The notes under the pieces were generated by a model, which had not been told where the DNA came from, did no database searches, and saw only the letters and a list, made by a program, of their open reading frames with translations. The position numbers and the translations under genes are program-made. From an uncultured delta proteobacterium (GTDB lineage: Bacteria > Desulfobacterota > Binatia > UBA9968), in contig CAVUVW010000013.1 of the NCBI GenBank assembly GCA_963745035.1, forward strand, positions 1,376,001 to 1,440,000: 64,000 bases of DNA, in the 5' to 3' direction. Position 1 is the first letter of the stretch. Every line of letters starts with the position of its first letter. Positions 1 to 64,000 of this stretch are shown piece after piece.

Positions 1-191
1 AGTTGGGGCATCTGGATATCTGTGACTACCCAGTCGGTGGGTTCGTGGAAATAGCTGTTGTAGCCGTGAATGCCGTCGCGCGCGGTGCGTGTCTCGAAAC
101 CTTCGGCGCTGAGGGCGAGGGCGAGGATCTGCGCCAAGCCTTCGTCGTCTTCGACGACCAAAACGGATTCGCCCCGCGATGACATGATCAT
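1..191 (-). CDS. Response regulator receiver-domain protein (3' end runs off window)
   Basis: Manual translation from ATG 191: MIMSSRGESVLVVEDDEGLAQILALALSAEGFETRTARDG...DWVVTDIQMPQ. Has the EDD acidic pocket and phospho-Asp (TDIQMP); GGGGA RBS-like sequence upstream. Not in the ORF track. Confidence 0.85.
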   Translation of the reverse strand, partial: MIMSSRGESVLVVEDDEGLAQILALALSAEGFETRTARDGIHGYNSYFHEPTDWVVTDIQMPQ

Positions 192-210
192 TTCCCCTGG
201 AATCAACGTG

Positions 211-226
211 AGCAATCCGTATTCCA
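211..226 (-). promoter_or_regulatory. sigma54 (-24/-12) promoter
   Basis: Minus strand TGGAATACGGATTGCT: GG-N10-GC with TTGC, 20 nt upstream of the receiver gene and just downstream of a sigma54 activator. Confidence 0.65.
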
Positions 227-339
227 CTTGAAAACGAGCGCCGAAACGGCATCTTTCGCAAAAATGATTGAGCTTTTCCTCCAAGCACCGCGGCGCTTGA
301 AGGATTACCCCTACGGCGAGCTATGAGCGGAAGGAAAGA

Positions 340-1764
340 CTAATTCGGCAGTCCGGGCTTGGATTTTTTGAATTCGTGGGCGTTTAAGTCGTGCTTTTTC
401 AGCAGGTCATAAAAATCCGCCCGGTATTTGCCGGCGAGCTTGGCGGCTTGGCTGACGTTCCCCTCGGTCATCGACAAGACTTGAATAAGATAATCCCGCT
501 CGAAGGCGTCACGCGCGTCCTTCAATGGCTTCAAACCCGCGCTCGGCTCTTCCCTCAACTCCAGCGCCGAGCTCGGCACCCGCTCCGGCGTAAAGCTTCT
601 GCCCTGGAGAATGTAGTCCTCGGTCACCGTATCGCTTTGGGTCATAGCGACCGCGTATTCGACCGTGTTTTCCAGTTCGCGCACGTTGCCCGGCCAGTCA
701 TGCATCATCAGCTTGCGCAGCGCATCGGGAGTCAGACCCTTCACGTCTTTTTTCATGTGCTCACCGTACTTTTTAAGAAAGTGCTCGAGCAGCGGCATGA
801 TATCATCCTTGCGCTCGCGCAGCGGCGGCAAGTAAACCGGAATGACGTGAATCCGATAGAACAAGTCGTCGCGAAACAGGCCCTTGCGTACCTGATCCTC
901 CAGATCCTTGTTGGTCGCGACGATCACTCGAACGTCGACTTCCATCGGCACCTCGCTGCCGACCGGATAAAATTGCCGCTCCTGCAAAACGCGCAGGAGC
1001 TTGGATTGGGTCGAGCGCGGCATATCGCCGATCTCGTCGAGAAACAGCGTGCCGCCGTGGGCCTGGGTAAACAGACCGCGCGTGCTCTTCACCGCTCCGG
1101 TGAATGCTCCTCTTTCGTGGCCGAACAACTCGCTTTCCAGCAGCGACTCGGGCAGCGCGGCGCAGTTGAGCGCCACGAAGGCCTTGTCCTTTCGATTGCT
1201 GGCGAGATGAATCGCCTTGGCGATAAGCTCCTTTCCGGTGCCGCTCTCGCCGTGGATATGGACCGTGGAATCGAGCTTGGCGATGCGCGACACCACGTCC
1301 AGCACCGCGCGCATCTTGCCGCTGCGCGCGATGATATTGGTGAAATCGTAGCGCTCGTTGATAATGTCCTTGAGCCGCTGAATTTCATAATTGAGCTTGC
1401 GATTTTCGAGCGCGCGATCGATCTGCAGCAGCAGGTCCGGCGGCTCGAACGGCTTGGTCAGATAGCTGTAGGCGCCCCGGCGCATCGCTTCCACCGCGCT
1501 CTCGATGCTGCCGTGCGCGGTGAGAATGATGGTCGGCACGTCGGGATTGATGCCGCGAAACTCGTCCATCAAGGCCAGGCCGTCGCCATTGGCGAGCATC
1601 AGATCGACGATGCACAGATCGAAAAACTTTTCCTTGAGCTCGCGCACCGCTTCGAGCTCGTCGCCCGTAGCGATCACCTCGTAGTCGGCCGACTCGAGCC
1701 GCATGCGGATCAACTCCAGAAGATTCGGATTGTCATCGACGACAAGAATTTGTCCTTTAGCCAT
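340..1764 (-). CDS. sigma54-dependent response regulator (NtrC family, GlrR/QseF-like)
   Basis: Receiver (VVDD..VDLML), Walker [31 protein letters not shown]-terminal Fis-type HTH. Confidence 0.95.
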   Translation of the reverse strand: MAKGQILVVDDNPNLLELIRMRLESADYEVIATGDELEAVRELKEKFFDLCIVDLMLANGDGLALMDEFRGINPDVPTIILTAHGSIESAVEAMRRGAYSYLTKPFEPPDLLLQIDRALENRKLNYEIQRLKDIINERYDFTNIIARSGKMRAVLDVVSRIAKLDSTVHIHGESGTGKELIAKAIHLASNRKDKAFVALNCAALPESLLESELFGHERGAFTGAVKSTRGLFTQAHGGTLFLDEIGDMPRSTQSKLLRVLQERQFYPVGSEVPMEVDVRVIVATNKDLEDQVRKGLFRDDLFYRIHVIPVYLPPLRERKDDIMPLLEHFLKKYGEHMKKDVKGLTPDALRKLMMHDWPGNVRELENTVEYAVAMTQSDTVTEDYILQGRSFTPERVPSSALELREEPSAGLKPLKDARDAFERDYLIQVLSMTEGNVSQAAKLAGKYRADFYDLLKKHDLNAHEFKKSKPGLPN

Positions 1765-1772
1765 GTCGCTTT

Positions 1773-2378
1773 CTACCTGCGGTCGCGCCGCTTCTGGTCG
1801 ATCTCGATGTCCACCTGCTTGGACTTTTCGATGACTTGTTTGGTCTTTTCGATCTCATGCCTGGTCTTTTCCAATTCGAGCCGCGATTTTTCGATTTCCT
1901 GCTTAGATCTTTCCACCGCTTGGCGGTTCTTCTCCAATTCGTCCTGCCACTTTTCCATCGCCCGGCGCGACGCTTCGACGTCTTGCCTGGCCTGCTCGGC
2001 CTCTTTCAAGACACCGATCCAGGCCTGCGACTCCTCCACCCACAAACTCGACGGATAGGCGGATACGACCTGAGCAAACGCCGCCTTGGCTTTTGCCAAG
2101 TCTCTTTGGGGATTGTCCGGGTGCGCGTGGACGATCCCCGTTTTGTACACCGCCGCGTCGGCCGGCGACTTGTCGCGCGCCGCTAGCGCGACGCTCTGAA
2201 AGGCGCGCAGCGAGCCTTCGTAGTCGCCGCCGACCAGCAGGCGCTCGCCGCTCTGCATGATTTCGCCCATCGCGCGCTCCGGGCTCGCATCCCGCCCGAG
2301 ACTGCAACCGGCGACACATACTAACAAGGCAAGACAAAAATAAAAGTGCTGCCGTTGCCCGGCTCGCTCTCGGCCCAT
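1773..2378 (-). CDS. Lipoprotein with TPR-like helices and coiled-coil tail (QseG/YfhG-like by position)
   Basis: Lipobox-like LVCVAGC, helical repeats, heptad E-K-x-K/R repeats; lies between kinase and regulator as in qseEGF/glrK-yfhG-glrR. Confidence 0.7.
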   Translation of the reverse strand: MGRERAGQRQHFYFCLALLVCVAGCSLGRDASPERAMGEIMQSGERLLVGGDYEGSLRAFQSVALAARDKSPADAAVYKTGIVHAHPDNPQRDLAKAKAAFAQVVSAYPSSLWVEESQAWIGVLKEAEQARQDVEASRRAMEKWQDELEKNRQAVERSKQEIEKSRLELEKTRHEIEKTKQVIEKSKQVDIEIDQKRRDRR

Positions 2379-3764
2379 ATTTTCCCGCCGTGAGAGGTAA
2401 TGATCGTTTTGGCGATCGCCAAGCCCAGCCCGGTGCCCTGGCGCGCGTACGGTGTCTGACGATTTCCCTGGTTAAATTTTTCGAAAATCGAAGTCAAGCT
2501 TTCCGCCGGAATTCCCGGTCCCGAGTCTTTCACAGAAATTTCCAGTTTGCCATTGGCCGGTTTCGCGGCGATGCGCACCAGCCCGCCGTTGGGCGTAAAT
2601 TTCACCGCGTTGCCGAGCAAATTGCGCAGCACCTGGAGAATGCGCTCGGAATCGACCCGCACCGGCCGCAGCGCGCCGTCGACGGCGCTTTCCAGCCGGA
2701 TTTTCTTGGCTTCGACCAGAGGCGCGATCTCGGCGAGCGCGCGCTTGATCAAAGGCTCCAGATGGGTGACCTCGAAATCGTAGATCATCATGCCGGCTTC
2801 CATCTTGGAAAGATCCAGCAGCGAGTTGACCACGTTGATCAGGCGATTGCTTTCTTCGGCGAGTATGCCGAGAAGCTTGCGTTGCTTGTCCGTGGTCTCG
2901 CCGCCCACGCCATCGAGCAACAGCCCGGTGCCCTCTTTGATCGAAGTGAGCGGCGTGCGCAGCTCGTGCGACATGGAAGCGAAGAAATCCGCCTTCAAGC
3001 GATCGAGCTCGTGCAGCTTTTCGCACATGGAGTTGATCGCGGCAGCCAATTCGCCGATCTCCGGCGGCGAGCGCACCAGCAATTTTCCTTCAAAATTTCC
3101 GTCGGCGATCTCCCGCGTCTTGTGTTTCAACAAAGCGATGGGCCGGGTGATGCTTTTGGTGATCCACAGCGACAGCAGGACGATGGCGAGCAGGCAGGCA
3201 ACCGAGATCAGAGTAGAGACCTCGCGCGCTTGGTCCGCGGCGGTGGCCAGGTCGGTGACCTTGGCGTAGGTCAACTGCTGTTGATTGACGCGCAGTCTCT
3301 CGAACGACCCCAGCATGGAATCGATCAGCGCGTCTTTATCCTGCTTGAATTGGGCCCACTGGTAGGGCTTGCCCGCGCGCACGAGCCGACCTTCGCCGCT
3401 CGACAATCTCGTCGTAGCGACGAAAATCCCGGCCGATGCGCTGCAGGATCGGAGTCGCAGCCGCATCTTGCAATTGGAGCGCGCTTTCCAAGCGCCCTTC
3501 GAACTCGATCTTGAGCCGCACGAATTGCAGGTACCACGTCTCGTCCCGAGTGATCGCGAATTTCTGCTCGGCGCGGCTCTGCGCCAGCAGCAGATCGGCC
3601 AGCGTCTTCTCGTGATCGAGAATGCGGTTGTCGACCTTGAGAATCGACTCGGTGAGCCGGCGAAAGTCGCGCAGTTGCAGCACGGCATGCGCGCCGGCGA
3701 GCGCGACCGCGAGGAAAATCGCCAGATAACCGAACGTCAGGCGCGAAAACAGGCTCAACCGCAC
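2321..3764 (-). CDS. Sensor histidine kinase, HAMP + HisKA + HATPase (GlrK/QseE-like); one frameshift near 3400
   Basis: N-terminal TM and periplasmic part in ORF 3336..3764; second TM, HAMP, SHELRTPL H-box, N/G1/G2 boxes in ORF 2321..3688. Confidence 0.88.
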
Positions 3765-3797
3765 GTGGGTGGCTTCCTCGCTTTGGACCGCGCACGA

Positions 3798-4931
3798 CTA
3801 CCGCGCTCGGGAGCCCGGCGCGAGATCGCAAAGTTCCTGCTGCTCCGTGTCAGCGGCCAGCAATTTTTGCGAGAACTGCTCCAGGCGCCGGTCGGCATTT
3901 TGGTAGCCGGATTGGGCGTGCGTCAAATGCTTTCCCAGCAGCGCGAACTCTTCACGAAATTTGGCGAAGTCGCCTTGCAGGCGGCTCAGATACTGAATGA
4001 TCTCTTGGGCGCGGTCTTCGATCTTCATGCCCCGCAGGCCCAGCACGATCGCCTGGAGATAGGCATACAAGCTATTCGGCGAAACCGGCACCACGCGTTT
4101 GGCCATCGCGTACTGGGTCAAATTCTTCTCGTCCGCTGCGTCATCCTTGATGATCGTTTCATAATAAACGTTTTCCGCCGGGATATACATGAGCGCGAAA
4201 TCATAGGTGCCCTCGTCGGGAAGAATGTATTTGCCGGCGATGGCGTCGATATGCTTTCTCACGTCGGCGGCGAACTGCTTTTTTGCCCGGTTCTTTTCCT
4301 CCTCGCTGGCCGCTTCCAGGATGCGTTTGAAGTTCTCGAGGGGAAACTTGGCGTCGACCGGAACCAGCGCGGCGCCGAGCTTGATCACCGCGTCGACCTT
4401 CTCGCCGCTGCGAAAACCGTGCTGCGTGGAAAAGTGCTGCAGCGGCAGGATCTGGGCCAGCAGATCCTCCAGAAAAAACTCCCCCAAGCCGCCGCGCAGT
4501 TTCGGCGCGCGCAAGATTTCCTGCAGCGAAGCGATATCCTTGCCCACCTCAAAAATTTTGCGATTGGCTTCTTCCAGGCCGCCGAGGCTGCGCTCGACGC
4601 TGCCGACCACGCGCGCCGCGTTGTCCAGGCGCTCGCCCAGGCTGCGCTGGGTCAGGTTCAACACTTCGGCGTTTTCCCGCAGCCGCTCGTTGACATGGCC
4701 GAGGAGCTGGCCCAACTGCTGCTGGATCGACTGCGCGTTGCCGTCCAACGCCTGGCCAAACTGCGCGCGCAGCTGCTCGATCTGCTGCTGCAGCAACAGC
4801 AGCGAAGCGTCGTCGTTCTTCTCTTGGAGAACCGCGCGCAAGCGGCTGGTAAACCACCAACCGAGAAGCGTCAAAACCAGGACCGCGAGGAGAAGGATGA
4901 GAGCGAAGAGAGTAACGGGTTCCACGATCAC
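3798..4931 (-). CDS. rmuC: DNA recombination protein RmuC
   Basis: N-terminal TM, coiled coil, RGGLGEFFLE, VDAKFPL, FALMYIPAE, VSPNSL motifs of the RmuC family. Confidence 0.93.
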   Translation of the reverse strand: MIVEPVTLFALILLLAVLVLTLLGWWFTSRLRAVLQEKNDDASLLLLQQQIEQLRAQFGQALDGNAQSIQQQLGQLLGHVNERLRENAEVLNLTQRSLGERLDNAARVVGSVERSLGGLEEANRKIFEVGKDIASLQEILRAPKLRGGLGEFFLEDLLAQILPLQHFSTQHGFRSGEKVDAVIKLGAALVPVDAKFPLENFKRILEAASEEEKNRAKKQFAADVRKHIDAIAGKYILPDEGTYDFALMYIPAENVYYETIIKDDAADEKNLTQYAMAKRVVPVSPNSLYAYLQAIVLGLRGMKIEDRAQEIIQYLSRLQGDFAKFREEFALLGKHLTHAQSGYQNADRRLEQFSQKLLAADTEQQELCDLAPGSRAR

Positions 4932-4941
4932 CGTGAGCGCA

Positions 4942-5154
4942 TCAGAGGAGTCTCACGGCGTATTCGAGGATCTCGCTGAGCTTGCGAATTTGTGTGGCGC
5001 GCATGGAGCGTTCTTCGCGGGGGGCGTTGAAGTAATCGTCGACGCTTTTTTTCATGTTCCATTCGAGCAACTCAACGCATTGCTCGATGCTCATTTTCTC
5101 CGAACGGCGACGGCGCGCCTGATGCAGTTCGCGGATCTGGATGAGCTGGCCCAT
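4942..5154 (-). CDS. Small hypothetical protein (~70 aa)
   Basis: MGQLIQIRELHQARRRR...ILEYAVRLL fills the gap between aguA and rmuC; helical, no recognised family. Confidence 0.55.
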   Translation of the reverse strand: MGQLIQIRELHQARRRRSEKMSIEQCVELLEWNMKKSVDDYFNAPREERSMRATQIRKLSEILEYAVRLL

Positions 5155-5188
5155 ACAAGCGGCTAGAATAGGGGAGTGAAAAGATTTG

Positions 5189-6265
5189 TCAAGGCCGCAG
5201 CGCGGTTGGCGCCGGCTCCTGCTGCGTGACGCAGTGAATCGCGCCCAAGCCGCCGACCGCTTCGTTGCAGCGCAGGCCGACGACTTTTCGGCGCGGGAAC
5301 AATTCCTGTAAAATCCCCAGCGCCGCGACATCGCTGGGATCGTCGAACACGGGAACCAAAACGACTTCATTGGCGATATAAAAATTGGCGTAGCTCGCCG
5401 GCAGGCGCGCGCCGTCGAAGACCACCGCCGCCGGGCAGGGCATTTTCACCACCGAAAGCTTTTTGCCGTTTTGATCAGTGGCGCTTTGCAGGCGCTCGAA
5501 GTTCTCTTGCAGCGCGCGGTAATTTTCATCCTTGGGATCGCTTTCGACGATGCACGCGACCGTCGTCGGATCGACGAAGCGCGCGAGGTCGTCGATATGG
5601 CCGTCCGTGTCGTCGCCGGCGATGCCTTCGCCGAGCCAAACAAAGTGGCTCACCCCCAACGCCCCCTTGAGCCGCTCTTCGATCTCGTCCCGGCTCAGAT
5701 GCGGGTTGCGGTTTTTGTTCAAAAGACACTGTTCGGTCGTCAAGCAGGTGCCGGCGCCGTTGACTTCGATGGAGCCGCCTTCGAGAACCATATCGTGCTC
5801 GAAAACCGGAACGTCGAGCAGTGAAACGATTTCTCGCGCGACCCGATCGTCCTCTTCGTAAGCCTTATATTTGCCGCCCCAACCGTTGAAGATCCAATCG
5901 TTGCACGCCAGCGGCCGATCGCCCGAAGCGCGCGTGACAAACGTCGGGCCGTAGTCGCGCATCCAGACATCGACCGTCGGAATCGTCAGCAGCGTCACGT
6001 TGTCCAAAGCGGTGCCGGCATTTTTCAGGCGCGCGCCGACGTCGCGTTTCGCGGTTTCGTCATTCACCAGCAGACAGACGCGCTCGTAGGGCGCCAGCGC
6101 GGCGACTATCTGGATCCACACCTCGCGCACGTTTTCCAAAAAAGCCGGCCAGGTTTCCCGGTTGTGCGGCCAAGCAAGCCACGTGGCACGATGGGGCGCC
6201 CACTCGGCGGGCATCGAGTAGCCGAGCGAGCTCGGCGTGACGTCGGCCGCCTTCGTCGTGGTCAT
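5189..6265 (-). CDS. aguA: Agmatine deiminase
   Basis: MPAEW..H.ATWLAWP, DVWMRDYGP, LEGGSIEVNG, DDTDGHID, GLGAIHCVTQQ (catalytic Cys). Start ATG 6265 overlaps the aguB stop. Confidence 0.95.
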   Translation of the reverse strand: MTTTKAADVTPSSLGYSMPAEWAPHRATWLAWPHNRETWPAFLENVREVWIQIVAALAPYERVCLLVNDETAKRDVGARLKNAGTALDNVTLLTIPTVDVWMRDYGPTFVTRASGDRPLACNDWIFNGWGGKYKAYEEDDRVAREIVSLLDVPVFEHDMVLEGGSIEVNGAGTCLTTEQCLLNKNRNPHLSRDEIEERLKGALGVSHFVWLGEGIAGDDTDGHIDDLARFVDPTTVACIVESDPKDENYRALQENFERLQSATDQNGKKLSVVKMPCPAAVVFDGARLPASYANFYIANEVVLVPVFDDPSDVAALGILQELFPRRKVVGLRCNEAVGGLGAIHCVTQQEPAPTALRP

Positions 6266-7188
6266 GGGGACACCGGAGAAAGCGCGGGGCGGGCGGCGCG
6301 CTGGCGATCGTCGAGCGCGCGCTCGAGCAGCGCGCCGTAAGCGTCGATGCGCCGGTCGCGCAGGAACGGCCAGCTCTGGCGTGTCTCTTCGATCCGCGCC
6401 AGATCGCACTTGGCGAGCAATATTTCTTCGCGCTCGCCGCCCGCGTGGGCGACGATTTCGCCCAAGGGACCGGCGACGAACGAATGGCCCCAGAATTTGA
6501 TCTTGCCCTCACGGCCCACCCGATTCACCGCCGCGACGTAGACGCCGTTGGCCACCGCGTGCGAGCGCTGGATCAACTCCCACGCCGCGCGCTGCTGCTG
6601 CGCGATTGCCCGCGGCTCGTTGGGGATCCAGCCGATGGCGGTCGGATAGACGAGAATCTGCGCGCCGGAGAGCGCGGCCAGGCGCGCGCCTTCCGGGAAC
6701 CACTGGTCCCAACAAACCAGCGCGCCGATTTTCGCGTAGCGCGTGGAAAAGCTCGGAAAGCCGAGGTCGCCGGGGGTGAAGTAGAATTTTTCATAGTAGA
6801 GCGGGTCGTCGGGGATGTGCATTTTGCGGTAAATGCCTGCAATCGCGCCATCGGCATCGATGACGACCGCGGTATTGTGATAAACCCCGGCTGAGCGCCT
6901 TTCAAAGATCGAGGCGACGATGACAACTTCGCGCTCGGCCGCGAGCGCGCTCAAGGCCTCCGTCGTCGGTCCCGGGATCGACTCGGCGAGCTTGAAGTTC
7001 TTGTGGTTCTCGCTCTGGCAGAAATAACGCGAGCGAAACAACTCTTGCAGGCAAACGATCTGCGCGCCCTTCTTCGCCGCCGCCTTGATCCTCTCGCCCG
7101 CCTTTTCCAGATTGGCGGCAAGATTGTCTCCCGCGCTCATCTGAATCAGCCCCAGCGTCACCCGGTCTTTGTTCGAATTTCGCGCCAT
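6262..7188 (-). CDS. aguB: N-carbamoylputrescine amidase (carbon-nitrogen hydrolase)
   Basis: E-K-C triad: LQELF, YRKMHIPDDP, VCWDQWFPE; coupled to agmatine deiminase. Confidence 0.9.
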   Translation of the reverse strand: MARNSNKDRVTLGLIQMSAGDNLAANLEKAGERIKAAAKKGAQIVCLQELFRSRYFCQSENHKNFKLAESIPGPTTEALSALAAEREVVIVASIFERRSAGVYHNTAVVIDADGAIAGIYRKMHIPDDPLYYEKFYFTPGDLGFPSFSTRYAKIGALVCWDQWFPEGARLAALSGAQILVYPTAIGWIPNEPRAIAQQQRAAWELIQRSHAVANGVYVAAVNRVGREGKIKFWGHSFVAGPLGEIVAHAGGEREEILLAKCDLARIEETRQSWPFLRDRRIDAYGALLERALDDRQRAARPALSPVSP

Positions 7189-7226
7189 GGTTTTTGCTCG
7201 TTGCGATCACTCTACAGTCTAAAGAC

Positions 7227-7267
7227 AAAAAAAGGGAGAGGAAAGGCTTCTCCCCTTTCCTCTCCCT
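7227..7267 (-). terminator. Intrinsic terminator
   Basis: Stem AGGGAGAGGAAAGG/CCTTTCCTCTCCCT with a T-run on the minus strand, downstream of the dienelactone hydrolase gene. Confidence 0.75.
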
Positions 7268-7286
7268 GAAAATAGCTTGCGCAAGT

Positions 7287-8006
7287 CTACTTCAGATGCT
7301 GCGCGAAGAACGATTTGGTCTTCTCCCAGGCGTCTTTGGCGGAAGCTTCATGGTAGCTGCCGCGGTCGTCGCAGTTAAAGCCGTGGCCGGCTTCGGGATA
7401 AACCTCCATTTGAAAGGGCACTTTCTTCGACGTCAATTCGGTTTTGATCTGGCCCACTTGATCCATCGGGATCAGCTGATCCTTGGCGCCGAAAAAGAGA
7501 TACATCGGACATTTAATCTCGCCGGTGCGCGAAAGCGGGCTCGGATTGCCCATCGGAATGCCGCCGCCGTAGTACGGCACCGCTGCTTTGATATCATTGG
7601 CGTGATGCGCCGCCGTCAAATAGGTAAGGCGTCCGCCCATGCAAAACCCTACTACGCCGATGGAACCGCCCTTTACGTTGCTTTCGGCTTTGAGGTGCGC
7701 GATGGCCGCGCCGACATCTTCCATCGCCTTGGGGTCTTGGACCCGCTGCAAGGTTGCGATCGCCTTGGGCATCTCGGAGTAGGGAATCACGCGCTCCGCT
7801 TCGCGGTGAAAAATGTCGGGGGCGATGGCGACGTAGCCTTCCGCGGCGATGCGGTCGGTGACTTTCTTGATATGGTCGTTGACCCCGAAGGCTTCTTGAA
7901 TGACGACGATGCCGGGATACGGCCCGCCGTCTTTCGGCTGCGCGACATAGGCATCCATCTTGCCGTCGGAAGTATTGAGCTGAAGAGTTTTGCTGGTGGT
8001 GTCCAT
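7287..8006 (-). CDS. Dienelactone hydrolase family protein
   Basis: QEAFGVN, GFCMGG nucleophile, GAKD, AGHGF triad motifs; GGAGGA RBS before ATG 8006. Confidence 0.93.
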   Translation of the reverse strand: MDTTSKTLQLNTSDGKMDAYVAQPKDGGPYPGIVVIQEAFGVNDHIKKVTDRIAAEGYVAIAPDIFHREAERVIPYSEMPKAIATLQRVQDPKAMEDVGAAIAHLKAESNVKGGSIGVVGFCMGGRLTYLTAAHHANDIKAAVPYYGGGIPMGNPSPLSRTGEIKCPMYLFFGAKDQLIPMDQVGQIKTELTSKKVPFQMEVYPEAGHGFNCDDRGSYHEASAKDAWEKTKSFFAQHLK

Positions 8007-8086
8007 GATTCCTCCTCCGTCGCGGGCATGAATTTTGAAAAAATTTTCTATCAGATTTTCTCCAGGGGGTCTACTCTCCGATCCAA

Positions 8087-8929
8087 TTAATGCCGGCAGA
8101 AGTCCAAAATGCGATCGCACACTTTCTGTGTCGTCTGTTCCGGCGGCATGACGTTCCAGAAATCGGCCTTTGGCAAAAGCTCGCGCAAATAATGCGCGCC
8201 GGAGGTGGCGTGCGATGGATCGTCGCCGGGGATGATGAGAGCCGGCGCTTTGATGCCCAGCACCTCTTCAGGCTCGGCCCCCGGCGCGGTATCGCGGTCG
8301 AATAAACTGCGGCCGCTGGTAACGATCATGCCGAGGTATTTCTCGAAATCGGCCGCGGCGAAGCGCTCGGCGAACGTAGCGTCCCGCGCGATCAGCGCCG
8401 CCCAGGGACCGCCCTCCGGATCCATCCAGAAGGTTTTGCCTCCGCGCGCACGCTCGACCACGCCCTTGAGGCCGTTCTCTTTGGCAAAATTGTAGTGGCG
8501 CACGAAGCGCTCGCCGGCGTTTACCTTCCAGCGATAGCCGCCCACCGGCCAATGCAGAATCAGGCCGCGCGCGGTTTCGGGGTAGTGAACGCCGAAAGCG
8601 AGCGCCACAGAACAACCCATGCAGCCGCCCATGATCCACGCCGATGAGATTTTCAGATGGTCGAGCAGCGCCTTGCCGTGGCGCGTGTAGCTCGCCCAAG
8701 AAAGCCGTTCGACCCGGCCGCCCGACTGGCCGCACTCGCGGCGATCGTAGAGAATCACCGTATGCTCGGCGGCAAGCGCCGTTATCGCGTCCATTCCCGT
8801 CCACGCGCTCGCCACCCGCCACTTATCGACCGTGGCGTCAAAGCCGCCCGGCGCGCACATCAAAAGCGGCGATCCGGAGCCATGGGTTTCATAATAAGTG
8901 TCAATACCATCGACCATCGCATTCGGCAT
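8087..8929 (-). CDS. alpha/beta hydrolase fold protein
   Basis: YDRRECGQS, G-G-C-M-G nucleophile elbow; AGGAGG RBS before ATG 8929. Confidence 0.85.
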   Translation of the reverse strand: MPNAMVDGIDTYYETHGSGSPLLMCAPGGFDATVDKWRVASAWTGMDAITALAAEHTVILYDRRECGQSGGRVERLSWASYTRHGKALLDHLKISSAWIMGGCMGCSVALAFGVHYPETARGLILHWPVGGYRWKVNAGERFVRHYNFAKENGLKGVVERARGGKTFWMDPEGGPWAALIARDATFAERFAAADFEKYLGMIVTSGRSLFDRDTAPGAEPEEVLGIKAPALIIPGDDPSHATSGAHYLRELLPKADFWNVMPPEQTTQKVCDRILDFCRH

Positions 8930-9085
8930 GAATTTCCTCCTTAAACCTGGTCGAGGATCGCGCGCCATTCTCGATCTTCCATCCTCGATCCTCGTTTCCC
9001 AGCCGCCAACTGGACATCAAAACTTGCGCCACGTAAGATCTAGCACGGCGCACGGCACATTGAAAAGTATTGGGGAGACTAACGC

Positions 9086-9902
9086 GTGAGCGACAAGTCA
9101 ATCGAACAAAAATTCACCCGAATTGCTGGAAGTCATGGCGCGCTTGCGCGGCGAGGCCGGCTGTCCATGGGACAAGGAGCAGACGCACCTCTCTCTCAAG
9201 CCCTGCCTGCTCGAAGAAAGCTACGAGCTTCTCGACGCCTTGGACAGCGGCGATGCGAACAAGCTCAAGGAGGAGTTGGGCGACGTCTTACTCCAAGTGG
9301 TTTTTCACGCCCAGATCGCCCGCGAAGAAGGCCGGTTCACCATCGAAGACGTGATTGCGCAGCTCACTGAAAAACTTATTCGCCGCCATCCCTACGTCTT
9401 TGCCGGCGAGCCGCTGCCCGAGGACACCGCGTCGGTGTTGAAGCAGCGCATGCAAATCAAAGCGAGCGAAAAAGAAGACGGCGAGGTGAAATCGGCGCTC
9501 GGCAACGTGCCCAAAGCCATGCCGGCGTTGGCGCGCGCGCAGTCCATTTCGCGGCGGGCGGCTCATCTCGGCTTCGAGTGGCCTGACATCGAGCAGGTTT
9601 GGAAAAAAGTCGATGAGGAAATCCACGAGCTCAGGGAAGCCGCGGCGTCCGGGAACACATTGCGAACCGGCGAAGAGGTCGGCGATCTGCTCTTTACGCT
9701 CGTCAATATCGCGCGTTTTCTCGACGTCGAATCGGAAGAAGTCCTCGCCCAGACCGTCGATCGCTTCATCCGCCGCTTTCAGCACATCGAAACCAAGCTG
9801 CGCGAGGCGAACAAGAGCTTCGATCAGTCATCGCTCGAGGAAATGGATCGGTATTGGGAAGAAGCCAAGGCGCTCGAAGCCCAAGCAAAAAATCCAAAAT
9901 GA
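9086..9902 (+). CDS. mazG: Nucleoside triphosphate pyrophosphohydrolase MazG (frameshift near 9118)
   Basis: GCPWDKEQT, EESYE, EELGDVLLQ, EEVGDLLF tandem MazG domains. GTG 9086 with GGAG RBS is out of frame by one base. Confidence 0.92.
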
Positions 9903-10877
9903 GTCCCGAGCAGCCAAGAATCGTTTTCCTCGACGCCGCGACTTACGGCGATATCGCGCTCGAGCGCTTTACGCGCCAAGTGGGATTGCGCCGTCCATCA
10001 AGTCACTCGTTCGGGCGACACGGCGCAACGGCTCGCCGGCCGGTCGATCGCGGTCACCAATAAAGTCGTCATCGATAAGGCGATCTTGCATTCGCCCCAA
10101 GCACGAGAACTGAAACTCATCGCCGTGGCGGCCACCGGCACCGACATCATCGATCGCGAGGAAGCGCAGCGCCGCGGTGTCAAAGTTTGCAACGTGCCCG
10201 GGTACGCGACCCAATCGGTGGCGCAATTTACCATGGCGCTGATTCTAGAATTGGCTACGCATGCCGGGCATTATGGCAATGCCGTGAGCATGGGAGAGTG
10301 GGAAAAAAGCCCCGTTTTCTCTCTCCTCACTTATCCGGCGATCGAGCTCAGTGGAAAAAAACTCGGCGTCGTCGGCTACGGCAGCATCGGCAAGGCCGTG
10401 GCGCGCATGGCGCGCGGCTTCGGCATGGAAATTCTGATGGCGGCGCGGCCGGGGACGAGCGGGCCGATACCCGATGGGCGCGTAGCGCTGGAACAATTGC
10501 TGCGCGAAGCGGATATCGTTTCGCTCCACTGCCCGCTGGCGCCCGAGACGCGCAACCTGATCGACCAGCGCACTCTCGCGCTGATGAAACCGACGGCCTT
10601 CCTGATCAACACCGCGCGCGGCGCGCTGGTCGACGAAGCCGCACTGATCGATGCGCTGCGAAACCGGCAAATCGCCGCCGCGGCTCTCGACGTGATCACC
10701 CAGGAGCCGCCGCCTGCGGAGCATCCGATAATTCTCGCCGCCCGCGAGCTGGACAATCTGATCGTCACGCCCCACACCGCCTGGTCCGCGCGCGAAGCGC
10801 GCGAACGTCTGCTCAAAGAGGTCGAAGAAAACATCGCCGCATTCCTGGAAGGCCACGACCGTAATCGCGTGGCGTAA
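9899..10877 (+). CDS. D-2-hydroxyacid dehydrogenase (glycerate dehydrogenase/HprA-like); frameshift(s) near 9980-10020
   Basis: MSPEQPRIVFLD N-terminus in another frame; GYGSIG, SLHCPL, INTARG, LDV..EPP, TPHTAW motifs. Confidence 0.9.
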
Positions 10878-10919
10878 GGCAACTCCCTATCAGCGCGCCC
10901 ATGGCTCTGCTGCAAAGAA

Positions 10920-11336
10920 TCAAAAGTACTGGCAGTGATCCGCCTTGAGCGCCTTTTCATCGAGAAACCAGCCCGGATCGACGATGCCTTCCGCTGTTTC
11001 GATCAGATTCGCGGCATCGACTTCGAAGGTCGCCGCGGCAAAACGGCAGGCGTAGAGCCTGACCTTACCGGTTTCGGTTAGCAGCTTCAGGTAGTCGCGG
11101 ATTTCCGTTGGATCGCCGTCCGCGGTGATGCGCTGGCGCAGCCACTCAGCTTCCGCCGCATGCCTGCCCTCGATACGCAGCGAGCGCGCGCCGGCTTCGG
11201 TCAGAGCCCGCACGGCCCACAGAACAAACAGAATATCCACTTCCGCCCCCTGCCTCGCCTGAGTATACGCGAAGGTCAGCGGCGTCAGCATTTTGTCGTA
11301 GCCGTCGTCGCGAATGATGATCGCCAACCTTTTCAT
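10920..11336 (-). CDS. DsrE/DsrF-like (peroxiredoxin-family) protein
   Basis: Fold pattern ...[15 protein letters not shown]...VRLYACRF with the conserved YAC cysteine. Confidence 0.7.
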
Positions 11337-11364
11337 AGTATTCCCTCTCATCTTGCTTGCATCG

Positions 11365-12276
11365 CTAGCAAAAGGCCGGTGCCATCGCTTCGATTTGGGT
11401 TCTGGCCTCAGGCTTGATTTTCTCCACGGTCGATAGAAAGTTCGGATGGGTCATCCCCGTCCCCAAATACGTCCAACGCATCCCCTTGGTTATCGCCTCG
11501 GTCATCTCTTGACGTTCACTCTTAGTGAGATTTCTCCCCGTAGCTATGACAAACGCTTCGGTATCGAACTCCGCTTGCTGCCTGATCCCCTCGTCGAGAA
11601 AGGCCCCGATCTTACCGTACTCCTCAAATGCCTGGTCAATTTCTTTCTCTGAGGCATGGCTTGCCAACTCTTCCACGATCAAGGTGTCGAGCTTGGTGTG
11701 CTGGGACTCCTCCAGCCAGTGATGCTTGAGCAGGCTCTTGAACAGCGGGTCGAGATCCTGATTGTCTTTGACCCCCTCGATGTAGTGTCTGAGCGTGATC
11801 CACTCGATGTGCAGTATCGCGATCCCCACTCCCAACACACTGTGCGACAGCACGAAGTTCTTGACCTCTTCGGCCGGGCCGATGAACTCGCACTTGCTGC
11901 CGAATCCCTCTTCAAACTCCCGGCGAAAGGTTTTGAACAAATGGATATGCTTGGCCTCTTCTCCAGCAAACTGCAAAAGCGCCCGCACTCGGTAGTCGTC
12001 TCCCGAAAGGTTCGCTCGGGCATGATCGACGGCGTAGGGCAAAATGAACTCTTCGACCAGACCGAACATGGCCAGGTACTCGTGCCCGCGGATCTGGTTC
12101 AATACCCGCTTCTCCTCCGCTGAAAGAAACGACACTCCTCCCACCTGCGCTAGCGACTCCGGCATGAACGACTTGCCAAAATCCAGCCGCTTGTCTTCCC
12201 CTATGATGTCTTCCACTCGCCAACCGATCCGCTCCGACGCCTCAAGCGCTCCCCGATAACTGTAATTGTTCTGCAT
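11365..12276 (-). CDS. Ferritin-like diiron protein (AurF-like/diiron oxygenase)
   Basis: Two ExxH motifs (EEAKH, EESQH) plus VEEF and HIE acidic ligands; GAGGAGG RBS before ATG 12276. Confidence 0.8.
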
Positions 12277-12326
12277 GATCGCCCTCCTCGAATTTATTTG
12301 CTGTTCATCAGCTTGTCCAACGCTTT

Positions 12327-12342
12327 TGCGGGAACCATGCCA
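12327..12342 (-). promoter_or_regulatory. sigma54 (-24/-12) promoter of the diiron/DsrE operon
   Basis: Minus strand TGGCATGGTTCCCGCA, GG-N10-GC, about 50 nt upstream of ATG 12276. Confidence 0.7.
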
Positions 12343-12411
12343 GAACGCCAAATCGAGAGATTAAATCAAAGTTCCAAGCACTTAGAAGAATGGGAAAGTC
12401 CGATGAGGCTC

Positions 12412-12464
12412 ACGAGATTTCGTTGGTTACGAGATCTCGTGAGGGGATCAGTGCGAATTTTCGT
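12412..12464. promoter_or_regulatory. Three palindromic upstream activator sites
   Basis: ACGAGATTTCGT (12412), ACGAGATCTCGT (12429, perfect palindrome), GCGAATTTTCGT (12453), 70-120 bp upstream of the sigma54 promoter. Confidence 0.65.
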
Positions 12465-12478
12465 GAGGCGAGTCCGGA

Positions 12479-14401
12479 CTAATGCTTGCGCTCGATGCCG
12501 AGCGCCTTCATGCGCGAGCTGAGCGTGGTGGGCTTTACGCCGAGCAGTTGGGCGGCGCCATTTTCTCCCGCGACTCTCCAGCCGGCGGATTCCAACGCGG
12601 CGATGAGATTTTTGCGTTCGAGATCTTCGAACTCTTGGGCCGTGCGCACGCGCTTAATCGCGGAGCCGTCATCGAGCGCTGCCGCCATCGAGTTCACGCT
12701 CTCTGGCAGGGCACGATCCAAATTGAGCTTGCCGTCGCGCGCCGTGATCACGCCGCGCTCGATGATATTTTGCAGCTCGCGCACGTTGCCCGGCCAGGCA
12801 TAGGCCTGGAGCCGGCGCAAACAATCCTGCGACAGCGGCTCGATAATCCGACCCAGGCGCTGGGCGAATTTCTGCGCGAACGCGGCGGCGAGCACGCCGA
12901 TATCCTCGCGCCGCTCGCGCAGCGCCGGCAATCGCAGCGGAAAGACGTTCAGCCGGTAATACAAGTCCTCGCGGAATTTGCCGTCGCGCACGGCCTGTTC
13001 CAAGTCACGGTTGGTCGCGGCGATCACGCGCGCGTCGACTTTGCGCGTCTGTGCGCTGCCCACCGGCTCGAACTCCCCTTCTTGCAGGACGCGGAGCAGC
13101 TTTGACTGCAAGTCGAGCGGCAGCTCGGCGACTTCGTCGAGAAAGATCGTGCCGCCGTGCGCCAAGGCAAAGCGGCCGTCGCGCTTTTTAGTCGCGCCGG
13201 TGAAGGCGCCCTGCTCGTGGCCGAAAAATTCGCTCTCGATCAGGGTCGCCGGGATCGCCGCGCAATTGACCTTGATCAGCGGCTTGTCGCGGCGCCGGCT
13301 GGCGAGATGGAGGGCGCGCGCGATCAACTCCTTGCCCGTGCCGGTCTCGCCCAGGATCAGCACCGTGGCGTCGGTCGCCGCCACTTCATTGACCTCGGCG
13401 AGAACCCGGCGCAGCGGCTCGCTTCGCCCGATGATCTCATCGGCGCCCACCAGCGCGCTGATCTCCTCGCGCAAGTATTCGGCTTGACCGGCGAGAGCGC
13501 GAATCTTTTGCTCGGCTTCGAGGCGTTCGCTGACGTTTCTCAAGATGAGCGTGTAGAAAGGCGCTCGTTCCACGTCGAAGCGCGACAGGGTGGCTTCCGC
13601 TTGAAAAACCCCGCCCCGATCTCCGGTGGCCGTGAGCCCGCCGGGAATCCACAAGAAGCGCTCTCCGTCCGGACGGGTGTCGAGATCGATGATCAAGCGC
13701 GCGAGCTTCTCGCGCGCATCCGGCGTCAAAAAATGTGTAAACGTTTGCCCGGCAGCGTCGACGGCGCTACGGCCGAAAACTTTTTCCGCCGCCGGGTTCA
13801 TCTGGGTCACGTGTAAATGCTGGTCGACCTCGATGATCGCGTCCATGGCGCTGCCGACCAGGCGGCCAAGCTTCTGCTCGCGCTCGCGCACCTGCGCCTC
13901 GGCGCGCAATCGTCGCAATTCGGCGGCGGCGCGGGCGGCAAAGATTTGAAACAGCGCCTGGGCGCGCGGCTCCGCCGGCATGGGGCGCGTGTCGAGAACC
14001 GCGAGATGGCCGAGAATCTTATTGTCCAGATCGAGCAGCGGCATGCCCATGTAGCTCACCGCGCCCGCCGCGCGCACATCGGGATCGGCGCCGTAGAGAT
14101 CGACCAGATTATCGGGAATATGAATGAGGCAACGCTCGTTGATCACCCGTTCGCAAGGCGTGCCGTCGACCACCATTTCCCACCCGTCGAGCCACTGACC
14201 GCCCATCCAGAAGGCGAGGGCTTTGAGGCGGCGGGAATCCGAAATATATTCGGTCACCCAGGCGCCCTGAGTGTGCAGGGCATCGGCGAGTTTTCGCACC
14301 AGCGCTTTGAAAAACTCCTCGCCGGTTTCGGTGGCCGTGCCTTCGAGAATGGTTCGGAGCGCGGCATCGACGTCGAGATTGTCCAGAGGCGGGCGGTCCA
14401 T
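12479..14401 (-). CDS. GAF+PAS sigma54 enhancer-binding protein (FhlA/HyfR-like)
   Basis: N-terminal GAF and [45 protein letters not shown]. Confidence 0.93.
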
Positions 14402-14502
14402 GCGCTCGATGGGTCGGTAGATAATCAGGTTAGAGAAAAAACTCGGCCCCGCGCCGTCCGCCGTGGGGCGGAAAACTCATCGAAAAATACGGCGCGCGCA
14501 GG

Positions 14503-14919
14503 CTAAAAGGGAATATCATCGTCCAGTGCCGGCCCGCCGCCGCCCATCTCCGCGCCGGAAGATTCCATTTCCGGCGCCATGCGCGTTCCCCCGCCGCCGC
14601 CGAGAAAACGAATCCGCTGGGCGACGATCTCGGTCACGTAGCGTTTGGTGCCGGTCTTGTCGTCATAGCTGCGCGTGCGGATGCTGCCTTCGACGTAAAC
14701 CTGGCGGCCCTTGGCCAGATACTGGCCGCAGGTCTCGGCTTGTTTGCCCCAAACGACGATGTTGTGCCACTCGGTTCTTTCCTGGCGCTTGCCGTCGCGA
14801 TCGTTCCACTGTTCGGATGTGGCGATCGAAAAATTCGCCACCGCGCTGCCGGTCTGCGTGAAGCGGACTTCGGGATCTTTGCCCAGATTGCCGATCAGAA
14901 TTACTTTGTTCACCGACAT
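14503..14919 (-). CDS. ssb: Single-stranded DNA-binding protein
   Basis: [17 protein letters not shown]...TEWHNIV; C-terminal DDDIPF. Confidence 0.98.
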
Positions 14920-15113
14920 ATGAGTTCTCCAAGCTGGCCGAAGCGCAATGCCCCGGCGGAAAGGTTGAGCCAACTTAGCGCCGGTGTGGCGGAGAGTCAA
15001 TCCTGTAAGGGAGCTCTGTCAAGACTTGCTCGCGTTGATTTTTGGACAGCCAGGAACTAATATAAACCATCGAATTTCCATCGTTTGCGTAATTCAACTT
15101 TATAACCGTCTTG

Positions 15114-15878
15114 ATGTTCTACCTCCTCCGTTTGAGTGTTTTGCTCGTGGTTACGGTACCACTGGCGCTGCTCACAGTTGTCTTGGGCGCGATCGACCCG
15201 CACGGCAAGCGCGTCTACCGCATCAATCAATTCTGGACCTGGCTTATCCTGCGCCTGGGCGGTGTTTCGCTGCGCGTTCGGGGGCTGGAAAACATCGATG
15301 CGCATGAGCCCTATATTTTCATGGCCAACCATCAGAGCAACGTCGACATCCCGGTGCTGATTCAAAGCTTGTTGCGCTTTCAGCTCCGCTGGATCGCTAA
15401 GAAGGAACTTCTGCGCGTGCCGTTGTTCGGCTGGGCCATGCGGGCGACCAAGCATATCACCGTCGATCGCGCCGATCCGCTGGACGCAATGAAGAGCGTG
15501 GAGCGCGCTAGAGAGCGGATCGCGGCGGGTATTTCCGTAGTCATTTTTCCCGAAGGGACGCGCAGTCGCGACGGCCGATTGCTGCCGTTCAAGAAGGGCG
15601 GCTTTCTGATCGCCGCTAAGACCGGCGCCAAGATTGTCCCGGTCACCATCGTCGGCAGCGCGGCGCTATTGCCGTCCGGCGCCTGGCAGCTGCGCGCCGG
15701 TGCCGTGGATGTGTTCGTCGATCAACCCATCGCGTCAGAGGGATATCGGGCGGGACAATTGAAAGCGCTGTCGGACCAAGTGCGTCAAGTGATCGCGGCC
15801 CGTTTACAGCAGCCGGCGGCGCCTGAAAGCGGCCCATCGACGGCGACTCATCCGCGCTTGGAGACCCGTATCGCCTAA
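15114..15878 (+). CDS. plsC: 1-acyl-sn-glycerol-3-phosphate acyltransferase
   Basis: NHQSNVD (HxxxxD), FPEGTRS, FKKGGF motifs. Confidence 0.9.
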   Translation: MFYLLRLSVLLVVTVPLALLTVVLGAIDPHGKRVYRINQFWTWLILRLGGVSLRVRGLENIDAHEPYIFMANHQSNVDIPVLIQSLLRFQLRWIAKKELLRVPLFGWAMRATKHITVDRADPLDAMKSVERARERIAAGISVVIFPEGTRSRDGRLLPFKKGGFLIAAKTGAKIVPVTIVGSAALLPSGAWQLRAGAVDVFVDQPIASEGYRAGQLKALSDQVRQVIAARLQQPAAPESGPSTATHPRLETRIA

Positions 15879-15884
15879 CACCAC

Positions 15885-17540
15885 ATGGACACACTCAAAA
15901 TCATACCGCTCGGCGGCCTTGGAGAATTCGGCCTCAACATGATGCTGGTCGAATACGGCGATAGTGCCATCGCCATCGACTGCGGGCTCATGTTTCCGGG
16001 CGCCGATCTGCTCGGCATCGATCTGGTGATCCCGGACGTGAGCTATTTGATCGAGCGCCGCGACAAGCTCAAAGCGATCGTGCTAACCCACGCCCATGAA
16101 GATCACGTCGGCGCCCTGCCCTATATTCTCGAGCACTTCAACGTGCCGATTTTCGGCACGCGCCTGACTCTCGGCCTGCTCGCAAATAAATTGCGCGAGC
16201 ACGATCTCGAGGACACCGTCGATGTGCGCCAGATTACCGCCGGCGCGCCCTGGGACGTCGCGCCGTTTCGCATCGAAGGCATCCGCGTGACCCACAGCTT
16301 GATGGACTGTCTGGCGCTTGCCGTGGAGACGCCGGTCGGCACGGTGATCCACACCGGCGATTTCAAGATCGACAACACGCCCATGGAAGGCGAGATGTTC
16401 GACTTCCAGCGGTTTGCCGCCTACGGCGAGAAGGGCGTGCTGTTGCTGCTTTCCGACTCGACCAACGTCGAGCGCGCCGGGCACACGCCGTCGGAGCGGG
16501 AAGTCGGCACCAACCTCGAACAGATCATCCAGTCGAGCTCCGGCAAAGTCCTGGTCTCGACCTTTTCTTCGAGCATCCCGAGAATCCAGCAGGTCGTCGA
16601 TATTTCCGCGCGCTGCGATCGGCGTGTCGTGCTGAGCGGCCGGAGCATGATTCGCAACAGCCAAGTCGCCGCCGAGCTCGGCTACCTCGATCTGCCGCGC
16701 AGCGCCATGACCGAAAACGACCGGTGGCAAGACCTGCCCGAGAGTCGCCTCACCTTTCTCACCACCGGCAGCCAAGGCGAGCCGCTGTCGGCGCTTCACC
16801 GCGTGGCTTTGAACGATCACAAGAGCATTAAAATCACGCCGGGCGATACCGTCATTCTCTCTTCCAAATTCATTCCCGGCAACGAGAAAACGATTGCCAA
16901 TCTGATCGATCATCTGTATCGCCGCGGCGCCGACGTGCACTACGAAAAAGTTTCCGAGATTCACGTCTCTGGACACGCGAGCCAGGAAGAGTTGAAGATC
17001 ATGCTTCAGCTCACCCGGCCGCGCTATTTCGTGCCCATCCACGGCGAATATCGCCACCTGGTGCGCCATCGCCGGCTCGCCCAGGAAGTCGGCATACCGG
17101 CCGAGAATTGCTTTATTCTCGAAGACGGCGACGTGCTGGAGCTGACCGCCCAGGGCGCGCAGAAAACCACTCCGATACAAGTCGGCAAGGTTTTTGTCGA
17201 CGGCAAGGGGGTCGGTGACGTCGGCGACATCGTCATTCGCGACCGGCGCCATTTATCGGAAGACGGCATGGTGCTCGCGGTCATGGCGATCCACCAGCAA
17301 TCGGGCGACCTGGTCGCGGGGCCGGACATGATTTCGCGCGGATTTATGCGCGCCGAAGAGAGCGAGGAAGTCTTAGAGCATGCCAAGAAAGTCGTTCTCG
17401 AAACTCTCAACGGCATGAATCGCGAAACCCGCACCGACCCGGCCGAGCTCAAGGAAGAAGTGCGCCGGGCGCTGCGGCGCTTTTTTAGAAAAAAACTGGA
17501 GCGCCATCCGGTCGTTCTGCCGTACATCATCGAGACTTGA
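15885..17540 (+). CDS. rnj: Ribonuclease J
   Basis: PLGGLGEFGLNM, THAHEDHVG, HTGDFK, TGSQGEP, HVSGHA, PIHGEYRH. Confidence 0.97.
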   Translation: MDTLKIIPLGGLGEFGLNMMLVEYGDSAIAIDCGLMFPGADLLGIDLVIPDVSYLIERRDKLKAIVLTHAHEDHVGALPYILEHFNVPIFGTRLTLGLLANKLREHDLEDTVDVRQITAGAPWDVAPFRIEGIRVTHSLMDCLALAVETPVGTVIHTGDFKIDNTPMEGEMFDFQRFAAYGEKGVLLLLSDSTNVERAGHTPSEREVGTNLEQIIQSSSGKVLVSTFSSSIPRIQQVVDISARCDRRVVLSGRSMIRNSQVAAELGYLDLPRSAMTENDRWQDLPESRLTFLTTGSQGEPLSALHRVALNDHKSIKITPGDTVILSSKFIPGNEKTIANLIDHLYRRGADVHYEKVSEIHVSGHASQEELKIMLQLTRPRYFVPIHGEYRHLVRHRRLAQEVGIPAENCFILEDGDVLELTAQGAQKTTPIQVGKVFVDGKGVGDVGDIVIRDRRHLSEDGMVLAVMAIHQQSGDLVAGPDMISRGFMRAEESEEVLEHAKKVVLETLNGMNRETRTDPAELKEEVRRALRRFFRKKLERHPVVLPYIIET

Positions 17541-17552
17541 GGAAGCTCGTTT

Positions 17553-19814
17553 ATGGCCGCTGCGGAAAAGAAAGGTCGGCTGCATCGCGAAGTCTGGGGC
17601 GTGGTCATCGGACTCACCGCGCTGCTGGTCGCGCTCAGCCTGATTTCTTACAGCGTCAACGACCGTTCGCTCAATTCGCCGTCCGGGCCCGCCGACGCCT
17701 ACAACTGGGGTGGTTTCGTAGGCGCGGTCCTGGCCGACCTGTTGTTGCAGGGGCTTGGGCTCTCTTCCTATCTGCTACCCGTTTTCCTTGCCGTCGGCGC
17801 GCTGCAAATGTTTCGCGCCGACAGCGGCGGAGTGCCCGTCGGCAGGGCCTTGGCCTACACCATCTTGGTCCTGAGCGTCGGCGTCATTTTGAGCATCGTC
17901 ATCGATAGCGAAAGCGCGCGCGACTCCGGCGGGATTGTCGGCGGTTTTCTCAAAGAAAGCGTGTTGGTCCCGCTCTTCGGTTCCCTGAGCGCGGTCCTGA
18001 TCGCATGTTTTGCCCTATTGCTGTCGTTCATGATGCTGACGCAAAACTCACTGCTCGACATCGTCGGCTACACCAGGAGAAATTTCGCCGAGGCGCGCAA
18101 GTCCCTCGTTCCCGCCATCAATCAGCGCCTGAGACGATTCAAAGAAAGGCAAGACAAACGGAAGGGCGAAAATACCAAAAAAGAAAAAAGAGATTACGTG
18201 CCGCCGCCGATCGTATTGAAAGAAGAGTTTAGGGACGAGCCCGCGGCGGCCAAACGGCTGCAGAAAAAGCCTGCACAGCCGCCCGAGCAATTCAAGCTCC
18301 CCGAAGTCGAAGGCTACAAACTTCCGCCCCTCGAGCTCCTCGATCCCGCCGACGGCGAGCAGGTCAAGATCGACACCGAGACGCTGCAGGCCAACTCGCT
18401 CATCCTACAAAAAAAGCTCGAAGACTTCGGCGTCGAAGGCGAGGTGGTCGCGGTGCGCCCGGGCCCCGTGATCACGATGTACGAATTCAAGCCGGCTCCC
18501 GGCGTCAAGGTGCGGCGCATCGTGATGCTGGCCGACGATCTCGCCATGGCGCTGCGCGCCGTGAGCGTGCGCATCCTGGCGCCGATTCCCGGTGAATCCG
18601 TCGTCGGCATCGAGATCCCCAATCCGCGGCGCGAAATGGTCTACCTGCGCGAAGTGATCGAAAGCGAAGCGTATCGCAGCACCGATTCCAAGCTGACCTT
18701 GGCGCTGGGCAAAGATATCGGCGGCACGCCGTTCGCGACCGATTTGGCCAAGATGCCGCATTTGCTGGTCGCCGGCGCTACCGGCACCGGCAAGTCGGTT
18801 TCGATCAATGCCATGATTTTGAGCATTCTTTATAAATCGAGCCCTCAGGACGTCAAATTCATCATGGTCGATCCGAAGATGCTCGAACTGACCGTGTACG
18901 AGGATATCCCGCACCAACTCGTGCCGGTGGTCACAGATCCCAAGAAGGCCGCGGCGGCGCTCTTCTGGGCGATGGATGAGATGGATCGGCGCTATCGTCT
19001 GATGCGAGACAAGGGCGCGCGCAACATTGATAACTACAACAAAACGCTCGAAAGGGAAGCTGGAAGCAAAAAGGCGCTGATCGACTTGACCGAAGCTGAA
19101 TCGACCGAGGAACCGAACGACATCGGCGGCAGTATCTCGGCCGATGCGCCGCTGACTCACGAAAGATTGCCTAAGATCGTCATCATTATCGACGAATTGG
19201 CCGATCTTATGCTGACCGTTGGTCGGGATATCGAAGAATATATCACCCGGCTTGCGCAAAAGGCGCGGGCGGCGGGCATCCATCTGATCCTCGCAACCCA
19301 GCGCCCCTCCGTTGACGTCATTACCGGCTTGATCAAAGCCAATTTCCCAGCGCGTATCTCGTTTCAGGTAACCACTCGCGTCGATTCCCGGACGATTCTC
19401 GATTCCATGGGCGGTGAGAAGCTTCTCGGCAACGGCGATTTGCTCTTTATGCCGCCAGGGACGGCGCGATTGTTCCGCGTGCACGGTGCATTTGTGTCGG
19501 ATCAAGAGGTTCGGCGGGTCATGAAGTTTATCAAACAACAAGGACGGCCGAGCTACCGTCCGGAAGTTCTCGAAGCGAAGAAGGAAGTCGAGTCGGCACT
19601 GCCGGCAGACGAGGAATACGACGAGATGTACGACCAGGCGGTCGCCATCGTCACCGAGACCCAGCAGGCCTCGATATCTATGATTCAGCGCAGATTGCGG
19701 GTAGGATACAACCGTGCCGCGCGCATGATCGAGCAAATGGAGCGCGACGGGGTCGTCGGCCCCGCGGACGGCGCCAAGCCGCGAGAAGTTTATGCCAGAA
19801 AAATCGAAGCGTAA
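17553..19814 (+). CDS. ftsK: DNA translocase FtsK
   Basis: 4TM N-terminus, PHLLVAGATGTGKS, IDELADLM, ATQRPSVD, gamma domain IQRRLRVGYNRAAR. Confidence 0.97.
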   Translation: MAAAEKKGRLHREVWGVVIGLTALLVALSLISYSVNDRSLNSPSGPADAYNWGGFVGAVLADLLLQGLGLSSYLLPVFLAVGALQMFRADSGGVPVGRALAYTILVLSVGVILSIVIDSESARDSGGIVGGFLKESVLVPLFGSLSAVLIACFALLLSFMMLTQNSLLDIVGYTRRNFAEARKSLVPAINQRLRRFKERQDKRKGENTKKEKRDYVPPPIVLKEEFRDEPAAAKRLQKKPAQPPEQFKLPEVEGYKLPPLELLDPADGEQVKIDTETLQANSLILQKKLEDFGVEGEVVAVRPGPVITMYEFKPAPGVKVRRIVMLADDLAMALRAVSVRILAPIPGESVVGIEIPNPRREMVYLREVIESEAYRSTDSKLTLALGKDIGGTPFATDLAKMPHLLVAGATGTGKSVSINAMILSILYKSSPQDVKFIMVDPKMLELTVYEDIPHQLVPVVTDPKKAAAALFWAMDEMDRRYRLMRDKGARNIDNYNKTLEREAGSKKALIDLTEAESTEEPNDIGGSISADAPLTHERLPKIVIIIDELADLMLTVGRDIEEYITRLAQKARAAGIHLILATQRPSVDVITGLIKANFPARISFQVTTRVDSRTILDSMGGEKLLGNGDLLFMPPGTARLFRVHGAFVSDQEVRRVMKFIKQQGRPSYRPEVLEAKKEVESALPADEEYDEMYDQAVAIVTETQQASISMIQRRLRVGYNRAARMIEQMERDGVVGPADGAKPREVYARKIEA

Positions 19815-20478
19815 GGGGATCTTTAAACTCGCCCGTTGCGCGAGCGTAACCATCGTGCTGCTGGGCGCAGTTTTCGCGGCATGGGCGGCGGAAAACAACG
19901 CCGCGGAAGCGATTGTCGATCGCTTGCAGAAAAATTATGACGCTACCGCGGATTTCGTCGCCGATTTCCGCCAGGAAACCGAAGTTAAAAATTTGAACCG
20001 AACCCTCAAAGCCTCCGGCAAGCTCTCCTTCAAGCGCCCGGGGAAAATGCTCTGGCTCTATGAAGAGCCGAAAGGACAGTTTGTACTCGCGGACGGCAAA
20101 CATCTTTATTTTTATCAGCCCGAGCAGAACCAGGTGATCAAGAGCCCGCTCAAGAACGCGTTTCGCGGCGATATCCCGCTATCGTTTCTGCTCGGCTTGG
20201 GCAACTTGAAAAAGGATTTCGACGCTACCCTTAAAGCCAGCGAGGAAACCCAGCATATCTTGCGCCTGGAGCCAAAGGGCGAAGCGGGCGGTTACAACGA
20301 GATTTTGCTGGGGGTCAGCAAAGCTTCCTCGGATATTCTCTGGGTGAGCGTGCGCGACGCGGCCAACAATCTCACCACGCTGCAATTTTCCAACATGCGC
20401 AAAGGCGTCGGATTGAAGGATGCTCTTTTCCAAGTCCAGATTCCCAAGGGCGCCGATGTCGTAGAGCTGGGCCAGTGA
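19792..20478 (+). CDS. lolA: Outer-membrane lipoprotein carrier protein LolA
   Basis: ADFRQ...SGKLSFKRPGKMLWLY..P; follows ftsK as in the conserved order. Confidence 0.9.
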   Translation: MPEKSKRKGIFKLARCASVTIVLLGAVFAAWAAENNAAEAIVDRLQKNYDATADFVADFRQETEVKNLNRTLKASGKLSFKRPGKMLWLYEEPKGQFVLADGKHLYFYQPEQNQVIKSPLKNAFRGDIPLSFLLGLGNLKKDFDATLKASEETQHILRLEPKGEAGGYNEILLGVSKASSDILWVSVRDAANNLTTLQFSNMRKGVGLKDALFQVQIPKGADVVELGQ

Positions 20479-21830
20479 TGCGGACCCAACAGATTCATAT
20501 CATCAGTCTGGGCTGCGCCCGCAATCTGGTGGATTCCGAAGTCATGGCAGGGCTCTTACAAAAAAACGATTACCGGATCGTCCACGAGCCGGCGGACGCC
20601 GATATCGTGCTGGTCAACACCTGCGGCTTCATCGGCCCCGCCAAGGAAGAATCGATCGAGACCATTCTCGAAGTTTCCCGCCTCAAGGAAGAAGGCAAGG
20701 TCAAAAAGCTCGTCGTCGCCGGCTGTCTGTCGCAGCGCTACCCGGATGAATTGGCCGGTGAATTGCCGGAGGTGGACCTGTTCATCGGCACCGGCGAAGT
20801 GCCGCGCATCGCTGAAATCCTGCGCCAGCACGACGCCGACTCGGCCCGCCGGAAATACGTCGGGCTTCCCAGCTATCTCTACGATGAGACCACTCCCAGA
20901 TTGAGATCGACGCCGTCCTACACCGCCTTTCTCAAGGTCTCCGAGGGCTGCGATCACAAGTGCGCTTTCTGCATCATTCCTCAACTCCGCGGCCCCCACC
21001 GCAGCCGTTCCATCGATTCGGTCGTGAGCGAGGCCGCCGCCCTCGGCGGGAGCGGCGTGAAGGAAATCAATCTCATCGCTCAGGACCTCACGGCCTACGG
21101 CCGGGACCGTAAAGACGGCACCACCTTGCACGGTTTGCTGCGCGAGCTGGCTGAAGTCGACGGCGTCGAGTGGATCCGCCTCTTGTACGCGTACCCCAAT
21201 TTTCTCGACCAGGGCCTGCTTGATGTGGTTCGCGACAGCGACAAGATTTGCAAGTATATCGATATCCCGTTCCAGCATGTCAGCCAAGCGCTTTTGCGCC
21301 GCATGCGCCGCGGCAAGAGCGGCAGCGCGGTGCGCGAAGCCGTCGAGAAACTTCGCTCTGCGATTCCCGGACTGACTTTGAGAACATCGTTGATCGTGGG
21401 CTTTCCCGGGGAAACCGAAGCGGACTTTGCCGAGCTTTTGGACTTTGTCGAAGCGACCCAATTCGAGCGCCTGGGGGTCTTTAAATACTCCGAGGAAGAA
21501 GGCACCGTGGCCGCGCACATGACCGGGGCCGTGGCGGAAGAGGAAAAGGAGCGGCGCTGGCAGGAAATCATGGACCTGCAATCTTCCATCTCGCGAAAAA
21601 AGAACGAGGCCTTGATCGGTAGTATTCAGCGAGTTATGATTGACGAGTTCGATTATGGCTCAGAACGGGCGAGCGGCCGAACGCAAGCCCACGCGCCGGA
21701 AGTAGACGGCGCCGTGTACGTCGACTGGAGCCGGGAAGATGGGGGCGGTGCTCGAGGGGGGGAAATGATCGACGTGAGAATTACCGCTGCACTAGACTAC
21801 GACTTGATGGGTGAAAAATTCCATGCCTAA
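20475..21830 (+). CDS. rimO: Ribosomal protein S12 methylthiotransferase RimO
   Basis: SLGCARNLVDSE, VNTCGFI..AKEES, radical SAM CDHKCAFC, C-terminal TRAM (APEVDG). Confidence 0.96.
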   Translation: MMRTQQIHIISLGCARNLVDSEVMAGLLQKNDYRIVHEPADADIVLVNTCGFIGPAKEESIETILEVSRLKEEGKVKKLVVAGCLSQRYPDELAGELPEVDLFIGTGEVPRIAEILRQHDADSARRKYVGLPSYLYDETTPRLRSTPSYTAFLKVSEGCDHKCAFCIIPQLRGPHRSRSIDSVVSEAAALGGSGVKEINLIAQDLTAYGRDRKDGTTLHGLLRELAEVDGVEWIRLLYAYPNFLDQGLLDVVRDSDKICKYIDIPFQHVSQALLRRMRRGKSGSAVREAVEKLRSAIPGLTLRTSLIVGFPGETEADFAELLDFVEATQFERLGVFKYSEEEGTVAAHMTGAVAEEEKERRWQEIMDLQSSISRKKNEALIGSIQRVMIDEFDYGSERASGRTQAHAPEVDGAVYVDWSREDGGGARGGEMIDVRITAALDYDLMGEKFHA

Positions 21831-22281
21831 AGCCGATCCCGAAAAAGAAAAAAAACAGCGAAAAGAGTTCTTGAAGCAGGCTTCCGAGATGCTCGAAGAG
21901 ATGAAGCGCTCCCTGATGAAGGAAATGCAGGGGCGCGTCAAGGAAGAGACAGAAGGCGTCAAGGACGAGGGTCGCGATACCTACGATCTTGCCAGCGATG
22001 AGCGGGATCGCGAGATCAATTTTATTCTCAACGATCGCGAGCGCGAAAAGCTTTTGGCGATCGACGAGTCGCTCCAGCGGATTGCCGACAAAACCTACGG
22101 CATTTGCGAAAGCTGCGAAGGCGAGATCCAGCTCGGTCGGCTTAAGATTCTTCCGTTTACCCGCCTGTGCGTCAAATGCCAGGAGGAAAACGAGAAGGAA
22201 AGCAAACGCCAGAAGACCCTGGAAAACGAACGAAGCTACCGCAAGCTCGACGTCACCGATTTTGAGGAAGACGGTTTCTAG
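21823..22281 (+). CDS. dksA: DksA/TraR C4 zinc-finger transcription factor
   Basis: Coiled coil with DTYDLA (DxxDxA) tip; CESC...CVKC zinc finger. Confidence 0.85.
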   Translation: MPKADPEKEKKQRKEFLKQASEMLEEMKRSLMKEMQGRVKEETEGVKDEGRDTYDLASDERDREINFILNDREREKLLAIDESLQRIADKTYGICESCEGEIQLGRLKILPFTRLCVKCQEENEKESKRQKTLENERSYRKLDVTDFEEDGF

Positions 22282-22294
22282 ATCTTCTTCCCGC

Positions 22295-22336
22295 AAATAG
22301 AAAGGGCGCGGTCAAAAGCCGCGCCCTTTTCTATTT
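22295..22336. terminator. Bidirectional intrinsic terminator
   Basis: AAATAGAAAGGGCGCGG...CCGCGCCCTTTTCTATTT between convergent genes. Confidence 0.85.
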
Positions 22337-22366
22337 GGGAATCGAGTCGGGAAATTCAGCAGGCCT

Positions 22367-22746
22367 TTACTCTCCCTTGGCCGGAGTGAATTGCATCTTC
22401 GTTAAGAAGTTTTTCTCGCCCTTGGTGACGTACTCGACCGAGGCCGACGATCCTAATCCGACTTCAGACATTTTGACTTTCGATTCTTTGATCTCAGTGG
22501 CCTTGGTTTTCGCGTTGTAATCCAACGTCACCAGCTTGCCTTCCTTGGTAACGACGATCATATAGTTCTTTTCGGTGTCGAGCAGGCCGATATCGCCGGA
22601 AATTTTCTCGGCCTTGGCCTTTTCTCCACCTTCGGCTTGCCCTTAGCCGGCTCGTCCGCTTTTTTCTCCTGGGAGACCACGGGAGACGCCAAAGCCAGCG
22701 CCAGAATGACCGCCATACCGATTACACCATTCGATTTCGCTCTCAT
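22367..22746 (-). CDS. Small secreted protein, PAKGE-family type B copy 1 (frameshift near 22620-22650)
   Basis: Signal peptide in ORF 22558..22746 joins AKAEKISGDIGLLDTEKNYMIVVTKEGKLVTLDY...GLGSSA...PAKGE of ORF 22367..22561; paralogue of 25343..25696. Confidence 0.85.
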
Positions 22747-22794
22747 TTACCTGTCCTCCTGGTTCAAAACTATAAAAGATTCGACCGAGCGTCC

Positions 22795-23208
22795 TTACTC
22801 GCCCTTGGCCGGCACGAATTCCACGCTCGAAGCGATATTTTTCTCGCCTTGCTTGGTGTACTGAACCACCGCTGAGGAGCCAAGACCGATATCCGCGACT
22901 TTAGCGTTGACCGGCTCTCTTTGGGTAGGCTGGAACTTTGGGTCGAAATCGATGGTAACGAGTTTTCCTTCCTTCGTGACCAAGATCATATAATTCTTCT
23001 CCGTGTCCAGCAGCCCCACATCTCCGGCCACCTTGGTCCCCTTCGCCTCTGCCTTCTTCTCACCCGGATCCTTAGCCTCAGCTTTCGCCGCCGGGGCTGG
23101 AGCCGGTGCTGCGGGCTTCGGCGCCATTTCCTCCTGAGTCGAGCAGGCAGCCATGAGGAACATCAGTGACAAGGCTGCGACCCCGGTAATCGACAACAAG
23201 TGTTTCAT
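22795..23208 (-). CDS. Small lipoprotein, PAKGE-family type A copy 1
   Basis: Lipobox LMAAC, Pro/Ala linker, conserved GDVGLLDTEKNYMI...PAKGE domain; GGAGG RBS. Confidence 0.9.
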   Translation of the reverse strand: MKHLLSITGVAALSLMFLMAACSTQEEMAPKPAAPAPAPAAKAEAKDPGEKKAEAKGTKVAGDVGLLDTEKNYMILVTKEGKLVTIDFDPKFQPTQREPVNAKVADIGLGSSAVVQYTKQGEKNIASSVEFVPAKGE

Positions 23209-23328
23209 CTTACAACCTCCGCGCTAGTGAAAATTTGCTTGGAATAGCGTGGATACTTATCGTGAGCGTCCTGGCATCTCAATACGCTTAAGGTATGATT
23301 TTGCCCCAACGCGCCTGCCTGACGCATA

Positions 23329-23342
23329 GGTCTAGAGTCGTA
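23329..23342 (-). promoter_or_regulatory. Candidate operator TACGACTCTAGACC
   Basis: Matches the motifs at 26171, 28496 and 28593; lies in the divergent region between the lipoprotein and the response regulator. Confidence 0.5.
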
Positions 23343-23436
23343 TGCATTGTGTGGCACGGGATTACCGGTTTGCATCGTTAGGCGTTTGATGTATTTTCAC
23401 GTCGATGGTGCTCCGCAATTCAATGCGAGGTCTTAC

Positions 23437-24099
23437 ATGTTACCGATCAAAGTCGTAATCGCGGATGATCACGCGCTTTTTCGGGATGGGCTGCGAAAAA
23501 TCCTCTCCCTGGAAAAAGATATTCTCGTGGTCGGTGAAGCGGGAAACGGGGATGAAGTCCCTAGGATCGTCGAACGCACGAAACCCGACGTGCTGCTCCT
23601 CGATTTAAAGATGCCCAAGGGCGACGTGGTGCAAAACCTGCTCGAGGTCGGGGCCAGAAGTCCCGCGACGCGAGTCATGATTCTCACGGCCTTTTCCGAC
23701 GAAGAAAACGTCCTGAACGCCGCCAAAGGCGGCGCCAAAGGCTATGTTCCCAAAGGCGTTCCTTCGGCCACCCTCCTGCAAGCGATTAAAGTCGTTCACG
23801 GCGGCGGCTTTTGGATCGACAAGGAAATCCCTTCCTGGGAAACCTTTCAGGAAATCGTTGAAGTGCAGTCGACGCCTCGAGAAGCGGCGCCGCAGGTCGA
23901 TGAGAACATCAAAGCGTTAACCAAGCGAGAAATGGAAATCCTCCGGCTCGTCGCCGAAGGACTGACCAACGAGGAAATCGGCAAGAAGATTTTTATCAGC
24001 GAAAAAACCGTGAAGACCCATCTCACCAATATTTTCGACAAGCTCAAGGTCAATAACCGTTTCAAGGCGGCGCTTATGCTGATCGGCCACCCCAACTGA
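23437..24099 (+). CDS. NarL/FixJ-family (LuxR HTH) response regulator
   Basis: VVIADDH..FRDGL, LLLDLKMP, LTKREMEIL..GLTNEEI..ISEKTVKTH; ATG 23437 preceded by GAGG. Confidence 0.95.
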   Translation: MLPIKVVIADDHALFRDGLRKILSLEKDILVVGEAGNGDEVPRIVERTKPDVLLLDLKMPKGDVVQNLLEVGARSPATRVMILTAFSDEENVLNAAKGGAKGYVPKGVPSATLLQAIKVVHGGGFWIDKEIPSWETFQEIVEVQSTPREAAPQVDENIKALTKREMEILRLVAEGLTNEEIGKKIFISEKTVKTHLTNIFDKLKVNNRFKAALMLIGHPN

Positions 24100-24128
24100 T
24101 TCCTAGTAGGAAAACATCCTTCAGCGCC

Positions 24129-25337
24129 ATGGCGGCACTCAGAAAAATCACACCCGAGGAAAGCTGGCTCGCGCAACGGGAAAACGCGGTGGCTTGGATG
24201 CGCGTCGCGTTCGCGGCAGTCGCTGTTTTCGTCATCCAGCTAAACCCGGAGCGCGTCGCCCGATTCCCCGAGTTGTCGGCGTTCTCCCTCGGTTCGTTTT
24301 TTATTTACAGTCTCGTGGTCCTCTATCTCGCCTTGCACGGCAAGCTTACGTCTTCGCCGCTCGGCATCCTGACAAACTCGCTCGACGTCGTGTGGATCGC
24401 CGCGATCGTTTTTTCCACCGGCGGGACGCGAACGCCGTTTTTCTTCTACTACACGTTTCCGGTGATCACGGCGAGCATCCGCTGGGGGCTCAAGGGCAGC
24501 ATTCCCGTGGCTCTGGTCGGCATATTTCTTTACGGCGTGGTCCGCCTTACGCTCGCCGCGGAATCCATGGAGGCGCCGATCGGCATCGACGTGCTGCTCA
24601 TCCGCAGTCTCTACTTGATCTTGCTGGCCTGCATCTTCGGCTACATCAGCGAGTTCGAAAGAAACCAGAACCAACGCCTTCTTGCGCTCTCTAAAACGGC
24701 GGGCGAGGTGGCCGCGTTCCAGGAGCGCCGCAGAATCAATTTCGAATTGCACGATGGCATCTTGCAGTCACTGGCGACGCTCATTCTGCGCATCGAAGGC
24801 TGCGGCAAACGTCTGCCGGACTCCCAGAAAGAGCTAGCCGAGGAGCTGCGCTCGTTGGAAGAATTTACCCGCGATTCGATGAAGCAAATCCGGCAGTTTC
24901 TTTCCGGACAGCAGTCCAAACCGCTGGTCGCCGGCACGTTGATAGAAAAACTGCGCGAGGAGGCCCGCTTCCTGCGTGACGGCATGGGCTTGGACGTCGT
25001 TATCGAGAGCGAGCCTGAAGACTTGGAGCTGCCGCACGACGTGGAGCGGGAAGTCTATTTCGTGCTGCGCGAAGCACTCACCAACGTGACCCGTCATTCC
25101 CACGCCTCGAAAGTCGAGGTTCAGCTCAAATGGAAAAACGGCGTGCTGGAAGGATTCCTCAGGGACAATGGCGTGGGCTTCAACTGCGACCACGTCAAAG
25201 ACGCGCCTGGCTTCGGCTTGAACGGAATGCAACAGAGGATTAAAGAAATCGGGGGAGAACTCCTGGTGAAGTCCTCCCCCGGACAAGGAACCAAGGTGGC
25301 ATTGCAGGTGCCGCTTCAACCAGCGGCAATGGAATAG
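24129..25337 (+). CDS. Multi-TM HisKA_3 sensor histidine kinase
   Basis: 5-6 hydrophobic segments, then ERRRINFELHDGILQSL H-box, EALTNV..HS, DNGVGF, GFGLNGM..R. Confidence 0.93.
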   Translation: MAALRKITPEESWLAQRENAVAWMRVAFAAVAVFVIQLNPERVARFPELSAFSLGSFFIYSLVVLYLALHGKLTSSPLGILTNSLDVVWIAAIVFSTGGTRTPFFFYYTFPVITASIRWGLKGSIPVALVGIFLYGVVRLTLAAESMEAPIGIDVLLIRSLYLILLACIFGYISEFERNQNQRLLALSKTAGEVAAFQERRRINFELHDGILQSLATLILRIEGCGKRLPDSQKELAEELRSLEEFTRDSMKQIRQFLSGQQSKPLVAGTLIEKLREEARFLRDGMGLDVVIESEPEDLELPHDVEREVYFVLREALTNVTRHSHASKVEVQLKWKNGVLEGFLRDNGVGFNCDHVKDAPGFGLNGMQQRIKEIGGELLVKSSPGQGTKVALQVPLQPAAME

Positions 25338-25342
25338 ATGCT

Positions 25343-25696
25343 CTATTCACCCTTAGCGGGCCGGAAAATCATCTTGGTCAGATAGTTTTTGTCCCCTTTG
25401 GTCATATACTCCACATTGGCAGAGGAACCTAGCCCGACATCAGACATCTTCGATTTCGTGTCCCGCAGCTCAGTCACTTTGGTTTTGCTATTGTAATCAA
25501 GGGTGACCAACTTTCCATCCTTCGTCACCACGATCATGTAATTCTTCTCGGTGTCCAAGAGGCCGATGTCTCCAGCTACTTTCTCGGCTTTAGCCTTTTC
25601 CTTTGCAGCGTCAGCTTTCTTTTCTTGAGCAAGAACTGGAGCCGACAGCACGCCCACCATCAACACGGCCGTTAGACTTGCAATTTCCGCCTTCAT
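25343..25696 (-). CDS. Small secreted protein, PAKGE-family type B copy 2
   Basis: Sec signal peptide (..APVLA/QE), GDIGLLDTEKNYMI, GLGSSA, C-terminal PAKGE. Confidence 0.9.
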   Translation of the reverse strand: MKAEIASLTAVLMVGVLSAPVLAQEKKADAAKEKAKAEKVAGDIGLLDTEKNYMIVVTKDGKLVTLDYNSKTKVTELRDTKSKMSDVGLGSSANVEYMTKGDKNYLTKMIFRPAKGE

Positions 25697-25743
25697 TGCG
25701 TTCTCCTTGTGCGTTCTCGTTTTGATCCCATTCTTTCGTAATA

Positions 25744-26148
25744 TTACTCACCCTTGGCCGGGAGGTATTCGATGCTTGTTGCCACGTTTTTATCACCCTG
25801 CTTGGTGTACTGGACTGTTGCGGAGGAGCCTAAACCGATATCCGAGACCTTTGCCGGATGCGGAGTTCGCTCGATCGCCTGCGCCTTGGCATCGAAATCG
25901 ATCGTCACCAGCTTTCCTTCCTTCGTCACGATGATCATGTAGTTCTTCTCGGTGTCGAGAAGCCCAATATCGCCGGCGATTTTAGTAGCCTTGGCTTTTT
26001 CGGCGGGCGCCTTCGCCTCAGGCGCCGGTGCAGGCGCTGCGGGCTTCGCCGCTGGCTTCGGTGCCATATCCTCTTGTGTTGAACAGGCTGAGAGCGCCAA
26101 CATACACGAGACAGAAACTACTCCTCCCAGTCGCAGAAAACCTTTCAT
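25744..26148 (-). CDS. Small lipoprotein, PAKGE-family type A copy 2
   Basis: Lipobox LALSAC, Pro/Ala linker, same conserved domain ending PAKGE; GAGGAGG RBS. Confidence 0.9.
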   Translation of the reverse strand: MKGFLRLGGVVSVSCMLALSACSTQEDMAPKPAAKPAAPAPAPEAKAPAEKAKATKIAGDIGLLDTEKNYMIIVTKEGKLVTIDFDAKAQAIERTPHPAKVSDIGLGSSATVQYTKQGDKNVATSIEYLPAKGE

Positions 26149-26161
26149 AACACCTCCTCAT

Positions 26162-26210
26162 TAAGACTTAAGTCTAAAGTCGTATACTTTAGCGAATGCG
26201 ACGTTGTCAA
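26162..26210 (-). promoter_or_regulatory. Putative sigma70 promoter with overlapping operator
   Basis: TTGACA (26205-26210, minus), then TACGACTTTAGACT and the palindrome AGACTTAAGTCT directly before the RBS. Confidence 0.55.
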
Positions 26211-26821
26211 GCGTCTTTTTGTACCCTACGGCCTGCAGTTTGAATTGCGTGGTGGCGACACCGTGTAGCCGCGACATCAGACGTTTCGATGCCGAATTCG
26301 ATGGAGATACAAACCGTAAGCGACTCACGCACAGCCCGGCCTTCTCGATGTTCGTTGTGCGGGCTATGTGCCGCGTTTGACCTTTGAGCCGAGCACAAGT
26401 CAGTCACTGGGCGTCAGAAATTTACGGTGATCAATCCGATCGGACAACTACTGAACCCTTCGCTTGCCGTACAAGCGAAGGTGATAAAAGCACCTTGATT
26501 AGCAGATGTCGCAGAAGAGGCTTAGATCACAAAATGTAGCGACTCTGCGCGATCCCTCACGATTTACGCAAGGCAGCATTCTGGTGGCTTCCGGTTGGCT
26601 GAATAATGTACGCCCGTTTTCTGCCCAGTCAGACACGTTCGGCTCATCGATCCAGCCAGCGTGTCCGATCAATTTCGCGCCTGGCTGGACACTGGAAACT
26701 CCAGCACAGAGCCCTATTGCCATGGGAGATGATTTTCCGGAGTCGCATATTCCAGAGTCTTGCGACTACGCATGGCGGCAGCACGACAGCAATCACTGCC
26801 CATCCCAAACCTTTGTTCTCC

Positions 26822-26854
26822 AAAAAAAAGGGGGAGCCGTGGCTCCCCCTTTTT
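26822..26854. terminator. Intrinsic terminator (bidirectional-capable) of the porin-like gene
   Basis: A8-GGGGGAGC-CGTG-GCTCCCCC-T5. Confidence 0.88.
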
Positions 26855-26874
26855 GCTCACGCGTTCAGCTCTCG

Positions 26875-28412
26875 CTAGAACGTGTATCTCCAGTTGAGCA
26901 TGACATCGACCCAGTCGCCGCCTTTACCGTTTCGACATCCCGTAGCGGGGGTAACATTGGGCGTGTTGCAAATCCCGAGATTATGCGCGGCCTGGTTGGC
27001 TCCATTGCGTAGGTTCGACGCGTCATACCAGAGAAAGCTGGTACCCACGCTCATCCGCGGCGCAATGAAATACCAGATATCCCACTCGCGGAGCAGAATG
27101 CGGGTACGATGGAATTGATTCATAGTGTCCGCCGATACCCGTGTCAGCACAAGGGATGCCCGTGTTGCCGTTACAATCCATCGACATGTTCACGCGCTCA
27201 AAGTGGGTGCCGATCAAGATCGATCCCGGTGTCGTCGCCGATCCGGTAAAGAACCCCTTCGGGCTCCACAGGAAAAGATCGTGGCCGATCAGGAAGCTGT
27301 TGGCGCTCTTTCTTGCACGTCCGCTCGGCTTCCACGCCCGGTCTTCGCTCTGCTGGAATGAGCCCATTCCGCGCAACGTATAGGGACCGATATTCCACAC
27401 GATGCCGGGACCGTGGCGCGATGGAGGCCATCGCCGATCGAATCGGCGCCCGTGTCAAACAAGGTCTGCCTGCCACCGTCGCCGTGATCCTGTACACGGT
27501 AACGGCTGCAGCCATTGTCAGCGCGCGATTATCCGCGTTACAGAACCAACTGAACCATACTCGAAAGTGTAGACCCCGAATCCATTTACTTTTTAGCTGC
27601 GAGAACGGTTGAATGCTCAGGTAGGCGTTGAAGTCCTTGCGATCGGTAAAGCTCTGCAACCCGTCGTCGCCTTCGGCGATCGAAGACATGCCGAGCTGGA
27701 ACTTGCCGATACGCCCTGGAATGAAGATGCCGGCCAACGAACGATCATCCCAGTTGAGCACGATGCCTTGTCCCGCCCGTCCGGTGTTGAACCCATCGTT
27801 GCGGGTGTGAAGATCGTACTCCGCCTGCGCGCCGACCGCCCCGGATCCCTGCCGCGCCAAGCTCCCGCCATGAGCGTTCTGCACTTCCATGCCCAACTGC
27901 ACCGTCGGCAGCCAGGGATGCAGATCCTCGGCGTGGAACTGCAGCGCGCCGCGCTGCAGGATCGACCCGAAATCGTCGCCCGTAGCATTCTTGCCGGTGC
28001 CCGTGCCCCATCCGTCCAAGTCCAACGTCGCTTCGAGCTCCCACAGACAGTTGTTGATGCAGTAAATAAACCCGGGCCGAAACCGCCGGCCCATCAACTC
28101 GCCTTGGGTCCGGCCGACCTGGTCGCGCCCGGATTCGAAGTTCATGCGGAAGTGCGACTCTAACGTGAACCGCACGCCCCACGACTTGTCCGCCGCTTCG
28201 ATGTTCAAGCCGTTGCCCGGTCGATACTCGAACGTCGGCAACGCTGCTGCCGCCGCCGTCGCTTCTTTCTTCAACTCGACCTGCTGGGTCTTTAACTGCA
28301 TCAGTTCCTGCTCGAGCGATTTGATCTTGTCATCGACGCTCTGCGCAGAAGCCGGGGCCGCAGCGAAAAGCACAGCCGACAGCAGTGCCAATTTCACCAA
28401 CCTCTTCTTCAT
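26875..28412 (-). CDS. Outer-membrane beta-barrel/porin-like protein (several frameshifts)
   Basis: Signal peptide and coiled coil (DKIKSLEQELMQLK), amphipathic beta strands across ORFs 27198..28412, 27023..27400 and 26875..27150, C-terminal WRYTF BAM-type Phe. Architecture reminiscent of OprO/P-type porins. Confidence 0.78.
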
Positions 28413-28467
28413 TGTGCCTCCTTTGCCTCCAGTTTTTCTTTAATGCACTCGTGTCTAATTTCGGCGA

Positions 28468-28606
28468 TTTTTAGCCCAACTGTTACAACCTGTCAAGCCT
28501 AAAGTTGTAGCCTATGCGTAATTAACTACGTCAATTATTGTACTATCATGCTACGAAATGGCCGTTTTTAACTCGCATCCACTCGTCTGTCAAGCCTAAA
28601 GTTGTA
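28468..28606 (-). promoter_or_regulatory. Tandem duplicated promoter/operator units
   Basis: Exact 20-bp direct repeat CTGTCAAGCCTAAAGTTGTA at 28490-28509 and 28587-28606. On the minus strand each reads TACAACTTTAGGC-TTGACA-N17-TAAAAA. Confidence 0.75.
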
Positions 28607-28767
28607 TATAATATACGCCTAGTTGCGTTGAGTCATTAGGAATAGCCAGACTTACGGTTTACACTCGTCGATAGTTTTGCCGTTCGGGAGATTTGCCAGA
28701 CTCTTCGCGATCCCGAACGTTACCGCGAATATTGTGATAATAAGCGTGCTTAGGTAGACTTCGGGCG

Positions 28768-29541
28768 ATGTTGACGAAGCGAGTGATTCCCTGCCTCGAT
28801 GTCAAAGGAGGACGGGTGGTCAAAGGAACCCGTTTCCTCGATCTCCGAGATGCAGGCGACCCCGTTGAGGTTGCCCGCCTCTACGACGCCGAAGGGGCCG
28901 ACGAGCTCTGCTTCCTCGACATCACCGCGTCGCACGAGCAGCGAGGCATTATTCTTGACGTCGTAGCGCGAACCGCCGAGCAGGTTTTCATGCCGTTAAC
29001 CGTCGGCGGCGGCATCAGCCAGATTGACGACATCCGCGCTCTTCTTCGAGCCGGTGCCGACAAAGTTTCCATCAACACCGGCGCGGTGAATCGCCCGGAG
29101 TTTGTCCGGGAAGCCGCGGAAGTGTTTGGCAGTCAATGCATCGTTGTCGCCATCGACGCCAAACGATCCGGCGACGGATGGGAAGTTTTCACCCACGGCG
29201 GCCGTAACCCGACCGGAATCGACGCCTGCGCGTGGGCGGAGAGAATGGCGAGCTATGGCGCCGGCGAGATCCTGCTTACCAGCATGGACTGCGATGGCAC
29301 TAAAACCGGCTACGACCTTGCGCTGACGCGCGCAATCGCCGACCGAGTGGGCATACCGGTGATTGCTTCAGGCGGGGTCGGCAATCTCGAGCATATCTAC
29401 GAGGGCCTGACTCGTGGCGGAGCGAGCGCGGCGCTGGCCGCTTCGATTTTTCATTTCCGCGAATATTCGGTCGCCGAGTGCAAGGACTATCTTCGCGCCC
29501 GGGGCGTGGCGGTGCGTCCGGCACAGCGCGATACGGTTTGA
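28768..29541 (+). CDS. hisF: Imidazole glycerol phosphate synthase cyclase subunit
   Basis: [48 protein letters not shown]. Confidence 0.98.
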
Positions 29542-29616
29542 GCTAATCCGAACTGGTCTTTACGAGAAAGAAACTTGGGGCTCTCGAATCTTTCGGCGTG
29601 AACCGCCAACGAAATC

Positions 29617-30876
29617 TCAATGTCCGCCCAAGCTCGTCACAATTTCAGGAGAGTTTGCCGCCCGCCGCCCGTTCGGTGACGCGAATACCGCGCGCTTGCG
29701 CGGCGGATCGAAAAACGGCAGCTTGACCACGATCGCGTCCGCGGTCTTTCGCTTGTGCTCGACCGTCACTTCGAAATCGACTCGAGTTCCCGATTGAATA
29801 AACTCCTTTTCGATCGTGGCAAGCGCGATGTACTTTTTTAACGTCGGCGACCACGCGCCGGTGGTCGCATGGCCGACTTGGCGATCGTCTTTGTAAACCG
29901 GCACCCCGCCGCGCCATGCAACGAGCGGGAAGTAGGGCGGCAAGCCTACGTTCTGGTAAAGATATTCGTACCCGTCGAGATTGATCTCCAGGCCGACGAC
30001 TTGGCGCGACGGGCCGCCTTTACTAGTGACTGCCATAAGAGCTTCGGCGCCGATGAAGTGTTCCTTTTTTAAGTCCACGGTCCAGCCGAGCCCGATCTCG
30101 AAGGGCGAATAGCGCTGCGAAGCGATCAGTGCCTTCTCCGCGCCGATGTAGTCAACCTCGAGAAGAATGAAGCCCGCTTCCAGGCGCGCGACGTCGAGAG
30201 CGAGAATACCCGCCGGCTTGATGCCAAAGTTCTTGCCTCTTTCCACGAAAACATCCCAAAGCCGTTCTGCATGCTCCCGGCTCACCCAAATCTCATATCC
30301 TAAATCTCCCGTATAACCCGTTCTCGACACAATGACGGGCACATCAGAAATCTTGCACTTCGCCAGACGAAAAAATCGGAGCCCGCCCAAGTCGGCATCG
30401 ACAACGTCCTGGAGAATCCTGAAAGCGTTGGGACCTTGGAGCGCTAGGGCACCGATCTGTTCTGAAACCTCATCGATCGAAACATCCATCCCAACGGCAT
30501 TGAGCTTCAGCCAGCGCAGGCTCGGATCGGCCAAGTTGAGGCGAAAATGATCGTCGGCGAGGCGAAACACGGTCCCGTCTTGAATCACCGCGCCGTCGTC
30601 TTCACAAAGGCAGCCGTAAAGCGCCTGGCCCACGGCGCACTTTGCCGCGTCGCGTGTCATCACCCTGTTGACGAGCTTGAGCGCATCACGACCGCGAATT
30701 TCATATTTGTAAAGCGGCGAGACATCGATCAGCCCGGCCGAGTTTCGGATTGCGTGGTACTCGTAGTCATGCATCACATCGTACGAACCCGCGACAAAAT
30801 AGCCGGACCAGTTCCGCCAGTTCTGGCTTTCGGAAAGCGCCGAGGTCCGCGAATGAAAGGGAGTTCCAACGGGCAT
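29617..30876 (-). CDS. Aminomethyltransferase (GcvT/DmdA-like folate-binding) protein
   Basis: GLIDVSPL, LALQGP, SRTGYTGDLGYEIW, ARLEAG, VKLPFFDP. Confidence 0.92.
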   Translation of the reverse strand: MPVGTPFHSRTSALSESQNWRNWSGYFVAGSYDVMHDYEYHAIRNSAGLIDVSPLYKYEIRGRDALKLVNRVMTRDAAKCAVGQALYGCLCEDDGAVIQDGTVFRLADDHFRLNLADPSLRWLKLNAVGMDVSIDEVSEQIGALALQGPNAFRILQDVVDADLGGLRFFRLAKCKISDVPVIVSRTGYTGDLGYEIWVSREHAERLWDVFVERGKNFGIKPAGILALDVARLEAGFILLEVDYIGAEKALIASQRYSPFEIGLGWTVDLKKEHFIGAEALMAVTSKGGPSRQVVGLEINLDGYEYLYQNVGLPPYFPLVAWRGGVPVYKDDRQVGHATTGAWSPTLKKYIALATIEKEFIQSGTRVDFEVTVEHKRKTADAIVVKLPFFDPPRKRAVFASPNGRRAANSPEIVTSLGGH

Positions 30877-31009
30877 AAACTATTTTGGATTTTTGATAGT
30901 TCGACCAAGCTCAGTACAAGTTTTGGATTTTGGATTCACGGAAAAACGCCAATCACGTTGACTTCGCAGATGAAATTACCAAATATGCTCTCTTAAGCAA
31001 ATTCCATCC

Positions 31010-32599
31010 ATGGCCAACTACGATGCGATCATCATTGGCGCCGGCCATAACGGCCTCACCAGCGCCGCCTACCTAGCCAAAGCCGGAAAGAAAGTGCTCG
31101 TGCTCGAACGGCGCCATGTCGTGGGCGGTGCCGCGGTCACGGAGGAAATTTATCCGGGCTTCAAGTACTCGGTTTGCTCTTACGTCGTGAGCCTGCTCCG
31201 GCCCGAGGTGATCCGCGAGCTCGATCTTCCGAAATACGATCTCGAGATCATACCGCTCGACAGCACCTTTACGCCGCTGCCGAACCGCGATTATCTTTTC
31301 CGCTGCGGTGATCATGCGCGCACGCGCCGCGAGATCGCCCGTCATTCGCCGACCGACGCCGAAGCCTACGAGCAATACGGCCAATTGATGGTGCAGATGG
31401 CCATGGCGGTCAAACCGCTGCTCGGCATGATCCCGCCGGAGCCGACGACCTGGAATCCGAAAGATCTTTTTGGTCTCGCTCGAGTCGGCAGCCACTTCCG
31501 CGGTCTCGGGGAGAAGCTTGTCTACGAGCTTACGAAACTCATGACCATGAGCTCTGCCGATTTTCTCGACGAGTGGTTCGAGACCGAGGCGCTCAAGGCA
31601 ACCATGTCGGCAAGCGGCATCATCGGAACATTCATGGGCCCGCGCTCTCCTGGGACCGCCTACGTGCTGCTGCATCATTACATGGGCGAGCTCGACGGCG
31701 CGTTTCGTTCGTGGGGTTTCGCTCGGGGCGGAATGGGCACGATCAGCCGCGTGATCGCCGATGCGGCGCGCGCCCACGGCGCGGAGATTCGAACTCAAGC
31801 TCCAGTCGATCAGGTTTTGATCAAAAACGGCCGAGCCACTGGTGTGGTGCTCAGTTCAGGCGAAGAGATTCAGAGCAAAATCGTCGTTTCCGGCGTCGAT
31901 CCCAAGCGCACATTTTTAAAGATGGTCGATGCCAAACAGCTCGATGCTTCATTCGTCAAGCAGGTGAACGATTTCAAAATTCGCGGTTCCTCGGCCAAGG
32001 TCAACCTCGCTCTTGACGCGCTGCCCAACTTCACCGCGATGCCCGGCGAAGGTCCGCACCTCGCCGGCGCCATTTCGATTAGCCCGAGCTTGGACTACAT
32101 CGAACGTGCCTACGACGACGCTAAGTTCGGCGATTATTCGCGCCGCCCATACATGGATATCATTCTGCCTTCGATGCTCGACCCATCCATGGCGCCGCCG
32201 GGTAAGCACGTCATGTCGATCTTCGTGCAATACGCGCCGTATCATCTGAAAAGCGGCTCGTGGCCTGAAAAGCGCGAAGCACTGGGAGATACGGTCATCG
32301 AGACGCTCAGCGAGTACGCGCCGAATCTAAAGGACATCATACTCCACCGCCAAGTCGTCACTCCCTGGGACCTCGAACAGGAATTCGGCCTTACCGAGGG
32401 GAATATTTTTCAGGGCGAGTTGACCCTCGACCAACTTTTTTTTCTCCGGCCGGTACCAGGCTGGGCGAAGTACCGCACCCCCATCAAGAATCTTTACATG
32501 TGCGGCGCCTGCACGCATCCAGGCGGCGGCGTGATGGCGGCCTCAGGACGGCTCGCGGCGCTGGAAATCCTCAAAGACATGAAATTGAGGCTAATGTAA
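31010..32599 (+). CDS. NAD(P)/FAD-dependent oxidoreductase (phytoene dehydrogenase-like/PYROXD2) copy 1
   Basis: GAGHNGL..AAYLA, GGMG, GNIFQG, CGACTHPGGGV. Confidence 0.92.
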   Translation: MANYDAIIIGAGHNGLTSAAYLAKAGKKVLVLERRHVVGGAAVTEEIYPGFKYSVCSYVVSLLRPEVIRELDLPKYDLEIIPLDSTFTPLPNRDYLFRCGDHARTRREIARHSPTDAEAYEQYGQLMVQMAMAVKPLLGMIPPEPTTWNPKDLFGLARVGSHFRGLGEKLVYELTKLMTMSSADFLDEWFETEALKATMSASGIIGTFMGPRSPGTAYVLLHHYMGELDGAFRSWGFARGGMGTISRVIADAARAHGAEIRTQAPVDQVLIKNGRATGVVLSSGEEIQSKIVVSGVDPKRTFLKMVDAKQLDASFVKQVNDFKIRGSSAKVNLALDALPNFTAMPGEGPHLAGAISISPSLDYIERAYDDAKFGDYSRRPYMDIILPSMLDPSMAPPGKHVMSIFVQYAPYHLKSGSWPEKREALGDTVIETLSEYAPNLKDIILHRQVVTPWDLEQEFGLTEGNIFQGELTLDQLFFLRPVPGWAKYRTPIKNLYMCGACTHPGGGVMAASGRLAALEILKDMKLRLM

Positions 32600-32604
32600 C
32601 TGCT

Positions 32605-34185
32605 GTGGCAAACTACGACGCGATTATCGTCGGCGCCGGTCACAACGGTTTGGTCACCGCGGCGTATCTCGCCAAAGGCGGCAAGAAAGTTCTCGTCCTC
32701 GAGCGCCGCTCGAATGTCGGCGGTATCGCCGCGACGGAAGAAATATTTTCCGGCTTCAAATATTCCACCTGCGCGCATCTCGCCGCATCGTTCGCCGGCG
32801 AGATCGTCACCGATCTCGATCTCAGAAGGCACGGCTTCGAGCCGCTCGCCCTCGATCCCCTGATCTTTGCGCCGAGTCTGAACGGACAGGCGTTGACGAT
32901 TCTCCGCGACCGCACCAAAGCCGCAGCGGAGATCGCCCGCCACTCCAAGGCAGACGCCGACGAGTACAACGCTTTCTGCGCTCTCGCGAAAAATCTCTCT
33001 GGGTTTCTCCGAACTCTTTATGGCATGCCGCTGCCGAACAAAGCCAACCACGAGAGCTTCAACCTCGCCGATCTTGTGAAGATCGGCTGGAAGTTTCACC
33101 GCCTCGGTGAAAAAGAGATGTACGAGTTTCTCCGCATTCTGCCAATGAGCAGCGCCGATCTGCTGAACGAATGGTTCGAGAACGATCTCCTCAAAGCGGC
33201 GCTGGCTGCAAGCGGCATGCTCGCGTCTTTCGTCGGACCGCGCCAACAGGGGACTGCGTTCAACATGCTGCACCACCAGCTCGGCGAATCCAATGGCGCG
33301 CTCCGCACGGCAGGCTTTGTCCGCGGTGGCATCGGCAATCTCTCTGAAGCGCTTGCCCGCGCCGCGCGGCAGTTCGGCGCTGAGATCCGCATGCAGGCCG
33401 AAGTCGCCAAGATCGCCACCAAAAATGGCGGCGCGACCGGCGTGATTTTGGGTAACGGCGATGAAATCGATGCTGCTCAGGTGATTTCGAGCGCCGATGT
33501 GAAGCAAACCTTTCTGAAGCTCGTCGAGCCTACCTATCTCGATCCGCATTTCTTGCTGCAAGTGAAAAACATTCGCTCGCGCGGCACCGTGGCAAAGATC
33601 AATTTAGCGCTCGATACCCTGCCGAAATTTTCTGACGATCCGGCGGCGTTGGGCGGCATCATTCACATCGGCCCGAGTCTCGATTACCTGGAGCACGCCG
33701 CCGATGATGCCAAGTACGGACGATTTTCCCGGCAGGCGTTTCTGGAAATCACTATTCCGTCAATCGCCGATCCGTCTCCCGCTCGAGCGGGAAAACACGT
33801 GATGTCGGTCTGGATGCAGTCCGCACCTTACAAGCTTCAGGAAGGTCATTGGCACGAAAAGCGAGAGGCGCTCGGCGATGCGGTTGTTGACTTGATCGAG
33901 AATTACGCGCCCGGCTTCAAGAGCTCGATTCTTCACCGCCAGGTGTTGACGCCGCTCGACCTGGAAGAAAGCTATGGCGTTACCGGCGGGCACATCTATC
34001 ACGCGGAAATGGCGCTGGATCAGATTCTCTTTATGCGGCCGGTTCCAGGTTGGTCCCGTTACCGCACGCCCATCGAAAATTTGTTTCTCTGCGGCTCGGG
34101 AACGCATCCCGGCGGCGGTATCACGGGCCTTCCCGGCTACTACGCCGCGAAGGAAATGCTCAGGAAACGCCGGCGCAACAAGTAG
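32605..34185 (+). CDS. NAD(P)/FAD-dependent oxidoreductase (phytoene dehydrogenase-like/PYROXD2) copy 2
   Basis: GTG 32605 gives MANYDAIIVGAGHNGL, collinear with copy 1; CGSGTHPGGGI. Confidence 0.92.
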   Translation: MANYDAIIVGAGHNGLVTAAYLAKGGKKVLVLERRSNVGGIAATEEIFSGFKYSTCAHLAASFAGEIVTDLDLRRHGFEPLALDPLIFAPSLNGQALTILRDRTKAAAEIARHSKADADEYNAFCALAKNLSGFLRTLYGMPLPNKANHESFNLADLVKIGWKFHRLGEKEMYEFLRILPMSSADLLNEWFENDLLKAALAASGMLASFVGPRQQGTAFNMLHHQLGESNGALRTAGFVRGGIGNLSEALARAARQFGAEIRMQAEVAKIATKNGGATGVILGNGDEIDAAQVISSADVKQTFLKLVEPTYLDPHFLLQVKNIRSRGTVAKINLALDTLPKFSDDPAALGGIIHIGPSLDYLEHAADDAKYGRFSRQAFLEITIPSIADPSPARAGKHVMSVWMQSAPYKLQEGHWHEKREALGDAVVDLIENYAPGFKSSILHRQVLTPLDLEESYGVTGGHIYHAEMALDQILFMRPVPGWSRYRTPIENLFLCGSGTHPGGGITGLPGYYAAKEMLRKRRRNK

Positions 34186-34260
34186 CTTCCCGCCTTTGAA
34201 TTTCATCCGCTCCGTGGTAGACGAAAAATACTTCCCGAAGCTACCGAAAAGGCCGAAAGC

Positions 34261-35242
34261 ATGCGCATCTATCTAGGATTGTCAGAAAGCTCTCTGCCCC
34301 ATCAAACGAGAATTTTCGCCGAGATCGACGGGAAGCTCCTCGATTTGAACGTGGCGTACGCGCGGTGTTTGACTCAGTCGGGCGACGCCGTGCGCGCCTA
34401 CGAGCGCGCCGCATTTTATTTTCCCGAAACTATCGCCGGCTTTTTTGAACGCGGCGGGCAGTCGCGCCAAGCTTTGGAGGAAGTCGTTTCATTCGTGCGA
34501 CAGGCCGGTCTCAGCGACCTGCGCGGCCCGGCCGGCGAGCGAACTGTGTTCGATCCGGCGGAGATCCGTCTACTGCCGCCGATACAAAATCCTGCAAAAA
34601 GTTTCGTCATCGGTTTTTCTGATAAGGCGCGGGTGGAGGCCATGCCCAAGGCGGAAATTCCCACGGGCTATTACAAACTGCCGCAGACTTTCATCTCCAA
34701 CGGCTCGCCGATCATCTGGCCAAAATTTTCCGACGAAGTTGACGCCGATGCTTGCCTAGCGCTCGTGATCGGCAAAGCCGGCAAGAGAATCGACCCGGTA
34801 GAGGCCTGGGACCACATTGCCGGCGTCACCTTGCTCATCGACATCACCGCGCGCGACATCAACCGGCGCGAGGGGCTCACCACCAACAACCTTCTCGGCA
34901 AGAACTTTCCGTCGAGCACTTCTCTGGGGCCGGCGCTGCTTCTACACCCTACGCGAAAAGAGTTGGAAGACGCTGGAGGTCGAGCTGGCGGTTGACGGCG
35001 ATATCCGGCAAAAATTCGCTCTGCGCAATTGCGTTTTTACCATCGAGCAGATCGTTGCCCGCTGGTCGATTCTTGGGATCAAGCCGGGCGATTTTCTCGC
35101 CATCGGCGCCAGCATGGCCCTCCAGGGCGACAGACTGCAAAACCCTGTGCCCCTCAAGATCGGTTCGACCCTGCGCTGCTCGTCGCCGACTATCGGCGAG
35201 CTGTCGCATCGAGTGATTGCCGCGGGAGGATTGCGTCGATGA
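34261..35242 (+). CDS. Fumarylacetoacetate hydrolase-family protein, degenerate active site (frameshift near 34975)
   Basis: LLPPI..P.K, LALVIGK, DITARD, GKNFP; C-terminal half continues in ORF 34817..35242. Confidence 0.8.
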
Positions 35243-36192
35243 AGCTCGTCACCTATCTCGATCAACGCCGGGAGCGGATCGGCGCCGTCGACAACGCCGG
35301 CCGTCTCGTTGATTTGCATCGGGCTTACGCATCTTACCTGCGCGATGTGGAAACCAATCCGTCCGCCGATGAACTGGCGCGGTTTACCCTCGGCCGTGAC
35401 ATGGTCGAGTTCTTAAAGCGCGGTGAGAAAGCTTTGGATGGAGCACGCAAAGCTCTCTCTTATTTGGAAGGCCATCCGAACAGCGCGGCTGACGCCATCC
35501 TCGATTCGAAACAAATCCGGCTCATGGCGCCCGTACCCCGGCCGGGCGCTCTCGTTTCGGCGGGAAAGAATTTTTCCGATCACGTGGCCGAAATGGCATC
35601 GAAGAAAGGCCCGAGCTCGCCAGTGGCTTTCCTCAAGCTTCCCGGCACGGTGATCGGGCCCGAAGACGACATTCCCCATCCGCCGGAAGTGAAAAACCTC
35701 GATTATGAAGTCGAGCTCGCCATCGTTATCGGCAAGCCCTGCGTCGACGTGAGCGAGGACGAAGCGCTGGATTACGTGGCGGGTTATTCGGCATTCAACG
35801 ACATCAGCGCCCGCGATGTGATTCGCGGCGAGAACAAGACCGGCATCCATCTCATGGGCAAGAGCTTCCCGGGCTTCGCCCCGATGGGTCCTTATCTCGT
35901 CACCGCCGACGAGATTCCCGATCCTCAGAATTTGAAATTGAAACTGTCGGTCAACGGCGAGACCCGCCAGGACTCGAACTTGAGCTTCATGATTTTCAAG
36001 ATCCGCGAGATGATCGCCTATTGGTCGCAGATGGGGCTCAATCCCGGCGACGTGCTGACAACGGGCACGCCGCGCGGCGTTGCCGCCGGAAGAAAGCCGG
36101 ACCAGGTACCCTGGTGGCTCAAGCCGGGCGATGTGGTCGAAGCCGAAGTCGAGAAAATCGGCCGGCTACGTAATCGCATCGTTGCGGAATGA
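35239..36192 (+). CDS. Fumarylacetoacetate hydrolase-family protein
   Basis: AGKNFSDH..E, FLK, DYEVEL, NDISARD, GKSF, GDVLTTGTP; ATG 35239 overlaps the previous stop. Confidence 0.93.
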   Translation: MKLVTYLDQRRERIGAVDNAGRLVDLHRAYASYLRDVETNPSADELARFTLGRDMVEFLKRGEKALDGARKALSYLEGHPNSAADAILDSKQIRLMAPVPRPGALVSAGKNFSDHVAEMASKKGPSSPVAFLKLPGTVIGPEDDIPHPPEVKNLDYEVELAIVIGKPCVDVSEDEALDYVAGYSAFNDISARDVIRGENKTGIHLMGKSFPGFAPMGPYLVTADEIPDPQNLKLKLSVNGETRQDSNLSFMIFKIREMIAYWSQMGLNPGDVLTTGTPRGVAAGRKPDQVPWWLKPGDVVEAEVEKIGRLRNRIVAE

Positions 36193-36226
36193 TCGCGCCG
36201 CAAGTTCACGTGAAGGAGAAAACCGC

Positions 36227-37099
36227 ATGTCGGACAATGTTAAACCTGTCGTCCAACCTACCGGCCTTATCCATGGCCACAGCGAATGCCGCTATCTCGA
36301 TGAGACGATTCCAGTCCTAACGCGAGTCCTGGCGTTGGATCTGATCGAGCGAAAAGACGGCCAGGCCGTGCTTAAGCACCCCAACACCGGCTGGAAGCTC
36401 ATCCTCCACGAGGGCGGCGCCGAGGTAAAAGACAAGCCCGAGCGCAATCACTACGGCGTGCGCGTTTCCAACAATGAGGAAGTCGACAACGCCTACCGGT
36501 ATCTCCTCGCCAACAAGGAAAAACTCGGACTTAAGAAAGTCGTCAAGCGCAAGGAGCGTGACGGTTCTTACTCGATGTTCTTCGTCGAGCCGGGCGGCAA
36601 TTATTGGGAGATTGAGTCCTACGAGAACCGCCACAAAGCCGGCTTGCCGGAACACGTCTCATATCCGTGGATAATCAAACTGACTGAGGAAAGGCTCCCC
36701 GGCTGCGGCTACATCCCGCAAGCGATGACTCACGGCACCATGGAATGCACGACTCTTGCGGCTTCGGTCAAATTCTATAAAGAAGGCCTCGGCCTCGACG
36801 TGATCACTCACGTGCCGACCGTAAGGCCCCACGACATCAAGCATCCGTCAACGCCCTGGTATGTGGTGAGCCTCGAAGTGCCGCCCAAGAACAAGCATTA
36901 TCTAACGCCGCTCCAGCGCTACACCGTCGCGGTGGAATCGGCGACCGCGCTCGCTGAAGCGCACCGTGAGATGAGCGAGCGCCGCGAGGAGTTCGGCACG
37001 ACGTCCATAGAAGCCGTTAAAGATATACCTGAAGGGCAATCCTTTTTGATCTGCGACCTCGACCGCAACTGGTGGGAAATCGCCTGGATCAGCAATTGA
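36227..37099 (+). CDS. Two-domain VOC (glyoxalase/extradiol dioxygenase) family protein copy 1
   Basis: HGHSEC, NHYGVRV, EPGGNYWEIE, THGTMEC, DLDRNWWEI; GGAG RBS. Confidence 0.85.
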   Translation: MSDNVKPVVQPTGLIHGHSECRYLDETIPVLTRVLALDLIERKDGQAVLKHPNTGWKLILHEGGAEVKDKPERNHYGVRVSNNEEVDNAYRYLLANKEKLGLKKVVKRKERDGSYSMFFVEPGGNYWEIESYENRHKAGLPEHVSYPWIIKLTEERLPGCGYIPQAMTHGTMECTTLAASVKFYKEGLGLDVITHVPTVRPHDIKHPSTPWYVVSLEVPPKNKHYLTPLQRYTVAVESATALAEAHREMSERREEFGTTSIEAVKDIPEGQSFLICDLDRNWWEIAWISN

Positions 37100-37154
37100 G
37101 CGCCGCCGAGCCATCTCAATCACGACAATCAATCATTGACTGGAGATTAACCCA

Positions 37155-38015
37155 GTGAAACCAGCGATCGCATCCCTCGGCATCACCAAAGGCCACTACG
37201 AATGCAATTCCCTGGACGAAACGGTCCCGGTGCTTTCTCATTTATTGGGCCTCGAAGTGGTCGAACAGCGCGACAAACAGGCCACGATGAAACACCCGAA
37301 CACCGAATGGCTGCTCGTCGTTCACGAAAATGGGCCGGACGCTCCGGATAAACCCTTTCGCAACCACTACGGCGTGCGCGTAACGAATAACGAAGAAGTG
37401 GATCGGGCTTATCAATATTTGATGGCCAGAAAAGCCGAACTCGGCTTGAAGAAAGTCGTTATGCGCAACGAGCGCTCCGGCTCCTATTCGGTCTTCTTCG
37501 TCGAGCCCGGCGGCAATTATTGGGAGATCGAGTCTTATCAGCACCGCCACGAAGCGGGCTTGCCGTACGATGTTTCGTATCCTTGGACCAAGCAGATCAC
37601 CGAAAATCAATTCCCCGGCAGAGGCTATATTCCCCAGGCTTTCACCCACGGGACCATCGAATGCAACGACTGGCAATCGTCCGTCAAATTCTACACCGAC
37701 GCCTTGGGCATGGAGATGATCACCCACGTGACAACGCCCAAGCCGCACAACATCAAACATCCATCGAATCCATGGTATGTCGTTAGCCTCGAAGTTCCCG
37801 AGCGGAGCCGCAAATATCTCGGCCCGCTGCAGCGCTTCACCATCGCGGTCGAATCACCGGCCAAGCTCAGCGAAGCGCGCGCCGCACTGGAAACACGGCG
37901 TTCCGAATTCAACATCCAGGAAATCACCGGCATCGAACAGAGTGAAGCCGGCCAATCGTTCTTGCTTTGTGATCTCAATCGCAACTGGTGGGAGATCGAG
38001 TGCGCTCACGACTAA
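37155..38015 (+). CDS. Two-domain VOC family protein copy 2
   Basis: Collinear paralogue of copy 1 (NHYGVRV, EPGGNYWEIESY, DLNRNWWEI). Confidence 0.87.
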   Translation: MKPAIASLGITKGHYECNSLDETVPVLSHLLGLEVVEQRDKQATMKHPNTEWLLVVHENGPDAPDKPFRNHYGVRVTNNEEVDRAYQYLMARKAELGLKKVVMRNERSGSYSVFFVEPGGNYWEIESYQHRHEAGLPYDVSYPWTKQITENQFPGRGYIPQAFTHGTIECNDWQSSVKFYTDALGMEMITHVTTPKPHNIKHPSNPWYVVSLEVPERSRKYLGPLQRFTIAVESPAKLSEARAALETRRSEFNIQEITGIEQSEAGQSFLLCDLNRNWWEIECAHD

Positions 38016-38061
38016 CTGACCTGGCACACTAATTTGAAGCGAGCGTATTTTCCCAAACCAC

Positions 38062-38093
38062 TACTCCAATACTCCATCACTCCATGACTCCAA
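38062..38093 (+). repeat. 4 x 8-bp intergenic tandem repeat nACTCCAw
   Basis: TACTCCAA TACTCCAT CACTCCAT GACTCCAA. Confidence 0.75.
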
Positions 38094-38115
38094 TCTCTCA
38101 CCGGAGGCCTCATCC

Positions 38116-38943
38116 ATGAACGTCAACGACCTCAACGTTAAGAAAACCGGCCTGCTCTTTTTCGACATGCTGAACGTTTACTATCTCGGCGCTTCGGCTG
38201 AGGCGCAGAAGCGAATGAAGCCGGTAGTCGAAAACGCCGTGCGACTCATGGAAGCTGCGCGCAAGATATCGATGCCGATCTACTACGCCATGGCCAACCA
38301 CCGCCCCGACGGCGAGAGCCGCAGCATGATCGTCACCGACACGGACATGCGGCTTCGGCCCTGGCCGGGCGGCGAGTGCAACCCGACCGTTCACGGCGCC
38401 GTCGAAGGCAGTTGGGAGCAAGGGGTGATCGAAGAAATCGCCCCGCGCCCCGAGGATTACATCATTCCCAAATACCGCTGGAGCACGTTTCACCAGACCT
38501 ATTTCGACCTTGCGCTCCGCTCGCGCGGCATCGACACGATCATCATTTCCGGGGGCGCCGTCGATGTCGGTGTCGCTTCGACCGTCTACTCAGCGCGTGA
38601 TCATGACTACAATATCATCATAGTGCGCGACGCGTGCAGCAACTCCCATGAAGACTCCCTCGCGGCGTTCATGAACACCGTCTTTCCGCGCATGGCGCGG
38701 GTAAGAACCACGGACCAGGTCCTGGAAATGATTCAGAAAGCCGCAGCATCCGCAAAGGCAGTAGCAAGGCAGAATACCGAGCCCGATTGCACAGCGAGGA
38801 GGCCGCTTGCTGTCACCCGCCGTCCTGTCGATTGTGTATCGTTTCCATTCACGAGCACACAGCATCGTCCGAGCTTCTTTGCCAATTCTGAGATTGACTT
38901 TAGGCCTTCCAAGGAGGGGCTAGCTCCAGCTAATTCGATTTGA
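38116..38943 (+). CDS. Isochorismatase-family (cysteine hydrolase fold) protein; C-terminal ~60 aa may be read-through from an indel
   Basis: LLFFDMLN, PKYRWSTFHQT, IIISG..DVGVAST..SARD..Y..IVRDAC. Confidence 0.85.
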   Translation: MNVNDLNVKKTGLLFFDMLNVYYLGASAEAQKRMKPVVENAVRLMEAARKISMPIYYAMANHRPDGESRSMIVTDTDMRLRPWPGGECNPTVHGAVEGSWEQGVIEEIAPRPEDYIIPKYRWSTFHQTYFDLALRSRGIDTIIISGGAVDVGVASTVYSARDHDYNIIIVRDACSNSHEDSLAAFMNTVFPRMARVRTTDQVLEMIQKAAASAKAVARQNTEPDCTARRPLAVTRRPVDCVSFPFTSTQHRPSFFANSEIDFRPSKEGLAPANSI

Positions 38944-38966
38944 TAATAGGTTTTCGGGCTTGGCCT

Positions 38967-40333
38967 ATGCCAAAAGTCTTAGTCATTGAGAAGAAGCCCG
39001 CGATTCAAGCCCTGCTGCGGAGCGATTCGTCGGAGAGTCCATTGCGGTCGAGCACGTCTGCAGCATCGATCAAGCCGCGGAGCATTTCATCGCGGCCAGA
39101 TATCATGTTCTCATCTGGGACGCCGTTAGTTCAAAGACCGAACAGTCCAAAGGCCTGGAGTTTCTGGACAGGCTCACCAAGAATTCAGCCCGCACCTACA
39201 TCATCGTCGTTACTGATCAATGGACAAGTCCCATCGGTCTTGATCGTCTGAGAGCCTACGCGCATCGAACGCTGACTCATCCCGTGCAGGGAGATGAGAT
39301 CCACGCTCTCGTGACTCAAGCGTTTCTTCAGCAAGCGTCCGGCGACGACGTTATCGGCAACAGTGAAACTTCGGTGCCTCTGGAATTTGAAGGCATGCTG
39401 GGCGTCAGCCTGCCCATGCAAGAGGTTTTTAAGAGGATCGTTGAAGCGGCGTCTGAGGACATTTCCGTGTTGATTACCGGAGAAACCGGCACGGGCAAGG
39501 ACATGGTCGCGTCGGCCATTCACAGGCGCAGCAGACGCAGTAACGGTCCCTACGTCGCGGTCAACACCGGAGCGATTTCGTCCGAGTTGATCGCCAGCGA
39601 ACTCTTCGGGCGCGAGAAAGGCGCATACACGGGCGCGGTTGAATCCGCCAAAGGGCATTTCGAGCAAGCTCACGGCGGCACGATCTTCCTCGATGAGATC
39701 AGCACCATCAACGAGAAAGCCCAGGTGAGTCTCCTGAGAGTTTTGGAGACGAAAACCTTCCGCCGGGTCGGCGGCGAGAAGGACATTTGCGCCAACGTTC
39801 GCGTCATCGCGGCAACCAATGAACACCTGGAAGAGGCCGTGAGACAAAAGAGATTTCGCGAGGATCTTTTTTATCGTCTTGATGTGTTTCGTATTCACGT
39901 GCCGCCTCTGCGCGAGCGCCCAGGCGGCGTGGCGCTTCTGACCAACCATTTCGTGCCTCATTTCAATGCGATCTATAAAAAGAACGTGCGCGCGATCGCC
40001 AAAGAAACCTGGGCTTGCCTGCGAAATTATCCCTGGCCCGGCAATGTGCGCGAGCTAAAAAATGTCATCCAGCGCGCCGTCCTCATGGCTCGAGGGCAAG
40101 AGCTGACTCCGGACTTGCTCCCTTTAAGAATGCGCACCTTGAGTAGCAGCCAAAGAACAGCCGCAGATCAACCCGGCCCGATCCACGTAGGCATGACTCT
40201 CGATAGCGTCGAGCGCGAATTTATCTTGATGACTTTGACCGCAACCCAAGGCAACAAAAAAGAGGCGGCCCAACAACTCGGAATCAGCCGCCGTGCTCTC
40301 TATGACAAACTCAGGAAGCACGGGCTATTGTGA
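38967..40333 (+). CDS. sigma54-dependent response regulator (receiver broken by frameshifts)
   Basis: MPKVLVIEK and RYHVLIWD..GLEFL receiver pieces in different frames; AAA+ [22 protein letters not shown], Fis HTH in ORF 39284..40333. Confidence 0.88.
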
Positions 40334-40529
40334 CGCGCAACACGCAATCGCTTTCCTTTCCCCGTTTCGCCCTTCGTTCGACGTTTCATCGTGTAAAGTA
40401 TTCGTATCCGCGCCGCGCGGCGTGTAATTTATTTGCACACGGAAACGGGCTTCGTTTCAACCCGCCGCTGAAAGCATATCCTTTGCAAGCCGAGGTCTTA
40501 GCGCGTCTCTCCCGAACGCGCATCAATGC

Positions 40530-40545
40530 TGGCACTTTGCTTGCT
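40530..40545 (+). promoter_or_regulatory. sigma54 (-24/-12) promoter
   Basis: TGGCACTTTGCTTGCT, perfect TGGCAC-N5-TTGC; GTGTAATTTATTTGCACAC inverted repeat about 90-110 bp upstream as a candidate UAS. Confidence 0.8.
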
Positions 40546-40652
40546 CTCTCCGCCGTTCCAAGGCGGCCTCTGCTGAACATTCATTAGCTTCTCCGAAACG
40601 GCCTGCGCTTGTAACTTGGAAGCGAAACGTTTCAGACCCGGAGCGATTCGCG

Positions 40653-41054
40653 GTGCTTGTCTCGAACTTTAGCTTGCCCCGCCGGCTCGGTAAGACCTTG
40701 CTCGTTTGTTCGCGCCGTTGTGCGGAAGTGGAAAGTCAACTCGCCCATGTCGGCTGCCGATTGAAAAGGGTCCGCGATGGCAACAAAGCGCTGCGAACCA
40801 TCCGCCACGAAACATTCGACACCGCCATTTTACTTTCGACAGGCAAACAAATGGACTTGGTCGAAACGATATTGAACCTGCGGGATATCCGACCATCGAT
40901 GCCGGTGATTGTTCTGATTGACCCGGCATCCTCGGAGCCAACCGACAGCGCACAGGCGGTCATTGCGCGCGCCATTCCGGAAGTGCCGATTTATACTCTG
41001 AGCGAGTTCCGAACGGAGTTGGATGCCACCAGCAGAGGCCGAGTAGTTCTTTGA
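40653..41054 (+). CDS. Stand-alone atypical receiver-like protein
   Basis: CheY-like pattern (RDGNKAL..IRHETFDTAILL..DLVETILNLR..PVIVL) lacking the acidic pocket. Confidence 0.6.
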   Translation: MLVSNFSLPRRLGKTLLVCSRRCAEVESQLAHVGCRLKRVRDGNKALRTIRHETFDTAILLSTGKQMDLVETILNLRDIRPSMPVIVLIDPASSEPTDSAQAVIARAIPEVPIYTLSEFRTELDATSRGRVVL

Positions 41055-41226
41055 GATACTTCGCTCCAAAGATTGACAGGACCGCAGCCCAATTTCCCGG
41101 CTCCGGGGAATCGAACGAGAATCGGCTTGACCAAGGAACGCGAACATTTGACGGCCGCTCAAACGCGTGCGAGCGGCGTACGTCTCAGTTAAATAAACCT
41201 CTCAACTGATCCGCCAGGAGGAAACA

Positions 41227-42275
41227 ATGAAGGCGAAAATGCATTGGCTGGTAGGTACGTCTGATCGGCCTCATCCTCTTAGCAGGAGCATTTCAGAGGC
41301 TCAATGCCAATGAGTTTTACCAAGGCAAAACGATTCGCTTTGTCGTCGGTTTTGCGGCTGGCGGAGGCTATGATCTCTCGGCTCGGATAGTTGGACGGCA
41401 CATCGGCAAGCATATTCCCGGCAATCCCACCATCGTCGTCGAAAACATGACCGGCGCCGGGAGTCTCATCGCGGCGAACTATACTTACAACAGCGCCAAG
41501 CCGGACGGCTTATTCGTGGGGATCTGGAATAGCGCCTATGTGCTGCGCCAGGCGCTCGGCGACAAAGCCGTCAGGTTCGATGCCCGCAAGCTAGGTTGGA
41601 TCGGCGCTCCGACCAAAGGCACGCCTTTTTGCAGCATCATGGCCCATACCGGATTGAAATCATGGAAGGATGTCCTTGCCGCCAACCGAGAGCTCAAAAT
41701 GGGTTCAACCGGACCGGGCTCCACCTATGACGACATGCCTCAGATATTGAACCGCACCCAAGGGACGAAGTTCAAGGTTATCAGCGGATATGAGGGCACG
41801 AGCACGATTCTCGTGGCCATGCGCAGAAAGGAAGTGGACGGCGGCTGCTGGACCTGGGAATCGGCGCGCACCACCGCCCGGCCTATGCTAGACGCACAGG
41901 GCGACGACAAGCTGATCCCGTTTCTCATCCATGCCAAAGAGCCCGATCCTGAGGTCAAGGACCTTCCGCTGATTCCAGAGGTAATCAAAGGCGAGGACAA
42001 CCTTTCCGCTTATCGGACTTGGTCTGGAACCTACGAATTCCAACGTCCCTTTAGTGTTCCACCCGGGACACCTAAAGAACGGCTGCAAGCTCCTGCGTAA
42101 AGCTTTCGCTGCGACCATGAAAGATCCGGAGTTTGTCGCCGAAGCAAAAAAATCGAAGTTCGACGCCACTTATGTATCCGGAGAAGAAGTCGACAAGTAT
42201 GTGGCTAACGTACTCTCCGTGACTCCCAAAGCCAAAGAGCTTCTCGACTTCTTGATGGTCAAACCAAAAACATAA
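41227..42275 (+). CDS. Tripartite tricarboxylate transporter substrate-binding protein (Bug/TctC) 1; frameshifts near both ends
   Basis: FYQGKTIRFVVG..AGGGYD..AR..GKHIPGNP.IVVENMTGAG..KPDGL; PPGTP; AGGAGG RBS. Confidence 0.88.
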
Positions 42276-42321
42276 GCGGTACGGAAAACCGGCAAGTGCG
42301 CTCATCGATAGGAGGAGCATC

Positions 42322-43373
42322 GTGAAAGCGAAATCATGGCTGCTCACAATGTGGTAGCGGCAGGCTTTACCTTATCCGTCGCGGCTCCTGCTCAATTATG
42401 GGCAGATGAATTCTATAAGGGCAAGGCGATCCGCTTTGTGGTGGGACAGGCGGCCGGCGGTGGCTACGATCTTTCCGCCCGAACCATCGCCCGTCATATG
42501 GGCAAGCACATCCCGGGAAATCCTGCCATCGTCGTTGAGAACATGACCGGCGCCGGGAGTCTCATCGCGGCGAACTACACTTACAACAGCGCCAAACCGG
42601 ACGGTTTATTCGTGGGCACCTGGAATGGCGCCCTGATCCTGCGTCAGGCCCTTGGCGATAAAGCCATAAGGCTCGACGGCCGCAAACTCGGCTGGATTGG
42701 CTCTCCAACAAAGGGGACGCCGGTTTGCGGCATCATGGCCTACACCGGATTAAAGAGCCTGGATGAGATTGTCGCCGCAAATCGAGAAATAAAGATGGGT
42801 GCCACAGGACCGGGGTCAACGTATGAGGACCTGCCCATGATGTTGAATCTGACTCTAGGCACCAAGTTCAAGGTGATTTCCGGTTATGAGGGCACGGGTA
42901 CCATTCTTGTAGCGATGCGCAGAAAAGAAGTCGACGGCGGCTGCTGGACCTGGGAATCGATGAGAACAACCGCCAGACCAATGCTCGATGCGAAGGGTGA
43001 CGACAGACTCATCCCCTATCTCATTCACCGCAGATGGGAAGAACCCGAAGTAAGAGACCTGCCGCTCATTCCAGACGTCTTAAAGAAGGATCCGGACAAG
43101 CTTGCGGCCTATAAAACCTGGGTCGCAACCTACGAATTTCAGCGGCCCTATACTGTGCCGCCCGGAACCCCTAAGGATCGCTTACAGCTACTCCGCAAAG
43201 CTTACGCCGACACTCTGAAAGACCCGGAGTTCTTAGCCGAGGCTAAAAAGGTGAAGTTAGAAGTAACGTACACGTCCGGTGAGGAGATCGAAAAGTATGT
43301 GGATGAGATGTTGACGATCACTCCGAAAGCCAAAGAACTTCTGAGCTTCCTATTGACCAAGGGAAAAAAATAA
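42322..43373 (+). CDS. Bug/TctC substrate-binding protein 2 (frameshift in signal peptide)
   Basis: Same motifs; GTG 42322 after GGAGGAG. Confidence 0.9.
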
Positions 43374-43416
43374 GCGCGGTCGGAAACCTGTCGGTTATTC
43401 TCACACGGGAGGAATC

Positions 43417-44464
43417 ATGAAGAGAAAATTCTCGTTATTTCTAGTCGTAGCAGTAAGCCTGATTTCACTGGTCGCAGGTCCTGCGCATTTATCGGCCAAC
43501 GACTTCTACAAGGGAAAAACCATCCGTTTTGTGGTCGGCCTCGCGCCCGGCGGCGGCTACGACCTCTCGGCTCGTACCGTCGGGCGGCACATTGGTAAGC
43601 ATATCCCCGGCAATCCCACCATCGTGGTTGAAAACATGACCGGCGCCGGGAGCCTGATTGCGGCGAACTATACCTTCAACAGCGCCAAACCCGATGGTTT
43701 GTTCGTCGGTATCTGGAATAGCGCTCTCGTCCTGCGCCAGGCGCTTGGCGATAAAGCTATGCGCTTCGATGCGCGCAAGTTCGGCTGGGTCGGCGCTCCA
43801 ACCATTGGCACGCCTCATTGCAGCATCATGGCCCACACCGGACTTAAAACTCTCAAGGATGTTCTCGCCAGCGACCGAGAAATCAAGATGGGCTCTACCG
43901 GACCCGGGTCGACCTACGACGATACGCCCAAGATATTGAACCAGACCATAGGAACAAAATTCAAAGTGGTCAGCGGCTATGAAGGAACCGGTCCGATCCT
44001 CGTCGCGATGCGCAGAAAGGAAGTCGACGGCGGTTGCTGGGGCTGGGAGTCGGCGCGGACCACTGGTAGAGCGCTGTTGGACGCGAAAGGCGATGACAAG
44101 TTGATCCCGTTTTTGATCCATCGCCGGGAGCCGGACCCTGAAGTCAAAGATCTTCCGCTCATTCCGGAAATCATCAAGGGCGAGGACAACCTTTCTGCAT
44201 ATAACACTTGGGTGGGAACTTTCGAGTTTCAGCGTCCCTTTATGGTTCCGCCAGGCACGCCGAAGGAGCGGCTCCAAGTTCTGCGCAAAGGCTTCGCCGA
44301 CACCATGAAGGACCCCGAGTTTATCGCCGAAGCGAAAAAATCCAAGTTGGAAATAACCTATGTCTCAGGGGAAGAAGTCGACAAATACGTGGACAAAGTC
44401 CTGGCGGTTACTCCCAGGGCCAAAGAGCTTCTCGAGCTTCCTAATAACCAAGCCGAAAAAATAG
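43417..44464 (+). CDS. Bug/TctC substrate-binding protein 3 (true stop likely TAG 44462-44464)
   Basis: Alternative frame ends FLITKPKK*, matching paralogue ends FLMVKPKT* and FLLTKGKK*. Confidence 0.88.
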
Positions 44465-44478
44465 CTCGGCGTAACTCT

Positions 44479-46551
44479 ATGGACTACATCGACGCCTTTT
44501 ATAACGCCCTGATCAACATCTTGCCTTTTACCAACCAAGGCCAGCAGGCGTTTTTCTTCATGCTGGTGGGAATTTTTATCGGTTTCTGGGTCGGCATTCT
44601 GCCCGGCTTGGGAGGCGCGGCGACACTCGCTCTCATGCTGCCATTCATCTACAAGATGGACCCCACGTCCGCCTTCGCTTTTCTCTTGGGGTCGAACGCC
44701 GTGACCGCTACGACCGGAGATATCACCTCGATCCTTTTCGGCGTCCCGGGTGAAGGCACGACAGCTTCGACGATCGTCGATGGCCATCCCATGGCCAAAA
44801 AGGGAGAAGCAGGACGAGCCTTAGGCGCGGCGCTGATGAGCTCTCTCGTCGGCGCCATTTTCGGCGCGTTTGTCTTGGCCCTGGCGATTCCCATTGCCGC
44901 GCCGCTGGTGCTCTCCATCGGTTCTCCTGAATTCTTCATGCTCGCCCTTCTGGCTATCACCTTTGTTGGATCGCTGAGCGGCGGAAACATCGTCAAGGGT
45001 CTCATGGCTGGCGGCCTCGGGTTAATGATTTCCACCATCGGCTTGGATCCGATACGGGGCGTCCCGCGCTTCACTTTTGAGGGGATCCTCGGACAGGGCC
45101 CGTCGATCTTTCTGTGGGACGGCATCGATCTCGTTGCCGTGACCATAGGACTGTTTGCCATCCCCGAGATTATCGACTTGGCCATCAAGGGAACGAGCAT
45201 CGCCCGGGAAAAGGTCGAAAAACTCGGCGGCGTCATGGAAGGCGTGAAAGACACCTTTCGCCATTGGTGGCTGGTTCTCAAGTGCAGCGCGCTCGGCGCC
45301 TATGTCGGCATACTTCCGGGAGTCGGCGGCGGCACCGCCCAATGGGTGGCATATGCTTACGCCGTTCAGAGCTCGCCCAACAAAGAGCGCTTCGGCAAGG
45401 GCGCGGTGGAAGGAGTGCTCGGCCCCGGCGCCGCCAATAACTCGACCCGCGGCGGCGATCTCATCACCACGGTCGCCTTCGGTATTCCGAGCAGCGTCTC
45501 GACGGCCATCTTGTTCGGCGCCTTTCTGATTCAAGGCATCGTGCCGGGTCCGGACATGCTGAATCCGGCCAAGCACTTGACCCTGACTTTTTCGTTCGTG
45601 TGGATCATTATCGTCGCCAACATCATCACCGTGGCGGTTTGCTTTCTATTTCTCAAGCAACTGGCGAAAATCACCAACATCAGGGGCGCCCTGCTCATTC
45701 CTTTCCTTCTCCTCCTCATCTATCTCGGCGGATTCACCGTCAAGAACAGCTTCGGCGACATGATCATGGTGCTGATTTTCGGCGCGCTCGGTTGGCTCAT
45801 GGTGCAGTTCGACTGGCAGCGGCCGCCGCTGCTGGTGGGTTTGGTTTTGGGAACCATCACGGAGAGAAACTTCTGGATCTCCACGAGGGCCTATGGATTC
45901 GACTGGCTGCTTCACCCGGGAGTCCTTATCATTGCCGTTTTCATTGTCGGCAGCGATTGTCTACTCCGTTCGGCAAATTTTGCGGGAAAAGAGAAAACCA
46001 CCGTCGACCGTTGCCGGAAGCGGCACCGGAGCCCGACATCGGCGATGATCACGAAGCCCGGTTTACCGACCGATCTTCGCGCTCTTCTTTGTCGGGCTGT
46101 TTATCTACGTGCTGCGCGAGACCTTATTTCGAGATCCGCCCCATGGAAGAGCGGGCCGCGCTCTTTCCCATGGTTCTCGGCATTCCGTGTCTGGCTTTGG
46201 CGCTTTGGGCTTTTGGCCAGGAACTTTTCCATGCTCTGCGACACGACGACCGACGCAGCAAATTCCGGAGAAACTGTGTCTTCTCTCGAACCGGCCGTTG
46301 TGCGCCGTCGCGCCTTTTCCATCGTCGCTTGGATCTTAGGTTTTTTTCTCGCCATTTGGCTCTTGGGCTTTCCAATCGCCGTGCCGGTTGCATGCTTTCT
46401 CTATTTTCGCTTCGCGGGCGGTGAGAAATGGTCGATCAGCGATCCTTTGAGTTTAACGGCCGGGGCGGTTTTTTACGGCCTGTTCGATTACTTCCTCCAT
46501 CTGCCTTTTCCCGAGGGCGCATTATTAGCGTGGTTGAACCTTTATGGATAG
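44479..46551 (+). CDS. tctA: TTT permease TctA with C-terminal TctB-like region (frameshifts near 45950-46230)
   Basis: GILPGLGG, SILFGVPGE...DGHPMAKKGEAGRAL, GPGAANN, FGIP; C-terminal WLLGF..A...FYGLF..FLHLPFPEG TctB signature. Confidence 0.88.
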   Translation: MDYIDAFYNALINILPFTNQGQQAFFFMLVGIFIGFWVGILPGLGGAATLALMLPFIYKMDPTSAFAFLLGSNAVTATTGDITSILFGVPGEGTTASTIVDGHPMAKKGEAGRALGAALMSSLVGAIFGAFVLALAIPIAAPLVLSIGSPEFFMLALLAITFVGSLSGGNIVKGLMAGGLGLMISTIGLDPIRGVPRFTFEGILGQGPSIFLWDGIDLVAVTIGLFAIPEIIDLAIKGTSIAREKVEKLGGVMEGVKDTFRHWWLVLKCSALGAYVGILPGVGGGTAQWVAYAYAVQSSPNKERFGKGAVEGVLGPGAANNSTRGGDLITTVAFGIPSSVSTAILFGAFLIQGIVPGPDMLNPAKHLTLTFSFVWIIIVANIITVAVCFLFLKQLAKITNIRGALLIPFLLLLIYLGGFTVKNSFGDMIMVLIFGALGWLMVQFDWQRPPLLVGLVLGTITERNFWISTRAYGFDWLLHPGVLIIAVFIVGSDCLLRSANFAGKEKTTVDRCRKRHRSPTSAMITKPGLPTDLRALLCRAVYLRAARDLISRSAPWKSGPRSFPWFSAFRVWLWRFGLLARNFSMLCDTTTDAANSGETVSSLEPAVVRRRAFSIVAWILGFFLAIWLLGFPIAVPVACFLYFRFAGGEKWSISDPLSLTAGAVFYGLFDYFLHLPFPEGALLAWLNLYG

Positions 46552-46666
46552 TTCGCCGTCTATGTTTCGGAATTAGGCTATCGGCGGAATCTACGGCCGC
46601 CCGGAGATCAAATGTCATAAGAATTTTGAGTCGAACGTGCAAGGAGCTAGCGGAAAGGAGAGTGCT

Positions 46667-47696
46667 ATGAAAAGTATTTGTCTTCGGCCTATTCATTTTA
46701 CTGGCATGGAACTCCAGCCTATACGCCCAGATCCCTTTCTATCAGGGAAAAACAATTACGCTAGTAGCCGGAACCACCGCAGGAAGCCAATATGATGCTC
46801 ATGCACGCCTCATAGCCCAGCACTGGGGAAAGCACATTCCTGGGAATCCCGACGTCATTGTCCAAAACATGCCGGGCGCAGGCTCTTTGATCGCGGCAAA
46901 CCATCTCTACAACGTCGCGAAGCCCGACGGTCTGACGGTCACGTCGATCATCCCGGCCATTTATTTCAATCAACTCGCCGGACGCAAAGAGGTCCAGTTT
47001 GACTACGGCAAATTCAATTGGATCGGCAGCGTGGATCGCTCGGATAATGTCATGTACATGCGTTCGGACACGCCGTTCAAAACGATCCATGACGTGCGCC
47101 GCTCCGCGCAGCCGCCCAAGTGCACCGCCACGGGAACCGGCACTGTCGGCCACTACATGCCAAAACTTCTGAATGAAACGATCGGGACGAAATTTGAAAT
47201 TATTTTGGGCTATCCAGGCGGACCGGAAATGGATCTGGCGGTGGAAAAAAACGAGGCTCAGTGCCGCGCGCTTACCCACGCCGCTTGGTTCAGCGGCGAG
47301 CCATATCGGACGTGGCAGGCCAAGGGATTCGCTCAGGTGTTGATTCAAACTGGGAAAAAACGCGATGAAAGACTGCCTCAGGTGTTCACCCTGAACGAGC
47401 TGATGGATGAATTTAAGACCGAAGAAATAGGCCGCCGGTTAGCCAGCGTGGTGCTTGCCTCCGGCGAGCTTGGCCGCCCCTACCTGCTGCCTCCGGCGAT
47501 ACCCGCCGAACGACTCAAAATATTGCGCGAAGCGTTCATGAAACTGATGACGGATCCCGCTTTCTTGGCCGACATCAAGAAAAGGAACCTAGAAGTGGAA
47601 CCCACGACCGGGGAGGAACTTGACAGGTTATCCAAACAAGTGATGGCCCAACCGCCGGAGGTCATCGAACGGGTGAAGAAACTGATGGGGAAATAA
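46667..47696 (+). CDS. Bug/TctC substrate-binding protein 4 (extra A just after ATG)
   Basis: Corrected N-terminus MKVFVFGLFILLAW..QIPFYQGKTITLVAG..KHIPGNP..QNMPGAG. Confidence 0.88.
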
Positions 47697-47823
47697 ATTC
47701 CGTCGGCCATCGTTCGATGCTTCCCCGCAACGGACAATTCACAGGAGTTTAGGCGGCGAACGATACATCAAAAGCCTTCAACGATTCGCGGCATTTTCGA
47801 TATTGGAGCAACAGGAGTAAGCC

Positions 47824-48836
47824 ACGAAGACTTTGCTTCTCGTCTTACTGGTGAGTGCCAGTCTCTGGCGGCCGGCGCTGCGCAGTCTTGGTCGGCGCCG
47901 GACACCCGGGTTGAGGGGGCAAAGAAAGAACAAAAACTGGTTTTCTATACCACCATGGACTTGCCCCAGAACATCAAAGTCGTTCACGGCTTCATAGAAA
48001 AATACCCCTTCTTGGACCTTGAGCTTCATCCGCTCGAAGCGGAAACACTCGTCGAAAGAGTTCGAAGCGAGGCGCGCAACGGGATGGCAACCTGGGATGT
48101 GCTGCTGGGGGGTAGTGTCCTGTTTCAGCCCTTATCGGAAGCGAACGTGATCACCCCCTATCATTCGCCGCAACGGGAAGCCGTCAGCGATACATTGAAC
48201 CACAGCCAGGGTTATTGGTCCGGGTACTACATCAATCCGTACGTGCTCGGTTACAACACAACGTCAGTGAAAGAAGAGGAGGTTCCAAAAAAGTATGGCG
48301 AGTTGCTTGATCCACGCTGGAAAGGCAATCGCATCGCCATCGATGGCACCGCTCACGGATTATTGCGGGGGCTCGCTGCAACCTGGGGTCGGGACAAAGC
48401 GGTTGCGTACCTAAAACAACTTGCCGATCAGCAGCCGGTCATGGCTCGCGCGAGCATTATGGCGGTGGATTCCCTGCACCTCGGCGCTGTTTCAATGGTG
48501 ATCGCACGTGCTCCCGTGATTCACGGATACAAGAAAAAACTAGGCTCGCCCATCGAGTGGACCTTTCTCGGACCCGTTATCGCCCAGCTCGACGCCGTAA
48601 TGCTGTCCGCACAATCCCGCAGTCCCAATGCAGCGCGGCTTTTTGTTGATTTTATTCTCTCCAAGGAGGGCCAGAGCGGTCTAGCCGACGTGCAGCAGAT
48701 TCCGGTTCGGAGAGACATGGAAACACGGTCAAAGCCCGCGTTCCAGGGTCATCAGTGGTTTGTGGAACAGCCGGACAAGCATGAAAAATTCGCCGAGACC
48801 GTCAAGCTGTTTCGGGACATTTTTGGCTCGCGCTAA
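47824..48836 (+). CDS. Orphan ABC-type extracellular solute-binding protein (Fe3+/polyamine/thiamine-like); start uncertain
   Basis: VEGAKKE..LVFYTTM, YNT..V..EEVPK.Y.ELLDPRWKG, PNAARLFVDFILSKEGQ; signal peptide out of frame upstream of ORF 47955. Confidence 0.8.
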
Positions 48837-48930
48837 CTGCATACGCTTGTGTGTTCGTCAGTTGAATGGGTGAAAACAGTTCCAAGAAAACTGGCCAGGC
48901 GCCGCAACAGTTTCGCTTTGGAGGCTCACC

Positions 48931-49965
48931 GTGAACAGACGTACAATCTCGGCAGTCGTAGTTCTCGCGGCTTTGTATGCCCCCCAAGGGCATGCCCAGG
49001 AGCCCTTTTACAAAGGCAAGACCATCACCATCCTCGCCGGTACCGGAGCCGGCAACGTGTACGACATCTTTGCGCGGCTGTTCGCTCGACACATGGGCAG
49101 GCATATCCCGGGCAATCCGGAGATCATCGTGCAAAACATGCCCGGCGCCGCGTCGATGATCGCGGCCAATCACCTCACGAACGTGACAAAGCCCGACGGA
49201 TTGACCATCGGCGCCATCTTTCCGGCTCTGTATTTCGACCAAATCATTCGCCGCCCGGAGGTGAAGTTCGACTGGGGGAAGTTTATCTGGCTCGGCAGTC
49301 CCGCCAAATCAGACCAGCTGCTCTACATGCGCGCCGACTCCCCGTATAAGACGATTGAGGACGTCGTGAAAGCCTCTCCCCCTCCCAAGTGCGGCGCAAC
49401 CGGAACGTCCTCGACCGCTTACTACATACCTAAACTGCTCGATCAAAACATCGGGACGAATTTCGAAATTGTGTTGGGTTACAAGACCGGCACGGATATC
49501 GATCTGGCGGTGGAAAGAGGCGAAGTGATCTGCCGCGCCTTTACGATCGAAGCCTTTTTCGCCCGCGAGCCGTTTTTTACCTGGGTGAAGAAAAAATTTG
49601 TCCGGATTCTCGTCCAAACCGGAAAGAAGCGCGACGAGCGTCTGAAGGACGTGCCAACCATTCCTGAGCTCCTGGACAAGTACAAGACAAATGACACGGG
49701 TCGGCGCCTGGCGGATCTAGTTTTAGCCGCCGGCGAATTCGGCCGGCCCTATGTCCTGCCTCCCGGCACACCCGCCGACAAAGCAAGGATTCTCCGCGAA
49801 GCATTTGCAAAGACGCTGAAAGATGAAGCGCTGCTCGCGGACGCCAAAGCAAGCAATCTCGACGTGGAACCGAGCAGCGCCGAGGAACTCGATAGGCTCG
49901 CTAAAGAAGTCACCAGCCAATCGCCGGAAATCGTCGACAAAATGAAAAAACTGCTAGACAAGTGA
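48931..49965 (+). CDS. Bug/TctC substrate-binding protein 5
   Basis: Signal peptide, FYKGKTI, HIPGNP..QNMPGA, KPDGLT, LAVERGEV, PPGTP. Confidence 0.92.
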   Translation: MNRRTISAVVVLAALYAPQGHAQEPFYKGKTITILAGTGAGNVYDIFARLFARHMGRHIPGNPEIIVQNMPGAASMIAANHLTNVTKPDGLTIGAIFPALYFDQIIRRPEVKFDWGKFIWLGSPAKSDQLLYMRADSPYKTIEDVVKASPPPKCGATGTSSTAYYIPKLLDQNIGTNFEIVLGYKTGTDIDLAVERGEVICRAFTIEAFFAREPFFTWVKKKFVRILVQTGKKRDERLKDVPTIPELLDKYKTNDTGRRLADLVLAAGEFGRPYVLPPGTPADKARILREAFAKTLKDEALLADAKASNLDVEPSSAEELDRLAKEVTSQSPEIVDKMKKLLDK

Positions 49966-50122
49966 GATTTGGAGTCATCGCGTTTCACACGGAAGCCAAA
50001 AGCGCGGTCCTCATGAAAACGCAAAAAAGATTTCTTAGGACTTTCCGCGAGGCGATGGTCTAGCGCGTCCTTCGACGAGAGTGGCGCTGCAATGATTAGG
50101 TTCTAAGACACCGGAGGTACGT

Positions 50123-50596
50123 ATGGACCTGATAAAGAAGATTCTCGCGCCGACTGATTTGTCTTCCTTCTCAGCAAGCGGAGTCCGCTACGCATGTAAT
50201 CTGGCCAGGGCCGTGGGCGCTGAAGTGATTGTGGCCCACGCGGTGAGCACCAGCGAGTTTATGTCTCACGCAACCAGTTTGAACATAACTTCTTCCGGAA
50301 CTGAGACACAGGACTTGTTAGGCAAGCTGGCGGAACATCACAAGGTGTTGTTGCAGAAATTTACGGAACAGCAGTTGCCTAGTGCAGAGGCGAATGTAAA
50401 CGTTCAGCCGATTGTCGAAATGGGAGACCCGCACACCCTAATAGTCAACTGGGCAAAAGATAAAGCAGTTGATCTCATTGTGATGTCCACCCATGGTCGT
50501 AGCGGTATTTCGCGAATGCTATTGGGCAGCGTGACGGAAAAGGTTCTTCGAAGCGCTTCCTGTCCTGTACTCGCAATTCCTTCTCACGAGCGGTAA
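50123..50596 (+). CDS. Universal stress protein
   Basis: [39 protein letters not shown]. Confidence 0.95.
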
Positions 50597-50644
50597 GGGC
50601 TTCCGCGAGGTTGGTAAATTGACCTAAGCGAAGAAGGTCTTTCG

Positions 50645-50880
50645 ATGAAAGCAAAATCAGGTGACTTAATAATCTCAGCCGAGGTTCTGATCGCTGCCGT
50701 TCTGGTGCTTATTTTGGTCGCTCCGAGGGCAGCTCTATCACAGACGCCCTTTTATCAGGGCAAAACGATTCGCCTTATCGTCGGGCTTGCGCCGGGTGGC
50801 GGCTATGACCTGTATTCACGGGTGATCGCGCGCCACCTGGGCAAGCACATTGCCGGTCATCCGACGATCGTGGTTGAAAT
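50645..50880 (+). pseudogene. 5' fragment of a Bug/TctC gene
   Basis: Signal peptide and FYQGKTIRLIVGLAPGGGYDLYSR..HPTIVVE; homology then stops abruptly at the RBS of the next tctC. Confidence 0.7.
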
Positions 50881-50901
50881 TCTCCAGGAAGGAGAACTGC
50901 G

Positions 50902-51970
50902 ATGGCTGCAAAAACCAATTATAGTTTCGCAGCGCAATTTTTAGCGCTTGCGCTGCTGGTGATTTTCTCCTTGCCTCGGGCCAGCCTCGGCACAAACGCC
51001 ATTTTTCCAGGGTAAGACCGTCACCATCGTTCAGGGCCGCGATCCCGGCGGCACCGGCGATATGCGGGTCAGAGCCATGCTGCCCTTTTTGCAAAAATAT
51101 ATTCCCGGGAATCCGTCGATCGTCAACGAGTACGTGCCCGGCGGAGGAAGCCGCAAAGCGGCAAATCACGTATTCAAATCGGTCCGACCCGACGGGTTGA
51201 CGATCGGAAATCTGGGCTTGGGCATGGTTTCTTCCGCGCTGCTTGGAGAAACCGGCGTGCTGTACGATGTCGATAAATTCATCTATCTTGGTTCTCCATT
51301 CAGCAGCCATCATGCGGTGTTCGTCACCCGCAAGGAGGCCGGGCTGAGCACCATTGAGAAACTTCGAGCGGCCGAAGGCATCAGAATCGGCGGCCAATCC
51401 GTGGGCTTTTCTACTTACATCGAAGGGCGCTTGTTCGCCTACATCATCGGACTCAAAGATCCCAGGTTTGTTACCGGTTACGGCGGCGCCGAGTTGGATC
51501 CCGTGCTGATGCGCGGTGAGATCGACGCGCGCGCGACCAGCGCCGATACCGTCTTGCAGCGCAATCCTGATTGGATCCCAAAAGGCTTGGTGGATTTTCA
51601 CGCGATGATCGAAGTCCCCAAAGGGGAAAAACATGCCGCTTTTCCCAACGTGCCGGAGCTCGAGACCTTCGCCAAATCCGAAAAGGACCGCAAGTTGATG
51701 ACCTTACAGCGCGCCTTCAGAGTGGCCGGCCAACCTTTTGTCCTGCCTCCCGGCACTCCCAAAGACCGCGTCGAAATGATTCAGGAAGCATTCCGCAAAA
51801 CATATAGGGATCCGGAATTCCGCAAGGAGTACAAAAAGTTCACCGCCGATGACCCGACGCCCCTCATGCCTGAAGAACACGAGCGGGTGATTAGAGAAAT
51901 ACCCCGCGATCCGGAGGTTGTCGGCATTTTCAAGAAGCTGCAGGGCGGCGATCCCCTGCCGCCACGGTAG
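50902..51970 (+). CDS. Bug/TctC substrate-binding protein 6 (frameshift in signal peptide)
   Basis: AGGAAGGAG RBS and ATG 50902; QTPFFQGKTV..PGGTGD..YIPGNP..RPDGLT..RGEID..PPGTP. Confidence 0.87.
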
Positions 51971-52019
51971 CGGTATGGGATTCTTGTCTCACGCGCGTCT
52001 AAAGGGTAGAGTTTAAGGA

Positions 52020-52400
52020 GTGAAAAGACTGCAATATTTTCGATTTATTGTCTCTTGCGCGCTATCTCTTGGGTTACTGCTGCCGTTTGTTGCCGTCGGC
52101 CAGACCACGCCGGGCCCCGAAAAGCAAAAGATCGAGGCGCTCATCACGCAAGTGGGTGAACTCAAGGATGCCAGGTTTATCCGCAACGGCAAGGAATACG
52201 ACGTTGCCGCCGCCGTGCGCTTCTTGCGCGGCAAATGGAAAGCCAACGATAAGGAAGTTAAAACCGCGAGGGATTTCGTCGACAAAGTCGCCAGCGCTTC
52301 AGGCACATCGGGGAAACCCTATCACATCCGTTTCAAGGACGGCCGCGAGATCACCAGCGGCGATTTCCTATTTGCCGAGTTGAAAAAACTCGAGTCCTAA
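52020..52400 (+). CDS. Secreted DUF5329/YfeK-like protein
   Basis: Signal peptide; FIRNGKEY...FLRGKW..TARDF.D.VAS.S..SGKPY pattern recalled for this family. Confidence 0.75.
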   Translation: MKRLQYFRFIVSCALSLGLLLPFVAVGQTTPGPEKQKIEALITQVGELKDARFIRNGKEYDVAAAVRFLRGKWKANDKEVKTARDFVDKVASASGTSGKPYHIRFKDGREITSGDFLFAELKKLES

Positions 52401-52579
52401 AGCACGCATACGTTCCTCCGGTCCACGCAAGAGTGCCGCGCGTGGCGCCTGTCGCCCCCGAAAAATTCACTCGTTCGTCTTTTCCCGTCGTTGTAAAATC
52501 GCTGGCAAGCCGCCGCACCGAAGGTTCATAGGTGCCGGCTGCGCCTGGATTTTGACGCGTAGGAGGTAGTGAAACTCAA

Positions 52580-52921
52580 ATGCCGATCGTTTTGTCCACA
52601 ACGCTATTGCTTGCCGCCTCGAACGTCTTCATGACGTTTGCTTGGTACGCTCACTTGCGCAACATGAGCGACCGGCCTTGGTATATCGCCGCCCTGTTGA
52701 GCTGGGGAATCGCGTGCTTCGAATATCTGCTTCAAGTCCCCGCCAATCGGCTCGGCCACACGCAGCTGAGCGTCGCGCAGCTCAAAATCATGCAGGAGGT
52801 GATTACGCTTTCGGTATTCGCCCCGTTCGCGGTGATGTATATGAAGGAGCCGTTGAAACTCGATTTTCTGTGGGCGGGCTTGTGCTTGCTCGGCGCGGTC
52901 TACTTCATGTTTCGCTCGTAG
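52580..52921 (+). CDS. DMT-superfamily small membrane protein (DUF486-like)
   Basis: SNVFMTFAWYAHL, SWGIA.FEY.LQVPANR.G, QLKIMQEVITL. Confidence 0.9.
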   Translation: MPIVLSTTLLLAASNVFMTFAWYAHLRNMSDRPWYIAALLSWGIACFEYLLQVPANRLGHTQLSVAQLKIMQEVITLSVFAPFAVMYMKEPLKLDFLWAGLCLLGAVYFMFRS

Positions 52922-52958
52922 GGCGAGTTGAGGCCGTTCAACCAACAATTTGGGCCCG

Positions 52959-53900
52959 TTAATGCGCCTGGCTTTCTAAGAACTTTTCCGCATCGATCGC
53001 CGCCATGCATCCAGTGCCCGCTGCCGTGACCGCCTGGCGGTAGACGTAATCCTGCACATCGCCGCAGGCAAAAACCCCGGGCACGTTGGTCTTCGTGCCG
53101 TCATGGGTGATGATATAGCCGTTAGGGTTGAGATCCAATTGGCCCGTGAAAAGTTTGGAATTGGGCTCATGGCCGATGGCGATGAACACGCCGTCGATTT
53201 TGAAATCTTCGCTCTTGCCGGTTTTTAGATTCTTGAGTTTGACTCCTTTGACGCCGCCGGCCTTGGGATCGCCGTAGACTTCGTCCACCGTGCTGTCCCA
53301 AACAAACGATATTTTTGAGTTCTTTTCGGCGCGCTCCTGCATGATCTTGGAGGCGCGGAGCCTATCTCGTCGGTGAACGACATAGACTTTGGTTGCGAAC
53401 TTGGTGAGAAACGTCGCCTCTTCCATCGCCGTGTCGCCGCCTCCTACAACGATCAATTCCTTGTCTTTGAAGAAAAACCCGTCGCAGGTGGCGCACGCCG
53501 ATACCCCGTAGCCCATCAACTTCTTTTCCGATTCGAGCCCCAGGAGCTTGGCCGTCGCGCCGGTGGCAACGACGAGCGCATCGCAAGTGTACGCCTCCTT
53601 GCTTACCGTCAATGTGAACGGCCTTGTCTTAAGATCTACTGCAGTGACTTCACCGAAAATGATTTCCGTGCCGAAACGCACCGCCTGCTTTTTGAACTCT
53701 TCCATCAATTCCGGGCCCATGATTCCCTTGGGGAAGCCCGGATAGTTCTCGACGTCCGTGGTGATGGTTAATTGGCCGCCGGGCTGCGCGCCCTCAATAA
53801 CAAGCGGCGCCAGATTGGCGCGAGCAGCATAAATCGCCGCAGTCAATCCTGCGGCGCCCGAGCCGAGAATAATCACGCGATAGTGGCTTTTTTTATCCAT
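52959..53900 (-). CDS. trxB: Thioredoxin reductase
   Basis: GSGAAG.TAAIY, GGQL.ITT.VENYPGF, CATCDG, GGGDTAMEEA, GD..D..YRQA. Confidence 0.97.
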   Translation of the reverse strand: MDKKSHYRVIILGSGAAGLTAAIYAARANLAPLVIEGAQPGGQLTITTDVENYPGFPKGIMGPELMEEFKKQAVRFGTEIIFGEVTAVDLKTRPFTLTVSKEAYTCDALVVATGATAKLLGLESEKKLMGYGVSACATCDGFFFKDKELIVVGGGDTAMEEATFLTKFATKVYVVHRRDRLRASKIMQERAEKNSKISFVWDSTVDEVYGDPKAGGVKGVKLKNLKTGKSEDFKIDGVFIAIGHEPNSKLFTGQLDLNPNGYIITHDGTKTNVPGVFACGDVQDYVYRQAVTAAGTGCMAAIDAEKFLESQAH

Positions 53901-54006
53901 GAGGTTTCTGTAACATAAATTCGCAATGGCAAAAAGCAAGGTGGTTCTTGCTTGCAAGCGCTACGTGGCTTCCGCATCGAAGTTGGTTTTTGAAAGCAGG
54001 TTACTC

Positions 54007-54486
54007 ATGGAAAAGCTCAGCCATTTGGATGAACAAGGACGCGCCCGTATGGTCGATGTCAGCGAAAAAGAAGTCACCAGCAGGACCGCGGTGGCGCGGG
54101 GAGCGATTCACATGCGCCCCGAAACCTTGGCGCTGATCTTGGAAAGCAAAATCGAGAAAGGCGACGTCTTTTCGGTCGCGCGCGTGGCCGGCATCATGGC
54201 CGCAAAAAAGACTTCGGAGCTGATTCCCATGTGCCATCCGCTCAATATCACCTCTGTGGAAATCGAGCTCACACCGCAGGAAACTCCAGCGCGAGTCGAC
54301 ATCGAAGCGCTCGTCCGTGTGAGCGGCAAGACCGGCGTGGAAATGGAAGCTTTGACGGCAGTCTCCGCGACGGGCCTGACGATCTACGACATGTGCAAGG
54401 CCGTCGATCGCGAAATGACCATCGGCGAAATCCGGCTAGTCAAAAAAAGCGGCGGCAAGAGCGGCACGTTTATCAGGAAAGAATAG
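54007..54486 (+). CDS. moaC: Cyclic pyranopterin monophosphate synthase MoaC
   Basis: [46 protein letters not shown]. Confidence 0.97.
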
Positions 54487-54560
54487 GCGTGAGCGAAGGG
54501 CGCGAGGCGCGAGTTCGATCTACGCCTATTTACCTCTCGCCCGGCGCTTCATCGGGCACC

Positions 54561-55737
54561 GTGCAAAAAATCTACCTCAAGCAAGGCCGGGAGCGTCCCG
54601 TGCTCAACGGCCATCCCTGGATATTTTCCGGAGCGGTTGAAAGAATCGAAGGCGACGTGGAATCGGTCGGCATCGCCGACGTCTTCGATAGCAAAAAGAA
54701 CTGGCTTGCCCGCGGTTTTTACAATCCCAAATCACAGATTCGCGTTCGGCTGCTCACCTGGCAGAAAGAAGACATCGACGGCGACTTCTTCGCGGGCCGG
54801 ATCCGCCATGCGCTCGCGATGAGGCAGGTCAATCTATCCGCCTCGACGAACGCCTACCGCATTGTCAACGGCGAAGGTGATTTCCTGCCGGGATTGATCG
54901 TCGATCGCTACGGGGATTTTCTGGTTTGCCAGTTTTTTACGGCAGGCATGGCCCGGTTCAAAGACGACATCGTCGAATCTCTCGGCGTATTGTTTCCGAC
55001 GGCGGGCATTTTTGAGCGCAGCGAAGGGCGCGTCGGCGGTGAAGAGGGACTGGATGCGGCGGTTGGAGCTTTTGAGCGGCGAAGCGCCGCCCGAAGCCAT
55101 CCAGATTGAAGAAAACAGCTATAAATTTCTCGTCGATATCCGGCGCGGGCAGAAAACCGGCTTCTTTCTCGACCAACGAGATAGTCGCGCTTTCTTATCG
55201 ACCTTGGCACGGGCACGAACCGTCTTGAACTGTTTTTCGTTTACCGGCGCCTTCTCGGTTTACGCTTTCGGCGGCGGCGCAAAAGAAGTTGTGACTTTGG
55301 ATTCGTCGATGGCTGCATTGCAGCTCGCCGAAAAAAATCTGGAGTTAAACGGCTTCGCTGAAGCGCCGGGAGAGCTTCTGAAGGGCGATGCTTTCGCCTA
55401 TTTGAAGGAGATCGACCGAAAATTCGACGTGATCGTCCTGGACCCGCCCTCCCTCGCGCACAAGCGCAGCGACATAGACGCGGCCACCGGCGGATATAAG
55501 TTTCTCAACCTGCACGCCCTCAGGCACCTAAACCCCGGCGGTTCGCTCCTCACGTTCTCCTGCTCTCAACATCTTTCCATCGATTTGTTCCAAAAAGTCA
55601 TCTTCGGCGCCGCCGTCGACGCAGGGCGCAAGATCACCGTCTTCAGACGACTGAGCCAGCCTCTGGATCACCCATTCAGCCTGCATCACCCCGAGGGCGA
55701 GTACCTGAAGGGACTTGCGCTCACTGCATTGGACTAA
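54561..55737 (+). CDS. rlmI: 23S rRNA m5C1962 methyltransferase RlmI-like (frameshift near 55070)
   Basis: PUA GHPWIFSG, GEGD.LPGLIVDRY; then GQKTGFFLDQR, VLNCFSFTG, LDPP, TFSCS, PEGEYLKG. Confidence 0.88.
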
Positions 55738-55792
55738 GCCGGGCACGTTGTGGTAGACGGGTTTGCCGCGGCTGGCGAAGCCGACGAGACGC

Positions 55793-56485
55793 ATGGCATC
55801 TTATCAAACGATCAAGGACTGGCCTGAGGAAGACCGGCCGCGGGAAAAGCTGCTCGCCAAGGGCGCGCAGGCGCTTAGCGAAGCCGAGTTGCTCGCTATC
55901 ATTTTGAGAAACGGCAACGCCAGCACCGGTGAAAGCGCGCTCGATCACGCCCGCGGACTGCTGAACGATTTCGGCGGTCTCAAGGGCATCGAGGATGCAG
56001 CGGCCGGCGAGCTGGCCAAGGTCAAAGGCATCGGTCCGGCAAAGGTGGCGCAAATCAAAGCCTGTCTGGAGATCGCCCGGCGGGTTGGCAGCCAAAAGTG
56101 GGAAACCGGCCAGCCGCTCCGTTCCTCGGAGGACGTTTTTCATCATTTCCGGGAAAATCTCGGCAGAGAAATGCGCGAGCTTTTCTATGTGGTGCTGCTC
56201 AACAACAAAAACCGGAAAATTCGCGAGGTTAAAATCTCCGAAGGCTCGCTCACGGCCTCCCTCGTCCACCCGCGCGAAGTTTTTAACCCGGTTATCCGCG
56301 AATCTGCCGCCGCCGTGATTTTCGTACACAATCACCCAAGCGGCGATCCCGCACCGAGCCCGGAAGATGTGGACATCACCCGCCGGCTCAAGGAAGTCGG
56401 CGACGTCATGGGCGTGCGCGTCCTCGATCACGTGGTGATCGGCCATGACCGCTTCTTTAGCTTCAACGATAAGGGAATGCTCTAG
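55793..56485 (+). CDS. radC: RadC/JAB-domain protein
   Basis: RPREKL...LSEAELLAIILR, HhH GIGPAK, VHPREVF, HNHPSGDP.PS.ED, LDHVVIG. Confidence 0.95.
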   Translation: MASYQTIKDWPEEDRPREKLLAKGAQALSEAELLAIILRNGNASTGESALDHARGLLNDFGGLKGIEDAAAGELAKVKGIGPAKVAQIKACLEIARRVGSQKWETGQPLRSSEDVFHHFRENLGREMRELFYVVLLNNKNRKIREVKISEGSLTASLVHPREVFNPVIRESAAAVIFVHNHPSGDPAPSPEDVDITRRLKEVGDVMGVRVLDHVVIGHDRFFSFNDKGML

Positions 56486-56639
56486 GCCGCGTGCCCGACG
56501 CCATGCCGACTGGGCGTCCCGGTCGTTTGCCGTAGTCAAAACTTACCTCCCAACGGAAATTTATTGACATCGCCGCAAGCGCCGTTTATTCTCGCACAAG
56601 AATTATTCCGCGACCGCATCTTCTCGCATTGTCTCAAGC

Positions 56640-58072
56640 ATGAGCGCGCTCGAATTCGGCAAGCCCAAAAGACGGTTTGTGCCCGCCGGCGGCATCCTGC
56701 TCGCCCTGCTCGTAGTGCTTTTGATCGGCGGTGGCTACTGGCTGCTGCCGCGATTCGAATGGCACAAGCCGCAGCTCAAGATCACCCCTGATAGCGACAC
56801 TCTCGGTCTTGGCGCTCTTACCATCGAAGCAAGCGACCGTGGAACCGGCTTGAAGACGTTCAGCGCGACCCTCAATTCCGCCGGCGCGGATTTCCCGTTG
56901 GTTTCAGAGCAATACACCGAGCCGGTGATGCAGAAAAACTTCACCGTAACGCTTTCCTCCAAGCTCACGGGACTCAAGGAAGGTCCGGCGGTGCTCCGCG
57001 TGAGCGCGCGGGACCGCTCGCTCTGGAGTTTTTTTCGCGGCAATGAGACTTCAGTTCAGAAAAACGTCACCATCGACATCACCCCGCCTACTCTCGAGCT
57101 CATCGCCGACGATCGCTACGTGAACTTCGGCGGCGTCGGCGCCATCGTCTACAAGCCGTCGGCCGACACCGTAAGCACCGGGGTCAAGATCGGCAATTAC
57201 TTTTTTCCGGGGTACAAAGGACAGATCAAGGATCGTCCGGATTACTTTCTTGCTTTCTTCGCGCATCCCTATAACGTCGCCGAAGACCAACGCGCGATGA
57301 TCGTCGCATCCGACAAGGCCGGCAACACGCGAGAGAACTGAGACTCGTCTATGAGCTCAAGAACGTAAAATACAAGAAGAGCACGATCCCGATCTCGGAT
57401 GAGTTCATCGCCGCGAAAGTTGCGCCGCTGTTAAACGACGTGGGCGCGCGCCAGGCAAGCCCGAAAGACGTTTTTATCAAAGTGAATCGTGATCTCAGGA
57501 AAGAGAATGACGCTAAAATCAGAGCGATCACGATGAAGCAAACGCCCTCAATGCACTGGCAAGGCGCCTTCAGCCAGCTCAGCAACTCCAAAGTCGAAGC
57601 CAATTTCGCCGACGCTCGGACCTACATGTACAAGGACGCGGTGATCGATAACGCCTATCACCTAGGCTACGACCTTTCCGTAACCAAGCACTATGCCGCG
57701 GAGGCCGCCCATCACGGCGTCGTTGCCTTTGTCGGCGATCTCGGGATTTACGGCAACACCGTGGTCATCGATCATGGCCTGGGGCTTTTTACGTTGTACT
57801 CCCATCTGAGTTCCATCGACGTGAAGGCCGGCGATCAGGTGAAACAGCGACAGCCCCTAGGTAAGACAGGGGAAACCGGCCTGGCGGCTGGAGACCATCT
57901 CCACTTTGGCGTGTATCTACACGGCGTTCCTATCTTGCCCGTCGAGTGGTGGGACGAAAAATGGATCCGCGATAACGTCCAGCCCAAGCTCGAAGGCCAG
58001 TCCAGCGAGGCGGCAGCCGAGGCCAAGGATTCCAAGTCCGTGAGCAGGGCCGTCCGAAAGAAAAAACGCTAG
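56640..58072 (+). CDS. Membrane-anchored M23 metallopeptidase (frameshift near 57335)
   Basis: N-terminal TM; C-terminal HLGYD, YGNTVVIDHG..YSHL, GDHLHF motifs. Confidence 0.9.
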
Positions 58073-58137
58073 GCAGCCGCAGCACTCGCGCTAAATCATC
58101 GATCCCACCTAAACCTGCGCGTTCTGAACGTCTTCCG

Positions 58138-59547
58138 ATGACTTCCTCCACGCGCTCAGGCCAAACCATTACCGTTGAGTTGTCCGAATTCATCGCGCGC
58201 ACCTCGATCAAGAGCATACCGCGTGAGGTAAGAGATGAAGCCAAGCTTCATCTCCTCGACGGCTTGGCAAACATGCTCGGCGGCGCCAAGGAGGAGTCGA
58301 GTCGGATTCTCCGCCGCCATTACTCCACACCGCTTAAGAACGCCGGCGCGAGCGTGCTCGGCTCGGGGAAAAAATTTTCCGCCGAACATGCGGCGCTGAT
58401 AAACGGCCTTCAAGGCCACGTGCTCGACTACGATGACGCGCAGCTAACGACGTTGGCTTCACGGCCGATGGGGCAGCAGGTCCACCCGACGGCTCCCGTG
58501 CTTGCCGCAGCTCTTGCGCTGGCAGAAGACCGGCAGCTATCGGGCGCGAAGCTCCTCGCCTCCTATATCGTCGGCATCGAGGTCGCCTCCCGTCTGGGGG
58601 ACGCCGTGGATCCAAGCCATTATCTGGACGGCTTACACCCCACGGGCACGCTCGGTGTTTTCGGCGCCGCCGGGGCTTGCGCCCATCTGCTGAGACTTAA
58701 CCCGACATCGACGCGCCAAGCGCTCGGCATCGCGGGCACCTTCGCGTCGGGGCTCCGCGCTCATCGGGGCACCATGGCCAAGGGACTCAACGCCGGGCAT
58801 GCCGCCCGGAATGGCGTGCTCGCCGCGACCTTGGCTGCCGGGGGGTTCACTGCATCACAAAACGTCTTCGAAGATCCCATGGGATTTTTTCCTGCCATGT
58901 GCCGCAGCGGGGTCGACTTGGACCTCTTGCGCTTCGGCGATCCATTCTTTTTGGCCAAACCCGGCGTGGCGCTGAAGCTCTATCCCTGCGCGGGCGTGCT
59001 CCATCCGGCGTTGGACCTGACTCTCAATTTGCGCCGGCGGCACGGCATCGCGGCAAGTGCTGTTGAGCGAATTCGGGTGACTCTCGATGAAAAAGCCGCG
59101 CTGCCGCTGGTCTACGACGCTCCCAAGAATGCGCTCCAAGCAAAATTCAGCCTGAAGTTCGCCGTCGCGGCCGCGGTCGTCGACGGTGCAGCCGGACTGA
59201 AGCAATTTTCGGATGAACGCGTGCGTGATCCCAAAATTTCTCATTTGATGAACCGGATCGAGTTCATTCGAAGACCGGCCGCGAAGCAGAAGCCCGCAAT
59301 CGGCATCGACACCGAGATCGAGATAGCCCTCAAGATAGGTGCCAAGCATCGCGCCCGCGCTTCGGTCGCGCGCGGCCATCCCCAGCAGCCCGCCTCCCGC
59401 GCCGACATCGAAGAAAAATTTCGCCAGTGCGCCGGCGGCGTCTTGCCACAGAAAAAAGTCGGCAAGTTCCTAGAGAATTTTTCCACCCTGGAGCGTGCTC
59501 CCTCGCTCAGGGCGTGGCTCGGCCCACTGCGGCTCTCGCGGCGTTGA
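58138..59547 (+). CDS. MmgE/PrpD family protein
   Basis: NG..GHVLDYDD, HP..PV.AAAL, G.HPTGT.G, K.YPC...HP, GHP..P....EEKF. Confidence 0.93.
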   Translation: MTSSTRSGQTITVELSEFIARTSIKSIPREVRDEAKLHLLDGLANMLGGAKEESSRILRRHYSTPLKNAGASVLGSGKKFSAEHAALINGLQGHVLDYDDAQLTTLASRPMGQQVHPTAPVLAAALALAEDRQLSGAKLLASYIVGIEVASRLGDAVDPSHYLDGLHPTGTLGVFGAAGACAHLLRLNPTSTRQALGIAGTFASGLRAHRGTMAKGLNAGHAARNGVLAATLAAGGFTASQNVFEDPMGFFPAMCRSGVDLDLLRFGDPFFLAKPGVALKLYPCAGVLHPALDLTLNLRRRHGIAASAVERIRVTLDEKAALPLVYDAPKNALQAKFSLKFAVAAAVVDGAAGLKQFSDERVRDPKISHLMNRIEFIRRPAAKQKPAIGIDTEIEIALKIGAKHRARASVARGHPQQPASRADIEEKFRQCAGGVLPQKKVGKFLENFSTLERAPSLRAWLGPLRLSRR

Positions 59548-59604
59548 CTTTCGAACGGCCGGGCGGGATAGATGGCGTAACGCACATTTTGGAGGAACCC
59601 GATT

Positions 59605-60307
59605 ATGCGCATCGTCGATCTCAGCATGACCGTGGAGGAATGCGATTCGGCCCCATTCGCTCCCGAGGAAAAGTATTTCAAGCTGAAGCCGATCATCAGA
59701 TGGGAAGAGAAGGGTTTCGTGTCCAATATAGTCGAGATGACGGTCCACGCCGGCACTCATATCGATTCGCCGCATCATTTTTTTCGCGACAAACCATCCA
59801 TTGAGCAGCTGCCGCTCGAACCCATGATGGCGAAGGCGATCGTCTTAGACCTGACCAGCAAGGGAAAGGCCCACGCGCGCATTACACCAGAAGACCTGAT
59901 CGAAGCCGAAACCAAACTCAAGCAACAAGGCATCGAGATCCCGGAAGGCGCTATGCTTCTCCTCCGAACCGACTGGCCCAAGGGACACGACACGACCGAT
60001 CCCAAATGGTGGAATGATTCGCCATGTCTCACCAAGGAAGCGGCGGAATGGGTCGTCGCCAAAAAGCCGTCCGTGGTCGGCTATCGACTTCGCCCAAGAA
60101 GAGAAGGGCTCGGATTATCAAAAAGCCGACGAGATTCTCGGGAGCGCAATGCGCGTGCATCGGACCATTTTGCCGAGAGTCACCTTTCAGATCGAAAACC
60201 TAATCAATCTCGACCAGATCGGTTCCACGGCTCAGGTCCTTGCATTGCCGGCCAAGTGGAAGACCGAGTCTGCGCCGGCGCGCGTGATCGCGATCCTCGA
60301 CAACTGA
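59605..60307 (+). CDS. Cyclase family (kynurenine formamidase-like) metallohydrolase (frameshift near 60085)
   Basis: HAGTHIDSPHH motif, LLLRT; C-terminal IENL.NL..ALP...APARVIA in ORF 60014..60307. Confidence 0.87.
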
Positions 60308-60318
60308 TCCGAGCCGAC

Positions 60319-61312
60319 ATGAAAGCGGTTCGCGTTCATGAAGCTCGGCGGGCCGGAAGTGCTCCGCTATGAGGAAGTTTCCGACCCGAAGCCGGCGGCG
60401 GGCGAAGCTTTGGTCAAGATCGAAGCGGCCGGCGTCAACTTTCTCGATATCTATTATCGCTCGGGCTTTCATTGGGGCGGTCATCACCGCCGTCCACTGC
60501 CGTACATTCCCGGCGCCGAAGCGGCGGGAACCGTTGTCGCATTAGGCGACGGCGTGAATGGCGTCAAAGTCAGCGACCGCGTCGCCTACGGCATATCCAA
60601 CGGCTCCGGCTCCTACGCCGAGCTCTACAACGTGCCAAGTTGGCACTTGTTCCGGTTGCCGCAGTCCGTTGACTTCCCAACTGCCGCCGCCGTGATGCTT
60701 CAAGGCATGACCGCGCACTATCTGACCCACAGCACCTACGCGGTGAAACCGAACGACGCCGTGCTCGTCCACGCCGCCGCCGGCGGCACAGGCTTGCTAC
60801 TAGTTCAGATCGCAAAGATGCTCGGCGCGCGAGTCATCGGCACCGTCGTCGACCGATGAGAAAGCGGAGCTTGCCCTTAAAGCGGGAGCGGATGCGACGA
60901 TCAATTATACGCAGCAAGATTTCGCCGCTGAAGTAAGAAAGCTCACCGGCGGCAAGGGCGTTAACGTCGTTTACGATTCGGTGGGAAAAGACACGTACGA
61001 AAAAAGTCTCGATTCACTGAGGCCGCTCGGAATGCTTGTCATTTTCGGCCAGGCGAGCGGCCCTGTGCCGCCGTTCGACACCGCCGTACTCAACGCCAAA
61101 GGATCGCTATCGCTTGGCCCGACCAAGCCTCACCCACAATGTCGCGAGCCATGCCGATGTCGCCTGGCGCGCCGGTGATTTGTTCCGCTGGATCGAAGCA
61201 GGAAAGCTCCATGTGAGAATCGGCTAAGACTTTTTCCTTGTCCGAGGCCGCCGAAGCGCATCGCGAGATGGAATCGCGCCGGTCCACCGGCAAGCTCATC
61301 CTGCGGCCATAA
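60319..61312 (+). CDS. NADPH:quinone oxidoreductase (zeta-crystallin/Qor type); several frameshifts
   Basis: [62 protein letters not shown] pieces across frames. Confidence 0.87.
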
Positions 61313-61317
61313 AACAA

Positions 61318-62037
61318 ATGTACGGTTGGCGCGCAAAGATCGGCCGCATCTCCCCTTCCCCAGAGACCGTCGGCTGCGAGGAATGGCGCCGCGCCATGCC
61401 CGACGGCGTCTGCCTGGTCGAGACACGGACCCTCTTGCACGATGTCACCGTCGAAGGACTGGCCGAAACCGTGAAGCAGGTGGAGCGCGCCGCTCTGGAG
61501 CTCGCTTCGGCCGAAGTCGATGTCATTCTTCAGGCCGGCACCGCCATCGCGTTTTTCCGCGGCTTCGGCCATGACCAGGAGCTAAGCCGCCGCATCACGG
61601 CAGCGACCGGCATCAAGGCCACCACATCGCTCACCGCCGTCGTCGAAGCGCTGCGCGTCCTCGGCATCAAACGACCGGCAATCGCGACCTCGTATCTCGC
61701 CGATATCGATGCGCGGCTCGCCGATGTGCTACGGCAGTCCGATTTTACAGTCGCCGCGATTCGTGGCATGGGACTTAAACGCAGCATCGATATGGGCAAA
61801 GTCATGCCCGATGAAACTTACCGGCTCGCGCGTGAGGTCGCGATCTCCGTGCCGGATGCCGATGGGATTTTCATCTCTTGTGGCAATCTCCGGAGCTTCG
61901 AAGCGATCGAGCGGCTGGAAGAAGATACTAATTTGCCGGTCGTGACCAGCAATCAGGCGGGTTTGTGGCTGGCGCTGAGGATGGCCGGCATCGAAGATAA
62001 ATTACCCAGCCTGGGACGGCTCTTGCGCGACTATTGA
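61318..62037 (+). CDS. Asp/Glu racemase-maleate isomerase-arylmalonate decarboxylase family protein
   Basis: IG.ISPS, DVI..AGT, ADGIFISCGNL, PVVTSNQA. Confidence 0.88.
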   Translation: MYGWRAKIGRISPSPETVGCEEWRRAMPDGVCLVETRTLLHDVTVEGLAETVKQVERAALELASAEVDVILQAGTAIAFFRGFGHDQELSRRITAATGIKATTSLTAVVEALRVLGIKRPAIATSYLADIDARLADVLRQSDFTVAAIRGMGLKRSIDMGKVMPDETYRLAREVAISVPDADGIFISCGNLRSFEAIERLEEDTNLPVVTSNQAGLWLALRMAGIEDKLPSLGRLLRDY

Positions 62038-62055
62038 GCGGGAAGCTTGCTCCAG

Positions 62056-63141
62056 CTACGAGTGCTCATCCTGAGAAAACCACTCCGTCGGCAACTCTCT
62101 TCCTAAACCACGCGCTTTTGCGAGCTCGTAGACTCTCGCCGCGGCGGCGGAGAACTGAAGGCCAAGCCCCAAATGATTCAGCATGCAAGTCACGTCGGCA
62201 TCGCGCTTTCGCCCCGTCGCCATGCCCGCCATGATTTCTGATAACTCGGGTTTGTCGCGCCAGTCGGCGGCGGTTTTTTCCAGCTCCACGCGCCCGTAGT
62301 CGCCCTTGCCGAATTCGGGAACTTTGGTTTCCTCGCCGGGGAGCGTAAAGAGCTTCGCCGCCTCGCGCGTCGATACCGCGATCAGGTCGCAGCGCACCAG
62401 CGCATCGAGCATGAGCTCGCTCGGCCGCACGGTCGTGATATGCATGCCGTCGCTGATCCACGAAGCCGGGAAAAACGGGTCGAGCGCATTGGTCGCAAGC
62501 GAAACGATGTCCGCCCCTAGGGCGGCTTCTTTCGGAGACGAAACGGCCCGCACGGTTGCATCGGTGCCGGCGCTCATCTTGGTAACGAAAGCATCGCGAT
62601 TTTTTTTCGTTGGGCTAAAGACCCGCACTTCTTTGATCGGCAACACCTTGCATATCGCCGTTAGGGCCGGCCCGGCCTGCCACCCGGAACCGTAGAGGGC
62701 CATCACCGAGGAATCCTTGCGCGCCAGATACTTCGCCGAGAGCGCGTTGGTGACGCCGACGCGGATCGCCTGCATGAGCCCGTCGGGAAAAATAGCCAGA
62801 AGCTCTCCCGTCGCCGTGCTGAAAACGAGCACAAGGCCGACATATCTGCCGCCCATCGCCAGCGGAACTTTTACCCGGCGCTGCCGCCCATCAATCATCG
62901 GCCAGGTGAGAACATCAGAAGTCAGCCTCAAGGTCGTCACGCCGGCGCGCGGCAGCGACGCGCAGGAAGTCTTGAGTCCGTGATAGCTTTGGTGAAGCGG
63001 GCCCGGCACGAGCAGATCCTGGCGCGGCATGTTGACCGCGCGGCCGCTTCCCAAGTCGAGCAGGGCCGGCTCGAGCGCGTTGAAGCACTCCTCGAGAGTG
63101 AAAATACTCTCGATTTCTTCATTCGTGAGAATGAGAGTCAT
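62056..63141 (-). CDS. Ornithine cyclodeaminase/mu-crystallin family protein
   Basis: TGELLA..DG...IRVG, YGSGWQA, ADIV..AT, GLG.Q..AAA..VY..A..GLG. Confidence 0.88.
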   Translation of the reverse strand: MTLILTNEEIESIFTLEECFNALEPALLDLGSGRAVNMPRQDLLVPGPLHQSYHGLKTSCASLPRAGVTTLRLTSDVLTWPMIDGRQRRVKVPLAMGGRYVGLVLVFSTATGELLAIFPDGLMQAIRVGVTNALSAKYLARKDSSVMALYGSGWQAGPALTAICKVLPIKEVRVFSPTKKNRDAFVTKMSAGTDATVRAVSSPKEAALGADIVSLATNALDPFFPASWISDGMHITTVRPSELMLDALVRCDLIAVSTREAAKLFTLPGEETKVPEFGKGDYGRVELEKTAADWRDKPELSEIMAGMATGRKRDADVTCMLNHLGLGLQFSAAAARVYELAKARGLGRELPTEWFSQDEHS

Positions 63142-63163
63142 AGCTTGGGCAACTCGGCGAGAT

Positions 63164-64000
63164 TTAAGATCGTGCGTGCTTGAGCAGCACCGAAGTCAGG
63201 ACCGCGGCGATGAGCGGAAACAAGGCAATAGCGTTGAGCGCCGCGGGCAAGCCGTACACGTCCGCGATCACGCCGGCCAGAATGGGCGCAAGAAAAGAGA
63301 CGCTCATGTTGGCGCCGTAAATGAATGCGACGATGCTGCCGGAGAGGTTTTGCGGCGCGGAAGACATCGCCGCGGAAACGATCACGGGTCGGAGCGCCCA
63401 GAGGAGAGCGCCGAGTGCACCCATGCCGGCGCCGAGCATGAGCCCGGGGCCGAGATGCGGGATCGCGACGATTGTAACCGCGCTCAGCAGAGAAAATATC
63501 ACGATCAGGCGCTTGTGGCCGAAGCGATCGGAAATCCAACCGACCACCGCGGGAGCCATTCCTGCGAACAGGAACAGCACCGATATGTACGCGCCGGCAA
63601 CGCCCGCCGAGAGCTGCAAATGCAAGGAAAGATAGAGCGGCAAGAAAACGGCAAGAGCCGTCTGCCCCATTGCTCGCAGGGTTGAAACCACGACCAGGCC
63701 GAAGATCGCTTTATTTCGAAGCACGTCGTTCCAAACGGCCTTGCCGTAGTCGCGAGCGCGCGGTACAGGCAAACCGCCCTCGGCGCCGAACAGCATGTAA
63801 AGCCCGCCGATCACGATCCCCGGAATTGCCCAGATTTGCAGCACCGTGCGCCAGTCGAAGAAACTCAGCAAAAGGCCGATGGCGAGCGGTCCGACCACCT
63901 CGCCTAGGTTGGCGCTGCTGTCGTGAACGCCGAGCGCAAAAGCTTTTTGCTGACGATATTTCGCCGATAAGATCGCCAAAGACTGCGGGTGAAACCAACC
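63164..64000 (-). CDS. MFS transporter (5' end beyond window)
   Basis: Multiple TMs, GWISDRFGHK MFS loop motif, FHP..LA motif at the window edge. Confidence 0.9.
   Translation of the reverse strand, partial: GWFHPQSLAILSAKYRQQKAFALGVHDSSANLGEVVGPLAIGLLLSFFDWRTVLQIWAIPGIVIGGLYMLFGAEGGLPVPRARDYGKAVWNDVLRNKAIFGLVVVSTLRAMGQTALAVFLPLYLSLHLQLSAGVAGAYISVLFLFAGMAPAVVGWISDRFGHKRLIVIFSLLSAVTIVAIPHLGPGLMLGAGMGALGALLWALRPVIVSAAMSSAPQNLSGSIVAFIYGANMSVSFLAPILAGVIADVYGLPAALNAIALFPLIAAVLTSVLLKHARS

Follow-up and report, generated by a model that had tools for sequence, protein, structure and literature searches.

A candidate cell-envelope regulon of Candidatus Binatia: two pairs of CusF-like OB-fold proteins around a NarL-class two-component system, with a porin gene upstream

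What role could two copies of a gene pair for small exported proteins have beside a two-component system (TCS) and a porin gene? This question is raised by a 64-kb window (the whole stretch of DNA analyzed) from Candidatus Binatia, an uncultured soil lineage, in which four paralogues with one common domain of ~76 amino acids (aa) are arranged as two operons, each encoding a lipoprotein (type A) followed by a soluble protein (type B). Open reading frames (ORFs) and domain scans located all genes described in an earlier note, namely, duplicated A-then-B pairs around a NarL-class TCS and a barrel gene upstream. We consider it somewhat probable (about 0.55) that this module is a lineage-specific cell-envelope regulon. 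It is conserved and undescribed, and its TCS appears to control the two A/B pairs and the porin, probably adjusting the cell envelope. The genes and their likely terminators are as follows.

22304-26210, unstranded: module core, comprising the B1 terminator, B1, A1, operator 1, the response regulator (RR), the histidine kinase (HK), the B2 terminator, B2, A2, operators 2a and 2b, and the A2 promoter
22304-22326, unstranded: likely A1-B1 operon terminator, identified in the sequence as a GC-rich hairpin, GGGCGCGG-N7-CCGCGCCC, with T's after it
22367-22746, minus strand: B1, soluble type-B paralogue with one frameshift; overlapping ORFs 22558-22746 (N-terminal) and 22367-22561 (C-terminal)
22795-23208, minus strand: A1, type-A lipoprotein of 137 aa with signal, lipobox Cys, Pro/Ala/Lys linker, OB-fold domain, and PAKGE end
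23437-24099, plus strand: RR of the NarL/LuxR class, 220 aa; the ORF opens at 23347, with the likely start MLPIKV at 23437
24129-25337, plus strand: sensor HK with 5 to 6 membrane helices in residues 18-176, then the H-box FELHD at 205 and HATPase_c
25250-25281, minus strand: terminator-like hairpin of 14 pairs, 3' of B2, overlapping the 3' end of the opposite-strand kinase gene
25343-25696, minus strand: B2, intact soluble type-B paralogue, 117 aa
25744-26148, minus strand: A2, intact type-A lipoprotein, 134 aa
26832-28606, minus strand: barrel unit, comprising a terminator, the frame-broken porin gene, a promoter, and two upstream half-site repeats
26832-26849, minus strand: terminator-like hairpin, then T8, found after the barrel gene by the terminator scan
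26875-28412, minus strand: OprO/OprP-like porin gene (signal peptide, N-terminal coiled coil, C-terminal ..WRYTF), located by tblastn of the intact homologue P0241

The likeness among the four paralogues is far above chance. A2, B2, and the C-terminal piece of B1 are 69%, 50%, and 52% identical to A1, respectively, and the alignment of the window paralogues contains 29 invariant columns, among them the C-terminal PAKGE. A tblastn search of the 64 kb retrieved no copies beyond A1, B1, A2, and B2. The distinction drawn previously between type A (lipobox plus Pro/Ala linker) and type B (Sec signal, soluble) was seen in A1, A2, and B2: a lipobox (..AAC and ..SAC, each followed by S) and a Pro/Ala/Lys-rich linker occur in A1 and A2 alike, and B2 carries an apparently cleavable signal (..VLA before QE) and no Cys. 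In the window, A is acidic (pI 5.1-5.3) and B basic (pI 8.9), a contrast that is modest family-wide (median net charge of -2 for A versus 0 for B).

As read from the DNA, B1 is broken where a run of A's near 22621-22627 is one base short; if this base were restored, the frame would continue EKKAKAEKISGDIGLLDTEKNYMI. In tblastn, residues 33-117 of B2 corresponded to 22624-22370 (80% identity) and residues 10-39 to 22713-22621 in another frame. The putative B1 terminator, which was absent from the terminator-scan output, sits where the ends of B1 and dksA converge. The porin gene is read by tblastn in four frame segments (28418-27456, 27516-27424, 27418-27122, and 27114-26878). The frame breaks in B1 and the barrel gene may mean that these genes are inactive here or may be assembly indels. 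Elsewhere in the window, PUA_3 and Methyltrans_SAM (54231-55737) are also split, and 2-Hacid_dh begins at profile position 59.

The A/B family comprises 5,337 clusters at 90% identity (E ≤ 1e-3), and a Pfam domain was found in 0 of the 120 clusters listed. Neither Pfam nor NCBIfam has a family for A, B, or the barrel, and a literature search returned no published description of the A/B family or the module, in line with the earlier note, which had recognized no described system. The AF2 model of B2 (mean pLDDT, 74; averages of 75 to 91 for the 10-residue blocks over 41-110) has strands at 38-48, 53-58, 63-67, 73-76, 79-81, 92-100, and 103-112, followed by an unstructured tail (113-117). A Foldseek search with the domain placed CusF and SilF first (2vb2; E = 2.3e-4; target-normalised TM, 0.72; 12% identity); judged from this model, the shared domain is a small CusF-like OB-fold barrel, as had been proposed. 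The DUF5666-like pattern suggested at the same time was also recovered. phmmer ties the domain to the repeat proteins P0151 (344-417; Pfam DUF5666 at 346-413) and P0194 (172-270; DUF5666 at 198-264), matches that span the residues called by Pfam, and the A/B domain is distantly related to DUF5666. On a 150-row tree, the A/B labels changed 11 times, and a 62-row clade (SH-aLRT 95) held 61 B rows; the split is old.

The complex model of A with B gave an ipSAE of 0.60 (0.62, 0.60, and 0.60 in three runs), a value that the tool grades as weak, and the highest score among 3 controls was 0.00. Of 157 solved complexes, 116 attained the ipSAE mark, as did 2 of 215 mismatched pairs, and values of 0.60 or below were obtained for only 18 of those 157 and for both mismatches that passed. 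The runs agreed in at least 97% of contacts, with partner pLDDT of at least 83. A natural tandem of the A/B domain exists in the two-domain lipoprotein P0121. The hetero-oligomer proposed earlier is in this way weakly favored, in the form of an A-B heterodimer, and the paralogues could equally form homodimers.

The regulator and multi-helix kinase reported between the operons were borne out by the domains Response_reg (1.3e-21) and GerE (1.7e-22) in the former and HisKA_3 (4.5e-12) and HATPase_c (8.8e-12) in the latter. The best NCBIfam models for the regulator were MadR (161 bits) and NarL (142 bits), both under their cut-offs of 300 and 250, and those matching the kinase (MctS, MacS, UhpB, and LiaS) were all far under theirs. 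The hydropathy profile of the kinase has five strong peaks (20-38, 51-69, 78-96, 125-143, and 155-173) and loops all of ~12 aa or shorter, and its sensing part consists of membrane helices only.

A candidate operator newly found here is a 16-bp 7-2-7 inverted repeat with the consensus TACGACT-NN-AGTCGTA. It has the geometry bound by NarL, a dimer of which binds inverted heptamers 2 bp apart according to sections of one report (PMC4549865). From the geometry and placement of the motif, we infer that the regulator binds at the following predicted sites, which are given with the neighboring promoters.

23327-23342, unstranded: operator 1, 7-2-7, TAGGTCT-AG-AGTCGTA on the plus strand and TACGACTCTAGAC on the minus strand; repeat D7; 12/14 matches to the consensus
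26162-26177 (11/14) and 26169-26184 (12/14), unstranded: operators 2a and 2b, overlapping 7-2-7-like sites directly before the A2 ribosome-binding site
26181-26210, minus strand: putative A2-B2 promoter, TTGACA (26210-26205), 18 nt, TATACG, read from the sequence
28467-28496, minus strand: barrel promoter-like site, TTGACA-18-AAAAAT, 10/12 matches
28497-28509, minus strand: half-site-like operator copy, TACAACTTTAGGC, abutting the barrel -35 box (about -49 to -37)
28594-28606, minus strand: second half-site-like copy, TACAACTTTAGGC-TTGACAG, 97 nt upstream of the first and again adjoining a TTGACA

Operator 1 sits in the intergenic DNA from which RR and A1 diverge, at a distance of 119 nt from the A1 ATG and 95 nt from the likely ATG of RR. 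The window contains 2 sites with at least 12/14 matches versus 0.04 expected, and 5 matches to the 13-mer versus 0.82 expected, 4 of which precede A1, A2, and the barrel gene. The putative A2-B2 promoter was absent from the consensus-scan output; its -10 element shares positions with the left half of operator 2b, and the AGTATAC/G stretch at this promoter is conserved in relatives.

With B as bait, 61 loci were collected from related genomes, so that locus counts are not independent events. In the interval from hisF to dksA, these loci repeatedly show the order (porin)(Pal) A B HK RR A B. The linkage to the TCS, for which the earlier note had suggested a synteny test, was kept (regulator or kinase adjacent to family genes in 45/61 loci) and is strengthened by the common operator. 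In 26 of the 61 loci, the TCS lies between family genes, and it is present in 12 of the 15 loci spanning hisF to dksA. Among adjacent family pairs, 57/69 have the lipobox gene first and a second gene without lipobox. One clade (L043, L046, L048, and L049) retains just a single A and a single B, on either side of the TCS. A and B can also exist without the TCS, since three complete loci (L023, L044, and L050) lack a TCS next to their A-B pair or solitary B. The proposed barrel link held in part: the upstream porin-like gene is real and has operator-like copies at its promoter, but the association is clade-limited, with a barrel in 12/61 loci overall and in 7/22 among those reaching hisF. In 16 loci, a Pal gene that passes the NCBI Pal model (129.5 bits; cut-off, 125.35) directly precedes the distal A gene.

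In most loci, the RR-A intergenic region holds an equivalent of operator 1, and relatives have two sites 18-60 nt upstream of the distal A gene. In the 28,355 nt upstream of target genes, strict 7-2-7 matches (at least 12/14) numbered 70, versus 17 in 580,183 nt elsewhere, an 84-fold enrichment, and most of these 17 precede barrel, Pal, or A genes. Barrel genes account for only 2/70 strict matches; their upstream copies are half-site-like and fall under the strict threshold. A loose match lies upstream of 74/80 first-of-pair genes, 39/41 RR genes, 7/7 barrel genes (the loci whose barrel upstream region is present), and 10/15 genes for the Pal paralogue found in relatives. The background of the loose motif is 15-33%, ranging from 6/37 to 10/41 for lolA, rimO, and dksA and reaching up to one third for gcvT (5/15), ftsK (9/27), HK (11/35), and second-of-pair genes (22/67).

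Considering this operator distribution, it is extremely unlikely that there is no system, i.e., that paralogues were duplicated beside an unrelated TCS and porin gene in a neighborhood inherited by descent. Synteny alone is weak evidence because all loci belong to a single lineage and their flanking housekeeping genes (dksA, rimO, lolA, and ftsK) are conserved as well. However, the operator is concentrated upstream of A, RR, barrel, and Pal genes and rare before housekeeping neighbors, it tracks A and B through rearrangement (e.g., A-HK-RR-B in L043, L046, and L049), and the divergent RR/A arrangement is maintained in 39/41 loci. The fold suggests another reading, which we regard as very unlikely, namely, that A and B serve a metal-resistance system under the neighboring TCS as periplasmic Cu(I)/Ag(I) chaperones of the CusF/SilF type. 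Apart from the top fold matches, CusF was also ranked by a profile search of PDB sequences, although not significantly (E = 0.11), and B rows keep Met54 (70/70) and Met84 (63/70). The metal ligands of CusF are His, Met, Met, and Trp, whereas the family alignment revealed no conserved His, Cys, or Trp in the A/B domain. The two Met look like core positions because A has M/L (38/28) and V/I/M (22/22/22) there; the previous statement that a conserved His/Met metal cluster is lacking thus stands. Furthermore, among the 88 alignment members, the CusF_Ec Pfam model matches only 6, each of them remote, CusR is an OmpR-class regulator, unlike the NarL-class regulator here, and no RND pump, P-type ATPase, or multicopper oxidase was among the module genes identified by Pfam/NCBIfam scans and BLAST maps.

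The porin invites a reading as a module for solute uptake and not for stress, which we find rather unlikely: it would admit an anionic nutrient (such as phosphate, phosphonate, or a carboxylate), Lys-rich A/B OB-fold proteins would capture or pass the solute in the periplasm, and the TCS would induce the pathway. The AF2 model of P0241 (pLDDT, 76.5; pTM, 0.74) has as its top Foldseek matches the pyrophosphate and phosphate porins OprO (4rjw; 4e-18) and OprP (2o4v; 8e-18), the barrel alignment contains 17 invariant Arg/Lys, and the A domain has six invariant Lys and no metal ligands. At locus L052, an SBP_bac_6 binding-protein gene and a TctC/TctA-TctB transporter operon, located between hisF and the Pal-A-B genes, are preceded by four strong copies of the operator (12-13 of 14); the SBP is nearest to the NCBIfam 2-aminoethylphosphonate binding proteins (1e-18; 67 bits versus a cut-off of 310). 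However, this transporter link concerns one locus of 61, most loci have no barrel, the barrel gave no Porin_O_P match in the Pfam scan, and a Pal paralogue in the regulon suits envelope structure better. To our knowledge, there is no OB-fold solute shuttle of the A/B kind. The Pal gene, which adjoins the distal A gene in 16 loci and has an operator copy upstream in 10 of 15, also fits A and B being outer membrane-peptidoglycan tethers like Lpp or Pal, with the TCS tuning envelope stiffness; lipid and linker of A would span the periplasm, and the invariant Lys of the flexible tail would attach to or dock on peptidoglycan. We consider this improbable. The linker of 30-66 residues (median, 42) is rich in Ala, Lys, Pro, and Glu, the model shows no structure in the tail past the last strand, and the tail's Lys (67/67 A and 69/70 B rows) and Gly (63/67 and 68/70) are strongly kept. 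In E. coli, a lipoprotein with Ser at +2 after the lipobox Cys goes to the outer membrane, and A, which has this Ser, would be directed there by the same rule. Against tethers, the anchor-less B carries the same tail, the Lys is third or fourth from the end, whereas the attached Lys of Lpp is the last residue, distant relatives have no PAKGE-type tail, and the window has no Pal gene. The invariance claimed for PAKGE holds inside the window but not across 160 family ORFs of the 61 loci, where the tail is (P/A)(A/K)-K-G-(G)-(E/D), with PAKGGD, KKGGD, and AKKGE among the variants.

In the envelope regulon that we favor, the kinase would sense a membrane-borne cue or an accessory protein, since it has no periplasmic domain. 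The phosphorylated regulator would bind as a dimer at the operator sites, control its own gene, and set the levels of A/B, porin, and Pal. The site positions suggest activation of the porin gene (about -49 to -37) and repression of A2-B2 (over the -10 element and leader). Sections of the NarL report describe repression of frdA from a -4/+6 site and activation of napF (-40 to -49) and yeaR (-38 to -47) (PMC4549865). A would be held at a membrane through its lipid and its linker (about 30-66 residues), B would pair with A in the periplasm, and the pair would bind a non-metal ligand or an envelope component and may feed back on the kinase.

The A-B pair would thereby work like YgiW/VisP/SipA, TCS-controlled periplasmic OB-fold stress proteins at the interface of peptidoglycan and outer membrane proteins. 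According to portions of the respective articles, visP/ygiW is under the control of the neighboring QseBC (PMC5636140), and SipA is a periplasmic, TCS-dependent protein with antimicrobial peptides as ligands and OmpA as an interaction partner (PMC6370654).

The module is most economically read, from its gene order and DNA motifs, as an envelope regulon in which a membrane-sensing kinase and a NarL-class response regulator would control, via one operator, two A-B gene pairs and a porin gene; in relatives, the regulon would also take in a Pal paralogue. Each pair consists of a type-A lipoprotein gene followed by a gene for a soluble exported type-B protein. In the window, the module is flanked by ftsK, lolA, rimO and dksA on one side and by hisF and gcvT on the other.

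Genes of the module in the window (minus-strand entries from the ORF list; the two plus-strand genes lie between both A-B pairs)
ORF 28412-27198, continuing in other frames to 26875, minus strand: barrel gene, with signal peptide and coiled coil
26148-25744, minus strand: A2, type-A lipoprotein
25696-25343, minus strand: B2, type-B soluble protein
24129-25337, plus strand: histidine kinase
ORF 23347-24099, likely start 23437, plus strand: response regulator
23208-22795, minus strand: A1, type-A lipoprotein
22746-22558 and 22561-22367, minus strand: B1, type-B protein, as two overlapping short ORFs

In the alignment, A1 shared 50-69% identity with the other paralogues and 29 columns were invariant across all four; tblastn against the whole 64-kb window retrieved no fifth copy. 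B1 was disrupted near 22621-22627 by an A-run that is one base short, and the barrel gene, with breaks near 27500, 27420 and 27118, was recovered by tblastn as four frame segments, which were 59-65% (three main segments) and 71% (short fourth segment) identical to P0241, an intact homologue. Since at least two other genes of the window also look split, assembly indels are a reasonable explanation for these frame breaks; the genes may also be pseudogenes, and four breaks in 6 kb are dense. The first of these (54231-55737) consists of a PUA_3 ORF and, after it in a different frame, a Methyltrans_SAM ORF beginning at profile position 76; the second is a 2-hydroxyacid dehydrogenase ORF (2-Hacid_dh; 9613-10877) beginning at profile position 59. 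A DksA/TraR-type zinc-finger gene (21811-22281) converges on B1, the two sharing a GC-rich hairpin at 22304-22326, and is the constant right-hand neighbour of the module (43 of 61 loci). An Rfam scan of positions 22000-29000 (E ≤ 0.1) gave three matches, none of which reached the gathering score; sX6 (25.4 versus 40), P24 (23.1 versus 100) and Atu_C9 (20.1 versus 40) were judged to be chance matches.

BLAST maps of 61 related loci showed that one gene order recurs, gcvT> hisF< [barrel>] [pal>] A> B> HK< RR< A> B> dksA< rimO< lolA< ftsK<, where RR and HK denote the regulator and the kinase. The earlier note had tied the family to both the two-component system and the barrel gene. The first link is conserved, as the regulator or the kinase adjoined family genes in 45 of the 61 loci, whereas the barrel was present in only 12 of them (7 of 22 among those extending to hisF). 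Regulator and kinase were both found in 35 loci, and family genes lay on both sides of the two-component system in 26. Among the 15 loci that span hisF to dksA, 12 contained the system (L021 the regulator only) and three lacked it (L023, L044 and L050). L043, L046, L048 and L049 form one clade, in which the system is flanked by just one A gene and, on its other side, just one B gene. As to taxonomic origin, 47 loci were labelled as Binatia or unclassified delta-proteobacterial MAGs and 14 carried other phylum labels; since the same housekeeping flank is common to all, at approximately 70-94% amino-acid identity, we read these 14 as the same lineage. L060:1660-2834 and L061:1110-2284 represent a second kind of family locus, a cluster of two non-lipobox copies and then a lipobox copy, with neither the two-component system nor the usual flanks.

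In 16 loci, a lipoprotein of approximately 190 amino acids with a Pal-type OmpA domain is encoded before the distal A gene (that of the pair on the hisF side), between the barrel gene (or hisF) and A. These Pal-type genes include L006:3598-4188, L009:961-1527, L049:3291-3848, L051:1070-1693, L052:6751-7308, L053:4088-4657 and L056:3895-4470, with nine more loci; the L052 gene passed the NCBI Pal model TIGR02802 (129.5 bits, cut-off 125.35). No Pal counterpart or remnant was detected by tblastn (E ≤ 10) in the 727-nt gap of the window at 26149-26875. In L052:5162-6628 and L056:2302-3789, the barrel position is filled by a lipoprotein of 488-495 amino acids (75% identity between copies), for which no Pfam match was obtained in either copy and no NCBIfam match for the L052 copy; an hhalign probability of 0.3 ruled it out as a barrel homologue.

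The loci contained 160 family ORFs. In 57 of 69 adjacent family pairs, the first gene had a lipobox and the second had none. Among the nine pairs in which neither gene scored, some first genes are truncated at a contig end or frame break, or have a lipobox that escaped the pattern; a false lipobox match accounts for the only pair in which both genes scored. The lipobox Cys22 was invariant in all 67 type-A rows, as in a lipoprotein signal. On a tree of 150 rows (83 columns), the A/B label changed 11 times and a clade of 62 rows (SH-aLRT 95) comprised 61 B rows; by sequence, A and B are distinct, old types. Proximal (dksA-side) and distal pairs did not separate clearly into orthologous groups on this tree: their label changed 26 times, perhaps through gene conversion or repeated duplication, or for want of signal. 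The linker of A spans 30-66 residues and is rich in Ala, Lys, Pro and Glu; that of B has a median of 19 residues and is rich in Lys, Glu and Ala. Both types end in a tail with the consensus (P/A)(A/K)-K-G-(G)-(E/D), of which Lys and Gly are nearly invariant. The charge complementarity of A and B, striking in the window, was a modest and non-independent trend across the family and was dropped as evidence.

Pfam and NCBIfam provided no family for A, B or the barrel; weak matches of A and B (CIF, sCache_2, RsgI_N, LytA, LppK and others) were far under the cut-offs and were discarded. The family is large in database searches: B2 has relatives in 5337 clusters at 90% identity (E ≤ 1e-3), and among the 120 listed none has a Pfam domain and nearly all named ones are "hypothetical". 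A phmmer search with A2 against 1.84 billion representatives listed 120 matches, 50 of them at E ≤ 1e-10. The remote ones include multi-repeat proteins whose repeats are DUF5666, namely P0151 (E 5.5e-14; Pfam DUF5666 4.1e-27) and P0155 (E 2.8e-13; Pfam DUF5666 2.2e-52), and the phmmer and Pfam matches coincided in P0151 and P0194, those with comparable coordinates. The DUF5666 model itself matched no window protein at E ≤ 0.1, and 6 of the 88 members of the B2 alignment.

The AF2 model of B2, built on this 88-row alignment, had a mean pLDDT of 74, with averages of 75-91 in 10-residue blocks over residues 41-110, and contained seven strands and five unstructured final residues. A Foldseek search of the PDB placed CusF at ranks 1-4 (E 2.3e-4 to 1.4e-3), the best match being 2vb2 (E 2.3e-4, target TM 0.72, 12% identity); further matches were CusF 1zeq, 2qcp and 3e6z and SilF 8bbz, followed by cold-shock and IF1 OB folds. 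A profile search of PDB sequences reached CusF at E 0.11. None of A1, A2, B2 and the two B1 fragments matched CusF_Ec (PF11604) at E ≤ 0.1; this model matched 6 of the 88 alignment members, all remote. The metal site of CusF is composed of His/Met/Met (plus Trp). In the column counts of A and B, no His, Cys or Trp position was conserved; M54 and M84, which are conserved in B, correspond to M/L and V/I/M, respectively, in A, and these positions thus behave as core residues. Because of the Foldseek ranking, the overlap of phmmer and DUF5666 matches and these column counts, the shared domain is best modelled as a CusF-like OB fold of a divergent DUF5666 branch without a CusF-type metal site, which bears out the guess of the earlier note. 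An ESM Atlas search with the B2 domain returned only unnamed clusters, among them a DUF5666-bearing one (21% of members; 0.84) and a DUF1344 one (0.83), which we treat as leads and not as evidence.

The A and B domains may associate. Complex prediction with A2 residues 50-134 and B2 residues 33-117, for which separate alignments were used, gave ipSAE values of 0.62, 0.60 and 0.60, compared with 0.00 for the best of three controls, with a contact agreement between runs of at least 97% and a partner pLDDT of at least 83. Of 157 solved complexes, 116 attain the ipSAE mark used, as do 2 of 215 mismatches, and values of 0.60 or below occurred in only 18 of the 157 solved complexes and in both passing mismatches. 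These models lend weak support to the A-B complex proposed earlier and, since A and B are paralogues, fit a heterodimer and a homodimer alike. Two family domains can work side by side, as P0121, a remote natural lipoprotein of 222 amino acids, carries two in tandem and P0137, a secreted remote relative of 321 amino acids, has two as well. The other remote relatives listed alongside P0121 (P0137, P0158 and P0162) are secreted; in these, a conserved N-terminal module and a coiled coil of very high charge precede one or two domains. The K-G tail is absent from all four of these distant relatives.

The regulator is composed of REC and GerE domains and the kinase of HisKA_3 and HATPase_c, as in the NarL/FixJ class. 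Residues 18-176 of the kinase contain five strong hydrophobic peaks and a weaker one, with loops of at most approximately 12 residues, and the H-box FELHD lies at 205; the kinase is thus predicted to have no extracytoplasmic sensor domain and must sense via the membrane or via partners. The best NCBIfam matches were MctS, MacS, UhpB and LiaS for the kinase and MadR and NarL for the regulator, all well under the cut-offs; the nitrate-system equivalogs NarL (142 versus 250 bits), NarQ (72 versus 553) and NarX (63 versus 578) were not reached. For the barrel we used P0241 (501 amino acids), which has 1037 relatives; the names shown among the 120 listed are all "hypothetical protein". Its AF2 model (pLDDT 76.5, pTM 0.74, N-terminal helix at 29-60) has a 16-strand porin fold closest to OprO (4rjw, 4e-18) and OprP (2o4v, 8e-18; target TM 0.70), ahead of general porins. 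Neither Porin_O_P nor any other Pfam family matched the barrel at E ≤ 0.1. Its alignment contains many invariant Arg and Lys residues, which might belong to an arginine ladder and lysine cluster of the OprO/OprP kind.

The present analysis adds a candidate operator that the earlier note did not contain. A 22-nt direct repeat (D7) lies upstream of both A1 and A2, and its core, TACGACTYTAGAC, had five matches in the window at up to two mismatches, compared with 0.82 expected; four of them precede A1, A2 and, twice, the barrel gene. Across the loci, the element is a 16-bp inverted repeat, TACGACT-NN-AGTCGTA, often TAAGACTTAAGTCTTA. Sites with at least 12/14 agreement to this 7-2-7 consensus numbered 2 in the window (0.04 expected) and, in the loci, 70 in the 28,355 nt that precede the barrel and Pal genes and the first genes of pairs versus 17 in the other 580,183 nt, an 84-fold difference. 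By inspection, most of these 17 sites also precede barrel, Pal or A genes. A looser pattern gave the following counts.

Upstream regions with a match to the looser operator pattern
First-of-pair family gene: 74/80
Response regulator: 39/41
Barrel: 7/7
Pal: 10/15
hisF: 14/22 (its upstream region is shared with a barrel, Pal or A gene)
lolA (control): 6/37
rimO (control): 7/40
dksA (control): 10/41
gcvT (control): 5/15
ftsK (control): 9/27
Histidine kinase (control): 11/35
Second-of-pair family gene (control): 22/67

The operator is placed mid-intergenically between the regulator and A. In the window, the candidate sites lie at 23327-23342 between the regulator and A1, at 26162-26184 before A2, and at 28497-28509 and 28594-28606 before the barrel gene. 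The distal A gene has two sites, one over a conserved AGTATAC/G, likely a -10 element, and one over the leader. At the barrel gene, half-site-like copies abut TTGACA twice, 97 nt apart; in the window (28467-28640), this corresponds to two tandem copies of a unit of approximately 20 nt, TACAACTTTAGGC-TTGACAG, each potentially a promoter that carries a half-site for the regulator. The candidate operator shares its arrangement of inverted heptamers with 2-bp spacing with the preferred NarL site as described in PMC4549865, according to which NarL bound at the transcription start represses frdA, whereas napF and yeaR are activated from approximately -40 to -49. We infer that the encoded regulator would bind the candidate sites and, judging by their positions, would activate the barrel promoter and repress A2.

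We considered several roles for the A-B pairs within this putative regulon. The most far-reaching, which we hold improbable at roughly one chance in eight, is that the pair is the missing extracytoplasmic sensor of a kinase without a periplasmic domain and thus a new class of OB-fold co-sensor. The lipid-anchored A, with a linker that would span the periplasm, and the soluble B would convey the condition of the layer formed by outer membrane, porin and peptidoglycan; the signal would pass through the flexible, conserved K-G tail, by kinase docking or peptidoglycan attachment, and the kinase would set the levels of A/B, porin and Pal paralogue through the 7-2-7 operator. If true, this would be an Rcs/Cpx-like surveillance circuit of the envelope that was invented independently in an uncultured phylum. 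The tail, with its conserved Lys and Gly, might instead serve as a tether through a Lys-mDAP crosslink, similar to Lpp, which links the outer membrane covalently to peptidoglycan.

The main rival is a role in uptake, to which the OprO/OprP-like fold of the barrel points, as does L052:556-5174, where four strong 7-2-7 copies (12-13/14) precede SBP_bac_6 (678-1742) and TctC (2004-3065) with a fused TctA-TctB (3075-5174). However, this link to transporters is confined to one locus, and the regulon may reach solute uptake in the L052 genome. The window itself contains a gene for a TctC-family periplasmic receptor (48931-49965), near which no operator copy of at least 11/14 was seen. A CusF-like metal role is unlikely for proteins that conserve neither His, Cys nor Trp and in which the Met positions of B vary in A.

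To our knowledge, Candidatus Binatia is a widespread soil lineage without cultured members, in which the building and monitoring of the envelope are almost undescribed. We found no description of an A/B-type module in the full-text literature on Binatia lipoproteins with two-component systems, nor a relevant one of a CusF-like lipoprotein with a two-component system and a porin. The module offers a large unannotated family, a defined candidate operator and a compact predicted regulon of two lipoprotein/soluble OB-fold pairs and a porin, with a Pal paralogue in relatives, and its elements could be studied in vitro or by heterologous expression, with no need to culture the organism. If a co-sensor or tether function of the A-B pair is borne out, envelope surveillance outside the Proteobacteria would gain a new solution; otherwise, the module would still provide the first functional context for a branch of the DUF5666/CusF-like superfamily.

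Among known systems, CusF and SilF share with A and B a small exported OB-fold barrel of five to seven strands, CusF being the best match of B2. However, identity is 12%, and the window proteins have neither a Pfam match nor conserved His, Cys or Trp; furthermore, none of the genes identified in the module is a Cus or Sil efflux gene, and its regulator is of the NarL and not the OmpR class. DUF5666 (PF18914) is an uncharacterised domain that occurs as repeats in exported proteins of bacteria and is mentioned in passing in the full-text literature. A2 reaches its repeats by phmmer, but the A/B domain differs in being single-copy and in its A/B pairing, the lipid anchor of A and the conserved K-G tail. 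With NarL/NarX, the system has in common REC and GerE, HisKA_3 and inverted heptamers that start with TAC and lie 2 bp apart; however, the heptamer is TACGACT here and TACCCCT in an engineered NarL site, the scores for NarL, NarP, NarX and NarQ are under the cut-offs, and the kinase is without a periplasmic sensor domain. OprO and OprP, the phosphate-selective porins of Pseudomonas aeruginosa, are the best structural matches of the barrel model, which shares 12-13% identity with them, is approximately 75-90 residues longer and carries the helix at 29-60; no match to Porin_O_P or to any other Pfam or NCBIfam family was obtained.

CpxP is a small periplasmic protein encoded divergently from the CpxRA system that controls it, and it modulates the kinase; differences from the present module are the helical structure of CpxP and the periplasmic domain of CpxA. 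The A and B genes also diverge from a two-component system, and by analogy their products might feed back on the kinase. The BOF proteins YgiW/VisP, SipA and YdeI are, like A and B, small periplasmic OB-fold proteins linked to two-component systems, of which QseB is OmpR-class. [quoted passage not shown] The window proteins gave no BOF Pfam match, and YgiW and YdeI were absent from the best 50 Foldseek matches listed. BOF proteins are single and soluble, whereas the module encodes duplicated pairs of a lipoprotein and a soluble protein; in the way the module may work, rather than in membership, the BOF stress proteins are its closest match.
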